DNA of 64,000 nt from Dehalococcoidia bacterium (GCA_963663895.2 CAXXRD010000005.1:96001-160000); one strand, 5' to 3'. Shown: positions 1 through 64,000, numbered from the stretch's first letter. The notes: a model not told the origin generated them from the letters alone. Numbers and translations are program-made.

Positions 1-702
1 AGTGATCCGGTCAGCGCCCTGCCTTGGCCGGACTACGAGCTGACGCGCTACACCATCACGGATCAGACGGACGAGGTGCTGGGCTCGGTTGAGTTCGAGA
101 TCGCGCGCCAGGGAGAGGAGTATGCGCTGCGGGTGCTGTTCATGCTGGACAACCCGCCGCTGCACGATGAGACGATGGTACGCATCCGGGCGGACTCGCT
201 GGAGCCGATCGGCTACGAGCGGCGAGCGTCCGACGACGAGGACCAACTGGAGGTGACGGGAAGCTACAGCCGAGACACAGTGGTCGTGCGAATAGTAGAG
301 AACGGGATCGTGCGAGTGGCAGAGAACGGGGAAGAGGAAGTGGAGACGGGAGAGTTCGCGTTCGATAACGACAGCTCAGCCTGGCTGTGGCGCAGCATCG
401 CCTTCGATCAAGACGCGCAAGTGGTGTACCGCTCGGTGAACGTGCCCCAGCGGCGAAGTCAACTCGTACGGTTACGGGTGCGGGGCCAAGATTGCGTCGC
501 CGTGCCGGCGGGGAATTTCCTTGCATGGCAGGTGGAAGTGCGGCCTGGGCTGGACCGGCAGACCGTGTGGTACGCGGTGGAGGACCCCCAACTCTTGATC
601 CGCTGGGACCAGGAGCCGCGCCGGTTCCTCCTGCGAGAGGTGGTCACCGCGCGCGGTGGTGATCCGATCGCAGTCGAGAGCGGGAATTGCGCGGTTCCTT
701 AG
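1..702 (+). CDS. Hypothetical protein, DUF3108-like beta-rich fold (5' truncated by window edge)
   Basis: Frame is open from base 1 (SDPVSALPWPDYELTRY...) to TAG at 700-702. The 'VPAGNFLAWQV' motif resembles DUF3108-type proteins. Confidence 0.55.
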   Translation, partial: SDPVSALPWPDYELTRYTITDQTDEVLGSVEFEIARQGEEYALRVLFMLDNPPLHDETMVRIRADSLEPIGYERRASDDEDQLEVTGSYSRDTVVVRIVENGIVRVAENGEEEVETGEFAFDNDSSAWLWRSIAFDQDAQVVYRSVNVPQRRSQLVRLRVRGQDCVAVPAGNFLAWQVEVRPGLDRQTVWYAVEDPQLLIRWDQEPRRFLLREVVTARGGDPIAVESGNCAVP

Positions 703-831
703 GGTGCGGGATTCCCGCCGGGAGACTGGCAGTTTCGCCGTCGTGGACGGCGTGGGGCATTGAGTTGCCCGAGGGGAGATCGGCGGGAGCTGCGGGTTGC
801 GAACTGGTGGGTTCACTCTGGTGCGCAGGGC

Positions 832-1383
832 TCAAAACGGCGCGCGGAGCCAGTCCCAGATCGCCTCAAGGGCTTCGATGAAAGTGAAGTCGTCGAGCCA
901 GCGGCCTTCGTGCAGGACGAATTCTTGGAACGTCTTGATCGCCGTGAGGAAGACGAGCCAAAACGCCACGTTCCAGCGATTGAAACGGAACTGCGTGCCG
1001 CGCAGACGCGGGTACCAGTGGGGAAGGCTGGCGACGAAGAGGAACCAAAACTCGAAGACGTTGGGGAAGAAGAGCAGCAGGTCACGGTTCCCGGTGGTTT
1101 CGAAGACGATGAACCCGACGAGGCGATAGCTGAAGAGGGTGAGGGCGATATCTTTGGCGGGGCCCTGCCAGCGCCAGGCAACGAGCAGGAAGGCCAGCAT
1201 ATACACCTGGTCGCTGTACTTGTCGAAGCGCTGGTAGTCACCGAGACCGCCCAGATCGAGCAGGTTCATCCAGAGCAGGTCGCTCAGATCGATGAAGACG
1301 GCGATGAGGCCGCCCACGAAAGCCCAGCGCAGAACTGGGAGTGAGCCGAGGACGCGGATCGCGCCGACGACGAGGATCTCCAT
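832..1383 (-). CDS. Hypothetical integral membrane protein
   Basis: 183-aa ORF with several hydrophobic helices, directly downstream of phoU. Confidence 0.7.
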   Translation of the reverse strand: MEILVVGAIRVLGSLPVLRWAFVGGLIAVFIDLSDLLWMNLLDLGGLGDYQRFDKYSDQVYMLAFLLVAWRWQGPAKDIALTLFSYRLVGFIVFETTGNRDLLLFFPNVFEFWFLFVASLPHWYPRLRGTQFRFNRWNVAFWLVFLTAIKTFQEFVLHEGRWLDDFTFIEALEAIWDWLRAPF

Positions 1384-1444
1384 GGGGCTATTGTCAGCCG
1401 CGCGGGTATGCCGCGCCTAGTGGCCTGGCGGCAGGTGGCGGGAG

Positions 1445-2119
1445 CTAGTAGGTGGAGACGTTGATCTCGGTGAGCTGGCCCGTGACGAGGAAGATGGCGC
1501 GCTCGCAGATGTTGGTGGCGCGATCGGCGATGCGCTCAAGGTTATGGGAGCACCAGATCACGTGAGTGACGGCGTCGAACTCGCTGGCGTCGTGAGGAAC
1601 GCCGGCGAGCCGCCGCACAAGACGCTGGTTGACGGCGGTGTAGAGTTCATCGACCTCATCGTCGAGATCACAGGTGGCACGCGCGCGCGCTTCGTCTTTC
1701 TCGATGAACGCTGCGATGGCGAGGCGGAGCATGCCTTGGGCCTTGTCTTTCATCTCCCAGAGTGCGGGTTCCTCGCTGGCGATGGGGTCGTCTTGGAGGA
1801 ACAAGGCGATACGGGCGATACCGTCGGCGTGATCCGCGATGCGTTCGAGCTCGGTGACGATGGAGAGGACGGAGACCATCTCGCGCAGGTCGGAGGCGAC
1901 GGGCGCCTGGCGAGCCATGATGTCGAGGCACCGTTCCTCAATGGCGTATCGCTCGGCGTTGATCTCGTCGTCACCCTCGACGACCGCTCTGGCAAGCGCG
2001 AGGTCGCGGCGCTGGAGTGCGTCCATCGCGTCGGTGATGGCTTTGTCAGTACGAGAGTGGAGCAGACGGACATCGTCGTGGAGTCTGGCGATGCCTTCTT
2101 CGAGAAGCGTGCGCGCCAT
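1445..2119 (-). CDS. phoU: Phosphate transport system regulator PhoU
   Basis: Two PhoU repeats (ELERIADHA, NLERIADRATNICE) and DDEIN/DDEVD motifs; follows pstB. Confidence 0.95.
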   Translation of the reverse strand: MARTLLEEGIARLHDDVRLLHSRTDKAITDAMDALQRRDLALARAVVEGDDEINAERYAIEERCLDIMARQAPVASDLREMVSVLSIVTELERIADHADGIARIALFLQDDPIASEEPALWEMKDKAQGMLRLAIAAFIEKDEARARATCDLDDEVDELYTAVNQRLVRRLAGVPHDASEFDAVTHVIWCSHNLERIADRATNICERAIFLVTGQLTEINVSTY

Positions 2120-2140
2120 AGCGAATCCTTCCGCCCGCGG

Positions 2141-3080
2141 CTAGCCGTAGCGCCCTGTGATGTAATCCTCGGTGCGGGAGTCCTTGGGGTTGGTGAAGAT
2201 GTCGTTTGTCGGCGCGAATTCGACGAGGCGGCCGGTACGGTCATCGGCGGCGAGCAGGAAAGCCGTGTAGTCGGAGACGCGGGCGGCTTGCTGCATGTTG
2301 TGCGTGACGACGACGATCGTGTAGTCCTCCGCGAGTTCGCGCATGAGGTCCTCGATCTTGAGGGTGGCGACCGGGTCCAAGGCGCTGCAAGGCTCGTCCA
2401 TGAGAATGACGTCCGGTGAGACGGCGATGGCGCGAGCGATGCAGAGGCGCTGCTGCTGACCGCCGGAGAGCGCAAGCGCGTTCTTCTTCAGATCGTCTTT
2501 GACTTCGTCCCAGAGGGCAGCGCGCCTGAGGGATTGTTCTACGAGTTCCTTGAGGTCCCCCTTTGTAGCCATTCACCCGTGGGCCGAAGGCGACGTTGTC
2601 GAAGATGGATTTCGGGAAGGGATTCGGCTTCTGGAAGACCATGCCGATGCGGCGGCGGATGATTACGGGATCGACGCCGTAGCCGACCAACTGTTCCCCT
2701 TCGAAGTCAATGGATCCCGTCATGCGGAAGCTGGGGACCAGATCGTTCATGCGATCGAAGCAGCGGAGCAGCGTGCTCTTCCCGCAACCGGAGGGGCCGA
2801 TCAGGGCAGTGACGCGCCCTTTCGCGATGTCGAGGTCGATGCTGTCGAGCGCCTGGAAGTCGCCGTAGTAAACGGAGAGGTTGCGAACGCGCAGCGAGAG
2901 ATCTTCCCTGACCTCCTGACGGACGGCGGCCTGCTGGGCCCGGATCTCGCCGGTAAGGTCGCGGTCCGCGCTGGGAATTTGCGTTGCGGCCTGCCCCGTG
3001 CGGGGAGCCGGGACGCGGCGGCCGGCGTCCGAGTCGTCGTCGTGGGTGTCCGGGGTCTTAGGGTGCTTGAGCATGGTCAC
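2141..3080 (-). CDS. pstB: Phosphate ABC transporter ATPase PstB (one apparent frameshift near 2560)
   Basis: Walker A GPSGCGKS and [20 protein letters not shown] in the 5' frame; [23 protein letters not shown] and [10 protein letters not shown] in the 3' frame. An extra G in a G5 run joins the frames (YKGDLKEL). Confidence 0.93.
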
Positions 3081-3094
3081 CCGATCCCTCGTTT

Positions 3095-4003
3095 CTACCA
3101 GCGTACGCGGGTCTTCGCTCTGAGGAAAATGGCGAGGCTGTTCATGATCAGCAGGATGATCAAGAGCAGGATGATGCCGGCGGCGGCGATCTCTTGGAAA
3201 CCGGGCTGGGGTCGCGATACCCAGTTGAAGATTTGGATCGGCAGGACGGTGAAGGGATCCAGCGGGTCCTGGGGCAGGAAGGCGATGAAGGTGAGTGCGC
3301 CGATCATGATCAGTGGCGCGGTTTCGCCAATGGCGCGGGACATGGCGAGAATATTGCCGGTGAGCATGCCGCCGAAGGCATACGGCAGGACGACCGAGCG
3401 GGTGACCTGCCAGCGCGTGGCGCCGAGGGCGTAGGCGCCTTCGCGCATGGAGGGGGGAACGGCGCGCAAGGACTCTTGGCCGGCCACGATGATGATGGGC
3501 ATGACGAGAAGGGCCATCGTCAAAGCCCCGGAGAGCACGCTGCGCTCGAGCTCCATGGCGCGTACGAAGAGCTGGAGGCCGAGCAGGCCGTAGACGATGG
3601 AGGGGATGCCGGCGAGGTTGGCGATGTTGAGCTGGACGAGACGCGAGAACCAGTTGCGCCGAGCGTACTCTTCTAGATAGATGGCCGCTGCGACCCCGAG
3701 AGGGAAAGCGACGGCAGCGGTGATGACCATCATGTAGAGCGTGCCGATGACGGCCGCCTTCACCCCCGCCCGATCGGGAAAGCGGGAGGCGAAGCTATTC
3801 AGGAAATTGGTGTCGAGGATGGTGGGGAGTCCGAAAAGACGGGCAGCGCCGTCGAGGACAACATCAACGACGAGCGCGCCCAGCATGGTAAGTCCGATGA
3901 GCACCGCGAGGAGGCAGGAGCCGACAAAGATCCGACCGATCCAGCGGCGAAGCGTGAGGCGAGGGTTCCAGACAGTCGGCGCGGGCGCCGCGACCGTGGT
4001 CAT
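3095..4003 (-). CDS. pstA: Phosphate ABC transporter permease PstA
   Basis: [24 protein letters not shown] and [10 protein letters not shown] motifs. Confidence 0.95.
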
Positions 4004-4965
4004 TCGTACTCCTCACGGAAGCGGTGCGCGACCCACTGGGCGATGAGGTTCATGCCCAGCGTGAAGACGAAGAGCGTCATCGCGACGGCGAAGAGCGTGC
4101 GGAACTCCAGGCTGCCTTGGGGGGTATCGCCAAGGCTGATTTGGACGATGAACGAGGTCATCGTCTGAATCGTCTCGCGGGGGTCGATGGTGAAATTGGG
4201 GTTCTGGCCGGCGGCGATGGTGACGATCATGGTCTCGCCGATCGCGCGCGAGAAGGCAAGGATGATGGAGGCGATGACGCCGGAGAGCGCGGCGGGAAGC
4301 ACGACGCGGACCGCCGTCTCCATCCGCGTCGCGCCCATTGCGAAGGACGCCTCCCGGAGGGAGCGCGGTACGGCCGACATGGCGTCCTCACTGAGGGAAG
4401 AGATCATGGGGAGGACCATGATGCCCATGACGATGCCGGCGCTGAGCGCATTGAAGATGCTCACTCCGGGAATGTTGAAAATGTCGCGGATGATTGGAGT
4501 GATGAAGAGCAAGGCGAAGTAGCCGTAGACGACGGTGGGGACCCCCGCCAGGATTTCAAGGACGGGCTTGACGACTTCGCGAACTTTTTCTGGAGCGAAC
4601 TCGCTCAGGAAAATCGCGGCCAGCAGTCCGAGCGGCACTCCGACGATGAGCGCGATCACCGCCACCATCACGGTGCCGCTGACGAGCGCCCATACGCCGA
4701 AGCTCTGATCCGAGGTGATGAGCGGGGACCACTGCGTAGAGCCGAAGTACTCGAGGAAGCTGATTTCGCGGAAGAACTCGATCGTTTTCGAAGAGCAGGA
4801 TGAAAACGATGCCGATGGTGACGAGTGCGCCCAGCGAGGCGCTGAGGAAGAGGAGGAGATGGGCGACGCGGCCGCTGGACGTTTCACCGCCCCGCGCCGC
4901 TCCGGCTCGGGTTGAGGTAGGTGCGCCAGAGATGTTGCAGCGTGGAGCGACGGGGAAGCGTGTGG
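4000..4965 (-). CDS. pstC: Phosphate ABC transporter permease PstC (frameshift near 4788, start uncertain)
   Basis: [26 protein letters not shown] and [10 protein letters not shown]. The N-terminal TM helix ([24 protein letters not shown]) is in another frame, joined across an A4 run. Confidence 0.9.
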
Positions 4966-5002
4966 ATCACGCGCCGAGGCTACGGAGCACGCTGCGGGAG
5001 TG

Positions 5003-5020
5003 GGTTAAGAGGCGGTTAAG
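5003..5020 (-). promoter_or_regulatory. Putative Pho box upstream of pstC: CTTAACC-N4-CTTAACC
   Basis: GGTTAAG occurs on the + strand at 5003-5009 and 5014-5020, an exact 11-bp period. Confidence 0.65.
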
Positions 5021-6799
5021 GTCTCCGTCTGCGCCGTCTGCGTGATACTCCTGCGGCGCGGCTCGTCCGCGGCGCGTTCCCGATCTATCGAGACGGGGAG
5101 GGAGAAGGAGAACGTCGAGCCGTGGCCGAGTTCACTTTCGAGGGCGACCTCGCCCCCGTGGATCTGGGCGATATGCCGAACCAACGCCAAGCCCAAGCCG
5201 CTCCCCATGCTGGCCGGAGCGGGAGCGATCGAGCTGATAGAAGCGCTGGAACACCCGGCTCTGCTCTTCGCGGGGGATCCCGATGCCGGTGTCACGGACG
5301 CAGAGCCACGCCATGTTGCTTTGTGACCGTGCGAAGACGGTGATCGCACCGGGCGCCGGGGTGAACTTGGTAGCGTTCTGGAGAAGATTGAGGAGGGCCT
5401 GAAGAGCGAGATCGGGGATCGGCGGCGATGGCGAAGTGGGGCGGTACGACGGGCTCCACCGCAAGGGTCAAGCCTGCGCGGGCGGCCTGTGGGCGGATGC
5501 GCTCGGCGGCTTCCGTGATCAATTGCGCAACCTCCACGGATCGGATCTGTGGCTGGGCGAGGCCGGATTCGAGGCGGGCAAGTTCCAGCATCTCCTCAAC
5601 CAGTTGGGCCATGCGATCCGTCTCGGCGTGAATGATCTGATGGAAGCGGGCGGCCTCGTGCTGGGGGAGGCCTTGCTCAAGGGTTTCGATGGCGCCGCTG
5701 ATTGAGGTCAGCGGCGTACGGAGTTCGTGCGAGATATTGGCGACGAAGTCACGGCGAGCGGCTTCGGCTGCGTGGAGGGCCGTGGACGTCGTGCATGACG
5801 AGGACGGCGGACCAGTCGCCCCCTTCAGCAACGGGAGCGGCGACGGTTTGGAAGTGGCGCTCGTTGTGGCGAATGAGGGCGGGAGGAGCAGGCGTCCCGC
5901 TTTGAGCTTGCCGGACGAGTTCATAGATCTGGTGGTCAGGGAGGACGTCGAGCAGGGATGCACCGACGACGGTCTCGTTGGTGGGGCGGGCCGCGTGCGC
6001 GGCTGGGTTGGCGGTAGAGCACGGTGCCCCCATGGTCGACCGCGACGACGATGTCCGCGGATGCGGCGAGCGCAGCCGCGAGGCGGCGGCGCTCGTCAGC
6101 CAGCGCGTTGCGCTCACGCTGCAGCTCTGCCTGGGTTGCGTTGAGCGCGCGAGCGATGGCGCGCGTCTGCTCGGGCCCGCTGAGCGGGAGGGGAGTGGCG
6201 GCTATGGCGGCACGGCCGAGTCGCTGCAAGGGACGAGCGATCGCGGTGTGAAGGACAAGGATCGCGATGATACCGCCGAGCGTGGCGATGGCCGTCGCGA
6301 TCGCGACGGAGCTGACCAGCGAGTCGCCGCCGCGCGCTGAATCCGGCAGGGCGACCCGCGCGAATCCGAGGAGCGCGCCTGTGCTATCGCGCACGGCGAC
6401 GGCGACGAAGGTTGCGGATTCGCCAACGGCAGGGGCGTGGCGGCGGGCGCGGCCCACGCCACGCGCAGTGGCTTCGGTGATTTCGGGCTGGGTCGCCTGG
6501 TTGATGCCCGCGCCGTCGGGCGCGCCGAAGACCGTACCGTTCGGGGCGATAAAGCTGACCGCACCGTCGCCTTGGGCGAGTGAGGCGGCGAGAGTTGCCA
6601 GCGCGTCGCCGTTATTCGCGGCGAGCGCGTCGACGGCGAGATGGCCGAGTTGGCGCGCCTGCGCGGCGAGACGGTCGTCGACCGCGTCGTGCGTACTGTT
6701 GATGGCCGTGAGGGTTGCGTAGGTAGCGACTCCGCCTATCACGGCGATCAACACGACGATGGCCGTCGCGCTGAAGCGGGCGCTGAGGCTCTGAAGCAC
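5005..6799 (-). CDS. phoR: PhoR-like sensor histidine kinase (TM, PAS, HisKA, HATPase), broken by several apparent frameshifts
   Basis: [17 protein letters not shown]-box, [11 protein letters not shown]-box, DTGIGIP and [13 protein letters not shown]-boxes spread over five overlapping ORFs; lies between phoB and pstC. Confidence 0.85.
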
Positions 6800-6808
6800 G
6801 GCTCTACA

Positions 6809-7489
6809 TTACAGCTCGAAGCGGTAGCCGGCGCCGCGGACCGTCAAGAGATGCGTCGGCGTCGCGGGATCAGGCTCGATTTTGCGACGGAGCCAGCGCA
6901 CGTGCACGTCGACGGTGCGGCTGCCTCCGGTGAAATCGTAATTCCAGACGTCATTGAGGATCTGGTCGCGGTCAATGGCACGGCCGGGGCGCTGTGCGAG
7001 ATAGGCGAGGAGATCGTACTCCTTCGGGCGCAGCGGGACGACCGTGCTGGCTTGCCGGAGTTCGCGGCGAGCGGTGTCGAGGGTGAAATCGCCAAAGGTG
7101 ATGATCAGCGGCGCGGCACTCGCGGCGCCGTTGCGGCGTCGGAGATGGGCGCGGACGCGGGCCAGCAGTTCGGCGATGCTAAAGGGTTTCGTAATGTAGT
7201 CGTCCGCGCCGAGGTCGAGGCCATGAACGCGATCGGCCTCGGCCGTACGAGCGGTGAGGACAAGGACGGGGACGTTCGAGTCACGGCGGATCTGCCGCAA
7301 GACCTCAGTACCGCTCAGTAGCGGCAGCATGAGATCCAAAATGATGAGGTCGGGTTGGAGGCGCCGGGCCGACTCGAGCGCTTGCTCGCCATCCCCGGCG
7401 GTGTGGACATCGAAGCCTTCCCGTTCGAGATTGAACCGAATCGTCGTTGCGATATGGTTTTCGTCCTCGACGACTAGGACCGTTGCCAC
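6809..7489 (-). CDS. phoB: OmpR/PhoB-family response regulator
   Basis: Receiver domain (LDLMLP, GADDYITKPF) plus winged helix (RTVDVHVRWLRRKIE, TVRGAGYRF); heads the pst operon. Confidence 0.88.
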   Translation of the reverse strand: MATVLVVEDENHIATTIRFNLEREGFDVHTAGDGEQALESARRLQPDLIILDLMLPLLSGTEVLRQIRRDSNVPVLVLTARTAEADRVHGLDLGADDYITKPFSIAELLARVRAHLRRRNGAASAAPLIITFGDFTLDTARRELRQASTVVPLRPKEYDLLAYLAQRPGRAIDRDQILNDVWNYDFTGGSRTVDVHVRWLRRKIEPDPATPTHLLTVRGAGYRFEL

Positions 7490-7588
7490 GGCGACGCCTC
7501 CGGCGCGTATAGTCCAGCGGGGCTTTTGGTGGATGCTGGACGGTCATGGTGAGTGTATCGATGGGTCGGGTCGGGTCGTTGCCTTCGC

Positions 7589-7605
7589 GGTTAACTCCCG
7601 GTTAA
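7589..7605 (-). promoter_or_regulatory. Putative Pho box upstream of phoB: TTAACC-N5-TTAACC
   Basis: GGTTAA on the + strand at 7589-7594 and 7600-7605 (11-bp period), the same motif as upstream of pstC. Confidence 0.6.
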
Positions 7606-7788
7606 TCACGGTCGCGGCTCGGACGGTTGAGAGCCCTGTGGGTGCAAGAGAAGAGGCGCTTGGTCTTGTGGTCGAGCGGATCGGCGGCGGAGTGGCTTGT
7701 CGCCGAGGTCGCTGCCGACTGCTTTGCTAAGGTTCCACGGAGAAGGCGGACGCGACGATCGCTCTGCAAGTGGGGGGCGCGGAGGCCG

Positions 7789-8693
7789 TCATGGCTTCCA
7801 GAGCTTCGGCTGGGATTTGGGCGGGCTTTGGGGCCGCGGCTGCGCTTGCTGCGCCGCCGGCGCGCCTGGGCGGGCGGGTGCGGTGGTGCCCGGGTTGGTT
7901 GTGGGCCGGATCAGGCCGACGTGAAAGAGGAGATCGGGAACGGCCATGCTGCGACAGGTGAAGGCGGGCGTGTCTCGCTCCGTGTAGGAGGATGATTCCG
8001 AGTCGCGGAGTTCGCGGACAAGGGCGAGGAACTCGCCCGGGTCGTTGCCCTCGAAGGCGACAACGAACTCTTGGTCGTCGAGGCCGAAGGAGTAGGTCGT
8101 GTTGATGAGGATGTCGTGGTACTTGTGGCCGATTGCGATGTGCCTCGCTCATAATGCGCTGCCGCTCATCCAGCGGCAGCGTGTACCACTTGCGTGTTTT
8201 AACCATCGGGTAGACGAAGAGGTAATCGGCGCGGCCTCCATCCTCGCGCAGCGTCTCGCGCCCGGCGGTTTCGGGGTGAAGAGGGTTCTGATACTGCGAG
8301 CGCATGGTCATGGAGAGATAGGAGTAGGGACGCTCGAGGGCAGCGCCGAGCGGCGAGTTTACGAGGGCGGCGTGCCAATCCATGATCAGCCGGAGATCGT
8401 CCGAGACTTGCCAGATCAGGAAGTCCGTGTCGGCGCGCGTGCCGATGGTCGAGTAGGTGCGGGTGAGCATGCGCTCTCCGGATTTCTCCAGGGAGCGTTT
8501 TGAGGATCCTGCCGAGCTGATTACGGGCCTCGTCCGGGGCGCCGCGGACGGAGTCGCGCAGCCGGAAGAATCCGAACTTGACGAACTGTTTGCCGCGGGC
8601 CGGATTGTCGCTTCGAGTGTGGGCGGCGCGGGCCGACGGATCCGCTGCGTCGGATTGGCTCGGAGCCTCTGGCGGCTGCGCTTCTGGGGTCAT
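7789..8693 (-). CDS. Chlorite dismutase / coproheme decarboxylase (ChdC/HemQ) family protein, two apparent frameshifts
   Basis: YSTIGTRADTDFLIW and YLFVYPMVKTRKWY..ERQRIM. After removing an extra G it continues EHIAIG..NTTYSFGLDDQEFVVAFE..ELR..ESSSYTERDTP, ending in a Pro-rich tail and TGA at 7789-7791. Confidence 0.8.
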
Positions 8694-9712
8694 CGGGCGC
8701 TGGCGGCTTTGGGCTGAGCGGCTTCGACTTCCCGCGGGAGGCCGTAGTTTGATGCAAAGAGCTCCTCAATGCGGGACGCTTCCTCGTCGCTGATGTCGGG
8801 GCAGTCCGACGCGGCGGCGAATTCCTCGATCTGGTCGAGGCCGTAGATATTGGGGAGCGCGCTCACGACCTCGGGCGTCCGCAGAACGTAGCGCAAGGCC
8901 GCTTGGCCCAGCGTGCGCCGGCCGTCCTGCTTGAGAAACTCCAACTGATCGATCTTCTTCAGCCCGTTGACGAGCCAGGAGCGCGGGCGGTGACTGCGAT
9001 GATCGTTGGGGCCGAAGGTGGTGTCCTTGGTGTACTTCCCCTCGAGCATTCCGGAGGAGTGCGGAACGCGCACGAGGAGCGAGCGGCCGTTGTGGCGAGC
9101 GGCGGCGAGCAAGGCGCGCCCGGGATCAAGCTCCAAGGCGTTGTAGATCATCTGGACGGTGTGCGCCGGACGCTGGGAGAGGGAATAGCGGCCCTCGTCC
9201 AGCCAGCCGATCGCGGGGCCGAGCGCGACGCCGATGGATCGGACCTTGCCCTCGCGCTGGACGCGGTCCAGGAAGTTCCACACGTCGTCGCGTTCGAGAT
9301 GCTCCATGCGGGCGTTGTGTAGCTGCCAATGGTCGATGCGGTCCGTATTCAGGCGCCCAAGGGCGTTGTCCAGGGAGCGCTGGAGGAAGTCCGGATCGAG
9401 GCGGTGGGGCGGCTCGGTGTGGCCGGTCCGGCGCTCCTTGGCGGATTCCCAGTCGTAGCCGAACTTGGTGGCGATGACGACGCCGTCACGGGCGGCGCCG
9501 GGAAACGCCTTGGCGAGCAAGGTCTCGCCGCGGCCGAAGCCGTACGTCGCGGCGGTGTCGAAGAACGTGATGCCGCGATCGCGGGCTTGGCGGAGGAGGG
9601 CGACGGCCTCGTCGTCGGAGTAGTCGCCCCACCAGCCGGCGGCGAGCGTCCAAACGCCAAAGCCGATCTCGGAGACCTGGATGTTGGTGCCGGCGATGGT
9701 GCGGTAGCGCAT
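8690..9712 (-). CDS. Aldo/keto reductase
   Basis: VSEIGFGVW, GITFFDTAATYG, IATKFG, LNTDRID..LH and QMIYNAL motifs. Confidence 0.92.
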   Translation of the reverse strand: MRYRTIAGTNIQVSEIGFGVWTLAAGWWGDYSDDEAVALLRQARDRGITFFDTAATYGFGRGETLLAKAFPGAARDGVVIATKFGYDWESAKERRTGHTEPPHRLDPDFLQRSLDNALGRLNTDRIDHWQLHNARMEHLERDDVWNFLDRVQREGKVRSIGVALGPAIGWLDEGRYSLSQRPAHTVQMIYNALELDPGRALLAAARHNGRSLLVRVPHSSGMLEGKYTKDTTFGPNDHRSHRPRSWLVNGLKKIDQLEFLKQDGRRTLGQAALRYVLRTPEVVSALPNIYGLDQIEEFAAASDCPDISDEEASRIEELFASNYGLPREVEAAQPKAASAR

Positions 9713-9722
9713 CAGGTGCCGC

Positions 9723-10896
9723 CTAGTCGCCGCCGGCGGCGACGGGGGCCGCGGTGCGGGAGAGTTCCTTGAGACGCGGGTAAACTTCCTCGGCGAAGAG
9801 TTTCATGCCCCCCACCGTTTCCTCGTGCTCCAAGAAGCCTGCTTGGCCCATCATGAGCAGGTGCCCGAAGCCGCCGACGTGGTCGTAGAGCTTCTTGATC
9901 TGGTTGAAGACCGTGTCCGGATTGCCGGCGAAGAGGATCCCCTTCGCGATCTGCTCCTCGACCGAGGTACGGCCGAAGTGCGCCTGCGGGCCGGCCAGGC
10001 TGTTGGCGCGCAGCGCTTTGACGTTGGCTTCGACGGAGGAGTAGCCGGGCGGGTTGGCGAAGTGCGGCGGGACCTTGTTGGCTTCGAGATACCAGAGCAC
10101 CTTGCGGGCGCCCTCGTAGCCGAGCTCGTCCGTTTCTCCGGTGTGAATGAGGGCGGCGTAGGCGAAGCGGTCGAGGCCGAGTTGTGGCAGGCCGATCGCA
10201 CCGCGGCGGGCGCGGTAGGTGGCGTAGATCTCCTTGGTGACGTCGAAGCCGGTGAGGAAGCTCGCGGCGATGTAGCCGCGCTCGGCGATCTTGGGGGCGC
10301 TCTTGGGATTGAGCGTGGTGATCCAGACCGGCGGTGGGGTTGCTGGTAGGGGCGGGGCCAGATGTTGACCTGGCGATGGTGGTAGTACTTGCCCTCGAAA
10401 TTGAAGGGGCCGTCGTGCGTCGTGAGCGCCTTCATGATCAGGTCGTGCGCCTCCCAGAAGCGCTCCTGCATGCGCGTGGGATTGATGTGCCGGCCGAGAT
10501 CTCATAGGGGACGCCGCGCACGAAGCCGAGTTCGAGGCGCCCGCGGGAGATCACGTCGATCATCGCCATCTCTTCCGCGACGCGGACGGGCTGGTTGCGG
10601 TTGGCGATCGGGTTGCCCAAGATCAGGAGCCGCGCCGTCTTGGTTTCACGTGCCAGGATGCCCATGACGATGGGCACCGCCGGGTCGACGCAGGTCGCGG
10701 TTTGGTGATGCTCGTTCGCCATGATCTCGATGCCGAGCTCTTCGGCGATGAGCCACTCGTCGATGTAGCGGTGGTAGAGGTCGGCGCCGATCTTGGGGTC
10801 GTAGTACTTGTTGGGGAGCGTGACGCGGATCGAGTCGAAGGTGCTCTCATCGGGGAGATAGGGGTAGGCGTTCTCGCTGAAGTGCCAGGCTTGCAT
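9723..10896 (-). CDS. LLM-class (luciferase-like) flavin-dependent monooxygenase, two apparent frameshifts (~10490, ~10335)
   Basis: NEHHQT, PVRVAEEMAMIDVISRGRL, RFWEAHDLI, WPRPYQQP and KLFAEEVYPRL spread across three frames. Confidence 0.88.
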
Positions 10897-10904
10897 GTGA
10901 TCAC

Positions 10905-11687
10905 CTATCCGGCGAAGCCGCGCACGAGGTTGACGAAGCGCTCGGGTTGCTCAAGGTAAGGGCGGTGCCCGGCCTCCGGGATGGTCTCCAAGCGGGCGCC
11001 GGGGATGGCGGCGGCGAAGGCTTCCACGTACGCGCGTCCGACGAGCCCGTCGCTCTCGCCCCAGAGTAGCAGCGCGGGGACATCGACTCGATGGAGGCGC
11101 CCCTTGAGCTTGGGATTGTGCATGTAGGGTTCCCAGGTGTAGAGGGCCAGCGCCTCGCGGTTGCGGGCGACGATGGCCAGCTGCTCGTCCGACATCTTCT
11201 CCAGCTGGGGGAGCCACGCCTCGGGATCGTGGTAGAGCCGGCGCGTGACCTCGTCCCAGGGCATGGCGAAGACGTCGGGGATGTCGCGGGTCCAGCGGTC
11301 GCCCACCTTGATCCCCACCGGGTCGACCAAGATGAGGTGGGAGAAGTCGCGGGTGTCGCGGACGGCGATCTCGGCCGCGATCCAGCCGCCCATGGAATAG
11401 CCCATCACGACGGCGTCCGGTCGCGCCAGATCACGCAGGAAGTCGAGGTAGAGGTAGGCCAGGTCGTCGATCGTGTTGATCGCCTCCGGGCCGGGGGAGC
11501 CTCCGAAGCCGGGATGGGAGGGCGCGATGACCTCGAAGTGCTGGGCCAGAGCGTCGAGGTAGGGCGCGTGCTCCATGCCGCCGCCGCCGTGCAGGATGAG
11601 CAGGGGACGGCCCTCGCCGAGGCGCAGCGCCTCCAACGCCAGCTCCCCGATGACGAGACGGCCGTGTTGCCTGGGGTCTTCGCTCAC
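10905..11687 (-). CDS. Alpha/beta hydrolase
   Basis: LHGGGG, GYSMGG nucleophile elbow, WGESDG acid and AGH catalytic His. Confidence 0.92.
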   Translation of the reverse strand: MSEDPRQHGRLVIGELALEALRLGEGRPLLILHGGGGMEHAPYLDALAQHFEVIAPSHPGFGGSPGPEAINTIDDLAYLYLDFLRDLARPDAVVMGYSMGGWIAAEIAVRDTRDFSHLILVDPVGIKVGDRWTRDIPDVFAMPWDEVTRRLYHDPEAWLPQLEKMSDEQLAIVARNREALALYTWEPYMHNPKLKGRLHRVDVPALLLWGESDGLVGRAYVEAFAAAIPGARLETIPEAGHRPYLEQPERFVNLVRGFAG

Positions 11688-11854
11688 GCTGCTCGATCCT
11701 CCCTGCGGGCCGGCACGTTCCTGGTTAGACGGGGCGCAACCGTGTGATTTTACAGGCTGGTGCGTTTGGTGCGCCTCCCGGCGGCTGGCCGGGGAGGTAG
11801 CGCGTCGCGTAGCATCGGAAGCCGTTACAACGAACTTTTGCGGAAGAGGCGGCC

Positions 11855-12688
11855 ATGCGACTGGTGACCTTGCGGCGCGAGGATGGGACGACGCGGGCGG
11901 GCCGGGTCGAGGACGGGGAGATCGTCGAGCTTCCCTTCGAAGACGTGGGGGCCTTGCTCTCGCACCACCCGGAATGGGAGCGGGTGGCGGCGGAGGAGCG
12001 CGGTCCGACGCACGACCTGGCGACGGCCGGCTTGGCCCAACCGATCCTCTTCCCGCCCAAGATCATCGGGGTGGGGCTGAACTACGTCAGTCACATCCAG
12101 GAGATGGGCAACGAGCCGCCCAAGCACCCGATCCTCTTCGCTAAGTACGCCCGCGCGCTGATCGGGCCGCGTGACCCCATCCTGCTGCCGCGGGTGTCGG
12201 ACAAGGTGGACTGGGAGGTGGAGCTGGCGATCGTGATCGGGCAGGAGGCGCGGCACGTCCAGCCCCACGAGGTGACGCGCGTCGTGGCCGGCTACTCGAT
12301 CATCAACGACGTCTCGGTGCGGGACTGGCAGGTGCGGACGGGACAGTTCCTCTCGGGCAAGACGTTCGAGCGCTCGACGCCGCTGGGGCCGGCGCTCGTG
12401 ACGCACGGCGAGCTGCTCTACCCGGGCGAGCTGGATGTGCAGTGCGAGGTGGACGGGGAGGTGGTGCAGCAGGGGAACACCTCCGACCTGCTCTTCGGGA
12501 TCGTGGAGTTGGTCTGCTATCTCAGCCAGATCTTCACGCTCGACCCCGGAGACGTGATCGCAACGGGCACGCCCAGCGGGGTGGGAGCGGGACGCAAGCC
12601 GCCCGTCTTCCTCAAGCCGGGGCAGGTGGTGCGGACGAGCATCGAGGGACTGGGGGAGCTGGTGAATCCCTGCGTCGCCGAGGAGTAG
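11855..12688 (+). CDS. Fumarylacetoacetate hydrolase family protein
   Basis: KIIGVGLNY, DWEVEL, NDVSVRD, GKTF and GDVIATGTPSGVG motifs. Confidence 0.93.
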   Translation: MRLVTLRREDGTTRAGRVEDGEIVELPFEDVGALLSHHPEWERVAAEERGPTHDLATAGLAQPILFPPKIIGVGLNYVSHIQEMGNEPPKHPILFAKYARALIGPRDPILLPRVSDKVDWEVELAIVIGQEARHVQPHEVTRVVAGYSIINDVSVRDWQVRTGQFLSGKTFERSTPLGPALVTHGELLYPGELDVQCEVDGEVVQQGNTSDLLFGIVELVCYLSQIFTLDPGDVIATGTPSGVGAGRKPPVFLKPGQVVRTSIEGLGELVNPCVAEE

Positions 12689-12698
12689 CCGTCTTATT

Positions 12699-12773
12699 GC
12701 GGGGGTAGCTCAGGGGTAGAGCTCCTGCCTTCCAAGCAGGAGGCCGCGGGTTCGAATCCCGTCCCCCGCTCCA
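12699..12773 (+). tRNA. tRNA-Gly (TCC)
   Basis: GCGGGGG acceptor stem pairing with CCCCCGC, anticodon arm CCTGC-CT-TCC-AA-GCAGG, GGTTCGAATCC T-arm and encoded CCA. Confidence 0.96.
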
Positions 12774-12904
12774 TGCTTTTCGTGGCCGCTTTGGCATGCA
12801 CCGACTAGCGATGCGCTGGCGTCGCCCTTGATTCCGTCTACGGCGGCTTGCGCTGCACCCTTGCGAGTGGTGCGGCTCCAGAACAGGCCGCGTGCTGCAG
12901 GATG

Positions 12905-13426
12905 CTACTCCCCGGCGGCGGCCAGCTTGCCGCGGCCGGCGTAGGTCGAGCGGCCGATGGCGGTCGCGATCTGGGCCGTGTGCTGGAGGTCGTGGAAGGC
13001 GAAGTGAGAGAGCACGTTGAGCACGCTGAGCGGGCCCAAGGCGCTGTGCCGGCCCGTTCGCCCGAGCTGATCGTCGCGGAGATTGCGGAAGACGGCCAGC
13101 GTGTGCGTCCGCTCGTCGGCGAAGGCCGCTAGCAAGCCGGACAGGCTCAGTCCGCGGCTGCGCAGCGCCTCGAGCACGGCGGGTCCGTCGACGTTGACGA
13201 TCTCGGCATCGTCGCTGTCGAGGATCGTTTGGATGCGGGCGCGCAGGGCGGGCTCCTCGGCGGAGACGAGATGGCCCAGCACGTCGACGGCGGCCCAGCC
13301 GCCGTCCTCGCCGGGGGCCTGCGCCAGCTCGGGCGGGAGCGCGCCCAGCAGGGCCTGCAGGGCGTCGGGGGTGGCTTCCAGGATCGCGATCGCCTGATCG
13401 GCGGCGGTGCGTTCTACGGTCGACAT
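12905..13426 (-). CDS. DinB/YfiT-family protein
   Basis: ATG at 13426 (MSTVERT); W..VDVLGHL...E and HFAFHDLQH metal-binding His pattern. Confidence 0.85.
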   Translation of the reverse strand: MSTVERTAADQAIAILEATPDALQALLGALPPELAQAPGEDGGWAAVDVLGHLVSAEEPALRARIQTILDSDDAEIVNVDGPAVLEALRSRGLSLSGLLAAFADERTHTLAVFRNLRDDQLGRTGRHSALGPLSVLNVLSHFAFHDLQHTAQIATAIGRSTYAGRGKLAAAGE

Positions 13427-13449
13427 GGGTCCCTGCTCCCCGCTCTCTC

Positions 13450-13986
13450 CTAGCTCTGCGCGGCGCCGCGATACTGCGCCCGCTGCGCGTCCTGGATCTG
13501 CTCGATCTGCTCGTAGCGGCGGCCGTAGATCTGGGGCGGGTCCCAGCTGTTGAGACCGGCGTAGGTGTCGATCTGGCTGCGATGGTGGATGTCGTGCTCG
13601 GTCATCATCATCAGTACGCGCCAGCCGCGCACGGTGCTGTCCGTATCGACGAGCGGCACCCGGCGCTGCAGCCAGTCGGCCGGGGTGTCCTGCAGGGCCT
13701 CGCGGAAGGCCTCCTCGCTGCGTTCGAGGGCGGAGATCCACTGCTCGCGGGAGCTAACGTCGGGGAACTCGGGGAAGATCCAGCCCTCCGCGCGGTAGGC
13801 GCTGGCGAAGAACCCCCGCGAGGCCGCGACGTGGGCCACGATCTCGTTCACGCTCCACGCGTTCTCGCCCTCCCCGGCGGGAGGCTTCCATCCGTCGGCC
13901 TGGGGCGGCAGGGCGGCGACGTCGCGCATGGTGCGTTTGTTGATGGAGCTGAAATAGCGCAGGAAGTCTTCAATGCTGCTGAGCAT
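13450..13986 (-). CDS. DinB-family protein
   Basis: WSVNEIVAHV and EHDIHHRSQIDTY motifs; AAGGAG RBS upstream. Confidence 0.88.
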   Translation of the reverse strand: MLSSIEDFLRYFSSINKRTMRDVAALPPQADGWKPPAGEGENAWSVNEIVAHVAASRGFFASAYRAEGWIFPEFPDVSSREQWISALERSEEAFREALQDTPADWLQRRVPLVDTDSTVRGWRVLMMMTEHDIHHRSQIDTYAGLNSWDPPQIYGRRYEQIEQIQDAQRAQYRGAAQS

Positions 13987-14096
13987 GAGCCGTCTCCTTT
14001 GAGCGTGAGCGGCCTCTACGCTAGCAGTCTTGCGGGGTGCGTCGCGGGATCTGCTCGCGAGATCAATGGGGGATCAACGAGGAAGCGAGGCGGGAC

Positions 14097-14465
14097 GTGA
14101 TCGGAAACATCAAGACCGTGGCGATCTACGTGGCCGACCAGGAGGTGGCCGAGCGCTTCTACACGGAGCAGCTGGGATTCGAAGTGCGCCGCCGCCAGGC
14201 GATGGGGGCCGATGCCTCCTGGCTGGAGATGGCGCCGCCCGGCGGGGAGAGCCGGGTGGTGCTGTACCCGCGATCGCTCATGAAGGACTGGGCGGAGCGG
14301 AAGCCCTCGATCGTGTTCGGCTGCGAGGACGTTGCGGCGGAGCACCGGACCCTGAGCGAGCGCGGCGTCGTCTTCACGCAAGAGCCGGCGCCGATGCCCT
14401 GGGGCACGTTCGCGGCGTTCCGCGATCCAGACGGTAACGAGTTCTTGCTGGCCGAGGGACGCTAG
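14097..14465 (+). CDS. VOC (glyoxalase/bleomycin resistance) family protein
   Basis: VADQEVAERFYTEQLGF and PWGTFAAFRDPDGNEF; GTG start at 14097. Confidence 0.9.
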   Translation: MIGNIKTVAIYVADQEVAERFYTEQLGFEVRRRQAMGADASWLEMAPPGGESRVVLYPRSLMKDWAERKPSIVFGCEDVAAEHRTLSERGVVFTQEPAPMPWGTFAAFRDPDGNEFLLAEGR

Positions 14466-14479
14466 CGCATCGCTTCCAC

Positions 14480-15361
14480 CTACCGCGTGTCGTCGGCGGC
14501 GAGCTTGGCGGCGAGCTCGGCGTACTCGTCCAGGAGAGGCAGCACGGTTGCGGCGGGGGCGGGCGGGACGCCGAGGACCAGCCGTTGGAAGCCGAGGCCG
14601 ATGAGGTCGCGGGCGTGCTCCTCGCGCGCGGCGGGGTCCGCCTTGGGCCAGGGGTTGAACGCGGTGAGGGAGATCGAGTCCATCGTTCGGCCGAAGTTGG
14701 CGGCGGTTTTCTCGAGCTCCGGTATGGCGCGGGTGAGGTCGCTGCGCCCGGGCAGCGGCATCCAGCCGTCGCAGTACTCAGCGATGCGGCCGTAGGCCCA
14801 CTTGGTCGCGTTGGAGCCGAGGAGGATGGGCGGCCCGCCCGGCTGGACCGGCTTCGGCCACGACCAGACCGGACCAAAGTCCACGAAGCGGCCGTGATAC
14901 TCGGCCGCGTCCTGGGTCCAGAGCGCCCGCATGGCTTGGACGTGCTCGCGCACCACCAGCCAGCGGTCCTGGAACGCGACCCCGTGGTTGGCGAGCTCCT
15001 CGGCGTTCCAGCCGGCGCCGATCCCGAAGATGAAGCGTCCGCCGGAGATCTGGTCGAGCGAGGCGACCGCTTTGGCGGTCGCGATCGGATCGCGCTGCGC
15101 GATCAAGCAGACGCCGGTCGCGAGCTTGATCCGGGAGGTCACGGCGGCCGCGGCGGTGAGGGCGACGAAAGGGTCGTGCAGGCGGGAGTATTCGCGAGGC
15201 AGCTCTCCGCCGCCGGGGAAGGGCGTTTCGCGGCTGCTGGGGATGTGCGTGTGCTCCGGCAAGAAGAGCGACTCGAAGCCGCGCTCCTCGACGGCCCTGG
15301 CAAGGTCCGGCGGCTGAATCGCTTCGTCAGTGGCGAACATCATGATGCCGATATCGGTCAT
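14480..15361 (-). CDS. LLM-class F420-dependent oxidoreductase (Rv2161c-like)
   Basis: GFESLFLPEHTHIP, DPFVALTAAAAVT, RDPIATAKAVASLD and GAGWNAEE; ATG at 15361 with GAGG RBS. Confidence 0.9.
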   Translation of the reverse strand: MTDIGIMMFATDEAIQPPDLARAVEERGFESLFLPEHTHIPSSRETPFPGGGELPREYSRLHDPFVALTAAAAVTSRIKLATGVCLIAQRDPIATAKAVASLDQISGGRFIFGIGAGWNAEELANHGVAFQDRWLVVREHVQAMRALWTQDAAEYHGRFVDFGPVWSWPKPVQPGGPPILLGSNATKWAYGRIAEYCDGWMPLPGRSDLTRAIPELEKTAANFGRTMDSISLTAFNPWPKADPAAREEHARDLIGLGFQRLVLGVPPAPAATVLPLLDEYAELAAKLAADDTR

Positions 15362-15401
15362 GGTTTCCTCCGTGGTTGGTGGATTGCTGGGCGGGATGCT
15401 G

Positions 15402-15752
15402 TTACAGCAACTGGAAGGCGTCGCTGTAGATCGTGGGATTGAAAGGAGCGATCGCCTCCCGCACTTGCGGGGAAGGGTCGCCCAGGACATCGATCGTGAC
15501 GTCCGAGCACAGCGAGACCAAGCGCTCCAGCAGCACGCCCATGTTGCTCATGTGCGCCATGAGTGCCTCGGAGTTGGAGTAGGTCTCCTGGATTTTGGCG
15601 CGCGCGCCGTCCGGGCTCAGGAACCAGTCGTAGCGCGAAGTGCCGGGGTCTCTCTCTCGGACGGCGGCCAGCAGCTGTCCCGCCGTGGCTTTGAAGGCGT
15701 CCGTTTTGCCCGATGCGATCGTGCACGATACGACTATTCGCAGCTCATCCAT
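15402..15752 (-). CDS. ABM (antibiotic biosynthesis monooxygenase)-like dimeric alpha-beta barrel protein
   Basis: 116 aa with a DPGTSRYDW...ETYSNSEALMAH pattern. Confidence 0.75.
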   Translation of the reverse strand: MDELRIVVSCTIASGKTDAFKATAGQLLAAVRERDPGTSRYDWFLSPDGARAKIQETYSNSEALMAHMSNMGVLLERLVSLCSDVTIDVLGDPSPQVREAIAPFNPTIYSDAFQLL

Positions 15753-15885
15753 GGTTGTACTTCCTCGCTGTGCGGGAGGATGGATCCGCGAGCGGCATTG
15801 TAGACCCCGCCACGCGCGGAACAGAGGGTGGGGAGGGCTTAGAAGTAACTGGCGATTAAGGCAGCTTGGCCGATGTCCGCAGTAG

Positions 15886-16968
15886 CTACTGCAACGGAAG
15901 CGGGGACTGCCACCAGCTGGGGCGCCCGCTGAGCTCGATGCGTTCGACCCACTTCACCCAGTTGTAGCCGCGGCGCCCCGGCGCGATCAGGCGCAGCGGG
16001 TAGCCGTGAGCGCTCGAGAGCGGCTCGATCTCGCCGTCGATCGTGGTGACGTGGGTGGCGAGCAGGAGACGCCCGGCATGGTCGAGGGCGAAGCGGCGGT
16101 GAAAGCCCGTGACGGATCGGAAAATGATGCTCCGGGCTTCGGGCGTGGGGGATGTCCGGCGAAGGAGATCGGCGACGGGGAGGCCGTGCCAGACCTGCTC
16201 GGTATACCAGCCGCCGGTGCAGTCGAGAACGGCCTGGCCCTGGGCGCGGGCAGCGGCGACGAGTTCCTCGTAGGTGATGGCGAGCGGCGCGGCGACGGCG
16301 CCGTCGACGCGGAGGCGCCAGTCGGCCGGATCGATGCGCTGGCGTGAGTCGCTCAGCCAGTTGGTGACGGGGTGATCGTTGCCGGCGAAGCTGTGCTCCT
16401 CGCGCGAGCCGGTGAAGCGCCGGCCGGCGCCGGAGAGGGAAGCGAGCGACGTGCCGGTTTCGGTCCCGCGCCAGACGACCAAGGCCGTTGCCACGACGGC
16501 GGTCCCGCGCAGCGCGGTGCGGCGGCTGACGAAGTCGGAGGGGCGCGTGCGCGGCCAGCGCAGCAGCGCGTGGATCAGGAAGGGTGGGAGCAGCGCCAGC
16601 GACAGGATGACGTGCAGCGTGAGACCGCTGACGCGCCCGTAGAAGGGCAACGTGATCATGGGCAGCCCGACCGTCGCCCAGGCGATGCCGGTTGCGAGGG
16701 CGCCGAGGAAGACGAGCGTGAGGAGGGCCGGCAGGAGCGACCAGAGACCGGCGCCGCGGCGCGCGAACGATCGTGCGACGATGCGCCACTTCCACAGGAG
16801 CAACACGACGAGGGTGAAGCCGCCGAGGCTGTGCAGCCAGAATACCCACCGGCTGGCCGGTTGGCCTGTGACAAAGCCGCCGATGCCGCTGGCGGTTTCC
16901 AGTAGCAGCAGGGTAAGAATTGCGAGGTTGGTCGCGCGGGCGCTCACCGGTGCTCCAGCCGTCTGCAT
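15886..16968 (-). CDS. Membrane-bound molybdopterin oxidoreductase (sulfite-oxidase fold) with heme-b-type TM domain
   Basis: N-terminal TM helices with His residues; Mo-domain motifs WRLRVDG, LDCTGGW, HGYPLRLIAPG and WVKWV. Confidence 0.85.
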   Translation of the reverse strand: MQTAGAPVSARATNLAILTLLLLETASGIGGFVTGQPASRWVFWLHSLGGFTLVVLLLWKWRIVARSFARRGAGLWSLLPALLTLVFLGALATGIAWATVGLPMITLPFYGRVSGLTLHVILSLALLPPFLIHALLRWPRTRPSDFVSRRTALRGTAVVATALVVWRGTETGTSLASLSGAGRRFTGSREEHSFAGNDHPVTNWLSDSRQRIDPADWRLRVDGAVAAPLAITYEELVAAARAQGQAVLDCTGGWYTEQVWHGLPVADLLRRTSPTPEARSIIFRSVTGFHRRFALDHAGRLLLATHVTTIDGEIEPLSSAHGYPLRLIAPGRRGYNWVKWVERIELSGRPSWWQSPLPLQ

Positions 16969-17160
16969 GGTAGGGGTTCAGGCGGGCTGTGAGGGTGCGA
17001 TCGGGCTGCGCCGCTTGAGAGATCGAGAACGCATGATCCGAGAGATAATCCGGGCTCCGGCTTCGCTGTGCGCGGCCGGAAGCTCTTGCTATGCGGAGCG
17101 AGGCATGCTCGAATCAGCGGATAGCGCGACGGGTTTCGCCGCCGCGACAGGAGGAGCGCA

Positions 17161-17766
17161 ATGATAGAGAAGATCCGAAGGCATCGCGCGATGCAGATCT
17201 CGCGTCGTCGGATGTTGGTGCTATCGATCGGGTTGGTCGTCGGAGTGATGGGGCTCGCGCTCGTGGGGTGCGGCGGAAGTGACGACGGCGACGGCGCAGC
17301 TGCCCCGAGCGCAGCGGCGAGTCAACAACCGTCGGCGCCGAGCGACTCGCCGCCCGAACCGACAGAGATTCCGGCCACGCCCGAGCTGGAACCGGCCGGC
17401 CCGATCGGCTCCGCCTCCACCGTGGTCAACGTGACACAGAACAGTGACTTCTCGCTCACGCTGGATCAGGATTCGGTCCCGTCCGGAGAGGTGACGTTCA
17501 TCATTCAGAATGACCACGCACTGGCCCACGAGTTCGTGGTGATGCGGAGCGATCTCGAAGTGTTCGACCTGAAGCTGCGGGAGTTCACCATCGACCCGAC
17601 GCAGCCGGGGGTCGAGTTCATCGGAGAGCTGACCCAGGCGGAGAACCCGCCGGGCGAAGTGGCCACCCTGACCGTGTCGCTGGCGCCCGGGCGGCACCTC
17701 GTGAGCTGCCTCGCCGACTCGCATTACCAGCAGTTCCACGAGATCGCGGAGCTTCAGGTCAACTAA
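17161..17766 (+). CDS. Cupredoxin (sulfocyanin/auracyanin-like) lipoprotein
   Basis: RRR signal and LVGC lipobox, Pro/Ser linker, GEVTF..QN..AHEFVV and PGRH..SC....H cupredoxin ligand pattern. Confidence 0.75.
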   Translation: MIEKIRRHRAMQISRRRMLVLSIGLVVGVMGLALVGCGGSDDGDGAAAPSAAASQQPSAPSDSPPEPTEIPATPELEPAGPIGSASTVVNVTQNSDFSLTLDQDSVPSGEVTFIIQNDHALAHEFVVMRSDLEVFDLKLREFTIDPTQPGVEFIGELTQAENPPGEVATLTVSLAPGRHLVSCLADSHYQQFHEIAELQVN

Positions 17767-17966
17767 CCCCGAGGTTGCAGCGTCGCTGCGGCGTGCAGTC
17801 TCCATGCTCCCCGCCACGATCCGCTTCATGCGATCGAGGCCGTACTGTGGCTTGCTCCGCTCGCGTGCTTAGCCGTTCGGATCGTTGACAATGCCGCTTG
17901 TTGGCTGGGGAAACCGCTGCCGCTTAAGACGTACGGGTACGCTGCATCCGTCTCTCACGCAGTAGG

Positions 17967-19939
17967 TTGTCCGTCGTGAGCGACGACATGCAGGAGGCCG
18001 CCGATAGGGCAGCGGCTGCTGCGGAAGGTGCGCCTGAGATCGCGCTGCCGGAGCAGGAGCGCGTCTACCGCGCGCCCGCGCGCTTCGGGCACGTGCCCGT
18101 TGCCGATGTGCCCAAGGGCTGGGACGCGCGCAACCCCGGCTTCCGCAACCACTACCCGAACGTACGGCTGCCGACGCAGGTGGTGGAGCGTGTCAGCCTC
18201 GGCGCGCCGGAGCTGGAGCCGAACCGCCTGATCTGGGGCGACAACCTGCATGTGATGCGCACGCTGCCCTCGGAGAGCGTCGACCTCATCTACATCGACC
18301 CGCCGTTCTTCTCGAACCGCGTCTACAACGTGATCTGGGGAGACGAGCACGAGGAGCGCTCGTTCTCCGACATCTGGGAGGGCGGCCTCGACGGCTACTT
18401 GATCTGGCTCAACGCCCGTCTCTACGAGATGAAGCGCCTGCTCAAGCCCAGCGGCTCGATCTACGTCCACTGCGACTGGCACGCCTCGCACTACATCAAG
18501 GTCGAGATGGATAAGGTCTTTGGATACGAGAATTTTCAGAACGAGATCGTCTGGCACTATGGGGGCCGAGGTGCCAAAGCTGTTGCGAAGAGATTCCCCC
18601 GGAATCATGATGTGGTGTTGTTTTACGCCATAGGAGATCGGCATCCGAGTTTCCATAGGCAGTATGCGGATCGCCTTGCTACACCAGAAGAGGCACGGCG
18701 TCGGGGCTTGCGCAAAGACACTGACGGTCGATGGTTCAAGACCGCTCCGAGGGGGGATTACACAGACGACTCCATACAACGGCTTGATGAAGAAGGGCGT
18801 ATACACCGAACGAGAACTGGCTCGATTCGTATCAAATACTTCCTCCGTGAAGAGAACGGGATGGTCGTAGAAGACGTCTTGGTCGGAGACACTTGGTCCG
18901 ACATCTCGGATGCTATGCATATTGGTAGCGAGCGTGTCGGCTACCCCACGCAGAAGCCTGAGGCGCTGATCGAGCGCATCATCCGGGCGTCCTCAAACGA
19001 GGGCGACTTGGTACTTGACATATTCGCGGGGGGGGCACTACAGGGGTGGTCGCTCAGCGGCTCGGCCGCCGCTGGATCATGTGCGACCAATCGCGCGTCG
19101 CGGTCGCCGTCACCGCCGAGCGGTGCAAGCACGCGGCGATCGAGCGCGCGCTCGGCGACGCGCCGCTGCCCGATTTCACGATCGAGCACTGGGGCGTCTA
19201 CGAGGCTGAACGTCTGGCGTCGCTCTCACTGGAACAGTTCCGCGCCTTCGTCCTCGACTGCTACGACGCCCGCCTCCCCAGCACGGATGAGGGTATCCAC
19301 GGTTACAAGGGCGCGTCGGCGCGCGTGCCGGTCTGGGTCGGCCCGCCTGCGCTGACCTCTACCGTCGACGCGGGCGACGTCAACGCCTTCGCGCAGGCGA
19401 TCGCGCGGCTCGACCGCTACCGTGGCGAGGAGGGGCTGCGCGACGGCGTGATGCTGGCGTGGGGATTCAGCCCCGGCGCGCGCCGTGCTGCCACGGAGCT
19501 GCGTGAGCGCGAGGGCGTCTCGCTCGCCTTCGTGCGCCTCGAACAGGTCCGCATCGACTCGCCCGACTTCCGCCGGCATATCGCCAGCCAGTCCACGGAG
19601 CGCGGCGACTACTCGCAGTTCCTCACCTTCGTCCAGCCGCCGCTGGTCGAGGTCGCGCACCGGCGGATGAAGCGACTGCATTACGAGTTCGATGCCGGCG
19701 ACACGCAACCGCAGAACGCGGACGCTTCGATCGTGAACGTGCAGTGGGATTTCGATTACGACGGACGCACCTTCCGCGCCGCGCGCGGGGAGTGGTTCCA
19801 CCGCAAGGGCAAGGGCGGTGCTCCCGTGCTCGATGCGCAGTACACGTTCCCCCGCGCGGGCTCGTTCCGCGTCGCCTGCCGCGTGCAGGACGACAAGGGC
19901 GGCGAGGGCGAGTGGAGCGGCGAGATCGCGGTGGAGTAG
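17967..19939 (+). CDS. Beta-class N6/N4 DNA methyltransferase (Type III Mod-like) with C-terminal extension; frameshift in G8 tract at 19028-19035
   Basis: DLIYIDPPF motif IV, then TRD, YPTQKPEAL and motif I F-A-G-G-G-T-T, restored by adding one G. It continues into ORF 19046..19939, ending in a PKD-like QWDFDYDG..YTF..AG..RVACRVQDDKG domain. Confidence 0.88.
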
Positions 19940-19943
19940 CGCC

Positions 19944-21956
19944 GTGCAGAACGCCTTCCTTCCGCTTGAGGACGACTTCGCGCTCTGGGTCGAGAGCGGC
20001 TTCATGCCCTCCGAGCCCGCGACGCAGGACTATCTGCGCTTCCTCGCGGACCCGGACGACGAGCGGGAGCCGCGGCCGAACGGGCTGTGGCGCCACCAGT
20101 GGGAGGCGCTGCTACGTTTGATCTACGCGCGCGAGGTAGCGAATCGCGGCTTCTGGGAAGACGGCCTGTTGCTCAACGTCGTCACCGGCGGCGGTAAGAC
20201 GGCGCTGATCGCGGCGACGATGGTCTGGCTGCGGCTCGCCCACGACGTGCGGCGTTTTCTCATCCTCTGCCCCAACCTGATCGTGCGCGATCGCCTTGAG
20301 GGTGACTTTCGCAGCGGCAAGGTGTTCGCCGAGCGCGGCCTGATCCCTCCCGGCGCGATCGTCTCGTCGGACGATTTCGCGCTGACCACGCTCGGCGGGG
20401 CATCAAGGGCGACGGCGGGCGATCTCTTCGGCGCGAACGTCGTGCTCGCCAACATCCACCAGTTCTACCGTAGCAGCGCGACCGGCCGGCAGAATCTCTG
20501 GAGTCTGCTGGAGGCCGACCAGACGCCGTTCGCTCTCTTCAACGACGAGGCGCACAACACGCCCGCGCCGGAGTACGACGCCACGCTGCGAGACCTCCAC
20601 ACCCACGGCGGGTTCCGCTTTCGCCTCGACACCACTGCGACGCCGGATCGAGCCGACGGTAAGCCGGTCGACAGCCGCATGATCTACGAATACGACGTTC
20701 CCGCCGCGCTGCATGACCGCGTCATCGCGACCCCCGTCGTCTATCAACCCAACATCAAGACGGTCGAGTTGACCTACACCGACGCGGAAACGGGTGAGAC
20801 GCGCCGTGTTGAGGAGATCGATTGGGACGAGGTCGATCGCGCGGGTCTCAGCGCCACCCAGTGGGTGACCGACGACAAGCCGATGAGTCAGCAGATCAGC
20901 ATCGCGCTCAACCGTCTCGGCGAGGCCAAGCGCAACGCCAACGGCCGCTACCATCCGGTGCTCTTCGTCGTCGCCGTTTGCAAGGCCGACGCGCGGGTTG
21001 CGCAGCGAATGCTGGAACAGCGGTTTGGGCTGCGCGCGCTGCTCGTGACCGAGGACGAGGACGAGCAGGCCCGTATCGACGCCGCTGCGATCGGCAAGAG
21101 AGGTAAGTACGATGCCGTCGTCAGCGTTGCGATGCTGCGCGAGGGTTGGGACGTGCCAGAGGTCGCGGTGATCCTGCTGCTGCGCAAGTTCGGCAGCAAG
21201 GTCTACGGCCCGCAGGTGGTCGGTCGCGGGCTGCGCCGCGTCCGCCGGGACGGCATCGAGCCGGACGAGCCACAGATCTGCGCGATCGTTGATCATCCAA
21301 AGCTCGACCACGACTGGCTGTGGGAACTGCTGCGCGCCCGCGTGCGCAGTGATGTCGGCGTAGACCAACAGTTCGATGAGCGCGAGGAGGTCGGTGAGCC
21401 CCCGCCGCGCCAGGAGATCGTCAACCGCGATCTGCTTATCAGTATCCCTGAGCCGCAAGAGGACGAATCGGTGATCCTTGATCCGGTAACGGCTGAGCCA
21501 TCGCCGAAGCCAGCGCGCGACTGGCGCCAGCAGCTTGCCGCGCTCGCGTATGGGGCTGAGGCAGTAGAGATCACCGATGTGATGCTGAAGGGCGTCACAG
21601 GACAGGAACTCAGCCCGGGCGGCTGGACGCGGCACAAGAGAGCGCCTGCCGACATCGCCGCGGGCGAAGGCACGCAGCAGCTATCCGCCGACGAATTGCG
21701 CGAGCACATACGGGAACGTCTCCACCAGATCGCGGAACTAGCGACGATCGAGGCAGGCTATCCAGCGCCGCTGCGGCGGCACGTCTACCCGCCGCTGCTC
21801 GAACATCTCTCGGAGCGCTGGCTCGGCGGCGTGGCTATCCCCTTCGCGGAAGAGGACGCGCTGCGCGGTGCGGCGCGGTGGCTCCACCAACTGGAGGCCG
21901 CGCTGTTGGCGCGCACGGACATCGTCGGCGGGATGGTTGAGCATGGCGCTCGGTAA
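19944..21956 (+). CDS. Type III Res-like SF2 helicase/ATPase, lacking a C-terminal nuclease
   Basis: TGGGKT, DEAH, TATP, MLREGWDVP and QVVGRGLR motifs; GTG start 4 nt after the MTase stop. Confidence 0.88.
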   Translation: MQNAFLPLEDDFALWVESGFMPSEPATQDYLRFLADPDDEREPRPNGLWRHQWEALLRLIYAREVANRGFWEDGLLLNVVTGGGKTALIAATMVWLRLAHDVRRFLILCPNLIVRDRLEGDFRSGKVFAERGLIPPGAIVSSDDFALTTLGGASRATAGDLFGANVVLANIHQFYRSSATGRQNLWSLLEADQTPFALFNDEAHNTPAPEYDATLRDLHTHGGFRFRLDTTATPDRADGKPVDSRMIYEYDVPAALHDRVIATPVVYQPNIKTVELTYTDAETGETRRVEEIDWDEVDRAGLSATQWVTDDKPMSQQISIALNRLGEAKRNANGRYHPVLFVVAVCKADARVAQRMLEQRFGLRALLVTEDEDEQARIDAAAIGKRGKYDAVVSVAMLREGWDVPEVAVILLLRKFGSKVYGPQVVGRGLRRVRRDGIEPDEPQICAIVDHPKLDHDWLWELLRARVRSDVGVDQQFDEREEVGEPPPRQEIVNRDLLISIPEPQEDESVILDPVTAEPSPKPARDWRQQLAALAYGAEAVEITDVMLKGVTGQELSPGGWTRHKRAPADIAAGEGTQQLSADELREHIRERLHQIAELATIEAGYPAPLRRHVYPPLLEHLSERWLGGVAIPFAEEDALRGAARWLHQLEAALLARTDIVGGMVEHGAR

Positions 21957-22293
21957 GCGCGGCAACTTCGAGAATCCTGGCAAGAGCGCGTGGAACTTCG
22001 AGGTCTACGACAGTGGTCTCGAACACCGCATGATGGAGCGCCTTGAGGCTGACCCCACCGTGCGCAAGTGGACGAAACGCCACGGCGTTTCGATCGGCTG
22101 GCTCGACTCGCGCCACCGCCGCCACACTTATCGCCCCGACTTCCTTATTGAGTACGTCGATGGCTCGCTCGCACTGATCGAGGTCAAAGGCGCGGGGCTG
22201 GTCGATTCGGAGGCTGTTCAGCGGAAGCGTCAGGCCGCTGAGTTGTGGTGCCGTCGCCGTGGCATGGAGTACTCGCTGGAGACCATCGGGTAA
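21943..22293 (+). CDS. Stand-alone PD-(D/E)xK endonuclease, TnsA-N-like
   Basis: YDSGLE..MERLE.DP.V and YRPDFLIEY...LIEVKG; its ATG overlaps the helicase 3' end by 14 nt. Confidence 0.8.
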   Translation: MALGKRGNFENPGKSAWNFEVYDSGLEHRMMERLEADPTVRKWTKRHGVSIGWLDSRHRRHTYRPDFLIEYVDGSLALIEVKGAGLVDSEAVQRKRQAAELWCRRRGMEYSLETIG

Positions 22294-22359
22294 TTGGCCT
22301 GATGCTGGACAACGCCAGCGCGATCTGTTCTAAGTCGTCTCGCAGCGCGGCTACGGGGG

Positions 22360-22665
22360 CTAGGCGGGATGCGCGGCTTCTAGGCAGGTGACGCCGGCAG
22401 CGCCGACGGTGGCGGCGTGCGGGGTGTCCATGGGGATGTCGAGGCGGTCGCCGGGGGCGAGGACGTGGTCGCCCGTATCCGTGTGGAAGGTGATGCCGCC
22501 GCGGATGCAGAAGAGAACTTTGTCGTAGGGATGGGCGTGCCAGTCGTAGCGGGTAGCCGCGGCGTTGGACCAAGCGTGCGGCGTCAGGGATTCCGCGGCG
22601 AAGGCGGCGCGCGCGGCGGCTTCCGGGCTTGGATTCCCTCGATATGACACGCGGCGGCTCCTCAC
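22360..22665 (-). CDS. Cupin domain protein
   Basis: YDWHAHPYDKVLFCIRG and LAPGDRLDIPMDTPHAA cupin motifs; start uncertain. Confidence 0.8.
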   Translation of the reverse strand: MRSRRVSYRGNPSPEAAARAAFAAESLTPHAWSNAAATRYDWHAHPYDKVLFCIRGGITFHTDTGDHVLAPGDRLDIPMDTPHAATVGAAGVTCLEAAHPA

Positions 22666-22805
22666 GCCGGCCGAGCATACCGTTCGAACGCATAGCGCCG
22701 CACATAGTTGTGCCCGGCCGGGGGATGAGCCGTACGAGCGCGCGCAGAGGCGCGTAGAATGAGCGTAGGAGGACGCCGGAGCCGCCGAGCCGGGGGGAGA
22801 GTGCC

Positions 22806-23420
22806 ATGTCTGCCGAGTCACCGCGTGTCGAATTCACGGAGGCAGCGAAGACCAAGCTGCGCGAGGTGATCGCGAATTACCCGGAGCCGGTCGCGGGGCT
22901 GCGCTTGAAGGTCGCCCGCCGAGGGCCCGAAGGCCTCGATCACCTGCTGACCATCGTTGAAGAGGGCACCGAGCCGGAGGGCGACGCGGTGGTCGATGCC
23001 GGCGGGATCACCGTATTCGTCGAGGGCGCGAACGTGTCCTATCTGGACGGCGTCTCGATCCACTATGAGGACAAGGGTCTTGGAGTGAGTGGCCTGGAGT
23101 TCGACAATCCGAATCCCACGTGGCTGGATCCGCTCGCCGCGCGGCTGCAGGAGCTGTTCGACGTGCACATCAATCCGCAGATCGCGGCGCACGGGGGCTA
23201 TGTGAGTCTTTTGGACGTGCAGGACAGGACCGCTTACATCGAGATGGGCGGCGGGTGCCAGGGGTGCGGCATGGCGAACGTCACGCTCAAACAGGGGATT
23301 GAGGTGGTGATTCGGGAAGAGATCCCGGAGATCGAACAGATCATCGATACGACCGACCACGCATCGGGGTCCAATCCCTACTACACGCCCTCCAAGGCGG
23401 GAGCCGGCGCGGCGAAGTAG
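22806..23420 (+). CDS. nfuA: Fe-S biogenesis protein NfuA (degenerate A-type carrier plus Nfu domain)
   Basis: FTEAAK...LRL, FDNPNP, INPQIAAHGG and GGGCQGCGMA..TLKQGIE. Confidence 0.9.
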   Translation: MSAESPRVEFTEAAKTKLREVIANYPEPVAGLRLKVARRGPEGLDHLLTIVEEGTEPEGDAVVDAGGITVFVEGANVSYLDGVSIHYEDKGLGVSGLEFDNPNPTWLDPLAARLQELFDVHINPQIAAHGGYVSLLDVQDRTAYIEMGGGCQGCGMANVTLKQGIEVVIREEIPEIEQIIDTTDHASGSNPYYTPSKAGAGAAK

Positions 23421-23451
23421 CCGCGGCCTTCGCGGCTCGGAGCCGCGCCCT

Positions 23452-24909
23452 ATGCGGGTTCTCCTCGCTTCGACGTACGAGTTGGGGCATCAGCCGCTCG
23501 GGCTGGCGTCGCCGGCGGCCGCCTTGCGGGCGGCGGGACACGAAGTCCGCTGCCTCGATCTGGCCGTGGAACGGCTGCCTGGGGCGGCGCTCACCGAAGC
23601 GGAACTCGTTGGCATCTCCGTGCCCATGCATACGGCCGCGCGGCTGGGCTTGGCCCTCGCGGCGCGGGTGCGGGCCCTGAGTCCGAGCGCCCATATCGTG
23701 CTGTACGGCCTCTACGCTTCGTCGCTGCACGCGCAGCTGCTGGGGCGCGGGGTCGTTGATTCGGTGGTGGGCGGTGAGTATGAGCCGGGGCTTGTGCGGC
23801 TCGCCCGCGCTCTCGCGGCGGGCGAGGCGGCGGCGGAGGGGATCGACGGCGTGGGCGTCGATCCGAGCTTCGCGCGAGGCGCCCAGATCGTGCCGGATCG
23901 TCGTGGACTGCCCCCCTTGCATCACTACGCGCGCCTCTCCCTGGGGAACAAGGGAGGCGAAGGCTCGCATGAGGGTGACTTGCGGCTGGCGGGCTACGTG
24001 GAAGCGAGCCGGGGTTGCGCGCATGTCTGCCGCCACTGTCCGATCACGCCGGTATACGACGGGCGTCTGCGGGTGGCGGCGATGGAGACGACGCTGGCCG
24101 ATATTGACCAGCTCGTCGCGATGGGCGCGCGGCATATCACCTTTGGCGATCCGGATTTCTTCAACGCCGTGTCCCGCTCGCTGGCCATCGTCGAGGAGAT
24201 GCGGCGCCGCCATGCGGACGTGACCTTCGACGCGACGGTGAAAGTCGAGCACCTGCTGGAGCATGCGGATCTGCTGCCGCGCCTGCGAGAGTTGGGCGGC
24301 TTGTTTCTGACCTCGGCGTTCGAGTCGACGAACGACGCCGTGCTGGCGCGGCTCGACAAGGGGCACACGCGCGCTGATATGGAGCGAGCCTTGGCACTGG
24401 TGCGAGACGCGGGACTGACGTTGCGGCCCACCTGGCTTCCGTTCACGCCCTGGGCAACAGCCGAGGACTTCTTGGAGCTGCTGGAGTTCGTCGAGCGCTG
24501 GGGACTGGTCGAGAGCGTACAGCCGGTGCAGCTTGCGCTGCGCCTGTTGGTCCCTCCGGGTTCGGCGTTGGTGGAGGCGTTGGAGGCGGATGGATTGCTC
24601 GGCGAGTACGACGAGGATGGACTGACCTATACATGGCGCGGCGTCGATCCGAGGGTGGAGGCCTTGCAGGCGGACGTGGCGACGATCGTTGAGAGCGCGG
24701 CTCATGAGCACGACCGGCGGGAATCCGCACTGGCGACGTTCACTGCGGTGAAGCGCGTGGCCTACCGGGCCGTGACCGGCGTGGACGGAGCGGTGGAGGT
24801 GGTTTCGCAACCGCCCGCCGTGGTGCCGGGGCTTACCGAGGCATGGTTCTGTTGAGCGGAGCCGACCGCGGAGCAGTTGGCTCCGCTCGAGGTCGCGGCA
24901 ACGGTTTAG
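23452..24909 (+). CDS. CUAEP-tail B12-binding radical SAM selenoprotein (Sec UGA at 24853-24855)
   Basis: N-terminal cobalamin-binding-type domain and RGCAHVCRHC motif. TGG TTC TGT TGA GCG GAG CCG reads WFC-U-AEP and continues to TAG at 24907-24909. A SECIS-like hairpin follows, and selA is in the window. Confidence 0.88.
24856..24886 (+). promoter_or_regulatory. Putative bacterial SECIS hairpin
   Basis: GCGGAGCCGAC pairs with GTTGGCTCCGC (11 bp including G-U pairing) around CGCGGAGCA, starting immediately 3' of the UGA, with a G-led apical loop. Confidence 0.7.
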
Positions 24910-24965
24910 CGACCAACTCTACGCGCGGGCCTCAATGCGCGGCGCCTGCGGAAGATCCGGAAAGC

Positions 24966-26243
24966 TCACGGCGATGAGGGACGGCTCCGCTCGGCGGGCG
25001 AAGACGGACTGCCGGCGCTGCTCGTATCGAGTTCGAAAGTGAGCGCGGCGTGGGCCCGGCGCAGCGCCGCTTCCACGGCGCCGGGCGCCTCTCCGCGAGC
25101 GAAGATGAAGCCCGGATACTCGCCGCCTTCTGGTAGGGGGACGAGGCGTCTCCCCGCCGTGACGGTGATGAGGACCTCCGTGATCAAAGGTACCGCGCGT
25201 GCCTCGTCGACGCCGTGGACGGCTTGGAGGATTCCTTCCCCGGGGACGGGGATCATCATCACGCCCGATGCGAGCGAGTCGCGCTCCACGTTCGGCGCCT
25301 CGTCGAGCGCCTGTCGCAGCACGAGTTCCTCCAGGGAGGCACCGCCGGCGAAGGTGAGGGCGCGGGCGCAGTGCCCGCCGATCGTGCGCGCCGCGAGGTC
25401 GATCGGCCAGATACCGTCTTCGTTGATGCGGAGCTCGATGTGGACCGGGCCCGAATGGAGGCCGAGCGCGTGCGCGGCCCGGGCGGCGGTCGCGGCGATC
25501 GTCTCCTGCTCCTTCTGCGGTAGCCGCGATGGGGTGACGTAGATGGTTTCCTCGAAGTAAGGACCGTCCAATGGGTCCGGTTTGTCGAAGAGCGCGAGGA
25601 GTTGGAGGTCGCCGTGCTCCAGGAGTCCCTCAAGGGCGACCTCGGTGCCTGGGATGAACTCCTCGATCAAGACTCCCGCTGCCGCGTCGCCGCACTCGGC
25701 GGCGATTTCGGGGTTGGAGAGCAGAGCGCGAAGCCGCTGGAACGCGGCGACGAAGGTTGGCGGGTTGTCGGCGCGGATAACGCCACGGCTGCCCGACAAT
25801 GCAAGCGGCTTGAGGACACACGGGTAGGGCGCGCGTTCGGCTAGGACGGTGGGGTCGTCGCGGATGACGGCGGCGAGATACTTGGGCGAAGCCAGCCCGG
25901 CCTCGGCAAGCCGCCGCCGCAAGCTGAGCTTGTTGCGCGTCGCCAAGACGGCGTCGATGGGGTTGTGCGGGAGGTCCAGCCAGCGGGCGGCCCGGGAGGC
26001 GAGCGCGATGCCTTGGTCGTCGATGGCGAGGATGGCGTCGAGTGGATGGTCGTGGGCGAAAGCCGCGATCTGCTGTGGGCCGGCTTCGGGATCCTCATAG
26101 TCGACGTGGAGCATGCGAGCGGACGCGAGCGCGGGCGCGCGGTTGCTGCCGACTACGATCTCCGCGCCCAAGCGTTCGGCTGCGGCGAGAAAGGCGTCCG
26201 CGCGGTAGGTAGCGCTGGGTATGAGGAGCAGAACGCGCCGCAC
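24966..26243 (-). CDS. ATP-grasp domain ligase
   Basis: [39 protein letters not shown] and GPVHIELR...IDLAAR; GTG start at 26243. Confidence 0.88.
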
Positions 26244-26330
26244 TGGTCCATTGTAGCTGCGGGTAGCCGCGCGCTCACGGTAGGGTGCACGCCGCCGCAC
26301 GGTATGCTCGCGAGGGACGAAGGAGTGGCG

Positions 26331-28628
26331 ATGTCGATTGAGGCCGCTGCCGGCGCTACGACAATTTACATAAAGGGAATGCACTGTGCCTCTTGCGTGG
26401 TGCGAGTGGAAGAGGCCCTGCGCGGCGTTTCCGGCGTCGATGGGGTTGCGGTCAATCTGGTGAGCGAGTCGGCCACGGTGCAGCCGGCTGCGGGTGGAGT
26501 GGATGGCGCTGCGCTCGTCGCGGCGGTGCGGAACGCCGGGTACGAAATTCGCCGCCCGCCCGCCGAGGCGGCGGTGGAGGCGTGGGAGGGGGAGGAGCAG
26601 GCTCGAGAGCGGTCTGCGCTGCTGTGGAGCGCAATGGGGGCGCTGCTGCTCGGGTGGGCGACGTTCCTGGCGATGCAGGTCAACCGTTGGGCCGGGCTGA
26701 ACTTGGACCGCGACGCGCTGTTCATCACGATCTTCGTGGTGGCGACTCCCGTTCTGCTCTTGAGCGGGGAACGGATCTTTCGGGCCGCGTTAAAGGTCGC
26801 CAGACATGGGACATCCGATATGAACACGTTGATCACCGTGGGGGTGGCGGCGGCGTTCGGGTACAGCCTGGGGGCGACGTTCGCGGGCGGAGCTTTCGAG
26901 GAGGCGGGATTAAGGCGGGATGTTTTCTACGACACCGCGCTGATCATCGTTGGGTTCGTGCTGCTGGGGCGTTACCTGGAAGCGCGGGCGAAAGGGAAGA
27001 CCTCCTCGGCGATCCAGCGGCTGCTGAACTTGCGGCCGGCGCTGGCGCGGATCGTTCGCGAAGGACGGGAGATCGAGGTGCCCGCGGCGACGTTGCAGGT
27101 AGGGGACGTGTTCGTCGTCCGGCCTGGCGAACAGATCCCCACCGATGGGGAGGTAATAGCGGGGCTGAGCAGCGTCGACGAGTCGATGCTCACCGGCGAG
27201 AGCTTGCCGGTGGAGAAGGGCCCGGGAGGGCGGGTGTTCGGCGCGACGATCAACGGCACCGGGGCGCTGCGGCTGCGGGCGACGCAAGTGGGCGCCGAGA
27301 CGGCGCTGGCCCGAATCACGGCGCTTGTCGAAGCGGCGCAGGCGTCCAAAGCCCCGATCCAGCGGCTCGCGGATCGGATCGCCGGCGTCTTCGTGCCCGT
27401 GGTGATCGCCATCGCGCTAACGACGTTCTTTGTGTGGTGGGCGGCGGGCCCCGATCCGGCGCTCACCATCGCCACACTCAACGCGGTTGCGGTGTTGGTG
27501 GTTGCATGCCCATGCGCGCTCGGTCTCGCGACGCCGACGGCGGTGACGGCCGGCAGCGGCCGGGCGGCGCAGCAGGGGGTGCTCTTTCGGTCGGCCGAGG
27601 CATTGGAGGCGCTGCCGGGCGTCGAGATCGTTGCCTTTGACAAGACCGGCACGCTCACCGAGGGTCGCCCGGCGGTCGTGGAGGTGGGGCCGCTCGGCGG
27701 CTGGGACCGCGCGGCCGTGCTCCGTATGGCGGGTGCGGCGGGGCGGGACTCGGAGCATCCGTTGGCGCGAGCGGTGGCTGCGGCGTCGCCCCGTCCGCCG
27801 GACGAGATGCGGGTGGATGGGTTCGAGGCGGTGCTGGGCCGGGGCGCACGGGCGATCGTCGACGGACGGCGGGTCGTGTTGGGTAACGAAGCGTTCATGC
27901 GCGCGTCGGGGTGCGAGACCGCCGCTGCGCGGGAACCGGCGGCGCGGATGGCGGAGCGAGGGCTTACGCCCCTCTTCGTCGGCGTGGATTCCGAGCTTGC
28001 GGGGGTGATCGGGATGGGGGATGCGATCAAGCCGACGGCACGGCGGGCGATCGCTGCGGTGCGAGCGCTGGGGTTGCGGACGGGAATGCTCAGCGGCGAT
28101 CACTGCGCGACCGCGGAGGCCGTCGCCGCCGATCTCGGCATCGATACGGTGGCGGCGGAGCTGCTCCCGGATGAGAAGCTCGCGGCCATCGGAGGTTGGC
28201 AAGCGGCGGGTGCGCGCGTGGCGATGGTAGGAGATGGGATCAATGACGCGCCCGCCCTCGCACAGGCGGATGTCGGGATCGCCATGGGCCGGGGGGCGGA
28301 CGTGGCGATCGAATCCGGCGATGTCACATTGATGCGCGACGATCCTCGCGGCGTGGCGCGGGCGCTGATTCTGAGCCGCGCCACGATGCGGGTGATTCGT
28401 CAGAACCTAGCTTGGGCGTTCGTATACAACCTGCTGCTGATCCCGGTTGCGGCGGGGATCTTCTATCCGTTGTTCGAGGCGCTGGGATCCGTGCCGGGGG
28501 GACTCACATGGCTGTTGGGCGAGCGAGGCTTCTTCGAACCGATCGTGGCGGCCGTCGCGATGATGCTGTCCAGTCTGAGCGTGATGGTGAACTCGTTGCG
28601 GCTGCAGCGCTTGCACCTCGATCCATGA
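26331..28628 (+). CDS. copA: Cu(I)-translocating P1B-type ATPase
   Basis: GMHCASC HMA domain, [26 protein letters not shown] and MxxSS motifs. Confidence 0.93.
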
Positions 28629-28725
28629 TGCGCGGGGGATCCCCGCGGACGGTCTGAAGATCGCCCCATAGCGGCTCCGGTGGCGGGAGAGAGAGGCGAA
28701 GCGTCGCGGGCCTTTGGGGCCGGCT

Positions 28726-30336
28726 CTAGGCGTGCTGCGGCAGGGCCTTGGCTGCCGTCGGTGCAGGGGCGGAAGCCATCAAGGTGAAGCGCTGGCGGAG
28801 TTCCCGCTCGTATTCACGGACGGCAGCGCGGCGTTGGGTTTCCCCCCAGCCGAGCCGGTCGCCCATGATGGCGGCAACGCGAGCGGCAGCGGCGCGGCCT
28901 TGGTCGTGGGTGAGGCCGACTGCCGTACGGCGCAGGAGGACGTCGCCGATGGTGCGGGCAGCCTCGCGGTCGACCGCGTAGGCGACTTGCGCGCCGATGT
29001 CGGGGTGGACGGGACTGACCGGCTCCGCCAGGTCGGGCTCGGCGGCGGCGAGCCCGGCGACGTCGGCGGCCACAGGCCCGTAGAGCTGCGCGAGGTGATC
29101 GCGTGCGTCGGGGGAGAGGAAGGGCATCCGGACGGGCTCGTGCGCGGGGAGTGCGCGGGGCCGTCCGCTGCGCGGCGGGGCCCCGATGACGCGGCGCGCG
29201 GCTTTTACCACGGCCTCGGCCGTCCGCTCGGCCGTTGCCAGCCTTCCTCCCACGATCGAGAAGAGTCCAGCGACGCCTTCGCGTTTGTGATCGATCAGGT
29301 GGTGGCGGCGCGGGATACCCTTTTCGAGAGCTTCGCGCGGGCGGTAAGGAAGGGGGCGGACGCCGCTGTAGGCGTAGAGAATGCCCGATCGGTCGATGCC
29401 GATCCCCGGTAGCAAGCGCGCGGCTTCGCTCACAAGATATTCGACCTCCCAGTCCTCCGTCGCCGCGGATCGAGGGTCGCCGGCGAATCGCACGTCGGTG
29501 GTGCCCAGAATGTGGTGATCGAGCCAGGGAATTACGAAGATGTGGCGGCCGTCCGCGTGGGCGTTGGCGACGACGGCATGCCCCGGTCCACGGCCCTGCA
29601 GGTCGAGGACGAGATGGGAGCCTTTGGTGGGACCGAGCCGGGGGCGAAGCGGCTCGCCCGTGGCCTTGAGCACTGCGTCGACCCAGGGGCCGGCTGCGTT
29701 GACGATCATGTGCGCGTCGGCGTGGTGGCGGCGGCCGCTGATCACGTCGTGGTAGTCGACCCCGCTGGCGACCCCGTCGTTGACGAGGATGAAGTCGACG
29801 GTGCAGTAGTTGCGGGCGTCCGCTCCCGCTTTGCGGGCCTCGGCGATGTACTCGATGCAAAGACGCTCCGGGATCAGGATCTGCGCATCGTAGTAGAGGT
29901 AGGCGGCCGCGAGGTCCTCCGTGCTGAGAGCGGGTTCGAGGCGCTCCAACTCGCGCCGCGCGAGAGAGCGGTGGCCGGGGGAGACCTTGCGGGGCGAGAT
30001 CAGGTCGTAGAGGTAGAGGCTGCCGCGCACGTACGGCGCGGGACGCGGGTCGTCTTGGTAGACGGGAAAGAGGAACGGAATCGGACGCACGAGATGGGGG
30101 CGTCTGCGGAGCAGCCGCTCCCGCGCTTGCAGCGACTCGTGAACCAAGCGGGCGTTGCCGGCTTGCAGGTAGCGGAGGCCGCCGTGGATCAGCTTGGTCG
30201 AAGCGGCGGTGGTGCCGGAGGCAAAGTCATTCTGCTCGAGCAGGAGGATGCGGTAGCCCTGGCGCGTCAGGGCGGCGGCCGCGGCGCCGCCGTTGATCCC
30301 GCCGCCGATGAGGATGACGTCGTAGTCGGTGGCCAC
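28726..30336 (-). CDS. glpD: FAD-dependent glycerol-3-phosphate dehydrogenase/oxidase
   Basis: IGGGING, DFASGTTAASTKLIHGGLRYL, VNAAGPWVD, KGSHL, GTTD and SGVRPL. Confidence 0.9.
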   Translation of the reverse strand: MATDYDVILIGGGINGGAAAAALTRQGYRILLLEQNDFASGTTAASTKLIHGGLRYLQAGNARLVHESLQARERLLRRRPHLVRPIPFLFPVYQDDPRPAPYVRGSLYLYDLISPRKVSPGHRSLARRELERLEPALSTEDLAAAYLYYDAQILIPERLCIEYIAEARKAGADARNYCTVDFILVNDGVASGVDYHDVISGRRHHADAHMIVNAAGPWVDAVLKATGEPLRPRLGPTKGSHLVLDLQGRGPGHAVVANAHADGRHIFVIPWLDHHILGTTDVRFAGDPRSAATEDWEVEYLVSEAARLLPGIGIDRSGILYAYSGVRPLPYRPREALEKGIPRRHHLIDHKREGVAGLFSIVGGRLATAERTAEAVVKAARRVIGAPPRSGRPRALPAHEPVRMPFLSPDARDHLAQLYGPVAADVAGLAAAEPDLAEPVSPVHPDIGAQVAYAVDREAARTIGDVLLRRTAVGLTHDQGRAAAARVAAIMGDRLGWGETQRRAAVREYERELRQRFTLMASAPAPTAAKALPQHA

Positions 30337-30490
30337 GGGCGATGCGAGGCTCCGCTACCGCGCGAGCAGGCCGGCGTCGATTGATGGGGAACGGACCGGC
30401 CGGAGGGATGGCAAGACTGCACCCTCCGGGGTGGCCGGACGCTTGCGTGAGTGCGGAGCCGGTGAAACCCGGTTGCGCCGGGCGAGCGGG

Positions 30491-30589
30491 CTAGGCCTCG
30501 TCTTCGTCCCCGCCGCGGCGTCCCATGATGATCCTTCCCGCGGCGGCCACGAGGGCGAGGATGGTGCTGAGGAACAGGATTCGCTTCAC
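30491..30589 (-). CDS. Small single-TM protein (32 aa, MKRILFLSTILALVAAAGRIIMGRRGGDEDEA)
   Basis: GTG start with AAGGAG 6 nt upstream, hydrophobic core and TAG at 30491-30493; below the ORF-track cutoff. Confidence 0.6.
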   Translation of the reverse strand: MKRILFLSTILALVAAAGRIIMGRRGGDEDEA

Positions 30590-30730
30590 GTCGCACTCCT
30601 TCGACTGCGGGCCGGAACCAGCCAACCCGGGGTCGTTCTCGCCTCGGCGACCTAGGCCGAGGGCAGACGAATACTAGCATTACGCATGCGCGGCTGGCAG
30701 CCGCTTGAGGATGGCCGGTCTGGCCCGCGA

Positions 30731-31276
30731 TTACTCGGGAAGGGCCACGAGGTCCGGCGGAACGAGAAGGCGGTCGCCCATCTGGACTCGGCGGGCGGCG
30801 AACCAGCCGCGCGTCATCTCCAGGGCGTAGAGATAGGGCCGGCGGGGGGCGACGAGTTCCGTGCTCAGCGCCTCAAGGTGAAGCAACGCGATCAACCGGC
30901 CGTCGGGGGCCAGAAAAGCGATGTCTAGATCCAAGGGAGTGTCGCGGTTCCAGAAGGGTCCAGCGGTTTCCTCGGGGAAGATGAAGAGCATGCCGGCATC
31001 CGGCCCGAGTTCGGCGCGGTGCATGAGCCCGCGCGTGCGGCGCGCGAAGGTATCCGCGATCTCGAGGTCGAGCGTGAAGGAGCGACCGTCGGCGGTTTCG
31101 AGATTGAGGAAGAGGGTGTTGAAGGAGATCGACTCCACGCCCTCTGGGAGAGAAACATCGCGCGGATCGGGCGTGGGAGGGGAGGGCTGGGACCTACAGG
31201 CGCACGCGAGCAGCAGCCCTGCGGAGAGCGCCAGGAGGATCAGGCCGGTCTTGGTCGGGGTGAGCTTCGAGGACAT
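30731..31276 (-). CDS. DUF192 family lipoprotein
   Basis: LEIADT..RR.RGLM.R, GMLFIF, FW..DT.L.LDIAF and YALEM; LLLAC lipobox. Confidence 0.88.
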   Translation of the reverse strand: MSSKLTPTKTGLILLALSAGLLLACACRSQPSPPTPDPRDVSLPEGVESISFNTLFLNLETADGRSFTLDLEIADTFARRTRGLMHRAELGPDAGMLFIFPEETAGPFWNRDTPLDLDIAFLAPDGRLIALLHLEALSTELVAPRRPYLYALEMTRGWFAARRVQMGDRLLVPPDLVALPE

Positions 31277-31380
31277 GGACCGCATCGCGCTCTAGAGTAT
31301 CGGAAGATGCGGTATCGGAAGAGAAGCCGTGGACAAAGTCGGAGCCGGGCCCCGGCGGCGGGGCACCCTACACTCGTGAT

Positions 31381-31456
31381 GGGCCTGTAGCTCAGGGGTC
31401 AGAGCAGGCGGCTCATAACCGTCCGGTCGCTGGTTCGAATCCAGCCGGGCCCACCA
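31381..31456 (+). tRNA. tRNA with CAT anticodon, probably tRNA-Ile2 (lysidine)
   Basis: GGGCCTG/CGGGCCC acceptor stem, GGCGG-CT-CAT-AA-CCGTC anticodon arm, GGTTCGAATCC and ACCA end. The paired G1-C72 excludes an initiator tRNA. Confidence 0.92.
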
Positions 31457-31910
31457 TCACGTACTGAACTGCGAACTCCTTCGGCGAGCGCCACCTCGGC
31501 GGCGTCCTTGTGCCCGATCGGGCTGTCTTCCGGCATCGGGATCGTGTAGTGGATCACGGCCCGGCCGGGCTCGACGGCGATGCGCTTGATGAAGGTCCGC
31601 AGGAAGGCCTTCGATCGGTGATGTCGCTGCTGCGCAGGAACTCGGCCATATCTGCGACGAACTCGGCCACTACCTCGGCCTTATCCAACAACACGCGACG
31701 CTCGGCGAGGGCGTTCCTCGCCTGCTCGGCCGCAGTCTCCAGCTGCTTCTTGCGCGCCATGTACTCGCGGATGCGCGGCGCGGCGTCGTCCACATCAAGG
31801 TCGGTCTTCTCGATCACCCGCCAGATGCGGTCCAGCATCAGCCGAATCTCGCGCAGCTCGGCCGCAGTCTCCAGCTGCTCGCGCTCCTCGCGGGCCGCGC
31901 CGTCCATCTC
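31457..31910 (-). pseudogene. C-terminal remnant of a large serine recombinase abutting the tRNA 3' end
   Basis: Coiled coil (RIREYMARKKQLE) then KAFLRTFIKRIAVEPGRAVIHYTIPMP, reading into the tRNA complement (GGPGWIRT). No catalytic N-terminus; internal frameshift. Confidence 0.72.
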
Positions 31911-32268
31911 CTCAGTTGCACAACTCTTCTACGAGTGTCTGATGCTGTGCGCCTTGCATTCGACGCCAAAGACAACGGCAACACCAGCGGCTAAGCTGGC
32001 CGACTTGGACCAGCTAGACTCGCTTTTGAAGTCAGAAGTGTGGAGGCTTCTGCTAAGGCTTGCCGGTACCGAGAGCGTCGTTGAGAACGTCTAGCTCACC
32101 AACAACGAATCCGTGTCTCCGTTGTCGCCGTACGCCGAGTATGCATCCGTCGTGCTCCGCTGAGGCAATCAAGCGTCTGCATCATTCCGCCGACCGAGCC
32201 TCGGCAGTCGGTGTCCAACCCCGCAACGCTCGATGCGCATTGGCCATTCCCTGCTAGACGCGAACGTG

Positions 32269-33309
32269 TCAGCGCCCTGTTACTGCTGCATACAGGTGAC
32301 CAATGGGCGGACTGGTTGTTCTATCCTGACCGCAGGTGGCACGGGTACGTTCGCCGGTACGAACCTCCACATGGACATGTTCGTCTGCAGAACCGTTTAA
32401 GTAGGGGTAGCCACCTTGAATGCCAAGCCGCTTCCCCACCCAAACTGTTTCATCTTTCACCACTTCAGCGGCTCGCGCATGCAAGTAGACGACAGTAGTG
32501 CGCCTGTGTTTGTCGTAGATTGCAATTGTTCCTAGCCCAGTCCCATCTTCGGCTCTGGTCACGACCCCCGTCGTCAGCGAGTAGAAGTACTCGTCGTCAG
32601 TCTCGTCAGGGTCGTCCCCAGCAACGGTTAACGTCTGCGAATCCCATCCTGCGTGCTTCCAATCGGTTCGGCCGTTGCATTCATAGCTTCGATTGTCGCC
32701 ATAGTTGCCGGTTGTCTGCGCGGGTTCGCTCGCGAACAGATAACTTAGGAGAACTTGTTTCTTGCAGCTGTCGTCTTGGCAGAATGGATGAGAATAGACG
32801 GAACTCAGTGGTATGGGAATCTGAATCCAAGATGTAGCGAACCAGCCGGAATGACTGGCTTGAAGTGTCCAGATAGTCGGTCTAATGTCGCTGGGATGCC
32901 AAGCGACGCGAAATGCGAGCTGAAGCGATCCGGTGCTATGGATCTTTCGTGCGATGACGCGGCCTGAGAAGCCGTTGGCTAGTTCCAGTTCAGCGCTCTC
33001 AACCCAACGACTCACTCCGCTCATTCGGTGCGTCTGAGACCAGTCAGGGGCCGTGGTAGGAGGAAAGTTGACCCGGTGCCACCTGTCGCTATCCGGTGCA
33101 GCGTAGTCGTACAGCCATACCGTGGCGACCGTGTTGGATCTTTCGCTCCACTTAGCCCATATCCGAACCCAGGTCTGCTGCCTAGATATGTTCTCCTGCG
33201 TTGCTGTACCTTGCACAGAGAGGGCGGGTGTGGCGACGACGAGGACGGGGACTAGCCAGAGCAGGAGTTTCAGCTTGACGGCTGTCCGCAAAGTGCTTCG
33301 ACCTGCCAT
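32269..33309 (-). CDS. Secreted M23-family metallopeptidase
   Basis: Signal peptide, HAGWD (HxxxD), VYLH and HVHVEVR motifs; low-GC segment. Confidence 0.75.
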   Translation of the reverse strand: MAGRSTLRTAVKLKLLLWLVPVLVVATPALSVQGTATQENISRQQTWVRIWAKWSERSNTVATVWLYDYAAPDSDRWHRVNFPPTTAPDWSQTHRMSGVSRWVESAELELANGFSGRVIARKIHSTGSLQLAFRVAWHPSDIRPTIWTLQASHSGWFATSWIQIPIPLSSVYSHPFCQDDSCKKQVLLSYLFASEPAQTTGNYGDNRSYECNGRTDWKHAGWDSQTLTVAGDDPDETDDEYFYSLTTGVVTRAEDGTGLGTIAIYDKHRRTTVVYLHARAAEVVKDETVWVGKRLGIQGGYPYLNGSADEHVHVEVRTGERTRATCGQDRTTSPPIGHLYAAVTGR

Positions 33310-33363
33310 GTGATATTCTCCGAGTCGCTAGCGATTCGATCTGGACGCAATCGGGGCGAACCA

Positions 33364-35832
33364 GTGAAACAGCTTCTGACGGCTTCAGCCATCTTGCTCG
33401 TCGCGTTGTCAGCGCTAACGACCGAAGCCTCCGCTTCGGCAACCACCGCCACGATCTCTGGCCGGATTTCTCACGCGCCCGGTGATGAACCTGTCGCCCT
33501 GCGGATCCACGTATGTCACCCGGTTGAGCCAAGTTTCTCCTGCCTCCCATCGATTGCAATCACATCCGGATCGAGATTCCAGCTTTCAGTACCAGCAGGC
33601 GCCTATCAGGTCTGGTTCAAAATCGGCTCAGGTTCACTGCAAGCCTGGTACGACGAGTCATCCCCAGGAAACGTGACCTTCGACTTTAGAACCTCCACGG
33701 TGATACAAGCCAGCAGCGGGTCAGTCACCCTAAAGGACATCACGCTACCTCCGCTGACCACCATCACTGCCACCATTCACGACCCCGAAGGCGATCCAGT
33801 AGCCGGGGTAGCGGCCTATGTCACGAATCTCAACCACAACAACGTCTCTAAGACCTTTTCGACTGCCGATGGTGGGTTCTCCTTAACTTTACCGCACGAC
33901 ACCTACCACTTACAGCTCTTCCCTCCATCGACCTCGTCCCTCGCACCAGGCTACTACAGCACCCTCACGCCGACACGTCTCACTGCAGGACATTCCCCCT
34001 TAGCGCGATTCGAGCCGTCCGACTTCCCCATTGATCTCACCATCATCCTCACCAATGCCAGTTTCGTGTCGGTAACCACCAAAGACGCCAATGGCAATCT
34101 AATCTCCGGCATTAGCCTTGGCCTCTGTCACAGCAATGGCGGCTTATGTCAGTCGGGCAACTCCGCCAGCCCTCGCCAGGAACTCGCAGGTGGCGACGGG
34201 AGTTATAGGCTACACGCCGTTGTCGAAAGCACCATCTACTATCTTTCGCGAAACAATGGTGCACCTACACAGCACTTTGGCGAAGCGCTCGTCATCAACT
34301 TTCCGGCGGACTCCGGAAAACACCTTGAGTTCCGCATACCTGATCCCGATGATCTCGAGTACTACACCGTGAACATCACGGCGCCTCCATCGTCTCTTGC
34401 AGGCTGGAGCTACGAGGCGCAGTACTCAGACAGAGGCGCTTCCATTGGTATCTCACAACTGGGCAATCGACAGACTCTGCCGCTCCCCGATAGCGCTTTC
34501 CGCGTGCTCCTCCAGTCGCCCGCCGGTCACTACTACTATGATGCAGGACAGGGTAACTGGAGCCTGGATCGCAGAGACGCCGTTACGCACCACCCTGGTG
34601 ATCTAGCGGGTGCAGGGCTGACGCTGACTCTGCCGACCGCCCTTGATGTCTTCGACCCGATTGAGGTTGAGCTTGAGTTGGTGCCGGGAGTCAACATCAT
34701 ACCCTGGACCGCAGGGACCATTCCACTTGACCGCATCCGCAACGCAGTTGGCGGATCGACGATGCTCGCCCGGCTAGCGGGTAGTGCCCCTGAGCCGGGA
34801 TCTATCGCGCTTCGGCTGACAGATGCTGACCGTGACGGCCATCTTGGCGTGGGCGACGTGCTCGTTGCCCTTCACTTCGGCAGCGACGCTACTACGATTA
34901 AGACTTACCCTCCGCCTCCATTCAACTCCATTGAACTTGCACCAGATGGTCAGATCGTTGCCTGGCCGGGACCGTCCGACACCCGCTTGGCCGATATCGC
35001 GAAGGGACTTGGCTCGTTGCTAAGGGAGATCGCCGTGATTCCAAGAGTGGAGGGCTCGCGTCCACAGGCGTTGGGGCTTGCCGACGACCCAGTGGTTGAC
35101 CATGGAGCGCTCTTGTTCATTGATGTCTCAGCCCCAACCGTTTGGCTGGGACAGCAGAGTCGCGCGAACGTCGCTCTGAGCAGAATCGCGGTGGACCATG
35201 CCCCGTCAACCGAGAGGTTCATTCTGCGAGAGCTAGCGGACGTTCAGGCTCTGTTTTGGAGCCACTATGGCCTGCGGCGTGACGATTTGGTGTTGACGAT
35301 CGTACCGTGGCGACACCACAGCTCGGGCGGGCTGACGGGGATTACGCTGGACACATTTGCGATTGCGCATAGTAACGGTCTGTTTGGTCTGTTAGTGCAT
35401 GAGTACTGGCATACGATTCAGTGGGCTCACGATCCTGAGCGCCGAGCCCCCAGCTGGATGATCGAAGGCTCTGCTCAGTGGCTTCAGTACAGCGGCCCGG
35501 TACGTCGCCAAGGATCGGTTGATTGGGGCGAACACTATCGAAGGTATGCCGTAGAGCAAGCGGGTTCGACGGAGTACAGCCTGAAGAGTCTGGCGGAGGA
35601 AACTGACAATGGATGTGCTGATGAGTTGTGCTACGACCTTGGATACTTGGCGGTCGAGCTATTGATGAGGAATCATGGGGGTGAGGCGAAGCTGATTGAC
35701 TATTGGCGTCAGCTTCAGGTGTTCGACGAATGGCAGGAGGCGTTTGCGGAAGTGTTTGGAACCTCCGTAGAGGAGTTTTACGAGCAATATGCTGAATGGA
35801 GGGCCGCTGGCTTTCCGCGACCTGTCGAGTAG
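33364..35832 (+). CDS. Large secreted protein: carboxypeptidase-regulatory-like beta repeats plus C-terminal HEXXH (MA-clan) peptidase-like domain
   Basis: Signal peptide MKQLLTAS..ASA, GDPVAGV...TADGGFSL repeats, HEYWH..Q, PSWMIEGSA and YDLGYLAV; low GC. Confidence 0.75.
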   Translation: MKQLLTASAILLVALSALTTEASASATTATISGRISHAPGDEPVALRIHVCHPVEPSFSCLPSIAITSGSRFQLSVPAGAYQVWFKIGSGSLQAWYDESSPGNVTFDFRTSTVIQASSGSVTLKDITLPPLTTITATIHDPEGDPVAGVAAYVTNLNHNNVSKTFSTADGGFSLTLPHDTYHLQLFPPSTSSLAPGYYSTLTPTRLTAGHSPLARFEPSDFPIDLTIILTNASFVSVTTKDANGNLISGISLGLCHSNGGLCQSGNSASPRQELAGGDGSYRLHAVVESTIYYLSRNNGAPTQHFGEALVINFPADSGKHLEFRIPDPDDLEYYTVNITAPPSSLAGWSYEAQYSDRGASIGISQLGNRQTLPLPDSAFRVLLQSPAGHYYYDAGQGNWSLDRRDAVTHHPGDLAGAGLTLTLPTALDVFDPIEVELELVPGVNIIPWTAGTIPLDRIRNAVGGSTMLARLAGSAPEPGSIALRLTDADRDGHLGVGDVLVALHFGSDATTIKTYPPPPFNSIELAPDGQIVAWPGPSDTRLADIAKGLGSLLREIAVIPRVEGSRPQALGLADDPVVDHGALLFIDVSAPTVWLGQQSRANVALSRIAVDHAPSTERFILRELADVQALFWSHYGLRRDDLVLTIVPWRHHSSGGLTGITLDTFAIAHSNGLFGLLVHEYWHTIQWAHDPERRAPSWMIEGSAQWLQYSGPVRRQGSVDWGEHYRRYAVEQAGSTEYSLKSLAEETDNGCADELCYDLGYLAVELLMRNHGGEAKLIDYWRQLQVFDEWQEAFAEVFGTSVEEFYEQYAEWRAAGFPRPVE

Positions 35833-35952
35833 GACGTCGCGAAGCACATTTGGAGTGACTGGGGCACCGATATGGGTTTGTTCTCGTGTGGCAACTGAGC
35901 ATTACTGGACCGGTAATGCCAAGCCCAACTTGTCGTCTTTTGCTAGACTGAG

Positions 35953-36201
35953 TTAGCAGGCTGTTGAACTTTGAGTCGTGGGGGCCGGACCTGGCGTTGA
36001 ACGACGGCTGGGCGCGGGCGTTGCAGCGGCTGCGGTCATGTCCTTGACGACGCCGAAGGTCTTCATCACCCGCATCCAGCGCAGCACGTGGTCGAAGCCG
36101 TTGTTCGTCTCCCGCGCATAGGTCCAGACATCGTCGACCACGTCCTGGTCGGGCTGGTAGCCGTCCTCAGCCCCCGCCGGACCGCCTCCGGATAGGGACA
36201 C
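35953..36201 (-). pseudogene. Short high-GC fragment of a larger (probably surface) protein
   Basis: Coding-like stretch YQPDQDVVDDVWTYARETNNGFDHVLRWMRV with no convincing start, at the island GC boundary. Confidence 0.35.
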
Positions 36202-36337
36202 GGCCAGTGCGTTGCGGGGTCCTCTTGCGGGGGGATAGGCGTGGTAATCGTTTAGGCGCGGCGCTTGCAGGCACGGGCGATGTTTGTACGCAGGTAACCG
36301 GGGCCCCTATTCTCTTCCCGAAAGGAGGGCATTCCAC

Positions 36338-36835
36338 GTGACGGCAATCAACGAAACCCTCAACAACAATGCCCGCTACGCCGAGAGCTTTGATAAGGGG
36401 GATCTGCCACTGCCCCCGGCGCGTAATCTGGCTGTCGTCGCTTGTATGGACGCCCGCCTGGATACGCACAAGCTGCTGGGTCTGGAAGAAGGCGACGCCC
36501 ACGTGATACGCAACGCGGGGGGCGTGGTCAGCGACGACGTGATCCGCTCGCTGGTGATCTCTCAGCGCCTCCTGGGCACTCGCGAGATCATGCTCATCCA
36601 CCACACCGACTGCGGGATGGTGACCTTCCGCGACGACGACGTCAAAGACGCGATCGAAGCGGATACCGGACTGCGGCCGTCGTTCGCGCTGGAGGCGTTC
36701 GGGGATCTGGAGAAGGACGTAACGCAGTCCATGGGTCGCATCCAAGCCAGCCCCTTCATCCCTCGCAAGGACGAGGTTCGCGGGTTCATCTATGACTGCG
36801 CCGCCGGCCAGCTCAATGAGGTCGTTCCGGCCTGA
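36338..36835 (+). CDS. Beta-class carbonic anhydrase (small, clade D-like)
   Basis: CMDARL, RNAGG and HHTDCGM zinc ligands; AAGGAGG RBS before GTG at 36338. Confidence 0.93.
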   Translation: MTAINETLNNNARYAESFDKGDLPLPPARNLAVVACMDARLDTHKLLGLEEGDAHVIRNAGGVVSDDVIRSLVISQRLLGTREIMLIHHTDCGMVTFRDDDVKDAIEADTGLRPSFALEAFGDLEKDVTQSMGRIQASPFIPRKDEVRGFIYDCAAGQLNEVVPA

Positions 36836-36862
36836 CCTGCCGGCGCCGGATCGCGTTTCGCA

Positions 36863-36891
36863 TCCCGGCCCGCAGCGCGCGCGGGCCGGGA
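36863..36891. terminator. Perfect 11-bp GC hairpin between convergent genes
   Basis: TCCCGGCCCGC-AGCGCGC-GCGGGCCGGGA; no U-tract. Confidence 0.5.
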
Positions 36892-36967
36892 CGACCGATG
36901 CACGATCGAACCGTCGTGCGGGCGGACGCCTTCAAGCTGGTGGTGCGCTGAGGGGCCGGTTGGCTAT

Positions 36968-37540
36968 TTAGCTACCTCCGGCCGGAAGCCGTCCCTCGAT
37001 CCGCGCGAGGATGTCGCGTATCTCGGCCAGCAGCTGCGCATCGCCGGTGGCGGCGGAGACGGCGGCGCCCGGTTCACCGCTCAGGGCCTTCTGCCGCTGG
37101 CGCAGGATCGCGTCTCGCATCTCTGCAGCGTCGATGATTCCGATCAGATCTCCCTCGCTGCCCGCATTCTGCCCCGCCTGCCCGGCCGTCTCGACTCGCA
37201 GGCCGCGCAGGCCGTAATGACGCATGATCGGGCCGTCGTGCAGACGGACATCCGTGATTCGGTTGAGGGGGATCGTCGACTCCTTGCGGAAGAACACCCC
37301 CTTGCGTATCTCCACTGCCTGGGTGGTCAACCGGCAGGAGAGCCGCTGCATGTACTCGGGGTAGTACCAACGGCTCACCAGAAGCCACAGCGGGATCAGC
37401 AGCGCTCCGAACACGGAGACCAGCAGGAACAGGGAGATGACCAAGGTGCCGTGTCCCGCGATGCCGGGATCGAAGCGCGCCTCAAGGATGGTCTCTCCCG
37501 TGACGCTTGCCGCGCGCTGCGCGCCGCTGGATCCGCTCAT
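36968..37540 (-). CDS. Bacterial PH-domain (bPH_2) membrane protein
   Basis: TM hairpin then RKGVFFRKESTIPLNRITDV..GP..R.YGL..L.VETAG; ATG at 37540 with GGAG RBS. Confidence 0.85.
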   Translation of the reverse strand: MSGSSGAQRAASVTGETILEARFDPGIAGHGTLVISLFLLVSVFGALLIPLWLLVSRWYYPEYMQRLSCRLTTQAVEIRKGVFFRKESTIPLNRITDVRLHDGPIMRHYGLRGLRVETAGQAGQNAGSEGDLIGIIDAAEMRDAILRQRQKALSGEPGAAVSAATGDAQLLAEIRDILARIEGRLPAGGS

Positions 37541-37640
37541 GGTCTCGCTCCCTCCTTGCCGCCGGGCCGTGCCCCTCAAGGGGGCTCTGCATCTCAGGAC
37601 TATACGACGCAAGACGAGCGAGGCGAGCCCATGGTCTCCG

Positions 37641-40600
37641 CTACTCGCCGCCGTGGACGGTGAAGCGGCCGCTGTCGCCCCGTCCGAAGACCTCGGGGAA
37701 ATAGCTCTCCTCGGCGTGTGCGGGGGCGACGAAGAAGTCGCCCGGCGCCGTCGCCCGAGCGTAGTAGACGTACTCATGTACGCCCTGCGGCAGGCGGCTG
37801 GCGAGCAGCACGACGCGATCGTCACGGATGTCCACCTGATCCCACGGGCTGTAGTACCAGGCATACCAGGGCGCGTAGTACGAGGGGGCGCTGCCGCGCG
37901 GGGATTCGGCGCGCTCGGCTTGCAGCCGTTGGCGCAGCTCGACCGGCGCGATGTTCAGCCGCGGGTCGATCGGTTCGAGACCTGCCGGCAGGAAGTCCTC
38001 GATCTTGGCGAAGAGCCGCTCGGCCGGCGCGACCACCGTCAGCCGCACCCGGACCACGTCGCCGAGCGCGGCGCTTGTGATGGCGCGCTCGGGCTCGTCG
38101 AGGAGCGAGTACTGGTGGGAGATGGCGAAGCCGCGGTTGAGCGCCTCGATATCGCGCGCGGGCGTCACGTAGCGCAGGTTGAGGCCGTAGTACAGGCGTC
38201 CGTCCCGGCTGGCGTCGCGCTCGAACTGGACGCGGCTGACCTGGCCCAGCGGCAGATCCGCGAGCGCGACGGCGGCGCCGTCGTGGTAATCGCCGGCGGG
38301 TACGTCGAAGTCGCCGTCGAGCACCTGACGACCGTTGAGCCAGACGGCGTAGTCGTAGGCGCCGCGCGTCTCGCCGGTTAGTTCGGCGAAGGCGCCCAGT
38401 GCGGCCATGCCCTGAGCCCGCTCGACGCTCGTCTTCCAGCGGTCGGCCGTGCGCGCGGTCACGAGCCAGCGGGCGGTCTCCTCGATCAACGGGTGGTTCG
38501 GGTCGACCTCCGTGAGGGCGCGCAACACGAGGGCGGTGGGCCGCACGCTGCCGTTGTGCATCGAGCCGGAGCGCCGCTGGTCCTCCCAGTGGTTGCCGTT
38601 GGCGCTGGCGATGGTGGTGGCGGTGAGGTCGTTCAGAAGAGCGCGCACGGCGTCGTGGCCGGCGTCGTGGCCGCTGGCCAGGAGACCAAGCAGCAGGTAG
38701 GCGCGCCCCCAGCTCGTGAGGCTCGCCCGGTGCTGCTCGACGATGGCGAGCATGGCGTCCGCCTGATCCCGGGCGAGCGTGCTCGTCACGCCGCTGCGGT
38801 TCGCGGCGCTGGCGAGGGCGTACAGGAGGAAGGCGTGCTGGTTCGGGTTTGCGGGCCGCTCGACATCGGTCTCGCGGTTCATGTAGTCCATGATCAACCC
38901 CGCCGCGCGCGTGAGCACATCGTCTGGGACATGGTGGCCAACATCGCGCGCCTCGCCAAGGGCGAAGAGCACCCAGCCGCTGACCCACATGTTGCTCCTG
39001 CAGCCACGACACCAGCCCCAGGCGCCGTCGTAGCGCTGCGTCCTGATCAGCGCCGTCACGTCGGTTTGGAGTTGGTGTTTCTGTGCCTCGGTCAGTCCGT
39101 CGGCGTTGGCGCGACGTACCGCGACGGTGGCGACGACACGGCTCGCGATCCGCACGCTTGACTCGTAGCGATAAGGACTGAAGTGGGACAGCTCCGTATC
39201 GAGCGCCCCGACCAGCGACCCTTGGATCGACAGCTCCAGCGAGCCGGCCTCGGTGACCACGTAGTCGGGAAGGTAAACCGCCTCCACCGCCGGGGCGTCC
39301 TCGACGACGCCCCCGGTTGCGGTCGTCTCGGGCGTGACGTCGAGGTACACAGGGACGCTGATCTCGACGGCGTCGCCGTAGCCGCCGGAGGCGGTGGCGC
39401 GGAAGCGCAGCGCCGCCCTGCCCTCCGCCAGAGCGCGGGCGGGCCATTCAAACACGGTCGAGTCGTCGGGTTCGACGCGTCCGGAGAGGGAGGCCTCGCC
39501 GTCGAGCGTCAGGCCCTCGGCTTCGAGAGCGATAGTCACGTCACGGGCGGCCGCCGTGTCGTTGCGTACCAACGCCCGCAGGATGACGGCGTCGCCGACG
39601 CGCAGGAAACGGGGCAGGGCCGGGCGCACGAGCAGCGGCTGCGTGACCAGCAGCTCGCTCTCGCCCTCGCCGATCTGCGTCGCGCCGTTGACGGCGCGCG
39701 CGCGCGCGCGCCAGGTGGTGGCGTTGTCGGGCAGGCGCAGCTCGAAGTCGGCCCTGCCGTGCGCGTCGGTCACGAGCTGCCCGATCCAGAGCGCCGTGTG
39801 CCGGAAGTCCGAGCGCAGCCGCGGACCGGCGCTACCCTCCGGGCTGCTTCGGGCGAGGGCCTGTGCCGCTGGCGCTGCGGCTTCTTCCGCATCGCCGCCA
39901 ACACCTCCGCCCGCCGTATTCTCCGCATCACCGCTGCCCATGCCCTCATCGCCCTCTAGAGCTTCTTGGTACGCTTCATTGCGGCGGTCGACCGAAACGG
40001 CGAGCGACGAGGCCGTCCGTACGCCCAGCGCGCGCTCGTACCAGAACGCACCCATGCCGTCCGGCCCTGCCTCGTCCGCCAATGAGAGGACCGCTTGGTC
40101 GACGATCGCGACCGAGACCTCGGCCGCGACGCCGCGCCCATCGGCGTCGGTCGCCTGCACCTCGTAGCGCACCGTCTCGCCGGGCGTGGCCTGCTCTCGA
40201 TCCGGATCGATGCGCACCTTGAGTGCGCGCGGTGCCGTCGAGACGGACAGCTCGACGTAGCCGACGTGGTAGCGCGGCCACGGGTCGTCTTGGGTAGGCG
40301 GACGGTAGAGCACGACGCCGACGTAAACGTTGGGCAGATGCGCGTCCTCGATCGGGATGCGGAGCACTTCGCTGTTCGTGTCGAAGCTGCGCACCTTGCT
40401 GCTCAGCACGCGGCCCCGCTCGATCGTCACGAGCCCGGTGGCGCCCGCGAAGGGTGCGGGCACGAGCACCTCGGCGGTATCGCCGACCTCGTAGCGTTCG
40501 CGGTCGGCGATGAGCTCGATGATGTCGTCGTCGCGCACCCGCCAGGGCGCGTATTCGTCGCCGCTCACCCAGAGGGAGGTGGCGGAGCGGGCAACGCGGC

Positions 40601-43600
40601 CCTGATCGTCGGTCGACTCTGCCACGAGCCGGTAGGTGCCCGCCGAAGGCGGCGTGAACGTGATCGTCGCCTCGCCGCTCTCGTTCGTCATCGCCGACTG
40701 CACCGCGATCTCGGTGTCGCGCGGCTCGCTGCGATAGTGGTAGCCGCCGTGGTCGGCCCGCTCCTTCGTCCTGATCCACTCACGCTCGAAGATGCGCACC
40801 GTCACCGCCCGGCGCGGCGCGATTTGGCCCTCGACATCGACGGTCACGAGGTGGATGGCCTCAAGCTCCCCGGCTGTGGCGATATACGACTCGGGCCTGA
40901 TGCCCGCATACCAGGTGGCGGGATGAACGGTCACGGTGGTGCTATTCGCCACGGCCTGCGCGTTCGCGTCCGTCACTGTCGCGCTGATCGTGAACTGCTG
41001 CGTTCCCTCGTCTGCTTCGAGCGCGGCGTGAACGTCGAAACGCGCGACGCCTGAGGCGTCCGTTCGCGTCTCGCTTCTATCACGTGCGGGGTCCCTGTAG
41101 CCGTCGGCCCGTGTCCAGTAGTAGTCGTGATCGGAGAAGGAGTAGTCCTCGTAGCCCTCGACGCGGATCGCCGTTGGAGATGCCAGCGCCACCCATTCGA
41201 CGCCTGCGTCCGCGACGGCGCCGCCGAAGAAGAAGCGCGCCGCCACCTCGGTAGGGATCGTGTCGCCGGCGAGGTAGTGGGCCCCGGCCGCTGTGACCTC
41301 GACCTCGAATTCCGGCGCGCGGAACTCCGCGACCGTGAAGTACGTGGTGGCAATGTAACGTCCGGTGTCAAACAGCTCGACTCGGTACGTCCCCGTGGGC
41401 GCATCGCCGGGGAGTGCGAGTTCGCCTGCGAACGTTCCCAGCTCGCTGATCTGCACGCTCGTCTGCAGGAGATCGGCGTAGCGCGCATCACGGATGGTCA
41501 CGGTGAAGCGGGCGTCCGTCCCTGGAATGGAGTACGACGCGTCCTCTTCGTCGCGCACGACGCCCTTATAGAACACCGTCTCGCCGGGCCGGTAGATCGG
41601 CCGGTCGGTGTAGAGGTAGCCCACTGTGCCGGGAAAGTACGCGTGGGCCGGTACGTCCAGTTCCCACGGCGAACTGCCCGAATCCCACCAGGTGGAGGCC
41701 ACACCCTGACGCCCGCCCTCGTCGATGCGCACGAGGTAATCCCCGTAGGGGCTTCCCCAGAAGTAGTAGTAGCTGTCTTCGGTGCCCTGGGAGAGCACGG
41801 CGAACCGGGCGAGTCCGTTGGAGTCCGTGACGGCGGTCTCGTAGGGGCGGTGGAGAGGCTCCTCAAGGGGGGCCACACGAACTTCGACGCCGCTGAGCGG
41901 TTCGCCCGTGTTGTAGTCGAGCGCCCAGACGAGCAGCTCATCGAACGCCAGCTTGGTTACGATCGCCGCATCGACGACGCTCAACACCAGCTTCCGCTCA
42001 AGCTCTAACGCTGTGTTGTCCGCAACTACGAGATAGTGATCCTTGGAGAGAGGCTCGCCGGTGCTGAGCGCGGTCGAGTAGAGCCGCGAGGCGCCGCGCA
42101 GATCCTCGTCGATCGGCTCCACCCACTCCCGTATGGGATCGCTGCCGGGCTGGAAGGTGACGTACTCCTGATCGTTGGCGCTCCACCCATCGATGAAGCC
42201 CCGGCGCAGCAAGGTCTCCGCTTCGGAGTCGGACAAGTGATACAGGCGGAAGCGCACCTCTTCGAGCTGGGCCGCGTGGTAGTACAGGATCTGCTGCCGG
42301 TTCGCGGAGAAGGTCGAGAAGCTGGCCGGCGCCGCGAGGCTCAGCGATGGCAACGGGGCACGCGTGGTGAACGAGAACTCGCTGGCCGGCAGCGGCCGTC
42401 CCCCACGGTCGCGCACGCCCTCCGCGATACGCACCGTGTAATCCGTTGAGAACTGGAGGCGGACATCCAAGTAGACGGTCTCCGGTCTCCAGGAATACGA
42501 GATCGGCTCGATGTCCTCGGGGTCGACGCCGCTGATCGAGACACGTCCCTCGAAGGAGTCGATGTCCATCGGGTTGTTGTAGTGGAGCTCGATCCCGTAC
42601 GGCCAGGCAGCGGTCTCACCGTCCTGCGGGTCCGTGCGCACGAGTTGCGGCGGCTCGACCGTCGTGAAACGCACACCCCGCTCGGCGTGCGTGGTCCCAC
42701 CGTCTGCACCGCGCAAGCCGGCCGGCGCGACGACTGCGTAATCCGTGTCGAGCGCCAACGGTTCGGCAGGTGTGAGCGTGACTACCGTGTCGTCCTCGCT
42801 CCAGGTGAGTGAGGTCCTGACGGCGTCTCCGCCCTGCTCGCGCAGGGCGAGGCCCGCCTCGACCGAGGCGCGGTCCATCGGCTGGTTGAACGCGATCACG
42901 ACCGGGCTATCCGGTTCGACATGGACCGAGTTGTCGCTCGGCGTAAAGCTCGTGATCGCGGGCTGGACGGTCGCGAAGCTCCAGGCGAAGTCGGATGCGA
43001 GGACGCCGTCCGCCGCCGAGGTCAGCCCCGCGGGGATGCGCACGGCGTACTCGGCGCTCGGCTGCAGATCGGTGGGGATGAAGCGGTAGAGCGAGGTGTT
43101 GAGCCACTCGCCCCGTCCCGCGAGCGGCGGGTCGAACTCCAGCACTGCCGCCGCGGGGCTTTCCTGGAGCACTGTGAGCGGCGCGACTGAGCGATTGAAC
43201 TGCACGAGGATCTGGGCGGTCGTGGGAACTTCCCTGTCGCCATCGCTGGGGATGACGTAGGACACCGCTAGCTGACCCTTGACGGTGAACGTGTGTGCCT
43301 GGTCGGCTGCGATACCCGCGGCGCCGGCGTCCACGCGCAGCCGGTACTGTTGCCCCCGCTGCCAGCCGGGGAAGGCGGGCTGGAACAGCAGCGTGCGCTC
43401 GTCGGCCCAAATGAAGGCTCCTTCGGCCGGTGGATCGATTGAGACGAGTCGGCTGGCGTCGGCTTCACGGGGCGGATCGCGAAAGGTGATCCGCACGGTC
43501 GCGAGCCGCGGGATTTCCACACCTTCGGGTGAGATGGCGATGGCCGGTGTGCCGTCGGGGGTGGATCGGGGCACCGTGACGGCGAGGTCGCCGTAGCGGT

Positions 43601-44027
43601 AGCTTCCGTCGCTGCTATGGCCGTCGTCGAGGGGGAGGGGGATCGTGCCCAGCGTGCGCCAGTCGCCGCCCTTGGGACGAGCGCCGATGTAGATGCGCTC
43701 GGCATCAATCACGTGCTGCCACACGCGCACCTGGATGTCGGCGACGGCGAGGTCGCCGTAGCGGTAGCTTCCGTCGCTGCTATGGCCGTCGTCGAGGGGG
43801 AGGGGGATCGTGCCCAGCGTGCGCCAGTCGCCGCCCTCGGGACGGGCACTGACGTAGATGCGCTCAGCATCAAGCACGTGCTGCCACACGCGCAGTTCGA
43901 TGGTGACGGGATTGCCGTCGGCTCTGTTCCCGCCTTGGGCGCTGGCGACGCTAGCGCCCAAAGAGACGGCCAGTAGCAGTACAGCGGCCATCCCGACTTT
44001 CAGGACGGCGGGCAGAGCGCAGCGCAT
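37641..44027 (-). CDS. Alpha-2-macroglobulin family protein with N-terminal tandem repeat and Big_5 Ig domains; no thioester motif
   Basis: YTDRPIYRPGETV, FTVAEFRAPEF, LRSDF..TALW, LPDNATTWRA, PRFLRVGD, DFLPAGLE and AEESYFPEVFGR; 2128 aa. Confidence 0.92.
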   Translation of the reverse strand: MRCALPAVLKVGMAAVLLLAVSLGASVASAQGGNRADGNPVTIELRVWQHVLDAERIYVSARPEGGDWRTLGTIPLPLDDGHSSDGSYRYGDLAVADIQVRVWQHVIDAERIYIGARPKGGDWRTLGTIPLPLDDGHSSDGSYRYGDLAVTVPRSTPDGTPAIAISPEGVEIPRLATVRITFRDPPREADASRLVSIDPPAEGAFIWADERTLLFQPAFPGWQRGQQYRLRVDAGAAGIAADQAHTFTVKGQLAVSYVIPSDGDREVPTTAQILVQFNRSVAPLTVLQESPAAAVLEFDPPLAGRGEWLNTSLYRFIPTDLQPSAEYAVRIPAGLTSAADGVLASDFAWSFATVQPAITSFTPSDNSVHVEPDSPVVIAFNQPMDRASVEAGLALREQGGDAVRTSLTWSEDDTVVTLTPAEPLALDTDYAVVAPAGLRGADGGTTHAERGVRFTTVEPPQLVRTDPQDGETAAWPYGIELHYNNPMDIDSFEGRVSISGVDPEDIEPISYSWRPETVYLDVRLQFSTDYTVRIAEGVRDRGGRPLPASEFSFTTRAPLPSLSLAAPASFSTFSANRQQILYYHAAQLEEVRFRLYHLSDSEAETLLRRGFIDGWSANDQEYVTFQPGSDPIREWVEPIDEDLRGASRLYSTALSTGEPLSKDHYLVVADNTALELERKLVLSVVDAAIVTKLAFDELLVWALDYNTGEPLSGVEVRVAPLEEPLHRPYETAVTDSNGLARFAVLSQGTEDSYYYFWGSPYGDYLVRIDEGGRQGVASTWWDSGSSPWELDVPAHAYFPGTVGYLYTDRPIYRPGETVFYKGVVRDEEDASYSIPGTDARFTVTIRDARYADLLQTSVQISELGTFAGELALPGDAPTGTYRVELFDTGRYIATTYFTVAEFRAPEFEVEVTAAGAHYLAGDTIPTEVAARFFFGGAVADAGVEWVALASPTAIRVEGYEDYSFSDHDYYWTRADGYRDPARDRSETRTDASGVARFDVHAALEADEGTQQFTISATVTDANAQAVANSTTVTVHPATWYAGIRPESYIATAGELEAIHLVTVDVEGQIAPRRAVTVRIFEREWIRTKERADHGGYHYRSEPRDTEIAVQSAMTNESGEATITFTPPSAGTYRLVAESTDDQGRVARSATSLWVSGDEYAPWRVRDDDIIELIADRERYEVGDTAEVLVPAPFAGATGLVTIERGRVLSSKVRSFDTNSEVLRIPIEDAHLPNVYVGVVLYRPPTQDDPWPRYHVGYVELSVSTAPRALKVRIDPDREQATPGETVRYEVQATDADGRGVAAEVSVAIVDQAVLSLADEAGPDGMGAFWYERALGVRTASSLAVSVDRRNEAYQEALEGDEGMGSGDAENTAGGGVGGDAEEAAAPAAQALARSSPEGSAGPRLRSDFRHTALWIGQLVTDAHGRADFELRLPDNATTWRARARAVNGATQIGEGESELLVTQPLLVRPALPRFLRVGDAVILRALVRNDTAAARDVTIALEAEGLTLDGEASLSGRVEPDDSTVFEWPARALAEGRAALRFRATASGGYGDAVEISVPVYLDVTPETTATGGVVEDAPAVEAVYLPDYVVTEAGSLELSIQGSLVGALDTELSHFSPYRYESSVRIASRVVATVAVRRANADGLTEAQKHQLQTDVTALIRTQRYDGAWGWCRGCRSNMWVSGWVLFALGEARDVGHHVPDDVLTRAAGLIMDYMNRETDVERPANPNQHAFLLYALASAANRSGVTSTLARDQADAMLAIVEQHRASLTSWGRAYLLLGLLASGHDAGHDAVRALLNDLTATTIASANGNHWEDQRRSGSMHNGSVRPTALVLRALTEVDPNHPLIEETARWLVTARTADRWKTSVERAQGMAALGAFAELTGETRGAYDYAVWLNGRQVLDGDFDVPAGDYHDGAAVALADLPLGQVSRVQFERDASRDGRLYYGLNLRYVTPARDIEALNRGFAISHQYSLLDEPERAITSAALGDVVRVRLTVVAPAERLFAKIEDFLPAGLEPIDPRLNIAPVELRQRLQAERAESPRGSAPSYYAPWYAWYYSPWDQVDIRDDRVVLLASRLPQGVHEYVYYARATAPGDFFVAPAHAEESYFPEVFGRGDSGRFTVHGGE
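43578..43895 (-). repeat. Tandem 165-bp (55-aa) duplication in the A2M N-terminus
   Basis: RVWQHV.DAERIY..ARP.GGDWRTLGTIPLPLDDGHSSDGSYRYGDLAV occurs twice; near-identical DNA copies start at 43578 and 43743. Confidence 0.95.
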
Positions 44028-44451
44028 GCTCTCAATACCTAACCTATGCCCGCTGTACCCGTGCCCGCGCTACCTCCACCCTAGCACTGCGTGTACCGGA
44101 TTTCCCACTCCGATCCAGCTCGCCCTCCGCTACTGCCAGCGGCCATCCCGGTCGGTGCCTGGCTCCGCAGCAGTGCGATCGAGGTCCCGCCGGCGGAAGC
44201 GGCGTCGGCGTCCGAGTAGCGAAGCTGCCGGCGGGAAGGGTCCTCCTCGTGCATACGCCGGTGACGGCACGCGGCTTGCCTGTGCTGTGAGCGAGTGGCG
44301 GGCTGCTTCTCTTACGGCACGATCGAGGGCGGCAGGCATGGAGAGGGCTACGCCACGAGAAGATCACAAAGAATCCTGGAGTGGATCCTCCCTAGAAGGT
44401 TCACTACCCATCAATCGAAAATTTCGTCTTCCCGAAATTCTGTCCACATGC

Positions 44452-44691
44452 CTATAGGAAATCCTGCTGTTTTAGAAAATCGCGCATGATCGCAACACAT
44501 TCCTCCGGCTTTTCCAATTGAAGGAAGTGCGTGGCATCGGGGAGGAAGTCGTAGTCGACCTCGCGGATGTCCCCGAGGTCCAGCGTCGGGAGGTAGGAAT
44601 AGGGCAGGGTTGGGTCTGCGCCGAGAACCTTGATCGGGCACTGGATATCTGCGAAATCGATGAATACCGAGTACAGCCGGGCGTACTCCAT
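44452..44691 (-). pseudogene. C-terminal fragment of an alpha/beta hydrolase
   Basis: IQCPIKVLGAD...DATHFLQLEKPEECV catalytic-His region only. Confidence 0.6.
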
Positions 44692-45101
44692 GAGATGATC
44701 CGGCGCAGCACCGGCAGCCAGATGGCCAGCGCCAGGTAGAAGAGCGATGCAACGACAATGAGGCTCGCAAGGAGGGGCGGGCCGCCCTCCGTCAGCGCCA
44801 GAACGGAGACCGCCACGAAGTTGGGCGTGGCGCCCATGATGAGCACGTGTCCGGCGCCCAGCCGCCAGATCCGGCTCGCCTGCAGCGCCGTCAGCGTCCC
44901 GGCGATGATCAGCGTGGCGAAGACGGCCCAGGCGAGGTAGCTCTCGCCCTGCCCGCCCGCCTGGACGGTGATCGCCACGATCAGCACGAGCGGCGCGATG
45001 GCGAAGATCACGCCCTGCAGGCCGACGCCGACGGCGACGGGCAGCGGACAGCGCTCGTCCGCCTCGTAGCGAATGGCCTTGTTGACGCTCGGTCCTTGCA
45101 A
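44692..45101 (-). pseudogene. N-terminal fragment of an NCS2 (xanthine/uracil) permease
   Basis: IRYEADERCP..VG.GLQ, TALQASRIWRLGAGHVLIMG and LRRII, then an abrupt loss of permease character. Confidence 0.7.
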
Positions 45102-45271
45102 GATCGCCCCGCGACTCGGCGCTAGTCTAGGGGCCTATGCCCGTGGACGCGCGGGCGTCCACGACTCCCCTTGAGCCGAAGAGCGAGAGAGGGGATGCGA
45201 CTCAGTGGGCTAGTCCAAGTGGGAGCGTCGCGCTTGGCAGAGTCCTTGATGCGTGGGTAGGCCTCCGTAGT

Positions 45272-48200
45272 TCAAACCGACTCCGCAGCAGGTAACTCTT
45301 CTTGGAATTCCGGTGCATTGGAAGGAGACTGTCGCTCTTTTTCGGTCGGGCTGGGCAGCTCGTCACGCGAAAACAGGTCCGATGTGCACACTTCCTCTAG
45401 CAAGGCTGCTCCCTCGGGCTCCAGGCTAACCGTCGCTTCGAGAACCCAGAGCAGTTCCAGCAGTTCCTCGGTAAACTCCCACCGCTCCGGCCTGATCTCG
45501 TCAAGGGCCGACGACTTACGCCCTGCTCGGTGCAGCTTGCGGTAGTCGAGCCATGACTTGACGACCTGCAGACCCGAAACGGAGTATTCCCATACCTGTG
45601 GCTTCACCGGCGAGAACTCGCCATCGCCCACACGTAGCACTTCCGTCGTCTGGTTGTACGCGGAGTCGGACGGATATTTGTCAGACGATACGGCCTTGGT
45701 GCAGCGCGCTATCCCTTGCGGCACGGAGCCGTCGTCATTGGGACCGGCGAACCGCTCGCCGTAGGTGTGCAGGTACAGCAGCCGTGCGCCGTGCTCGGCC
45801 ACGCGCTGGAATAAACCTGCATCCTGAGTGATGGGCAGCCGTGGGGGCGGAAGCTCAAGCTCGTCCCAGAAGCGGCGCACGTAGTCGGGCTGCGCGAGCA
45901 TGCCGTAGGCGTAAGCGAATAGCTGCTCCGCAGTGATCTCTGCGTTCTGTGCCTCGCTGATGCGCTTGATCAGTCCGCTGGTGATGTTGGGTTGGGTGGC
46001 TTCAGCGTTCCGCCAAAGGGGTATGACATCCTTGGCTCCCCGGCCGCAAAAGTGATCCATGTCTGGTATCGCGCTAGTTGCGGCCGCTGCTGGGCCGGTA
46101 CCCACCACCTTAGTCAGCAAGCTGGTGAGATAAACCTGTTTTTCTCCATGGGCGCGATGCAAGACTGGGCGACAGAAGTCGCCCAGTCTTGCATCTTTGA
46201 GAATGTACTGGCGGTCAAAGGATCGGTAGGCATACCGAGCAATCTCAGGAGCTGGCTCGCTGGCATCGAGCTTGGCGAGTGTTGAGGCCTTGCTTCTCCC
46301 GGATAACTTGAAATATCGCCCGCCAATAAGGCGGTCCCTGGTCTCTCGGAATAGAGAGGCTCGTAACTTCAGGGGAGAGGCGAGCAGGGTGCGCCACCGC
46401 TCTGCGAGCACCTCGCGAGTTTCGCCGATCGGCCATGTTCGCTTGAACTGCACCCCCGAGTGCTGCCAGGGAAACACGTCCGTAACCGCCGGCCAGTCGA
46501 AGTATGCTCCGGTTCCCGCCGGGTAGAACGGTGCGTTCCACTCCTGGGAGCACTCGCGCCACTGGAAGTCTCGGAAGCGCTCGGCGGCATCAAGCGCGGA
46601 CAGCTTGTCCTGTCTAGAGCCGGTCAGCTTCGTTTTCCACACCCGGGCGGGCGTGTCCGCCTTCGGCGGCCCGTCCCGGACCCCGATGGCGATGGCGACG
46701 GGGCTTCGGATGGCGAAGACGTTCTCGGTCGTCCTCGCGCCGAGGCTGTCGCCCTCCAGATCGATGATCCACAGCTCGTCGAACACCTCGCGCATCTTGC
46801 GGCGCATGCCCACGAAACCGGGACCTCGCAGGTATGAGGAAGCGGTGATGAAAGTGACGATGCCTGCATCCTCCGTGGAGTCGAACACTTTCCAGAGCGC
46901 CCACCGCCAGAAGTACACGTAGTCGTTGTAGAGGTTCTTGAGATGGACGCCCGCCCCTGCCTCTTGCGCTGGCACAAGGAAGTCCTCAAGGATCGGCTTG
47001 GGCGAGTTTGGAACGTCTTGCTCCGTGTCTCCATGTCGCACCCAGCCGCCCTTGCGTTGCGCCTCCTCATCCTGCGGGTCCTGTTCCTCCCGGTCGTAGG
47101 GGGGATTGCCCAGACACACGACGACCCGTACATCCTTCTTCACTTGCAGCGCCCGTTTCCGCTCTTCCGTGAGCCGGGCCTGAAGCAGGCCGCCCGTGAA
47201 GTCCGGTATCCGGTTGGGGGACTCCAGCGTGTCTGTCAGATAGACTTTCGGTGTCCTGTCTGTTACCTCCGCGTCCTTGAGCCGTTGGGACAGCCGCAAG
47301 TGCGACACGGAGTACGGCCCCACCAAGATTTCGAAGGCATGCAGCCGGTCCGCTAAGCTCCGCAACCGTTCAGCTACCGCTCCCTTCCCAAGCCATTGCT
47401 CCGCCGCGTCCGTGGCATGATCCAAGACGGCAAGGGGATAGGTACCCGTCCCCACGGCCGGATCGAGAACCACTACGTCATCGCCCGCGAAGGCGAGCCG
47501 CTTCTGGAAGCGCGTGCGCAGCAACTCTCCGGCCAGCCTCACCTGTGCGCGAACGACCTCCACCGGCGTGTAGTAGACGCCCCGGTTCCTCCGCAGCTCC
47601 GGGTCGTAGGCGCCTAGAAAATGCTCGTAGAAGTACAGCCAGGGGTCGCCACCGCGGCTGATCTTTTCCGAGTCCACCGCGCCGATGGCCCGCTCCAGCA
47701 GCTCGATGGGCATATTGAGTTCGCTTCGAACGGGATTAGCCTCCAAGAGCTGCAAGGCTTCGGCCAAGAGCCCGTGCTCTTTCTGGAGGGTGTCTACTGC
47801 CAGCAATGGCCTGAGGCTCTCCGCTCCCTCGAACTTGGCCAGCAGCAGCGCGTACGTCACCGTCTGCGCGTAGGCGTCGGCAAACTGGGCCTCGTCGCCC
47901 TCTGGAAACAGCAGCCCGCCCCACTCCTTGGCGAGCGACTGGATCGGGGCTGTCTCTTTTTCCAGGGCCTTCCTGACCTCGTCGCGGAGGATGCGCGCTA
48001 ACGGCGCCAGGAACTTCGCCAGGCTCTCCGCCGTTTTGGGAACCACCGGCTCCCAGTAGAGAAAGTCGCTAAGCAGGTCGCGGAGACCTGCTAGCGATTC
48101 TGGATCGACGGCCTTCGCCGCTCCCTTGCTCACGTCATCGGCGATCCGGACCCGTTGCTGGAGTTTGCCGGAGCGGTACAGGCTCCACTCCGAGCCGTCG

Positions 48201-48559
48201 GTGTAGATCAGGTTGGGCAACGCCTTGAAGCGGTTCCACTGATCCCGGTTCGCGCCCTTGAACTGCTCCGCACGCGCGCCCAACCCAGGACGCTTGAGTT
48301 CCACGTGCCCCGTCAGCAATCCGCCCGTGGTCACGCCGAGATCGGGACGTCCGCTGATATCGTCCGCATGGACCTCGGTCCGCCATCTCACGTCCAGGCG
48401 ATTGATTCGGCCCACGTCACCCAGCAAATCGCCGGTAGGCGATTTCAACTGGTCTTCCGGTTGGGCCTCGATAAGCTGCCGAAAGTTTTCAGCGATCGTG
48501 CTCGCGAAACGTTCAACGATCTCCGCGAAGTCGCCGTCTGGTGTTGAATCGCTCGTCAT
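45272..48559 (-). CDS. Single-polypeptide restriction-modification enzyme (Type IIG / helicase-less Type ISP-like): nuclease, N6-adenine MTase and specificity domain
   Basis: N-terminal PD..G.VELK nuclease motif, GVYYTP, LDPAVGTGT motif I, GNPPY motif IV, and YRSFDRQ and VWEYSVSGLQVVKSWL ISP-type C-terminus. Confidence 0.88.
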   Translation of the reverse strand: MTSDSTPDGDFAEIVERFASTIAENFRQLIEAQPEDQLKSPTGDLLGDVGRINRLDVRWRTEVHADDISGRPDLGVTTGGLLTGHVELKRPGLGARAEQFKGANRDQWNRFKALPNLIYTDGSEWSLYRSGKLQQRVRIADDVSKGAAKAVDPESLAGLRDLLSDFLYWEPVVPKTAESLAKFLAPLARILRDEVRKALEKETAPIQSLAKEWGGLLFPEGDEAQFADAYAQTVTYALLLAKFEGAESLRPLLAVDTLQKEHGLLAEALQLLEANPVRSELNMPIELLERAIGAVDSEKISRGGDPWLYFYEHFLGAYDPELRRNRGVYYTPVEVVRAQVRLAGELLRTRFQKRLAFAGDDVVVLDPAVGTGTYPLAVLDHATDAAEQWLGKGAVAERLRSLADRLHAFEILVGPYSVSHLRLSQRLKDAEVTDRTPKVYLTDTLESPNRIPDFTGGLLQARLTEERKRALQVKKDVRVVVCLGNPPYDREEQDPQDEEAQRKGGWVRHGDTEQDVPNSPKPILEDFLVPAQEAGAGVHLKNLYNDYVYFWRWALWKVFDSTEDAGIVTFITASSYLRGPGFVGMRRKMREVFDELWIIDLEGDSLGARTTENVFAIRSPVAIAIGVRDGPPKADTPARVWKTKLTGSRQDKLSALDAAERFRDFQWRECSQEWNAPFYPAGTGAYFDWPAVTDVFPWQHSGVQFKRTWPIGETREVLAERWRTLLASPLKLRASLFRETRDRLIGGRYFKLSGRSKASTLAKLDASEPAPEIARYAYRSFDRQYILKDARLGDFCRPVLHRAHGEKQVYLTSLLTKVVGTGPAAAATSAIPDMDHFCGRGAKDVIPLWRNAEATQPNITSGLIKRISEAQNAEITAEQLFAYAYGMLAQPDYVRRFWDELELPPPRLPITQDAGLFQRVAEHGARLLYLHTYGERFAGPNDDGSVPQGIARCTKAVSSDKYPSDSAYNQTTEVLRVGDGEFSPVKPQVWEYSVSGLQVVKSWLDYRKLHRAGRKSSALDEIRPERWEFTEELLELLWVLEATVSLEPEGAALLEEVCTSDLFSRDELPSPTEKERQSPSNAPEFQEELPAAESV

Positions 48560-48768
48560 GTTCCGTCGCGCGGGCGGCTTTGCAATCGGATGAGAATCGA
48601 AGTGCCCAGCCCCAATTCTGTTGCAGCCTACTGTTGCACGGAATCTATCCGCGATCTTCGGGGCGGCGCAGCCTGAAGATCCAGGCTCCCCATCAAGGGG
48701 AGTCTGAGCGTAGCCTTGATGGAAGGCTGCGGTAGCGACATGGAGTCGTCTCGTGTCCGCGCCTGGCC

Positions 48769-49332
48769 GTGGGGAGACCAGTGACCAAGAGTCCGTATTC
48801 CTGCTGCAACGTTGCGCGGACCGGCCGTCGCACAGCCGCTTTCCTTGGAGTGCTCCTCGCCCTTGCCACGGCGCTTGTCATGGCTGTCGCCTGCTCGTCC
48901 CAGCCTGGTGCGCCTGATCCGGCCATAGGCGGCGCCGATTCGCCAGCCGCTGCTTCCCGAACGGGGCAAGAGATCTTCGCCACGACCTGCGCCGTTTGCC
49001 ACGGGGCCGCTGGGCAGGGGCAGCCCAACTGGCGTGTCGCTAAGGAGGACGGCACGCTGCCGCCGCCCCCGCTCAATGGGGAGGGTCACACTTGGCACCA
49101 TGCGGACGGCCTCCTGTACCGAATCGTGCATCAGGGCGGGGCCATATCGAACCTGCCGAGCTTCAAGAGCGGCATGCCGGCGTTTGGGGAGCGGCTCAGC
49201 CACCAAGAGATCATCGGCGTGCTGACCTATATCAAGAGCCTCTGGGGCGACAAGACCTACCAAGGCGTGTCAATTCGGGAGTCACAGGCACTTCTGAGTG
49301 AAGAGGATCCGTTTCCGCTAGGGGGAAGCTAG
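48769..49332 (+). CDS. Monoheme cytochrome c lipoprotein
   Basis: AVAC lipobox, CAVCHG heme motif, PPL...GHTWHH.D and MPAF. Confidence 0.88.
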   Translation: MGRPVTKSPYSCCNVARTGRRTAAFLGVLLALATALVMAVACSSQPGAPDPAIGGADSPAAASRTGQEIFATTCAVCHGAAGQGQPNWRVAKEDGTLPPPPLNGEGHTWHHADGLLYRIVHQGGAISNLPSFKSGMPAFGERLSHQEIIGVLTYIKSLWGDKTYQGVSIRESQALLSEEDPFPLGGS

Positions 49333-49392
49333 TTCCCACTGCGCCGGTGTGGCGGTCACCCGCGGCCTCCGCTACTGCCACTGCGGCCGGTA

Positions 49393-50193
49393 TTAGGAGT
49401 CCCTTTGGCAGGATTCTGAGCTGCCGCCGTCAATCGTGCTTGGATTCTCCGCGCCGGCGGGCAGGACTTCCGTCCCGATGTAGCGGCGCAGGTGGTCGTG
49501 CACGGCGGAGAGCACCGCCAGGCGCGCGTGGCGCTTGTGCTCGCCGGAGACCAGGACCCAGGGAGCGTTCTCCGTGTGCGTGCGCGCGAACATCTCGTCG
49601 GCGGCCGTGAGGTAGTCGTCCCAGCGATCCCGGTTGCGCCAATCCTCGTCGCTGAGTTTGTAGCGCTTGAAGGGGTCCGCGGCGCGCGCCTCGAAGCGGC
49701 GCAACTGCTCTTCCTGGGTGATCTGCAGCCAGAGCTTGAGTATCACGATGCCCGCGTCCGTGTAGTGCCGCTCGAACTCGCGGATCTCCCGGTAGGCGCG
49801 CTCGACCTCGGCGCGCGTGGCCAGACCCTCGACCCGCTCGACGAGCACGCGGCCGTACCAGGAGCGGTCGAAGATCACCAACTCGCCACGCGCGGGCATG
49901 CGGGCATAGAAGCGTTGCAGGTAGAGCTCGTCCAGCTCGCGCGGCGCGGGCGGGCCGGTCGAATAGACGGCGAAACCGCGGGGGTCGAGATGCCCCGTCA
50001 GCCGGGCGATGGCGCCGCCCTTGCCCGCCGCGTCGACGCCCTCGAACACGATGACGGCGCCGCAGGCGGCCTCGTCGCGCAGGTAGCTCTGGATGTGCAG
50101 CAGGTCCAGCTGCAGGCGCCGCCGCTCCCGCTTGTAGTGGGCGCGGCTCACCCGCAGGGTGGGGTCGAAGTCGGCGATACGCGGTGCGGACAT
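49393..50193 (-). CDS. ppk2: Polyphosphate kinase 2 family protein
   Basis: FEGVDAAGKGG, FDRSWYGRVLVERV, KLWLQIT.EEQ.RF and TENAPW motifs. Confidence 0.92.
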   Translation of the reverse strand: MSAPRIADFDPTLRVSRAHYKRERRRLQLDLLHIQSYLRDEAACGAVIVFEGVDAAGKGGAIARLTGHLDPRGFAVYSTGPPAPRELDELYLQRFYARMPARGELVIFDRSWYGRVLVERVEGLATRAEVERAYREIREFERHYTDAGIVILKLWLQITQEEQLRRFEARAADPFKRYKLSDEDWRNRDRWDDYLTAADEMFARTHTENAPWVLVSGEHKRHARLAVLSAVHDHLRRYIGTEVLPAGAENPSTIDGGSSESCQRDS

Positions 50194-50464
50194 GGGGTGG
50201 GCCGCCTCATCCTCCGGCCGCCGCCGGGCGCGCACCTCGCGGCGCGGCGGCTTGCATCAACGGCGTAGGGGCCGTCGATGCTGGAGTATGAACGATCGCG
50301 CTCGGTTGCTGCAGGAATCCGTCGCGCGAGCAACGGCCGGCGCGCCAAAGCCGAGGGCCAAGGCCGGGGCGTGCCCGCCGGTCAGCCCAGAACGGCAGGG
50401 GAGAGGGCCGAACCCGCCTCCCCGGCTCGCGCGTCCCCGTTCGGGGATGCCTGCCGCTATAGCA

Positions 50465-50626
50465 CTCCCGCTTGAACAGCAGGCGTTCGATGCCGTACTT
50501 ACGGCTCCCGAGGATGCCAATGATGCCGGCGATGGCGAACCAGAGGATCGGTACCCCGCCGCCGTGGGCGCCGAAGCCGCCCATCGCCGGGAAGATGTGG
50601 GGCCGGAGCCCGTTTCCGGCATGCAC
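50465..50626 (-). pseudogene. Possible DoxX-like membrane protein C-terminal remnant
   Basis: GGGVPILWFAIAGIIGILGSRKYGIERLL resembles DoxX tails; no intact N-terminus. Confidence 0.25.
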
Positions 50627-50674
50627 ATCGCAGGGGGCGACGATCGTATACGGTGACCGTGAGGTGACGGTCAG

Positions 50675-51274
50675 ATGACGGCATCAGTGTCGAACGGTTG
50701 GTGGGCGGCGGTCCGCGCGGCGATGGCGGCGCACGCCCCCCAAGCGGTCGATGTCGACGGGCGCCCGGCGGCGGCGGTACTGATCGCACTGCTGCCGACG
50801 AGGCCTGAACCACACGTCCTGCTCACGATCCGCTCCCAGGAGGTGGATCACCACAAGGGGGAGATCTCGTTCCCGGGCGGCATGATTGAGGCGAACGAGA
50901 ACCCGCAAGCGGCAGCGCTGCGGGAGGCGTGGGAAGAGGTGGGGATCCACCCCGACGAGGTAGAGGTGCTGGGGCCGCTGAGTCACTTCGTCACCCGCTC
51001 AGGCTTCCACGTGCGTCCCTTCGCCGGGTTGCTGCCTCGTGCCCCGTACGATTACCGGATTAGCGAGGTGGAGGTGGCGGACGTTCTGGAGGTGCCCCTG
51101 GGCCACCTGCTGGACGAGGCCAACTCGGCCTATTACCACACCACGCTGCACGGCTCCGAGGTCATCGTGCGGGAGTACCTGTGGGGAGAGCACGTGGTTA
51201 CCGGCGCGACGGCCTGGATGCTGCGCGACTTTCTGCGCTTGGTCGCGGCGCAGATAGGCCGCGAGCACGTGTAG
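50675..51274 (+). CDS. Nudix CoA pyrophosphatase (NudL-like)
   Basis: AAVLIAL, LLTIRS..HKGEISFPGG and AALREAWEEVG Nudix box. Confidence 0.9.
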   Translation: MTASVSNGWWAAVRAAMAAHAPQAVDVDGRPAAAVLIALLPTRPEPHVLLTIRSQEVDHHKGEISFPGGMIEANENPQAAALREAWEEVGIHPDEVEVLGPLSHFVTRSGFHVRPFAGLLPRAPYDYRISEVEVADVLEVPLGHLLDEANSAYYHTTLHGSEVIVREYLWGEHVVTGATAWMLRDFLRLVAAQIGREHV

Positions 51275-51296
51275 CGCTTATTCGCCCCGGCACTCC

Positions 51297-51704
51297 TTAA
51301 GCCTGGCCGCCGGGCGCCGGGCCGCCGGCCTTGGTGCCGCCGCCGCCCACCATGAGGATCGCGCCCTCGACGGTCACGAAGAGCAGGCCTCCGGCGTGCA
51401 TGCGGAAGATCACCTCAATGCCGTCCAAGACCTCCGTGGAGGCGACGCCCTTGGCGACCCAGGTGTGCGGGCCGCAGCGCGCGTCGACGCGGGCCTGCGC
51501 CGGCCAGAGCACGAGCGTGATGTTGCCGCGGGGGCTGCGGTAGTCGATGCGGTAGACGGGCCCGGCGGCGGCTTCGCAGTACGGCTCGATCCGCAGCGGC
51601 GCTCTCAGGAGGGCGGCGACGGCCTCGGCGGCCTCGCGCGGGAGGCCAGCGAAGCGGGTGGTGCGGCGCGGGCGGGCGCCGGGCTCGTCAGCGCGGGCGG
51701 GCAT
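51297..51704 (-). CDS. Hypothetical protein
   Basis: ATG at 51704 overlaps the rarA 3' end; globular beta-rich core. Confidence 0.55.
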   Translation of the reverse strand: MPARADEPGARPRRTTRFAGLPREAAEAVAALLRAPLRIEPYCEAAAGPVYRIDYRSPRGNITLVLWPAQARVDARCGPHTWVAKGVASTEVLDGIEVIFRMHAGGLLFVTVEGAILMVGGGGTKAGGPAPGGQA

Positions 51705-53130
51705 CGGGGGGTGGCGGGCGCCGATCGCGCGCCGCGGCTTGCTGCGCGCCGGCGGGGCGTTCGGTGCGTTCAATGCTTTCGGTGCTGCGCGTGGACGATC
51801 TTTCGGAGCGGCCTTTCGAAGCACCTTGCGAGAGGCGCGGCTCCTCGCCTGTGTCGGCGGCCCGGTAGTAGCGGCGTCCAAGGAGCGGCTCGGGCAGATA
51901 GGTCTGATCGGAGGCGACGTGACCATCGTAGTCGTGGGCGTACTGGTAACCGGCGCCGTAGCCCAGATCTCGCATCAGCCCGGTGGGGGCGTTGCGGAGG
52001 TGCAGCGGCACGGCCAGGGCGCCGTGCTCTTGCACGTCGGCCAGGGCGCGGTTGTAGGAGGCGAGCGCGGAGTTACTTTTGGGCGCGAGCGCGAGATAGA
52101 GCGTCGCTTCCGAGAGGGGCAGGAAGCCCTCCGGCATGCCGACGAGATGGACGGCGTGCTGCGCGGCGACCGCGACGGGGAGCGCGCGCGGGTCCGCCAG
52201 TCCGATATCTTCCGCCGCCAGGATGACGAGGCGCCGCGCCACGAAGAGCGGGTCCTCGCCGGCCTCCAGCATGCGGGCGAGCCAGTAGAGCGACGCGTCC
52301 GGATCCGAGCCGCGCAACGACTTGATGAGCGCGGAAACGGTGTCGTAGTGCGAGTCGCCGGCCTTGTCGTGGGCCAGGCGCCGCTGCACGACCTCCTGGA
52401 CGAGTGCGGCCGTGACCGCCTCCTTCCCGCGCGCCGCGAGGACTGCGGATTCGAGGGCGCCCAGGGCGCGGCGCGCGTCGCCGCCGGACTGCACGACGAT
52501 GGCGTCCAGCGCGTCCGCTTCAACGGTCGCGCGACGCCCCCCCAGTCCCCGCTCGCCGTCGTGGAGCGCGCGCTCGACGAGAGCGCGAAGCAGGTCCGGC
52601 GGCAGCGGCTTGAGCGTGTGGACGCGGGTCCGCGAGAGCAGCGGGCCGATCACTTCGAAGGACGGATTCTCGGTCGTCGCGCCGATCAAGGTGATGGTGC
52701 CGTCTTCCACGTGCGGCAAGATCACGTCCTGTTGCGCCTTGTTGAAGCGGTGGATCTCGTCGATGAAGAGGATGGTCCGCTGCCCTTGCCGTTCCCGGCG
52801 GACGCGGGCGTCCGCGATGAGCTGGCGCAGCTCGGCGACGCCGGCCGAGACTGCGGAGAGGGGCGCGAAGTAGGCGTTGCTGCGCTTGGCGATGAGGCGC
52901 GCCAGCGTCGTCTTGCCGCTGCCCGGCGGTCCCCAGAGGATCAGCGAGGGGACGTGGTCGGCGTCGATCGCACGCCGCAGCGGGCGCTCCGGTCCGACGA
53001 GGTGCTCCTGCCCGACGAACTCGTCGAAGGTGCGCGGACGCATGCGCGCCGCGAGCGGGGCGCCGGGATCGATCACGTTGGCGGAGTCGAAGAGCGTGGC
53101 GCCGGGCGGAGGACGCTTGCGCGTGGCGAT
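51688..53130 (-). CDS. rarA: Replication-associated recombination protein A
   Basis: PLAARMRP, GQEHL, WGPPGSGKTT, IDEIHRFNKAQQD, GATTENP and VPLHLRNAPT. Start is GTG at 53076 or ATC at 53130. Confidence 0.93.
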   Translation of the reverse strand: MATRKRPPPGATLFDSANVIDPGAPLAARMRPRTFDEFVGQEHLVGPERPLRRAIDADHVPSLILWGPPGSGKTTLARLIAKRSNAYFAPLSAVSAGVAELRQLIADARVRRERQGQRTILFIDEIHRFNKAQQDVILPHVEDGTITLIGATTENPSFEVIGPLLSRTRVHTLKPLPPDLLRALVERALHDGERGLGGRRATVEADALDAIVVQSGGDARRALGALESAVLAARGKEAVTAALVQEVVQRRLAHDKAGDSHYDTVSALIKSLRGSDPDASLYWLARMLEAGEDPLFVARRLVILAAEDIGLADPRALPVAVAAQHAVHLVGMPEGFLPLSEATLYLALAPKSNSALASYNRALADVQEHGALAVPLHLRNAPTGLMRDLGYGAGYQYAHDYDGHVASDQTYLPEPLLGRRYYRAADTGEEPRLSQGASKGRSERSSTRSTESIERTERPAGAQQAAARDRRPPPPDARPR

Positions 53131-53254
53131 GGGTCGGCCTCTCTAGTGCTTGTTGATCGTTCGTTGTCGTGATGGCTCGCGGGCATTGCCGGTCTGCTGC
53201 GTCGGGGCGGCGTCTGCCGCCAGGATAGCGCCGGGAGGCGTGTGCGCGGACGGG

Positions 53255-53878
53255 CTAGGCGAAGGCGCGCCTGCGGCCGCGCTGCTTGCTCCAGCCCTGG
53301 TAGAGCGACTCGGCCTTGCCCTGCGCCGTCCGCCAGTGGCGATCGGGATCGGGTCCGGCTTCCGGGTGGGCGGCGAGCCAGGCATCGCGCGCGGCCTCCG
53401 GCCGCAGTTCGCCCACCATGGCCCCGCGCAGCAACACGGCCTTCAGGATCTCCGTGGCCGCCTGCGACGGGACGAGCGGCTCGCCCTTCATGCCCGCGGG
53501 CTGAAATTGGCCGATGGCGACATCGGCGAAGCCGATGAGGGAGCCCGCATCGATGCCGGGGATGGCGTCCAGGATCTCCTGCGTGGCCTGTTTCTCCCTC
53601 ACGTAAGGGGTGACGGCGGCGGTGTTGGGGTACTGCTGGTCGATAAGGTGCATGGCAAAACGTTGGCGCCGTTGCGAGAGCAGCAGCGTCGCCCAAAAGG
53701 CGGGCTCGGCGATGTTGCTGAGCTCCCAGCCGCCGTAACCTTGTCCGCCCTTGCGACCCTGCCGCACTCGTAGCTTGGAGAGGAATTCCTGGGCGCCGAT
53801 CTCCAGCACGGTTCGCCGCCGCCGCCGCACGTCGTCCGAGTGGATCAGGGCCTTGGCGAAACGGCGGAAGACGGCCAT
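53255..53878 (-). CDS. Hypothetical protein
   Basis: ATG overlaps the mutS2 TGA (translational coupling); 207 aa. Confidence 0.65.
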   Translation of the reverse strand: MAVFRRFAKALIHSDDVRRRRRTVLEIGAQEFLSKLRVRQGRKGGQGYGGWELSNIAEPAFWATLLLSQRRQRFAMHLIDQQYPNTAAVTPYVREKQATQEILDAIPGIDAGSLIGFADVAIGQFQPAGMKGEPLVPSQAATEILKAVLLRGAMVGELRPEAARDAWLAAHPEAGPDPDRHWRTAQGKAESLYQGWSKQRGRRRAFA

Positions 53879-56280
53879 CAGATCGCGAGGTGGGCGATCG
53901 TAACGCCCTCGCCCCCTTCGTTGCGTTCAGCGGGAGCGTACTTCGTCACGAGAGGGTGACGGCGCAGCAGATCGCGCACCGCCCGCCGCAGTGTACCGGT
54001 GCCCTTGCCGTGCACGACCTCGATGCGCTCCAGACCGGCGCGGAAGGCTTGGTCCACGAAGCTCTCGACGGTCGGGATGGCCTCGTCGAGCGTGCGTCCC
54101 CGCACTTCGATGCGAGAGCCCGGATCGACCGCACCGGTGGGTATTCGCACGGCGCCGGGGCGCGTGTCCCGTCCCCCAACCGCAATGATCTGGTCGGCGC
54201 GGACGCGTGTGCGCAGCGCTCCCAGTTGCACGGCGATCGTGCCGTCTTCGTCGAGTGTGCCGAGCGCCTCGCCGGGTTGCGGGACGCCGCGCAAGCGGAC
54301 GATTTGGCCCGCTCGAATCACGCTCGGGTTGACGGGGGCGCCGCGAGTCGCGGGATCTGCCGCTGCGCGCTTCTCGGTGATGGCGGCGCGCTCACGGCGG
54401 ATGCTGGTCAGGCGGGCGCGCCCGGCCGCGGCCTCTGCCTGCGCCGCTTGCACCTCGACCTTGCGGGCGGCGGCGAGGCGTTTCTCGGCATCCCGGATGC
54501 CGCTCCGCATCGCGGTTAACTCGCGCTCCATCTCGGCCTCGGTCCGCGCGAGGACGCGATCGCGCTCACTCTCCACTTCGTCGAGGCGACGGCGGAGATG
54601 CCTGCGGATCTCTTCGGCCTCGCGGCGCGCGAACTCCTCGGCACTGCGCGCGTCGGCGGCGGCGTTGCGCTCGCGTTGCAGCTCGGTGAGGAGCCGCTCG
54701 ACGCTTTGCTCGCCGGGGGCATAGACGGCGCGGGCATCGTCCAGCACGGCAGGCGGCAGACCGAGGCGCTCGGCGATGGCGATCGCGTTGCTGCGGCCCG
54801 GCAAGCCAAGACTGAGGCGATAGGTCGGGGAGAGCGTCTCATCGTCGAACTCCACGGATGCATTGATCACCCCGGGGGTCTCGTGAGCGAAGAGCTTCAG
54901 CTCGCCGTGATGGGTGGTGGCGACGAAGGTGGCGCCGAGGGTAAGCAGATGCGTGAGGAGAGCGCGGCCGAGCGCCGCGCCCTCCGTGGGATCGGTGCCT
55001 GCGCCCAGCTCGTCCAGTAAGACGAGGGCGCGCATATCGGCGCTCTCCAGAATGCGGATGATGTTGCGCATGTGGGAGGAGAAGGTCGAGAGCGACTGCT
55101 CGATGCTCTGCTCGTCGCCGATGTCGGCCGCTACGGTGGTGTAGACCGGGATGCGGCTGCCGAGCTCGGCGGGGATCGGGAGACCGGCGAGCGCCATTAA
55201 TGTGAGCAGCCCCGTGGTCTTGAGTGCAACGGTTTTGCCGCCGGTGTTGGGGCCGGTGATCAAGACGCCACGATGATCGGCTCCGGCGGAGAGGGAGATC
55301 GGGACGATATCGCCGCTGAGCAGCGGGTGGCGCGCCGCCTCCAAGCGCAACTCGCCTGGTGCTTCTCCGATCCAGTCCGCTGCTTCATCGTCGGCGAGCC
55401 CTTCGTGTGGAAGGGGCGCGTCGAGGTCGGCGGCGAGATCGGCCTTGGCGAGGGCGAAGTCGATCTCCCCCATGGCGGCGGTCGCCTGGCAGATCGGGCT
55501 GGCTTCCTCGCCGACGGCTGCACTGAGGCGACGGAGGATCTTTTCCACCTCCTGCTCTTCGCGCGCGCGCGCCTCGCGCCAGGCGTTGCCAAGCTCCACC
55601 GCGCCGATCGGCTCGATGAAAAGCGTGGCGCCGCTGGAGGAGACGCCGTGCACGATGCCGGGGAAATAGCGCTTGGCGTCCGCTTTGATCGGCACGACGT
55701 AGCGGCCGTCGCGCTCCGTCATGATCGGCTCTTGGGCCAAGCCACGGGATACGGCCTGCCGCAGCAATCGCTCCATGCGATCGTGCAGACGGGCGTGCGC
55801 GACCTGGATGGCGCGGCGCCGCTCGGGGAGTTCGGGGCTGGCGCTATCCAAGATCTCGCCGCGCGCCCCGATCGCGCCATCGAGAGCATCAATGAGGGGG
55901 GTGAAATCGCCGATCCGCTTGGCGATCGCCGTGAGCGTGGGAATGCGGTCACCGAGAGGGATCACGTGGTTGCGGGTATGCCGGGCGGCGCGGGCGAAGC
56001 CGAGCACGTCAAGGAGTTCGGAGGCCGTGAGCCGCCCGCCGCGGGCCGCCGACTGGACGAGAAGCGTGGGGTTCCCGGGCGCGCTGATGGTGAAGCGTGG
56101 CTTGATTCGCCGCAAGCGCTTGCCCTCGGCTGTCAGCCGCTGCCGGCGCAGCACTTCTTCGCGGTCGTCGCTGGGCGTGAGCGCGCGCGCCAGCGCGCGG
56201 CTGGCTTCCAGGGTGCAGTGATCTGCCAACCGGTCGCGGATCTTGGTGAATTCGAGCGCTTCGAGCGTCTTGGCGTCCAG
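53878..56280 (-). CDS. mutS2: MutS2 endonuclease / ribosome collision sensor with Smr domain
   Basis: LDAKTLEALEF N-terminus, ITGPNTGGKT, DIGDEQSIEQSLSTFS, DELGAGTDP and HGKGTG Smr domain. Confidence 0.95.
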   Translation of the reverse strand: MDAKTLEALEFTKIRDRLADHCTLEASRALARALTPSDDREEVLRRQRLTAEGKRLRRIKPRFTISAPGNPTLLVQSAARGGRLTASELLDVLGFARAARHTRNHVIPLGDRIPTLTAIAKRIGDFTPLIDALDGAIGARGEILDSASPELPERRRAIQVAHARLHDRMERLLRQAVSRGLAQEPIMTERDGRYVVPIKADAKRYFPGIVHGVSSSGATLFIEPIGAVELGNAWREARAREEQEVEKILRRLSAAVGEEASPICQATAAMGEIDFALAKADLAADLDAPLPHEGLADDEAADWIGEAPGELRLEAARHPLLSGDIVPISLSAGADHRGVLITGPNTGGKTVALKTTGLLTLMALAGLPIPAELGSRIPVYTTVAADIGDEQSIEQSLSTFSSHMRNIIRILESADMRALVLLDELGAGTDPTEGAALGRALLTHLLTLGATFVATTHHGELKLFAHETPGVINASVEFDDETLSPTYRLSLGLPGRSNAIAIAERLGLPPAVLDDARAVYAPGEQSVERLLTELQRERNAAADARSAEEFARREAEEIRRHLRRRLDEVESERDRVLARTEAEMERELTAMRSGIRDAEKRLAAARKVEVQAAQAEAAAGRARLTSIRRERAAITEKRAAADPATRGAPVNPSVIRAGQIVRLRGVPQPGEALGTLDEDGTIAVQLGALRTRVRADQIIAVGGRDTRPGAVRIPTGAVDPGSRIEVRGRTLDEAIPTVESFVDQAFRAGLERIEVVHGKGTGTLRRAVRDLLRRHPLVTKYAPAERNEGGEGVTIAHLAI

Positions 56281-56283
56281 CGG

Positions 56284-57648
56284 TTACTCCTGAGTGAGCG
56301 TGGGTGATGGCTCGCTGTAGCGCGTGACCTCGAATCGGTAGAGGGTGGCGGCGTCGTGGGGCGCGATCGCCGCTTTTTTACGTGCGATCTCTACTTGCTG
56401 CGCAGGTGTCTCGACGCCGTCGAGGTTGGGCAAGAGCACGCCGCGCTGCCGGCCGTTTTCAACGACGACGCCGTATCGGCGGGCGTCGAGTTGCGATTCA
56501 TCGTGGACGCGCTCTGGCGGCGAGAGCAGATCGACCTTGTACCGCAGTTGGTCGAGTTCATTGGGGATGACCGGGCTGAAGCGCGGGTCGGCGCTGGCGG
56601 CCGCGATAGCGTTGTGAATGACCTCTGCCGCGAGGTTCGCCTGCCGTGGGGTGGTGGTTCCGATACAGCCGCGCAATTCGCCGGCCGCATTGAAGATGGA
56701 GACGAAAGTGGCGCCGCGCCGCTCAAGCCAGCGCGCATCGTCTATTTGGTCGGTACTCAGATACGTGCCGTCGCGGACGTAGGCTTCCACGGCGGCTCGG
56801 GCGAGGCACACGATCTCCGGCGTGGGTGGAGTTTCTCCGTCGGCCGCGCGCGGCCGGATGTCGATGTGGGCGGTGGTGTATCCCACCCCCCAGGGCGCCT
56901 CGGCGGTGATGATCCGTGGTTGCACGTCGTCGAGGGAGAGCGCGCCCATCAGCATCGCAACGGATGGCACGGAGTCTTCCGCCGCCTCGCGGCGGAAGAC
57001 TGCATCGAAGCCGAGCATAGTATCGAGGTCCCAGTCGGCGAGAGCGCGTTGGAACGCGTCTTCCCAGCGAGGTCCGGCCGGGTGGAATCCGTACGGGCCT
57101 TCGGCCTTGAGGGCATGAGAGCCGTCGGCGGAGGCGATGATGGCGACGCGCTTGTCGGCGCGGGCGATGACGGCTGCGATCGCCTGGCCTAGGGCGTAGT
57201 GATCATGCGGGCGCAGGAGGCTGACGGCGATCATTGCGACGGCCGCGTCGGGAGCGGCGCTCCGCAGATAATGGAGGGGCACCCAGGCGGAATGGTCGTT
57301 GGGGTTCCAGCGGTCGAGCGGGCGGATCGGGATGCCGTGTTGCTTGGCTTCGGTCAAGAGAACGGCCACGAAATCGCGGTCCGTCTCGATCGCGAACCGC
57401 TCGCTGCCGGCGCCGAAGTAGCTCATGTCGCCGCGGAGCGGTCCGGTAAGTACTCCGAAGCGATCGCGTTCGATGGGACCGTGCGGGCAGATGATCAAGA
57501 GCAGGTCCGGCGCAGCGTCCCGCAGGGCATCGTGCAGCGCGCCCATCGCTGCCATGGTGGCGCTCGCTTCTTTCTCGCGACCGCGCCCCACCGCCGGCAC
57601 GATGATGGGAGGATGCGGCGCGACGCAGGCGAAAACGGGCGACGCCAT
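56284..57648 (-). CDS. Memo/LigB-like domain fused to AMMECR1 domain (AmmeMemoRadiSam B-A fusion)
   Basis: APHPP, PHG, DHS..VPL and ASADGSH N-domain; ATFVSI, LRGCIGT, DPRFSPV, GVLLPNL and IARKKA C-domain. Confidence 0.88.
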   Translation of the reverse strand: MASPVFACVAPHPPIIVPAVGRGREKEASATMAAMGALHDALRDAAPDLLLIICPHGPIERDRFGVLTGPLRGDMSYFGAGSERFAIETDRDFVAVLLTEAKQHGIPIRPLDRWNPNDHSAWVPLHYLRSAAPDAAVAMIAVSLLRPHDHYALGQAIAAVIARADKRVAIIASADGSHALKAEGPYGFHPAGPRWEDAFQRALADWDLDTMLGFDAVFRREAAEDSVPSVAMLMGALSLDDVQPRIITAEAPWGVGYTTAHIDIRPRAADGETPPTPEIVCLARAAVEAYVRDGTYLSTDQIDDARWLERRGATFVSIFNAAGELRGCIGTTTPRQANLAAEVIHNAIAAASADPRFSPVIPNELDQLRYKVDLLSPPERVHDESQLDARRYGVVVENGRQRGVLLPNLDGVETPAQQVEIARKKAAIAPHDAATLYRFEVTRYSEPSPTLTQE

Positions 57649-57703
57649 ACAGTTCCCTTGGTAGCTCCCCGCAACGGCTATTGTACCGGGCGCGGTGAGG
57701 TGT

Positions 57704-59056
57704 TCAGGACGAGAGCTCCCGCTGCAAGACGCCGATTACGGCTTCGTCCTCGCTTGGGTCGACGGTGCGCGGATCGAGACGGAGGGAGTCGTGTTCGACG
57801 CGTGCGACGACGGCGGGTTCGCCGGTCCGCAGACGGTCCGCGAGCCGGTTCGCGCCGTCACTGGGCGTGAGCGCAAGCACGCGGGCCGGCAAGCTCTCGC
57901 CGGGCAGGGAGCCGCCGCCGATCATCGATCGCCCCTCGATCACGGTGCCGGAGCCGATGGCGTCGCGCCAGGCCGTTGCGCGCTGGTCTAGCGCGTCGAC
58001 GGGGGCGGCGATCATGCGCCAGACGGGGATCTGCGTCTCGGCCTCGCCGAGAAGATAGTGCCGCAGCGTGGCGGCGAGGCCGGCGATGGTGGTCTTGTCG
58101 GGGCGGACGGCGCGGGCGAGCGGGTGGCTCCCGATCTTCGCGACGAGCTCGGCGCGCCCGACGATGAGGCCGGCTTGTGGTCCGCCTAAGAGCTTGTCGC
58201 CCGAGAAGAGGGCGAGATCCGCGCCGGCGGCGAGGCTGTCCTGCACGGTGGGCTCGGGAGAGAGGCCGTAGCGCGTGGTGTCGAGGAGGCAGCCGGAACC
58301 GAGGTCGTCGAGAAAGAGGGCGCCACCTTCGTCGGCGACGGTACGCATTTCGGAGAGCGAGGGTTGCTCGGTGAAGCCGATGATCTTGAAGTTGCTGGCG
58401 TGGATCCGCAACAGCGCGGCGCCTCCGGTTCCGCGATAGTCGCCGATGCGCGTGCGGTTGGTCGTCCCGACTTCGACGAGGGTGGCGCCACTCTGTCGCA
58501 CGATGTCCGGGATGCGGAAGCCCCCGCCGATCTCGACCGCTTGGCCGCGGCTGACGACGACCTCCCGCCCCGCGGCGAGCGCGGCGAGGCTGAGGAGGAG
58601 GGCGGAGGCATTGTTGTTCACAGCGAGGCCCGCCTCGGCCCCGGTTACCGCTTGGACGAGTGCGCCGAGGTGGTCGAAGCGGGAGCCGCGGCGGCCGGCG
58701 GCGAGGTCGTACTCGAGGTTGGAGAAGCTGCGGCCCACTGCGTCCATGGCCGCGCGGGTGGCGTCCGAGAGAGGCGCCCGGCCGAGGTTGGTGTGCAGCA
58801 CGACACCGGTCGCGTTGATGACGGGGCGTAGTGGGGGACGGTCCACCGCCTCAATGCCGGCGACGACCGCTTGGGCGAGCCCTTCAAGGCCGGCAGGGCT
58901 GCGCGAAGAGTCGGCGAGATCGGCGCGGGCACGCTCCAAGACCGCGCGCGCTTGCTCGGTGAGACGGCCGTTGGCGTAGCGTCCCCGCAGGAGTGCGACG
59001 GCGGGATGCTGCAAGATGCGATCGACGCTTGGTAACGCACGATACGGATTGGACAT
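57704..59056 (-). CDS. selA: L-seryl-tRNA(Sec) selenium transferase
   Basis: VINATGVVLHTNLGRAP, VNNNA, VEIGGGFRIP, EVGTTNRT and FSGDKLLGGPQAG (PLP lysine). Confidence 0.96.
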   Translation of the reverse strand: MSNPYRALPSVDRILQHPAVALLRGRYANGRLTEQARAVLERARADLADSSRSPAGLEGLAQAVVAGIEAVDRPPLRPVINATGVVLHTNLGRAPLSDATRAAMDAVGRSFSNLEYDLAAGRRGSRFDHLGALVQAVTGAEAGLAVNNNASALLLSLAALAAGREVVVSRGQAVEIGGGFRIPDIVRQSGATLVEVGTTNRTRIGDYRGTGGAALLRIHASNFKIIGFTEQPSLSEMRTVADEGGALFLDDLGSGCLLDTTRYGLSPEPTVQDSLAAGADLALFSGDKLLGGPQAGLIVGRAELVAKIGSHPLARAVRPDKTTIAGLAATLRHYLLGEAETQIPVWRMIAAPVDALDQRATAWRDAIGSGTVIEGRSMIGGGSLPGESLPARVLALTPSDGANRLADRLRTGEPAVVARVEHDSLRLDPRTVDPSEDEAVIGVLQRELSS

Positions 59057-59178
59057 GCCGGCGGGCCTTCACGTGAAGGCTAGCACGCTCCTTCCGTAGC
59101 CCGGAGGCATTGCCCGCTGTTGAAGGCCCTGCATATCATCAGTGCAATCCCGCATACGGTGACTACGGAGGCCATCAG

Positions 59179-60282
59179 GTGAATCTACGGATTCCCGGAC
59201 CCACGCCATGCCCGCCCGATGTTCTCGACGCGGTGGGCGGGCAGATGATCAACCATCGCGGACCGGAGTTTGCGGCGCTGCTGGAGCGCTTGTCCAGCGG
59301 TCTTCAGCCGTTCTTCCAGACCCGGCAAGACGTGCTCCTGATGACCTGCAGCGGCACGGGCGGTATGGAGGCTGCGATCGTCAACACGCTTTCGCCGGGT
59401 GACCGCGTGCTGGCGATCTCCATCGGAGCGTTTGGTGATCGCTTCGCCGAGATCGCGAGACTATACGGCGCGGACGTGACCGTGCTGGAGGCTGAGTGGG
59501 GTCGGGCGGTGGAGATCGAGCAGGTACGCGACGCGCTGCGCGCGGGCTCGGATTACCGCGCCGTCCTCGTAACGCACAACGAAACCTCGACCGGAGTGAC
59601 CAACCCGCTCGAAGAGATCAGCAACGTTGTACACGCGGAGAGCGATGCTCTCCTACTGGTCGACGCCGTGTCGAGCTTGGGATCGATTCCGCTGGCAACG
59701 GACGCCTGGGGCGTCGATGTCGCCGTCACGGCGTCGCAGAAGGGGTGGTTGGTGCCGCCCGGCTTAGCAATGCTGGCGTTCAGTGACCGCGCCTGGGCGG
59801 CGTCCGAGCGCGCGACCATGCCGCGCTTTTATTTGGATGCACGCATGCATCGCGACTTCGCGGCTAAGGGACAGACGCCCACGACGCCTGTGCTGCCGGT
59901 GCTGTACGGCCTTGACGCGGCGCTCGCGCGCATGCGACAGGAGGGCCGGGACGCGATCTTCGAACGGCATGCCCGCGTTGCGGAGCACACCCGTAGGGGT
60001 GTGGAGGCGCTTGGCCTCACCCTGCTCGCCGCCGAAGCGGTGGCCTCCGACACGGTCACCGCAGTGCGCGTGCCCGAGGGCGTCGATGGGAAGGCCCTCT
60101 CCCGCGTTCTGCGCCAGGAGCGCGGGACCGTGATCGCGGGCGGTCAGGGCAAGCTGGCCGGTAAGATCTTCCGCATCGGACACCTCGGTTGGGTGGACGA
60201 ACCGGATATCGACCGGGCGCTCGATGCGCTGCGGGCAACGCTGCCAGAGGTGGGGAGCGAAGCAGCCGTCGCGCGCGCCTGA
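59179..60282 (+). CDS. Class V PLP aminotransferase (alanine-glyoxylate / alternative phosphoserine aminotransferase)
   Basis: PGPT, HRGPEF, SGTGGMEA, HNETSTG, DAVSS, SQKG and FRIGHLG; immediately upstream of serA. Confidence 0.9.
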   Translation: MNLRIPGPTPCPPDVLDAVGGQMINHRGPEFAALLERLSSGLQPFFQTRQDVLLMTCSGTGGMEAAIVNTLSPGDRVLAISIGAFGDRFAEIARLYGADVTVLEAEWGRAVEIEQVRDALRAGSDYRAVLVTHNETSTGVTNPLEEISNVVHAESDALLLVDAVSSLGSIPLATDAWGVDVAVTASQKGWLVPPGLAMLAFSDRAWAASERATMPRFYLDARMHRDFAAKGQTPTTPVLPVLYGLDAALARMRQEGRDAIFERHARVAEHTRRGVEALGLTLLAAEAVASDTVTAVRVPEGVDGKALSRVLRQERGTVIAGGQGKLAGKIFRIGHLGWVDEPDIDRALDALRATLPEVGSEAAVARA

Positions 60283-60284
60283 CC

Positions 60285-61877
60285 GTGAACGAGCGGATTC
60301 TCGTTAGCGATTCGATCGCGCAAGAAGGGATCGATCTGCTCGCGCGGACGGCGGCGGTGGACGTGCGGCTCGGGCTGAGCCCGGACGAGCTGCTGGCGGC
60401 GATCCCGGCGTACGACGCGTTGGTGGTGCGGAGCCAAACCGTGGTGACGGGCGACTTGATTCGCGCCGGCGAGCGGTTGCGGGTAGTGGCGCGCGCGGGA
60501 GTGGGGGTCGACAACATCGACGTGGCGGCGGCGACTGAGCGAGGAGTGGTGGTGGTTAATGCCCCTATGGGAAACACTGTCTCCACGGCCGAGCTGACGG
60601 TCGTGTTGTTGTTGGCGTTGGCGCGGCATATCCCCGCTGCCGACGCGAGTCTGCGGCAGGGAGAGTGGGATCGAAAGGCCTTTTTGGGCGTCGAGGTGCG
60701 GGGTAAGACCGTGGGGTTAGTGGGGCTTGGGCAGGTTGGATCGGCGGTGGCCCGGCGGCTGCGAGCGATGGAGATGCATGTGCTCGCCGTCGATCCCTAC
60801 GTCCCGGACGAACGGGCGCGCATGGTGGGCGTTGAGCTGGTGGAGTTGGATGATCTGCTGCGGCGGGCGGATTTCGTATCACTACATACCGTGCTCACCG
60901 ACGAAACGCGCCGGTTAATCGGCCGGGATCAGATCGCGCTGATGAAACCGGAGGCGCGGATCATCAATACCGCCCGGGGCGGCCTGATCGACGAGGAGGC
61001 ACTGCTTGAAGCGCTGGAGGCGGGAAAGCTGGCTGGCGCTGCCTTGGACGTGTTCGAGCAAGAGCCTCCCTCGGCCAAGGCACTCTTGGAGCATCCTCGC
61101 GTCGTGGTGACTCCGCACCTCGGCGCTTCGACGCTGGAGGCGCAAGAACAGGTCGCGTTGGACGTGGCGCGAGAGATCCGGCTGGTGCTCGACGGACATC
61201 CCGCAACTGCGGCTGTCAACGCGCCGTTCGTCGATCCGGAGACGCTGGAGGCGGTCGGGCCATATCTGGAGGTCGCACGGATGTGCGGCACCCTCGCAAC
61301 GCAGGTAGCCGTGGGCCAGTGGCGCTCGGTGCGGATTAGTTACGACGGCGAGATCGCGGAGCACGATGTCACCGCGCTCAAGGCGGCTGCGGTCGCCGGC
61401 TTACTGGAGACGATCAGTGAAGAGCGCGTGAACTTGGTTTCGGTGAACAACGTTATCGCGCACCGTGGCTGGCAGGTGACCGAAGAGAAGAATCCTGAGA
61501 GCGAGGAATACGCCAACCTGATCACGGTCCGGCTCATGACGTCGGGCGGCGAGGCAAGCGTCGCCGGGACGCTGGCGCATGGTGTGGGCCATATCGTCGA
61601 GGTCGACGGCGCGCATGTCGATGTGTCGCGCGACGACCATTCCGACGGCCATAGTCATATCTTGCTTCTCGAGAACGAGGACCGGCCTGGGCGAATTGGA
61701 GCGGTGGGGACGGAGCTTGGCGACATGGGTGTGAATATCTCGTCGATGGACGTTGGCCGTCAGGAGCGCGGGATGGCGTTGATGGTGCTGACGGTCGGCC
61801 GGGCGCTGACGCAGACGGAGGTTGATCGTATCGGTGCGATCCCCGGCATCGACCGGGTCGTACAGGCGCGGATCTGA
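60285..61877 (+). CDS. serA: D-3-phosphoglycerate dehydrogenase (with ASB and ACT domains)
   Basis: RAGVGVDNID, GLGQVG, INTARGG, TPHLGAST and DRPG ACT domain. Confidence 0.95.
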   Translation: MNERILVSDSIAQEGIDLLARTAAVDVRLGLSPDELLAAIPAYDALVVRSQTVVTGDLIRAGERLRVVARAGVGVDNIDVAAATERGVVVVNAPMGNTVSTAELTVVLLLALARHIPAADASLRQGEWDRKAFLGVEVRGKTVGLVGLGQVGSAVARRLRAMEMHVLAVDPYVPDERARMVGVELVELDDLLRRADFVSLHTVLTDETRRLIGRDQIALMKPEARIINTARGGLIDEEALLEALEAGKLAGAALDVFEQEPPSAKALLEHPRVVVTPHLGASTLEAQEQVALDVAREIRLVLDGHPATAAVNAPFVDPETLEAVGPYLEVARMCGTLATQVAVGQWRSVRISYDGEIAEHDVTALKAAAVAGLLETISEERVNLVSVNNVIAHRGWQVTEEKNPESEEYANLITVRLMTSGGEASVAGTLAHGVGHIVEVDGAHVDVSRDDHSDGHSHILLLENEDRPGRIGAVGTELGDMGVNISSMDVGRQERGMALMVLTVGRALTQTEVDRIGAIPGIDRVVQARI

Positions 61878-61896
61878 GGCGCGCGTCAATCAGGCG

Positions 61897-63180
61897 TCAG
61901 TCGAACGCGTAGAGCACCGCGCCGGTTGGAAGCTTCGGCTTGAAATAGGTGCTCTTCTGCGGCATCCGTTCGCCGCTGCGCGCTGTCGCGAAGATCTGCT
62001 CGAGCGGCGGCGGATTGAGCAAAAAGGCACAGCGCGCTTCGCCGTTGCGTACGGCTCTGAAGGCAGGCTCTGCCTCATGCGCGTAGGTCACGGCGCGCCC
62101 CGAATGGAGTACGAGGTCGTCGATACCGAAGATCGGATCGAGCAGAATGGAATGGAGCACCGCCACGGCCAGCTTGCTCCAGGATGCGGGGAGGGACTTG
62201 GGCAGGAGGCTGAGCGTTGCGTCGGTAGCGACCAGCAGGTGGCAGCGGCCGGGGTCGAGACCGACCGATCCGAACGCGATTTCCTGAGGTGCGACCTCGG
62301 TCATGGCACGCAGCAGGCGCTCCGGGCCGTCGCTCAGCGGCCCGAGGTCGCGCACCTCGAAGCGCGCGCGTGTCTCGCGCAAGGCATCGCTGGATCCGTC
62401 GATGTGGAGCAGGCGGTGGGTCGGACCAACGATGAGACCGGGGTCGCCCGCGCGCACGAATCCCATGAGGACGAAGTTCTCCGGCTCCTCCCCGGTCCAG
62501 TCGGCGGCCTCTGCCGCGGCGCGGTCGCGGTCGGCGAGAGCGGACTCGTAGCGGTGATGCCCATCGGCCATATAAACGGGTTCGTGGGCGAGGGCGGCGC
62601 GCAGCGCCTCCACGGCGTCCGGTTGGTCGATGACGCGTAGCCGGTGGTAGTCGCCATTGGGATCGGAGCCCGTTGCGACGGGTTCCTCCTGTAGCGCTTG
62701 GTCGAAGAGTGATCCGAGTTGGCGATCACGATCTGGGACGACTGCCAGAAGCGGCGAGAGATCTGCGCGTGCGGCGCGCCGTAGCGCCGTGCGAGTTTTC
62801 TTGGGGGTCGCCATGGTCCACTCGTGAGGGAGGACTATGCCCTCTGTCCAGGGCAGGATGCGCGCGCGTGCGAAAAGACAGAGGCGTGAGCGCTCACGGC
62901 CCTCGTGAACGAAGCGCTGTTCGAGCAAGTAGTAGGCCGGACGCTGCTCGCGTTCGAGCACCCGAGCGGCGCGCCAGTGGCGCAGCGTCTCCGCCGCCTT
63001 TGCGATCCCCGCATTCGTGCTGGCGGTTTCGATATGCGTGATCTGGTAGGGACTGTGCGAGATCAGGTCACGCCGCTGAGCGTCGTCGACGACATCGTAA
63101 GGCGGCGCGAGGACCGATCCCCAGTCGCCGACCCGGGCGAGGTTGTAGCGCAGGCCGGTGAAGGGCTGGAGGTCGGCCAT
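61897..63180 (-). CDS. DUF1015 family protein
   Basis: PF.GLRY, APPYDVV, VLPHE.T, ADGHHRYE and MPQKSTYF.PK. Confidence 0.92.
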   Translation of the reverse strand: MADLQPFTGLRYNLARVGDWGSVLAPPYDVVDDAQRRDLISHSPYQITHIETASTNAGIAKAAETLRHWRAARVLEREQRPAYYLLEQRFVHEGRERSRLCLFARARILPWTEGIVLPHEWTMATPKKTRTALRRAARADLSPLLAVVPDRDRQLGSLFDQALQEEPVATGSDPNGDYHRLRVIDQPDAVEALRAALAHEPVYMADGHHRYESALADRDRAAAEAADWTGEEPENFVLMGFVRAGDPGLIVGPTHRLLHIDGSSDALRETRARFEVRDLGPLSDGPERLLRAMTEVAPQEIAFGSVGLDPGRCHLLVATDATLSLLPKSLPASWSKLAVAVLHSILLDPIFGIDDLVLHSGRAVTYAHEAEPAFRAVRNGEARCAFLLNPPPLEQIFATARSGERMPQKSTYFKPKLPTGAVLYAFD

Positions 63181-63259
63181 CGCTTGCATGATAGAGCGCC
63201 GTAGACTGATAAGGCCCGTAGGTGCGGGCCCGTGCTGTGACTGGCATTCCGGATGGACG

Positions 63260-63922
63260 ATGACGACTCACGCCAACTGCGTCTTCTGTGCGATCGTGGA
63301 AGGACGGGAGCCTGCCAAGATCCGTTATCAGGACGCCGACGTGGTCGTCTTCGATAACGTGCTCAACTGGACGCCCGTCATGATGCTGGCGGTGCCCAGA
63401 ATGCATCGAACCCAGAGCGAACTCTGGTCCGATCTCGGTCCGGTGGGGCGAGCTGCGCTGGCGATGGGGCAAGCGCACGCCCCCGATGGCTTTCGTTTAC
63501 TGTCCAATTTCGGCGCACCGGCCATGCAAAGCCAGTCCCACGGCCACATCCACATCTTGGACCGGACGGAGGCCCAGCTGGAGGCCCGGGGTCAGGACGG
63601 TCGTTCGATCGTCGATATCGTGCGCGCCGCCGGCGATCAGGAGCTGTCGCGGACCGGCCACGCGATTTTCTATGATGCGCGCCCGGTGATTCCGGAGGCG
63701 CCGGTCACGGTGCTGTCGGTGCCCACGGGCCCGGAGCAGCGCCAAGCCGAGTTCTGGCAAGACATCCGTGCGTTCGGGGCGGACGTGGTCGATGTGGGTT
63801 GGGAGCTCAGCGAGAAAGGCTTTCGCTTACTCTCAAACTTCCCCGGAGATGCCGTGCAGCCGGACGGCGAGAAGGCGCACGTCCACCTGTTGGGCGGCAC
63901 GTTTCTGGGCGAGTATGCCTGA
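63260..63922 (+). CDS. Tandem HIT-domain protein
   Basis: CVFC zinc motif; two repeats of GFRLLSNF, ending HGHIH and KAHVH respectively. Confidence 0.85.
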   Translation: MTTHANCVFCAIVEGREPAKIRYQDADVVVFDNVLNWTPVMMLAVPRMHRTQSELWSDLGPVGRAALAMGQAHAPDGFRLLSNFGAPAMQSQSHGHIHILDRTEAQLEARGQDGRSIVDIVRAAGDQELSRTGHAIFYDARPVIPEAPVTVLSVPTGPEQRQAEFWQDIRAFGADVVDVGWELSEKGFRLLSNFPGDAVQPDGEKAHVHLLGGTFLGEYA

Positions 63923-64000
63923 GCGGGGTGCGGCGCGCTAAGCGCTGCCCACCCTAGCAAGCGTCTCGAATTGAGCTTGGAAGAGCGTGTCGAGGCCCGC

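Follow-up and report, generated by a model that had tools for sequence, protein, structure and literature searches.

A radical SAM selenoprotein related to ArsL, its partner ATP-grasp ligase and a possible route to a methionine-like dipeptide

A gene that ordinary ORF calling closes at an in-frame TGA, set between genes for an iron-sulfur carrier and an ATP-grasp ligase, raises the question of which protein is made from it and what the three neighbours might do together. The gene lies in a window of 64,000 nucleotides from a Dehalococcoidia bacterium (GCA_963663895.2 CAXXRD010000005.1:96001-160000). The original prediction, made from the DNA alone, had proposed a hidden B12/radical SAM selenoprotein within an uncharacterised system for small-molecule biosynthesis or metalloid methylation. 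The selenoprotein part of that proposal is borne out below, and a different chemistry is suggested.

Reading of the UGA codon

The table-11 ORF of the radical SAM gene (23452-24855, plus strand) terminates at the TGA at 24853-24855. As had been predicted, the frame runs on beyond it, reading ...GLTEAWFC-U-AEPTAEQLAPLEVAATV up to a TAG stop at 24907-24909, which gives a protein of 485 residues (23452..24909, plus strand) with WFC-U-AEP at residues 465-471 and a tail pair of Cys467-Sec468. The protein scored 595.2 bits against the NCBIfam family NF040546 (cut-off 500), its residues 3-477 aligning with 1-467 of the 468 profile positions. It shares with this CUAEP/CCAEP family the domain order (an N-terminal B12-binding-like domain, PF02310, 42.4 bits, and a radical SAM domain, PF04055, 40.1 bits), the CxxxCxxC motif (C189/C193/C196, invariant across 77 sequences) and the C-U-A-E-P tail, with no difference observed. 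The AF2 model has a mean pLDDT of 90.6 and a pTM of 0.91; its least confident part is the tail, with pLDDT falling from 83 to 51 over residues 451-485.

Among the best 120 homologs, 103 database calls end at WFC and 17 read WFCCAEP. In 110 related loci the codon corresponding to 24853..24855 (plus strand) is TGA in 87 and TGC or TGT in 21, the contig end cutting the remaining two, and these two are also the only ones without a visible C-(U/C)-A-E-P motif. The cysteine expected at the UGA position was thus found in 21 of the 108 complete loci, and all 108, Sec and Cys forms alike, retain the downstream in-frame AEP(T)xxQ, none of them ending at WFC without the AEP extension.

The UGA lies within the base of a SECIS-type hairpin (24852..24890, plus strand) that has a conserved upper stem (24869-24885) and an apical loop of AGUUG (24875-24879). 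A hairpin had been predicted at this place and does exist, but it consists of 15 bp plus a 2-bp tip rather than 11 bp beginning after the UGA. The 71-nt hairpin fold has a free energy of -41 kcal/mol (z -4.8), and none of 200 shuffles folded as well. RNAalifold recovered five pairs from 70 distinct Sec-form stretches, four of them with compensatory changes, and zero consensus pairs from the 21 Cys-form stretches, which agrees with the bacterial SECIS element that had been anticipated. Sec forms also differ from Cys forms in median stem (6 vs 4 bp), local minimum free energy (-10.9 vs -7.1 kcal/mol) and the Leu codon of the loop: 72 of 81 Sec forms use UUN there, and 11 of 21 Cys forms use CUN. 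A scan against Rfam returned no family at the gathering score.

The gene selA (L-seryl-tRNA(Sec) selenium transferase; 57704..59056, minus strand; TIGR00474, 498.2 bits, cut-off 267.9), predicted at 33 kb, is found 32.8 kb from the radical SAM gene and belongs to the decoding machinery, outside the module formed by the radical SAM protein and the ligase. The remaining components looked for were also found in the genome: selB (327.5 bits, or 349 with a neighbouring match; cut-off 242), selD, which carries one in-frame TGA of its own, and a tRNA-Sec with anticodon TCA. Judged from sequence, the UGA is decoded by means of the conserved hairpin and the Sec machinery encoded in the same genome, and incorporation of selenium is predicted. 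Given the NF040546 score, the Cys homologs, the covarying hairpin and the Sec genes, the protein is a member of a known, uncharacterised family and almost certainly a genuine selenoprotein.

It follows that the protein, which had been put forward as the candidate for a new system, belongs instead to a catalogued family, one that had rightly been recognised as hidden here by ORF calling. The structure and function of NF040546 are called "not well known" in the portion of the Haft preprint available (10.1101/2022.07.06.499078), in agreement with the earlier statement that the family's reaction is not known. That preprint was the only literature found on CUAEP/CCAEP proteins, with no measured reaction for any family member, and no literature joining ArsL, selenocysteine and radical SAM was found. 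Relatives of the NF040546 type make up 7767 sequence clusters at E <= 1e-30; of 251 genomes sampled from the source phylum, 63 carry the gene, and a set of 80 diverse loci spans eleven phylum-level labels. The Sec form occurs in a cultured organism, Thermomicrobium roseum DSM 5159, and a natural Cys form is present in the record of a named Nonomuraea strain.

ArsL and the neighbouring genes

After NF040546, the next family matched is ArsL (NF040542; 282.3 bits, E 7.5e-84, positions 1-413 of 423), beyond which the score drops to 57 bits for HpnR. Identity to five ArsL-type proteins is 30-35% over about 410 residues, and the invariant residues held in common include E184, R187-G188-C189, H191, C193, C196, Y202, G204, H228, F231, D233 and D235, together with a vicinal CC/CU pair in the tail. 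The protein nevertheless misses the ArsL cut-off of 450 bits. The RCCLKC tail with its three As(III)-binding cysteines is absent and the vicinal pair alone aligns, leaving two chalcogen ligands in C-U-A-E-P compared with three in R-C-C-L-K-C, and about 50 extra residues stand ahead of the tail. ArsL moves a 3-amino-3-carboxypropyl (ACP) radical, not a methyl group, to As(III), which its Cys tail binds (10.1101/2024.02.01.577332); the section available of a second report also describes ACP radical formation by ArsL (10.64898/2026.04.29.721666). The earlier idea of a Cys-Sec arm that binds a soft atom fits this precedent.

Arsenic itself is an unlikely substrate, ars genes being nearly absent around the 80 loci. 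Any one of them occurs in at most three (ArsM-like in two to three, ArsR in one, ArsC in one), while Acr3, ArsB, ArsN1, ArsQ, aquaporin, CobW and CMD were each found at none of the 80, and the window contains no arsenic cluster genes. In contrast to the ArsL clusters, therefore, the module lies outside ars operons, is free of their transporter and resistance genes, and is widespread in the sampled genomes.

What the loci do often share with ArsL clusters is a gene for an ATP-grasp protein of the L-amino-acid ligase (LAL) type. The predicted convergent ATP-grasp neighbour (24966..26243, minus strand; GTG start at 26243) is separated from the radical SAM gene by 56 nt, stop to stop, and encodes 425 residues that pass the Pfam cut-offs for ATPgrasp_N (41.1 bits), ATP-grasp_4 (113) and LAL_C2 (56.6). 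The named equivalogs fail (DdaF 53 against 840, BacD 36 against 850). Among solved structures, BL00235 of Bacillus licheniformis (PDB 3VOT) is the best match to the window ligase (135.6 bits, residues 22-393), and the ligase family profile places it at 235.5 bits (E 9.9e-69), compared with 104 for BacD and 49 for RizA. The three-domain LAL architecture is the same, but the match of 135.6 bits is remote, and the Met-X specificity of BL00235 (Met-Gly, Met-Met and Met-Ala, in the portions available of PMC6920838 and PMC4302092) is an in vitro finding.

The ligase was found at 48 of the 80 diverse loci, under nine phylum-level labels as read from record titles. Fifty-one of the 80 have full flanks of at least 4 kb on each side, and in these the ligase lies within 4 kb of the radical SAM gene in 34 and within 300 bp in 24. 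Across the 251 genomes, 61 hold both genes, two the radical SAM gene only, 17 the ligase only and 171 neither, so that the proposed linkage of the two genes is upheld by both adjacency and co-occurrence (61 of 63). Four of five genomes that have no adjacent ligase carry an ortholog elsewhere (553-590 bits); a Nonomuraea genome has no ligase ortholog (best match 142 bits), and on the Thermomicrobium roseum megaplasmid no ligase lies within 8 kb of the radical SAM gene. It is very likely that the two genes form a conserved module.

An ATP-grasp gene is also annotated in five of six ArsL plasmid clusters that were opened (Bacillus, Priestia, Alicyclobacillus, Pantoea and Klebsiella). The two scanned with Pfam (Bacillus and Alicyclobacillus) have the LAL architecture, and the two searched against PDB (Pantoea and Bacillus) gave BL00235 as the best match. 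These ligases are only 21-23% identical to the window ligase, form a long-branch clade of their own and do not rank as its best plasmid matches, and the parallel is therefore one of analogy, not orthology.

The module also includes an iron helper, NfuA-like or YggX-like: one of the two is present at 54 of the 80 loci and both at none, the NfuA-like gene accounting for 30. In the window, the NfuA-like gene (22806..23420, plus strand; Pfam Fe-S_biosyn 38.7 bits, NifU 70.3 bits) ends 31 nt ahead of the radical SAM ATG on the same strand, exactly as had been noted, and has no second copy in the genome. Its product scored 115.2 bits on the NfuA model TIGR03341, under the cut-off of 269.35, and combines a Cys-free A-type N-domain with a NifU C-domain bearing GGGCQGCG. 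Escherichia coli NfuA, built from a degenerate A-type and an Nfu domain, delivers clusters to the radical SAM clients LipA and MiaB. The two-domain layout, the Cys-free N-domain and the CxxC of the Nfu domain are common to both proteins, but the NfuA-like protein has a conserved C-terminal TDHxxGxNPYYxPxKK, and its gene stays beside the ligase even where the radical SAM gene is missing. A divergent CopA is not supported as a further part of the module, being present at three of 80 loci as local synteny only.

Proposed chemistry and its alternatives

Because of its kinship with ArsL and its partnership with a methionine-type ligase and an iron-sulfur helper, the radical SAM protein probably makes a methionine-like amino acid or dipeptide. 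In the scheme proposed here, the [4Fe-4S] cluster on C189/C193/C196 would cut the C-gamma-S bond of SAM, as ArsL does, yielding methylthioadenosine (MTA) and an ACP radical, and this radical would be captured by a soft atom on, or part of, the flexible Cys467-Sec468 arm. This would produce a 2-aminobutyrate substituted at the gamma position, an amino acid with the shape of methionine, which the ligase would then join to a second amino acid to give a dipeptide. The NfuA-like or YggX-like protein would keep up iron-sulfur chemistry in lineages that are mostly aerobic and may also contact the ligase. By analogy with ArsL, the ACP type of SAM cleavage is given slightly less than an even chance, and the whole chain, from assembly of the amino acid on the arm to ligation into a dipeptide, is put forward tentatively. 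More speculative still is the fullest version, in which a swinging Cys-Sec arm serves as acceptor or tether for the ACP radical, the bond formed is carbon-chalcogen or carbon-metalloid other than C-As, and the methionine-like product, made into a dipeptide by the Met-type ligase, would be a common metabolite of soil and aquatic bacteria, Chloroflexota, Acidobacteriota and Actinomycetota among them, with NfuA or YggX as its link to iron-sulfur maintenance.

The order of the two enzymes could also be the reverse, the ligase first joining ordinary amino acids into a dipeptide (one containing Met or Cys, for instance) that the radical SAM protein then modifies. In that case a mixed selenenylsulfide may tether the substrate to the arm, and a carbon radical would then displace a selenium-centred radical. 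Such an order would account for the rarity of the radical SAM gene without the ligase (two of 63 genomes) beside a ligase that occurs in 17 of 188 genomes negative for the radical SAM gene; in a quick tree the ligase-only sequences are nested among the linked ones, and the well-supported branches require at least two changes. The ligase is thus independent of the radical SAM product, and the asymmetry fits a pathway with the ligase acting first equally well. A ligase outliving the loss of its partner could, however, use another substrate, a thiol-containing product is not known for the ligase family, and the substrate of ArsL is not a peptide but an inorganic ion that the enzyme's tail binds (10.1101/2024.02.01.577332). 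We consider the reversed order unlikely.

Distinctly unlikely is a conventional 5'-deoxyadenosyl radical acting on a small molecule, with Cys-Sec as a selenenylsulfide redox arm that donates a hydrogen atom or electrons and does not hold the substrate. Mammalian thioredoxin reductase has such a redox arm in its C-terminal Gly-Cys-Sec-Gly. The standard CxxxCxxC motif and radical SAM fold are compatible with this chemistry, and the fall in pLDDT along the tail fits a mobile arm. CU motifs are rare according to the portion available of the Haft preprint (10.1101/2022.07.06.499078), which takes them, however, as heavy-atom binders and not as redox arms. Moreover, ArsL, the one CxxxCxxC enzyme known for the ACP radical, leads the next relative by more than 200 bits and has residues around the cluster motif in common with the protein.

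A role in iron-sulfur homeostasis, with the NfuA-like protein and the ligase as the functional pair, the radical SAM protein as client or accessory and no free metabolite, is improbable, though several observations point that way. In five of 13 ligase-only loci the NfuA-like gene adjoins the ligase, in divergent or co-directional arrangements that are not simple deletion remnants, and no radical SAM match at E <= 1e-10 was found in those five genomes. This adjacency, together with the alternation with YggX-like genes, makes the earlier suggestion that NfuA feeds a cluster to the radical SAM protein too simple. The mutual exclusion of the two helpers and the adjacency of an aconitase gene in 12 closely related loci likewise favour an iron-sulfur role. 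A predicted complex of ligase and NfuA-like protein (ipSAE 0.49 against 0.01 for the best control, contact agreement between runs at least 69%, partner pLDDT at least 78) gives weak support, a pass of this kind being more often wrong than right: in calibration at scores up to 0.60, the mark was reached by only five of 78 solved complexes and also by all four passing mismatched pairs. Against this reading, the ligase family has a single invariant Cys and so no cluster of its own, the NfuA-like protein, as the genome's only copy, may be a general carrier, and 15 of the 51 full-flank loci have neither helper.

The metalloid methylation and B12 enzyme of the original prediction are not supported, and a cobalamin-dependent radical SAM methyltransferase acting on a metalloid is very improbable. 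The B12-binding domain assigned by Pfam (42 bits) is in its favour, as are structural matches to the cobalamin enzymes TsrM, OxsB, TokK and CysS. All methyltransferase-type models nevertheless scored far under their cut-offs, HpnR being the top cobalamin-type family (57 against 650 bits), followed by BchE (55.6 against 481), PhpK (39.6 against 600) and the MCR Gln methyltransferase (32.6 against 360). Structurally, the AF2 model best matches AprD4 (PDB 6FD2; TM 0.68 to 0.72, E 5.6e-20), a radical SAM diol dehydratase. The two share an N-terminal Rossmann-like domain and the radical SAM core at 17% identity, but AprD4 performs another reaction and has no Cys-Sec tail. AprD4 is not known to need cobalamin. 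At the position of H13 in the GHQP motif of the radical SAM protein, each of the five ArsL-type sequences has Tyr or Phe, and ArsM-like genes are confined to the two to three loci given above. ArsL was itself reconstituted with cobalamin unmentioned in the main text (10.1101/2024.02.01.577332).

That the TGA is a true stop, with the protein ending at WFC and the downstream similarity incidental, is scarcely tenable: gene callers and RefSeq do end there, as in the 103 homologs and the annotated T. roseum CDS, but the conserved AEP(T)xxQ, the 21 Cys codons, the hairpin covariation confined to UGA forms and the full Sec machinery all speak against it.

Significance for the family

Public annotation cuts most members of this family at the UGA, as in 103 of the best 120 matches and the RefSeq CDS of T. 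roseum. ArsL, the sole characterised relative, changed the view of how CxxxCxxC enzymes use SAM. If the proposed reading is true, the present family would be the second of the CxxxCxxC type with ACP-radical chemistry, widening that chemistry, and the first with selenocysteine in radical capture. The cultured carrier of the Sec form, the natural Cys form and the partner ligase, with its predicted substrate shape, make the reaction of the radical SAM protein directly testable. An ArsL-type family with selenocysteine in its substrate arm would, if confirmed, also be one reason for these bacteria to keep the selenocysteine machinery.

The selenocysteine codon and its recoding signal

The radical SAM (rSAM) gene at window 23452-24909 (+) is a genuine, already catalogued selenoprotein gene within a conserved, unstudied module. 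Its table-11 open reading frame (23452-24855) is closed by a TGA at 24853-24855; translation beyond this codon gives the tail WFC-U-AEPTAEQLAPLEVAATV, with a TAG at 24907-24909 as the stop. The read-through protein, which contains B12-binding and Radical_SAM domains (Pfam), scored 595.2 bits against the NCBIfam family NF040546, the 'CUAEP/CCAEP-tail radical SAM (seleno)protein' (cut-off 500). Amongst the best 120 database homologs, the closest came from Dehalococcoidia and Chloroflexi according to their source names; 103 are gene calls ending at WFC and 17 read WFCCAEPT..Q. A total of 110 loci were compared, comprising the window, 29 relatives drawn from its own family and class, and 80 diverse loci from public genomes. 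The codon at the Sec position was TGA in 87 of these and TGC or TGT in 21, and was cut by a contig end in the remaining 2. A separate sample of 251 phylum genomes held the gene in 63 cases, 22 of them with the in-frame TGA.

The source genome (2.37 Mb, 5 contigs) encodes a complete Sec machinery: selA lies in the window (57704-59056, -), selB is present in the genome, the tRNA-Sec has the anticodon TCA, and selD (contig C2, 564495-565427) is likely a selenoprotein itself because it carries one in-frame TGA of its own. The original prediction, the coordinates of which were all correct, had proposed a hidden selenoprotein, and this is confirmed by the NF040546 match, the cysteine at the UGA position in homologs and the presence of selA, selB, selD and tRNA-Sec; the checks that it suggested, for cysteine at the UGA position and for selB, tRNA-Sec and selD, were both positive. 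Full-text literature searches for 'CUAEP' and 'CCAEP' found the Haft preprint alone (10.1101/2022.07.06.499078), the available text of which lists the family as uncharacterised, and no literature joining ArsL, selenocysteine and radical SAM was found.

The RefSeq call of the homologous protein in Thermomicrobium roseum DSM 5159 (megaplasmid NC_011961.1, 796591-798027; locus L130, 7935-9440) is truncated, its true tail being WFC-U-AEPLEDPSGP.... The frame there continues as WFC-U-AEPLEDPSGPVASQVRMVDQPLR and, since it reads past the UGA, the Sec form is borne by a cultured aerobe. This gene is flanked by a divergent PLP aminotransferase and a convergent MFS transporter, and no ATP-grasp gene was found within 8 kb of it on the megaplasmid.

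The RNA at window 24852-24890 forms a long hairpin with the UGA inside its base. A 71-nt fold reached -41 kcal/mol (z -4.8), which was not matched by any of 200 shuffled sequences. The hairpin originally predicted near the UGA therefore exists, but it starts at the UGA and not after it. Rfam at its gathering threshold recovered two tRNAs only from the whole window, with no match to a SECIS family. Common to the UGA forms is a short hairpin about 15-33 nt past the codon, with an apical loop of AGUU(G) and compensatory stem variants (such as GGAGC/GCUCC, GGGACC/GGUCCC, GGGCC/GGCCC and GGGAUC/GAUCCC). RNAalifold predicted five pairs from 70 distinct UGA-form stretches, four of them with double changes; at pair 17-33 alone, both sides were changed in 31 sequences. 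The same analysis gave zero pairs for the 21 Cys-form stretches. A fixed-column count of pairs is uninformative because the stem has two registers.

Median stem length was 6 bp in UGA forms compared with 4 bp in Cys forms (Mann-Whitney p 8e-6), and the local hairpin energy was -10.9 compared with -7.1 kcal/mol (p 7e-9), both p-values overstating the difference because the sequences are related. For the Leu codon in the loop, 72 of 81 UGA forms use UUN, and 11 of the 21 Cys forms use CUN. Over the whole 48 nt past the codon the median energy did not separate the forms (-17.1 for Sec versus -16.5 for Cys), so that separation by energy is confined to the local hairpin. The peptide AEP(T)xxQ is conserved in UGA and Cys forms alike, and the tail therefore counts as protein and not just as RNA.

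Gene neighbourhood and the pairing with an ATP-grasp ligase

The gene order in the window is NfuA-like (22806-23420, +), rSAM (+), an ATP-grasp ligase of the L-amino-acid-ligase (LAL) type (24966-26243, -) and CopA (+). Counts over the 80 diverse loci were 48 for a ligase ortholog, 30 for NfuA-like genes, 24 for YggX-like (Iron_traffic) genes, 10 for DUF169, 6 for a formyltransferase paralog and 12 for aconitase, all of the last being close kin. The NfuA-like and YggX-like genes are mutually exclusive beside the module: 54 of the 80 loci have one of them and none has both. CopA, GlpD, cupin, F420 oxidoreductase and Mo-oxidoreductase were rejected as conserved neighbours, being found in 0-4 of the 80 loci and in close kin only. 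When the survey was restricted to loci flanked by at least 4 kb on each side (51 loci), 34 had the ligase within 4 kb of the rSAM gene, 24 of them within 300 bp; NfuA lay within 4 kb in 20 and YggX in 16. Judging by record titles, the ligase-bearing loci fall under nine phylum-level labels.

Five genomes without an adjacent ligase were also searched, and four of them encode an ortholog elsewhere (553-590 bits); the fifth, a Nonomuraea, has no ligase ortholog (best match 142 bits). Both genes were found in 61 of the 251 phylum genomes, rSAM only in 2 (one of these a partial match at a contig end), ligase only in 17 and neither in 171. Two of the genomes counted are flagged as unpublished, G102 (both genes) and G223 (ligase only); with these left out, the counts become 60, 2, 16 and 171. 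The 61 pairs lie within 500 bp of each other in 38 genomes, within 10 kb in 5, and elsewhere or on another contig in 18. No probability was attached to this co-occurrence because kin are not independent. The linkage between rSAM and ATP-grasp genes that had been predicted to be conserved, together with the suggested co-occurrence check, is thus borne out by 34 of 51 loci within 4 kb and by 61 of 63 rSAM-positive genomes.

The dependency is asymmetric, as the ligase persists without the rSAM gene. A quick maximum-likelihood tree placed 12 ligase-only sequences in nested positions among 22 rSAM-linked ones, and its well-supported branches force at least two changes. Of 13 ligase-only loci, 5 have an NfuA-like gene beside the ligase, oriented divergently from it or in the same direction, and these five genomes (91-98% complete) gave no rSAM match at E <= 1e-10. 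Nothing consistent was found as a substitute enzyme beside the ligase in the 13 loci; a pyridine-nucleotide-disulfide oxidoreductase occurs there in three related ones. Complex prediction for the window ligase and the NfuA-like protein scored 0.49 (best of three controls 0.01), with at least 69% contact agreement between runs and a partner pLDDT of at least 78. In calibration with 78 solved complexes and 108 mismatched pairs, 51 of the former and 2 of the latter reached the mark; at 0.60 or under it was reached by only 5 of the 78 solved complexes and by all 4 of the mismatches that passed. The prediction lends weak support to a complex, a pass of this kind being wrong more often than right.

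Other features of the window

A restriction-modification-like block (17967-22293) lies directly upstream of the module and comprises an adenine-type DNA methyltransferase (17967-19355), a helicase/restriction protein (19818-21956) and a TnsA-like endonuclease fragment (21868-22293). At 31381-36000, a tRNA (31381-31453) is followed by a stretch in which the G+C content falls to 54-61%, compared with 66.5% for the window. The products of this stretch, which could be an island acquired by insertion, are an M23-peptidase-like protein (32269-33309, -) and an 840-aa CarboxypepD_reg-domain protein (33310-35832, +). A bacterial alpha-2-macroglobulin of 2128 aa (37641-44027, -) and a Type ISP restriction-modification enzyme of 1095 aa with Type_ISP_C plus N6_Mtase (45272-48559, -) follow. 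The gene immediately downstream of selA, also on the minus strand, encodes a 454-aa protein (56284-57648, -), the C-terminal part of which matches AmmeMemoRadiSam system protein A (121 bits), while the N-terminal part is faintly like system protein B.

Kinship with ArsL and the proposed chemistry

The runner-up family for the rSAM protein was NF040542 (282 bits), that of ArsL, the RCCLKC-tail radical SAM enzyme of arsinothricin biosynthesis; the third family scored 57 bits. CUAEP members were aligned with ArsL plus four plasmid-encoded RCCLKC-tail proteins, to which the window protein is 30-35% identical. Both groups share invariant E184, R187-G188-C189, H191, C193, C196, Y202, G204, H228, F231, D233 and D235 and a vicinal CC/CU pair in the tail, whereas the CUAEP proteins, unlike ArsL, have about 50 additional residues ahead of the tail. 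ArsL splits SAM into methylthioadenosine and a 3-amino-3-carboxypropyl (ACP) radical, which it links to As(III) bound by three tail cysteines (10.1101/2024.02.01.577332); the same formation of methylthioadenosine and transfer of the ACP radical onto As(III) is described in the available part of a further report (10.64898/2026.04.29.721666). The AF2 model of the rSAM protein (mean pLDDT 90.6, down to 51 in the tail; pTM 0.91) was nearest to the solved structure of AprD4, followed by TsrM, OxsB and MgmA. Its sequence gave weak matches only to the PDB (best E 3.4e-6), where no ArsL structure is deposited.

The metalloid methylation originally proposed as one possibility was not supported: no methyltransferase family came near its cut-off for the rSAM protein. 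An arsenic context was rejected, arsenic genes being nearly absent from the 80 diverse loci (ArsM-like in 2-3, ArsR in 1, ArsC in 1; Acr3, ArsB, ArsN1, ArsQ, aquaporin, CobW and CMD each in none).

The ligase-family profile matched the L-amino-acid ligase BL00235 (PDB 3VOT) with E 9.9e-69 and 235 bits, compared with 104 bits for BacD and 49 for RizA; the window ligase alone scored 135.6 bits against BL00235. Methionine is a 3-amino-3-carboxypropyl group on methylated sulfur. Met-Gly, Met-Met and Met-Ala are products of BL00235 according to the available text of two sources (PMC6920838; PMC4302092). The nearest characterised relatives of the ligase and of the rSAM protein therefore indicate, independently, the same amino-acid shape. 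Cys/Met-metabolism PLP enzymes provide a polar route to gamma-substituted aminobutyrates. One such gene precedes an NfuA-like gene and a ligase ortholog, all in one direction, in a genome without rSAM (G092, L151:5204-8215), and in this single case the PLP enzyme might supply an amino acid of this kind without radical chemistry.

An ATP-grasp gene is also annotated in five of six plasmid ArsL-type clusters examined, those of Bacillus cereus (L132), Alicyclobacillus (L133), Priestia (L134), Pantoea (L135) and Klebsiella (L136), where it is accompanied by arsM, an MFS transporter, a CobW-type GTPase, an aquaporin and an arsN1-type acetyltransferase; the arsQML cluster of Pseudomonas amygdali is the only one of the six without it. 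Three Bacillota ArsL-cluster records also have a small carboxymuconolactone-decarboxylase-family gene annotated. The two cluster ligases scanned (Bacillus and Alicyclobacillus) have the Pfam LAL architecture, and BL00235 was the best PDB match for the two searched (Pantoea and Bacillus). Orthology with the window ligase was rejected, given 21-23% identity and higher scores for other plasmid ATP-grasps, and the cluster ligases form a separate long-branch clade in the quick tree. The pairing of rSAM with LAL is therefore recurrent, yet analogous and not orthologous. It suggests that arsinothricin in these plasmid hosts may be made as, or converted to, a peptide.

By analogy with ArsL, the most likely role of the CUAEP enzyme would be an aminocarboxypropyl transfer to an acceptor bound at the Cys-Sec arm, and the resulting amino acid may then enter a dipeptide.
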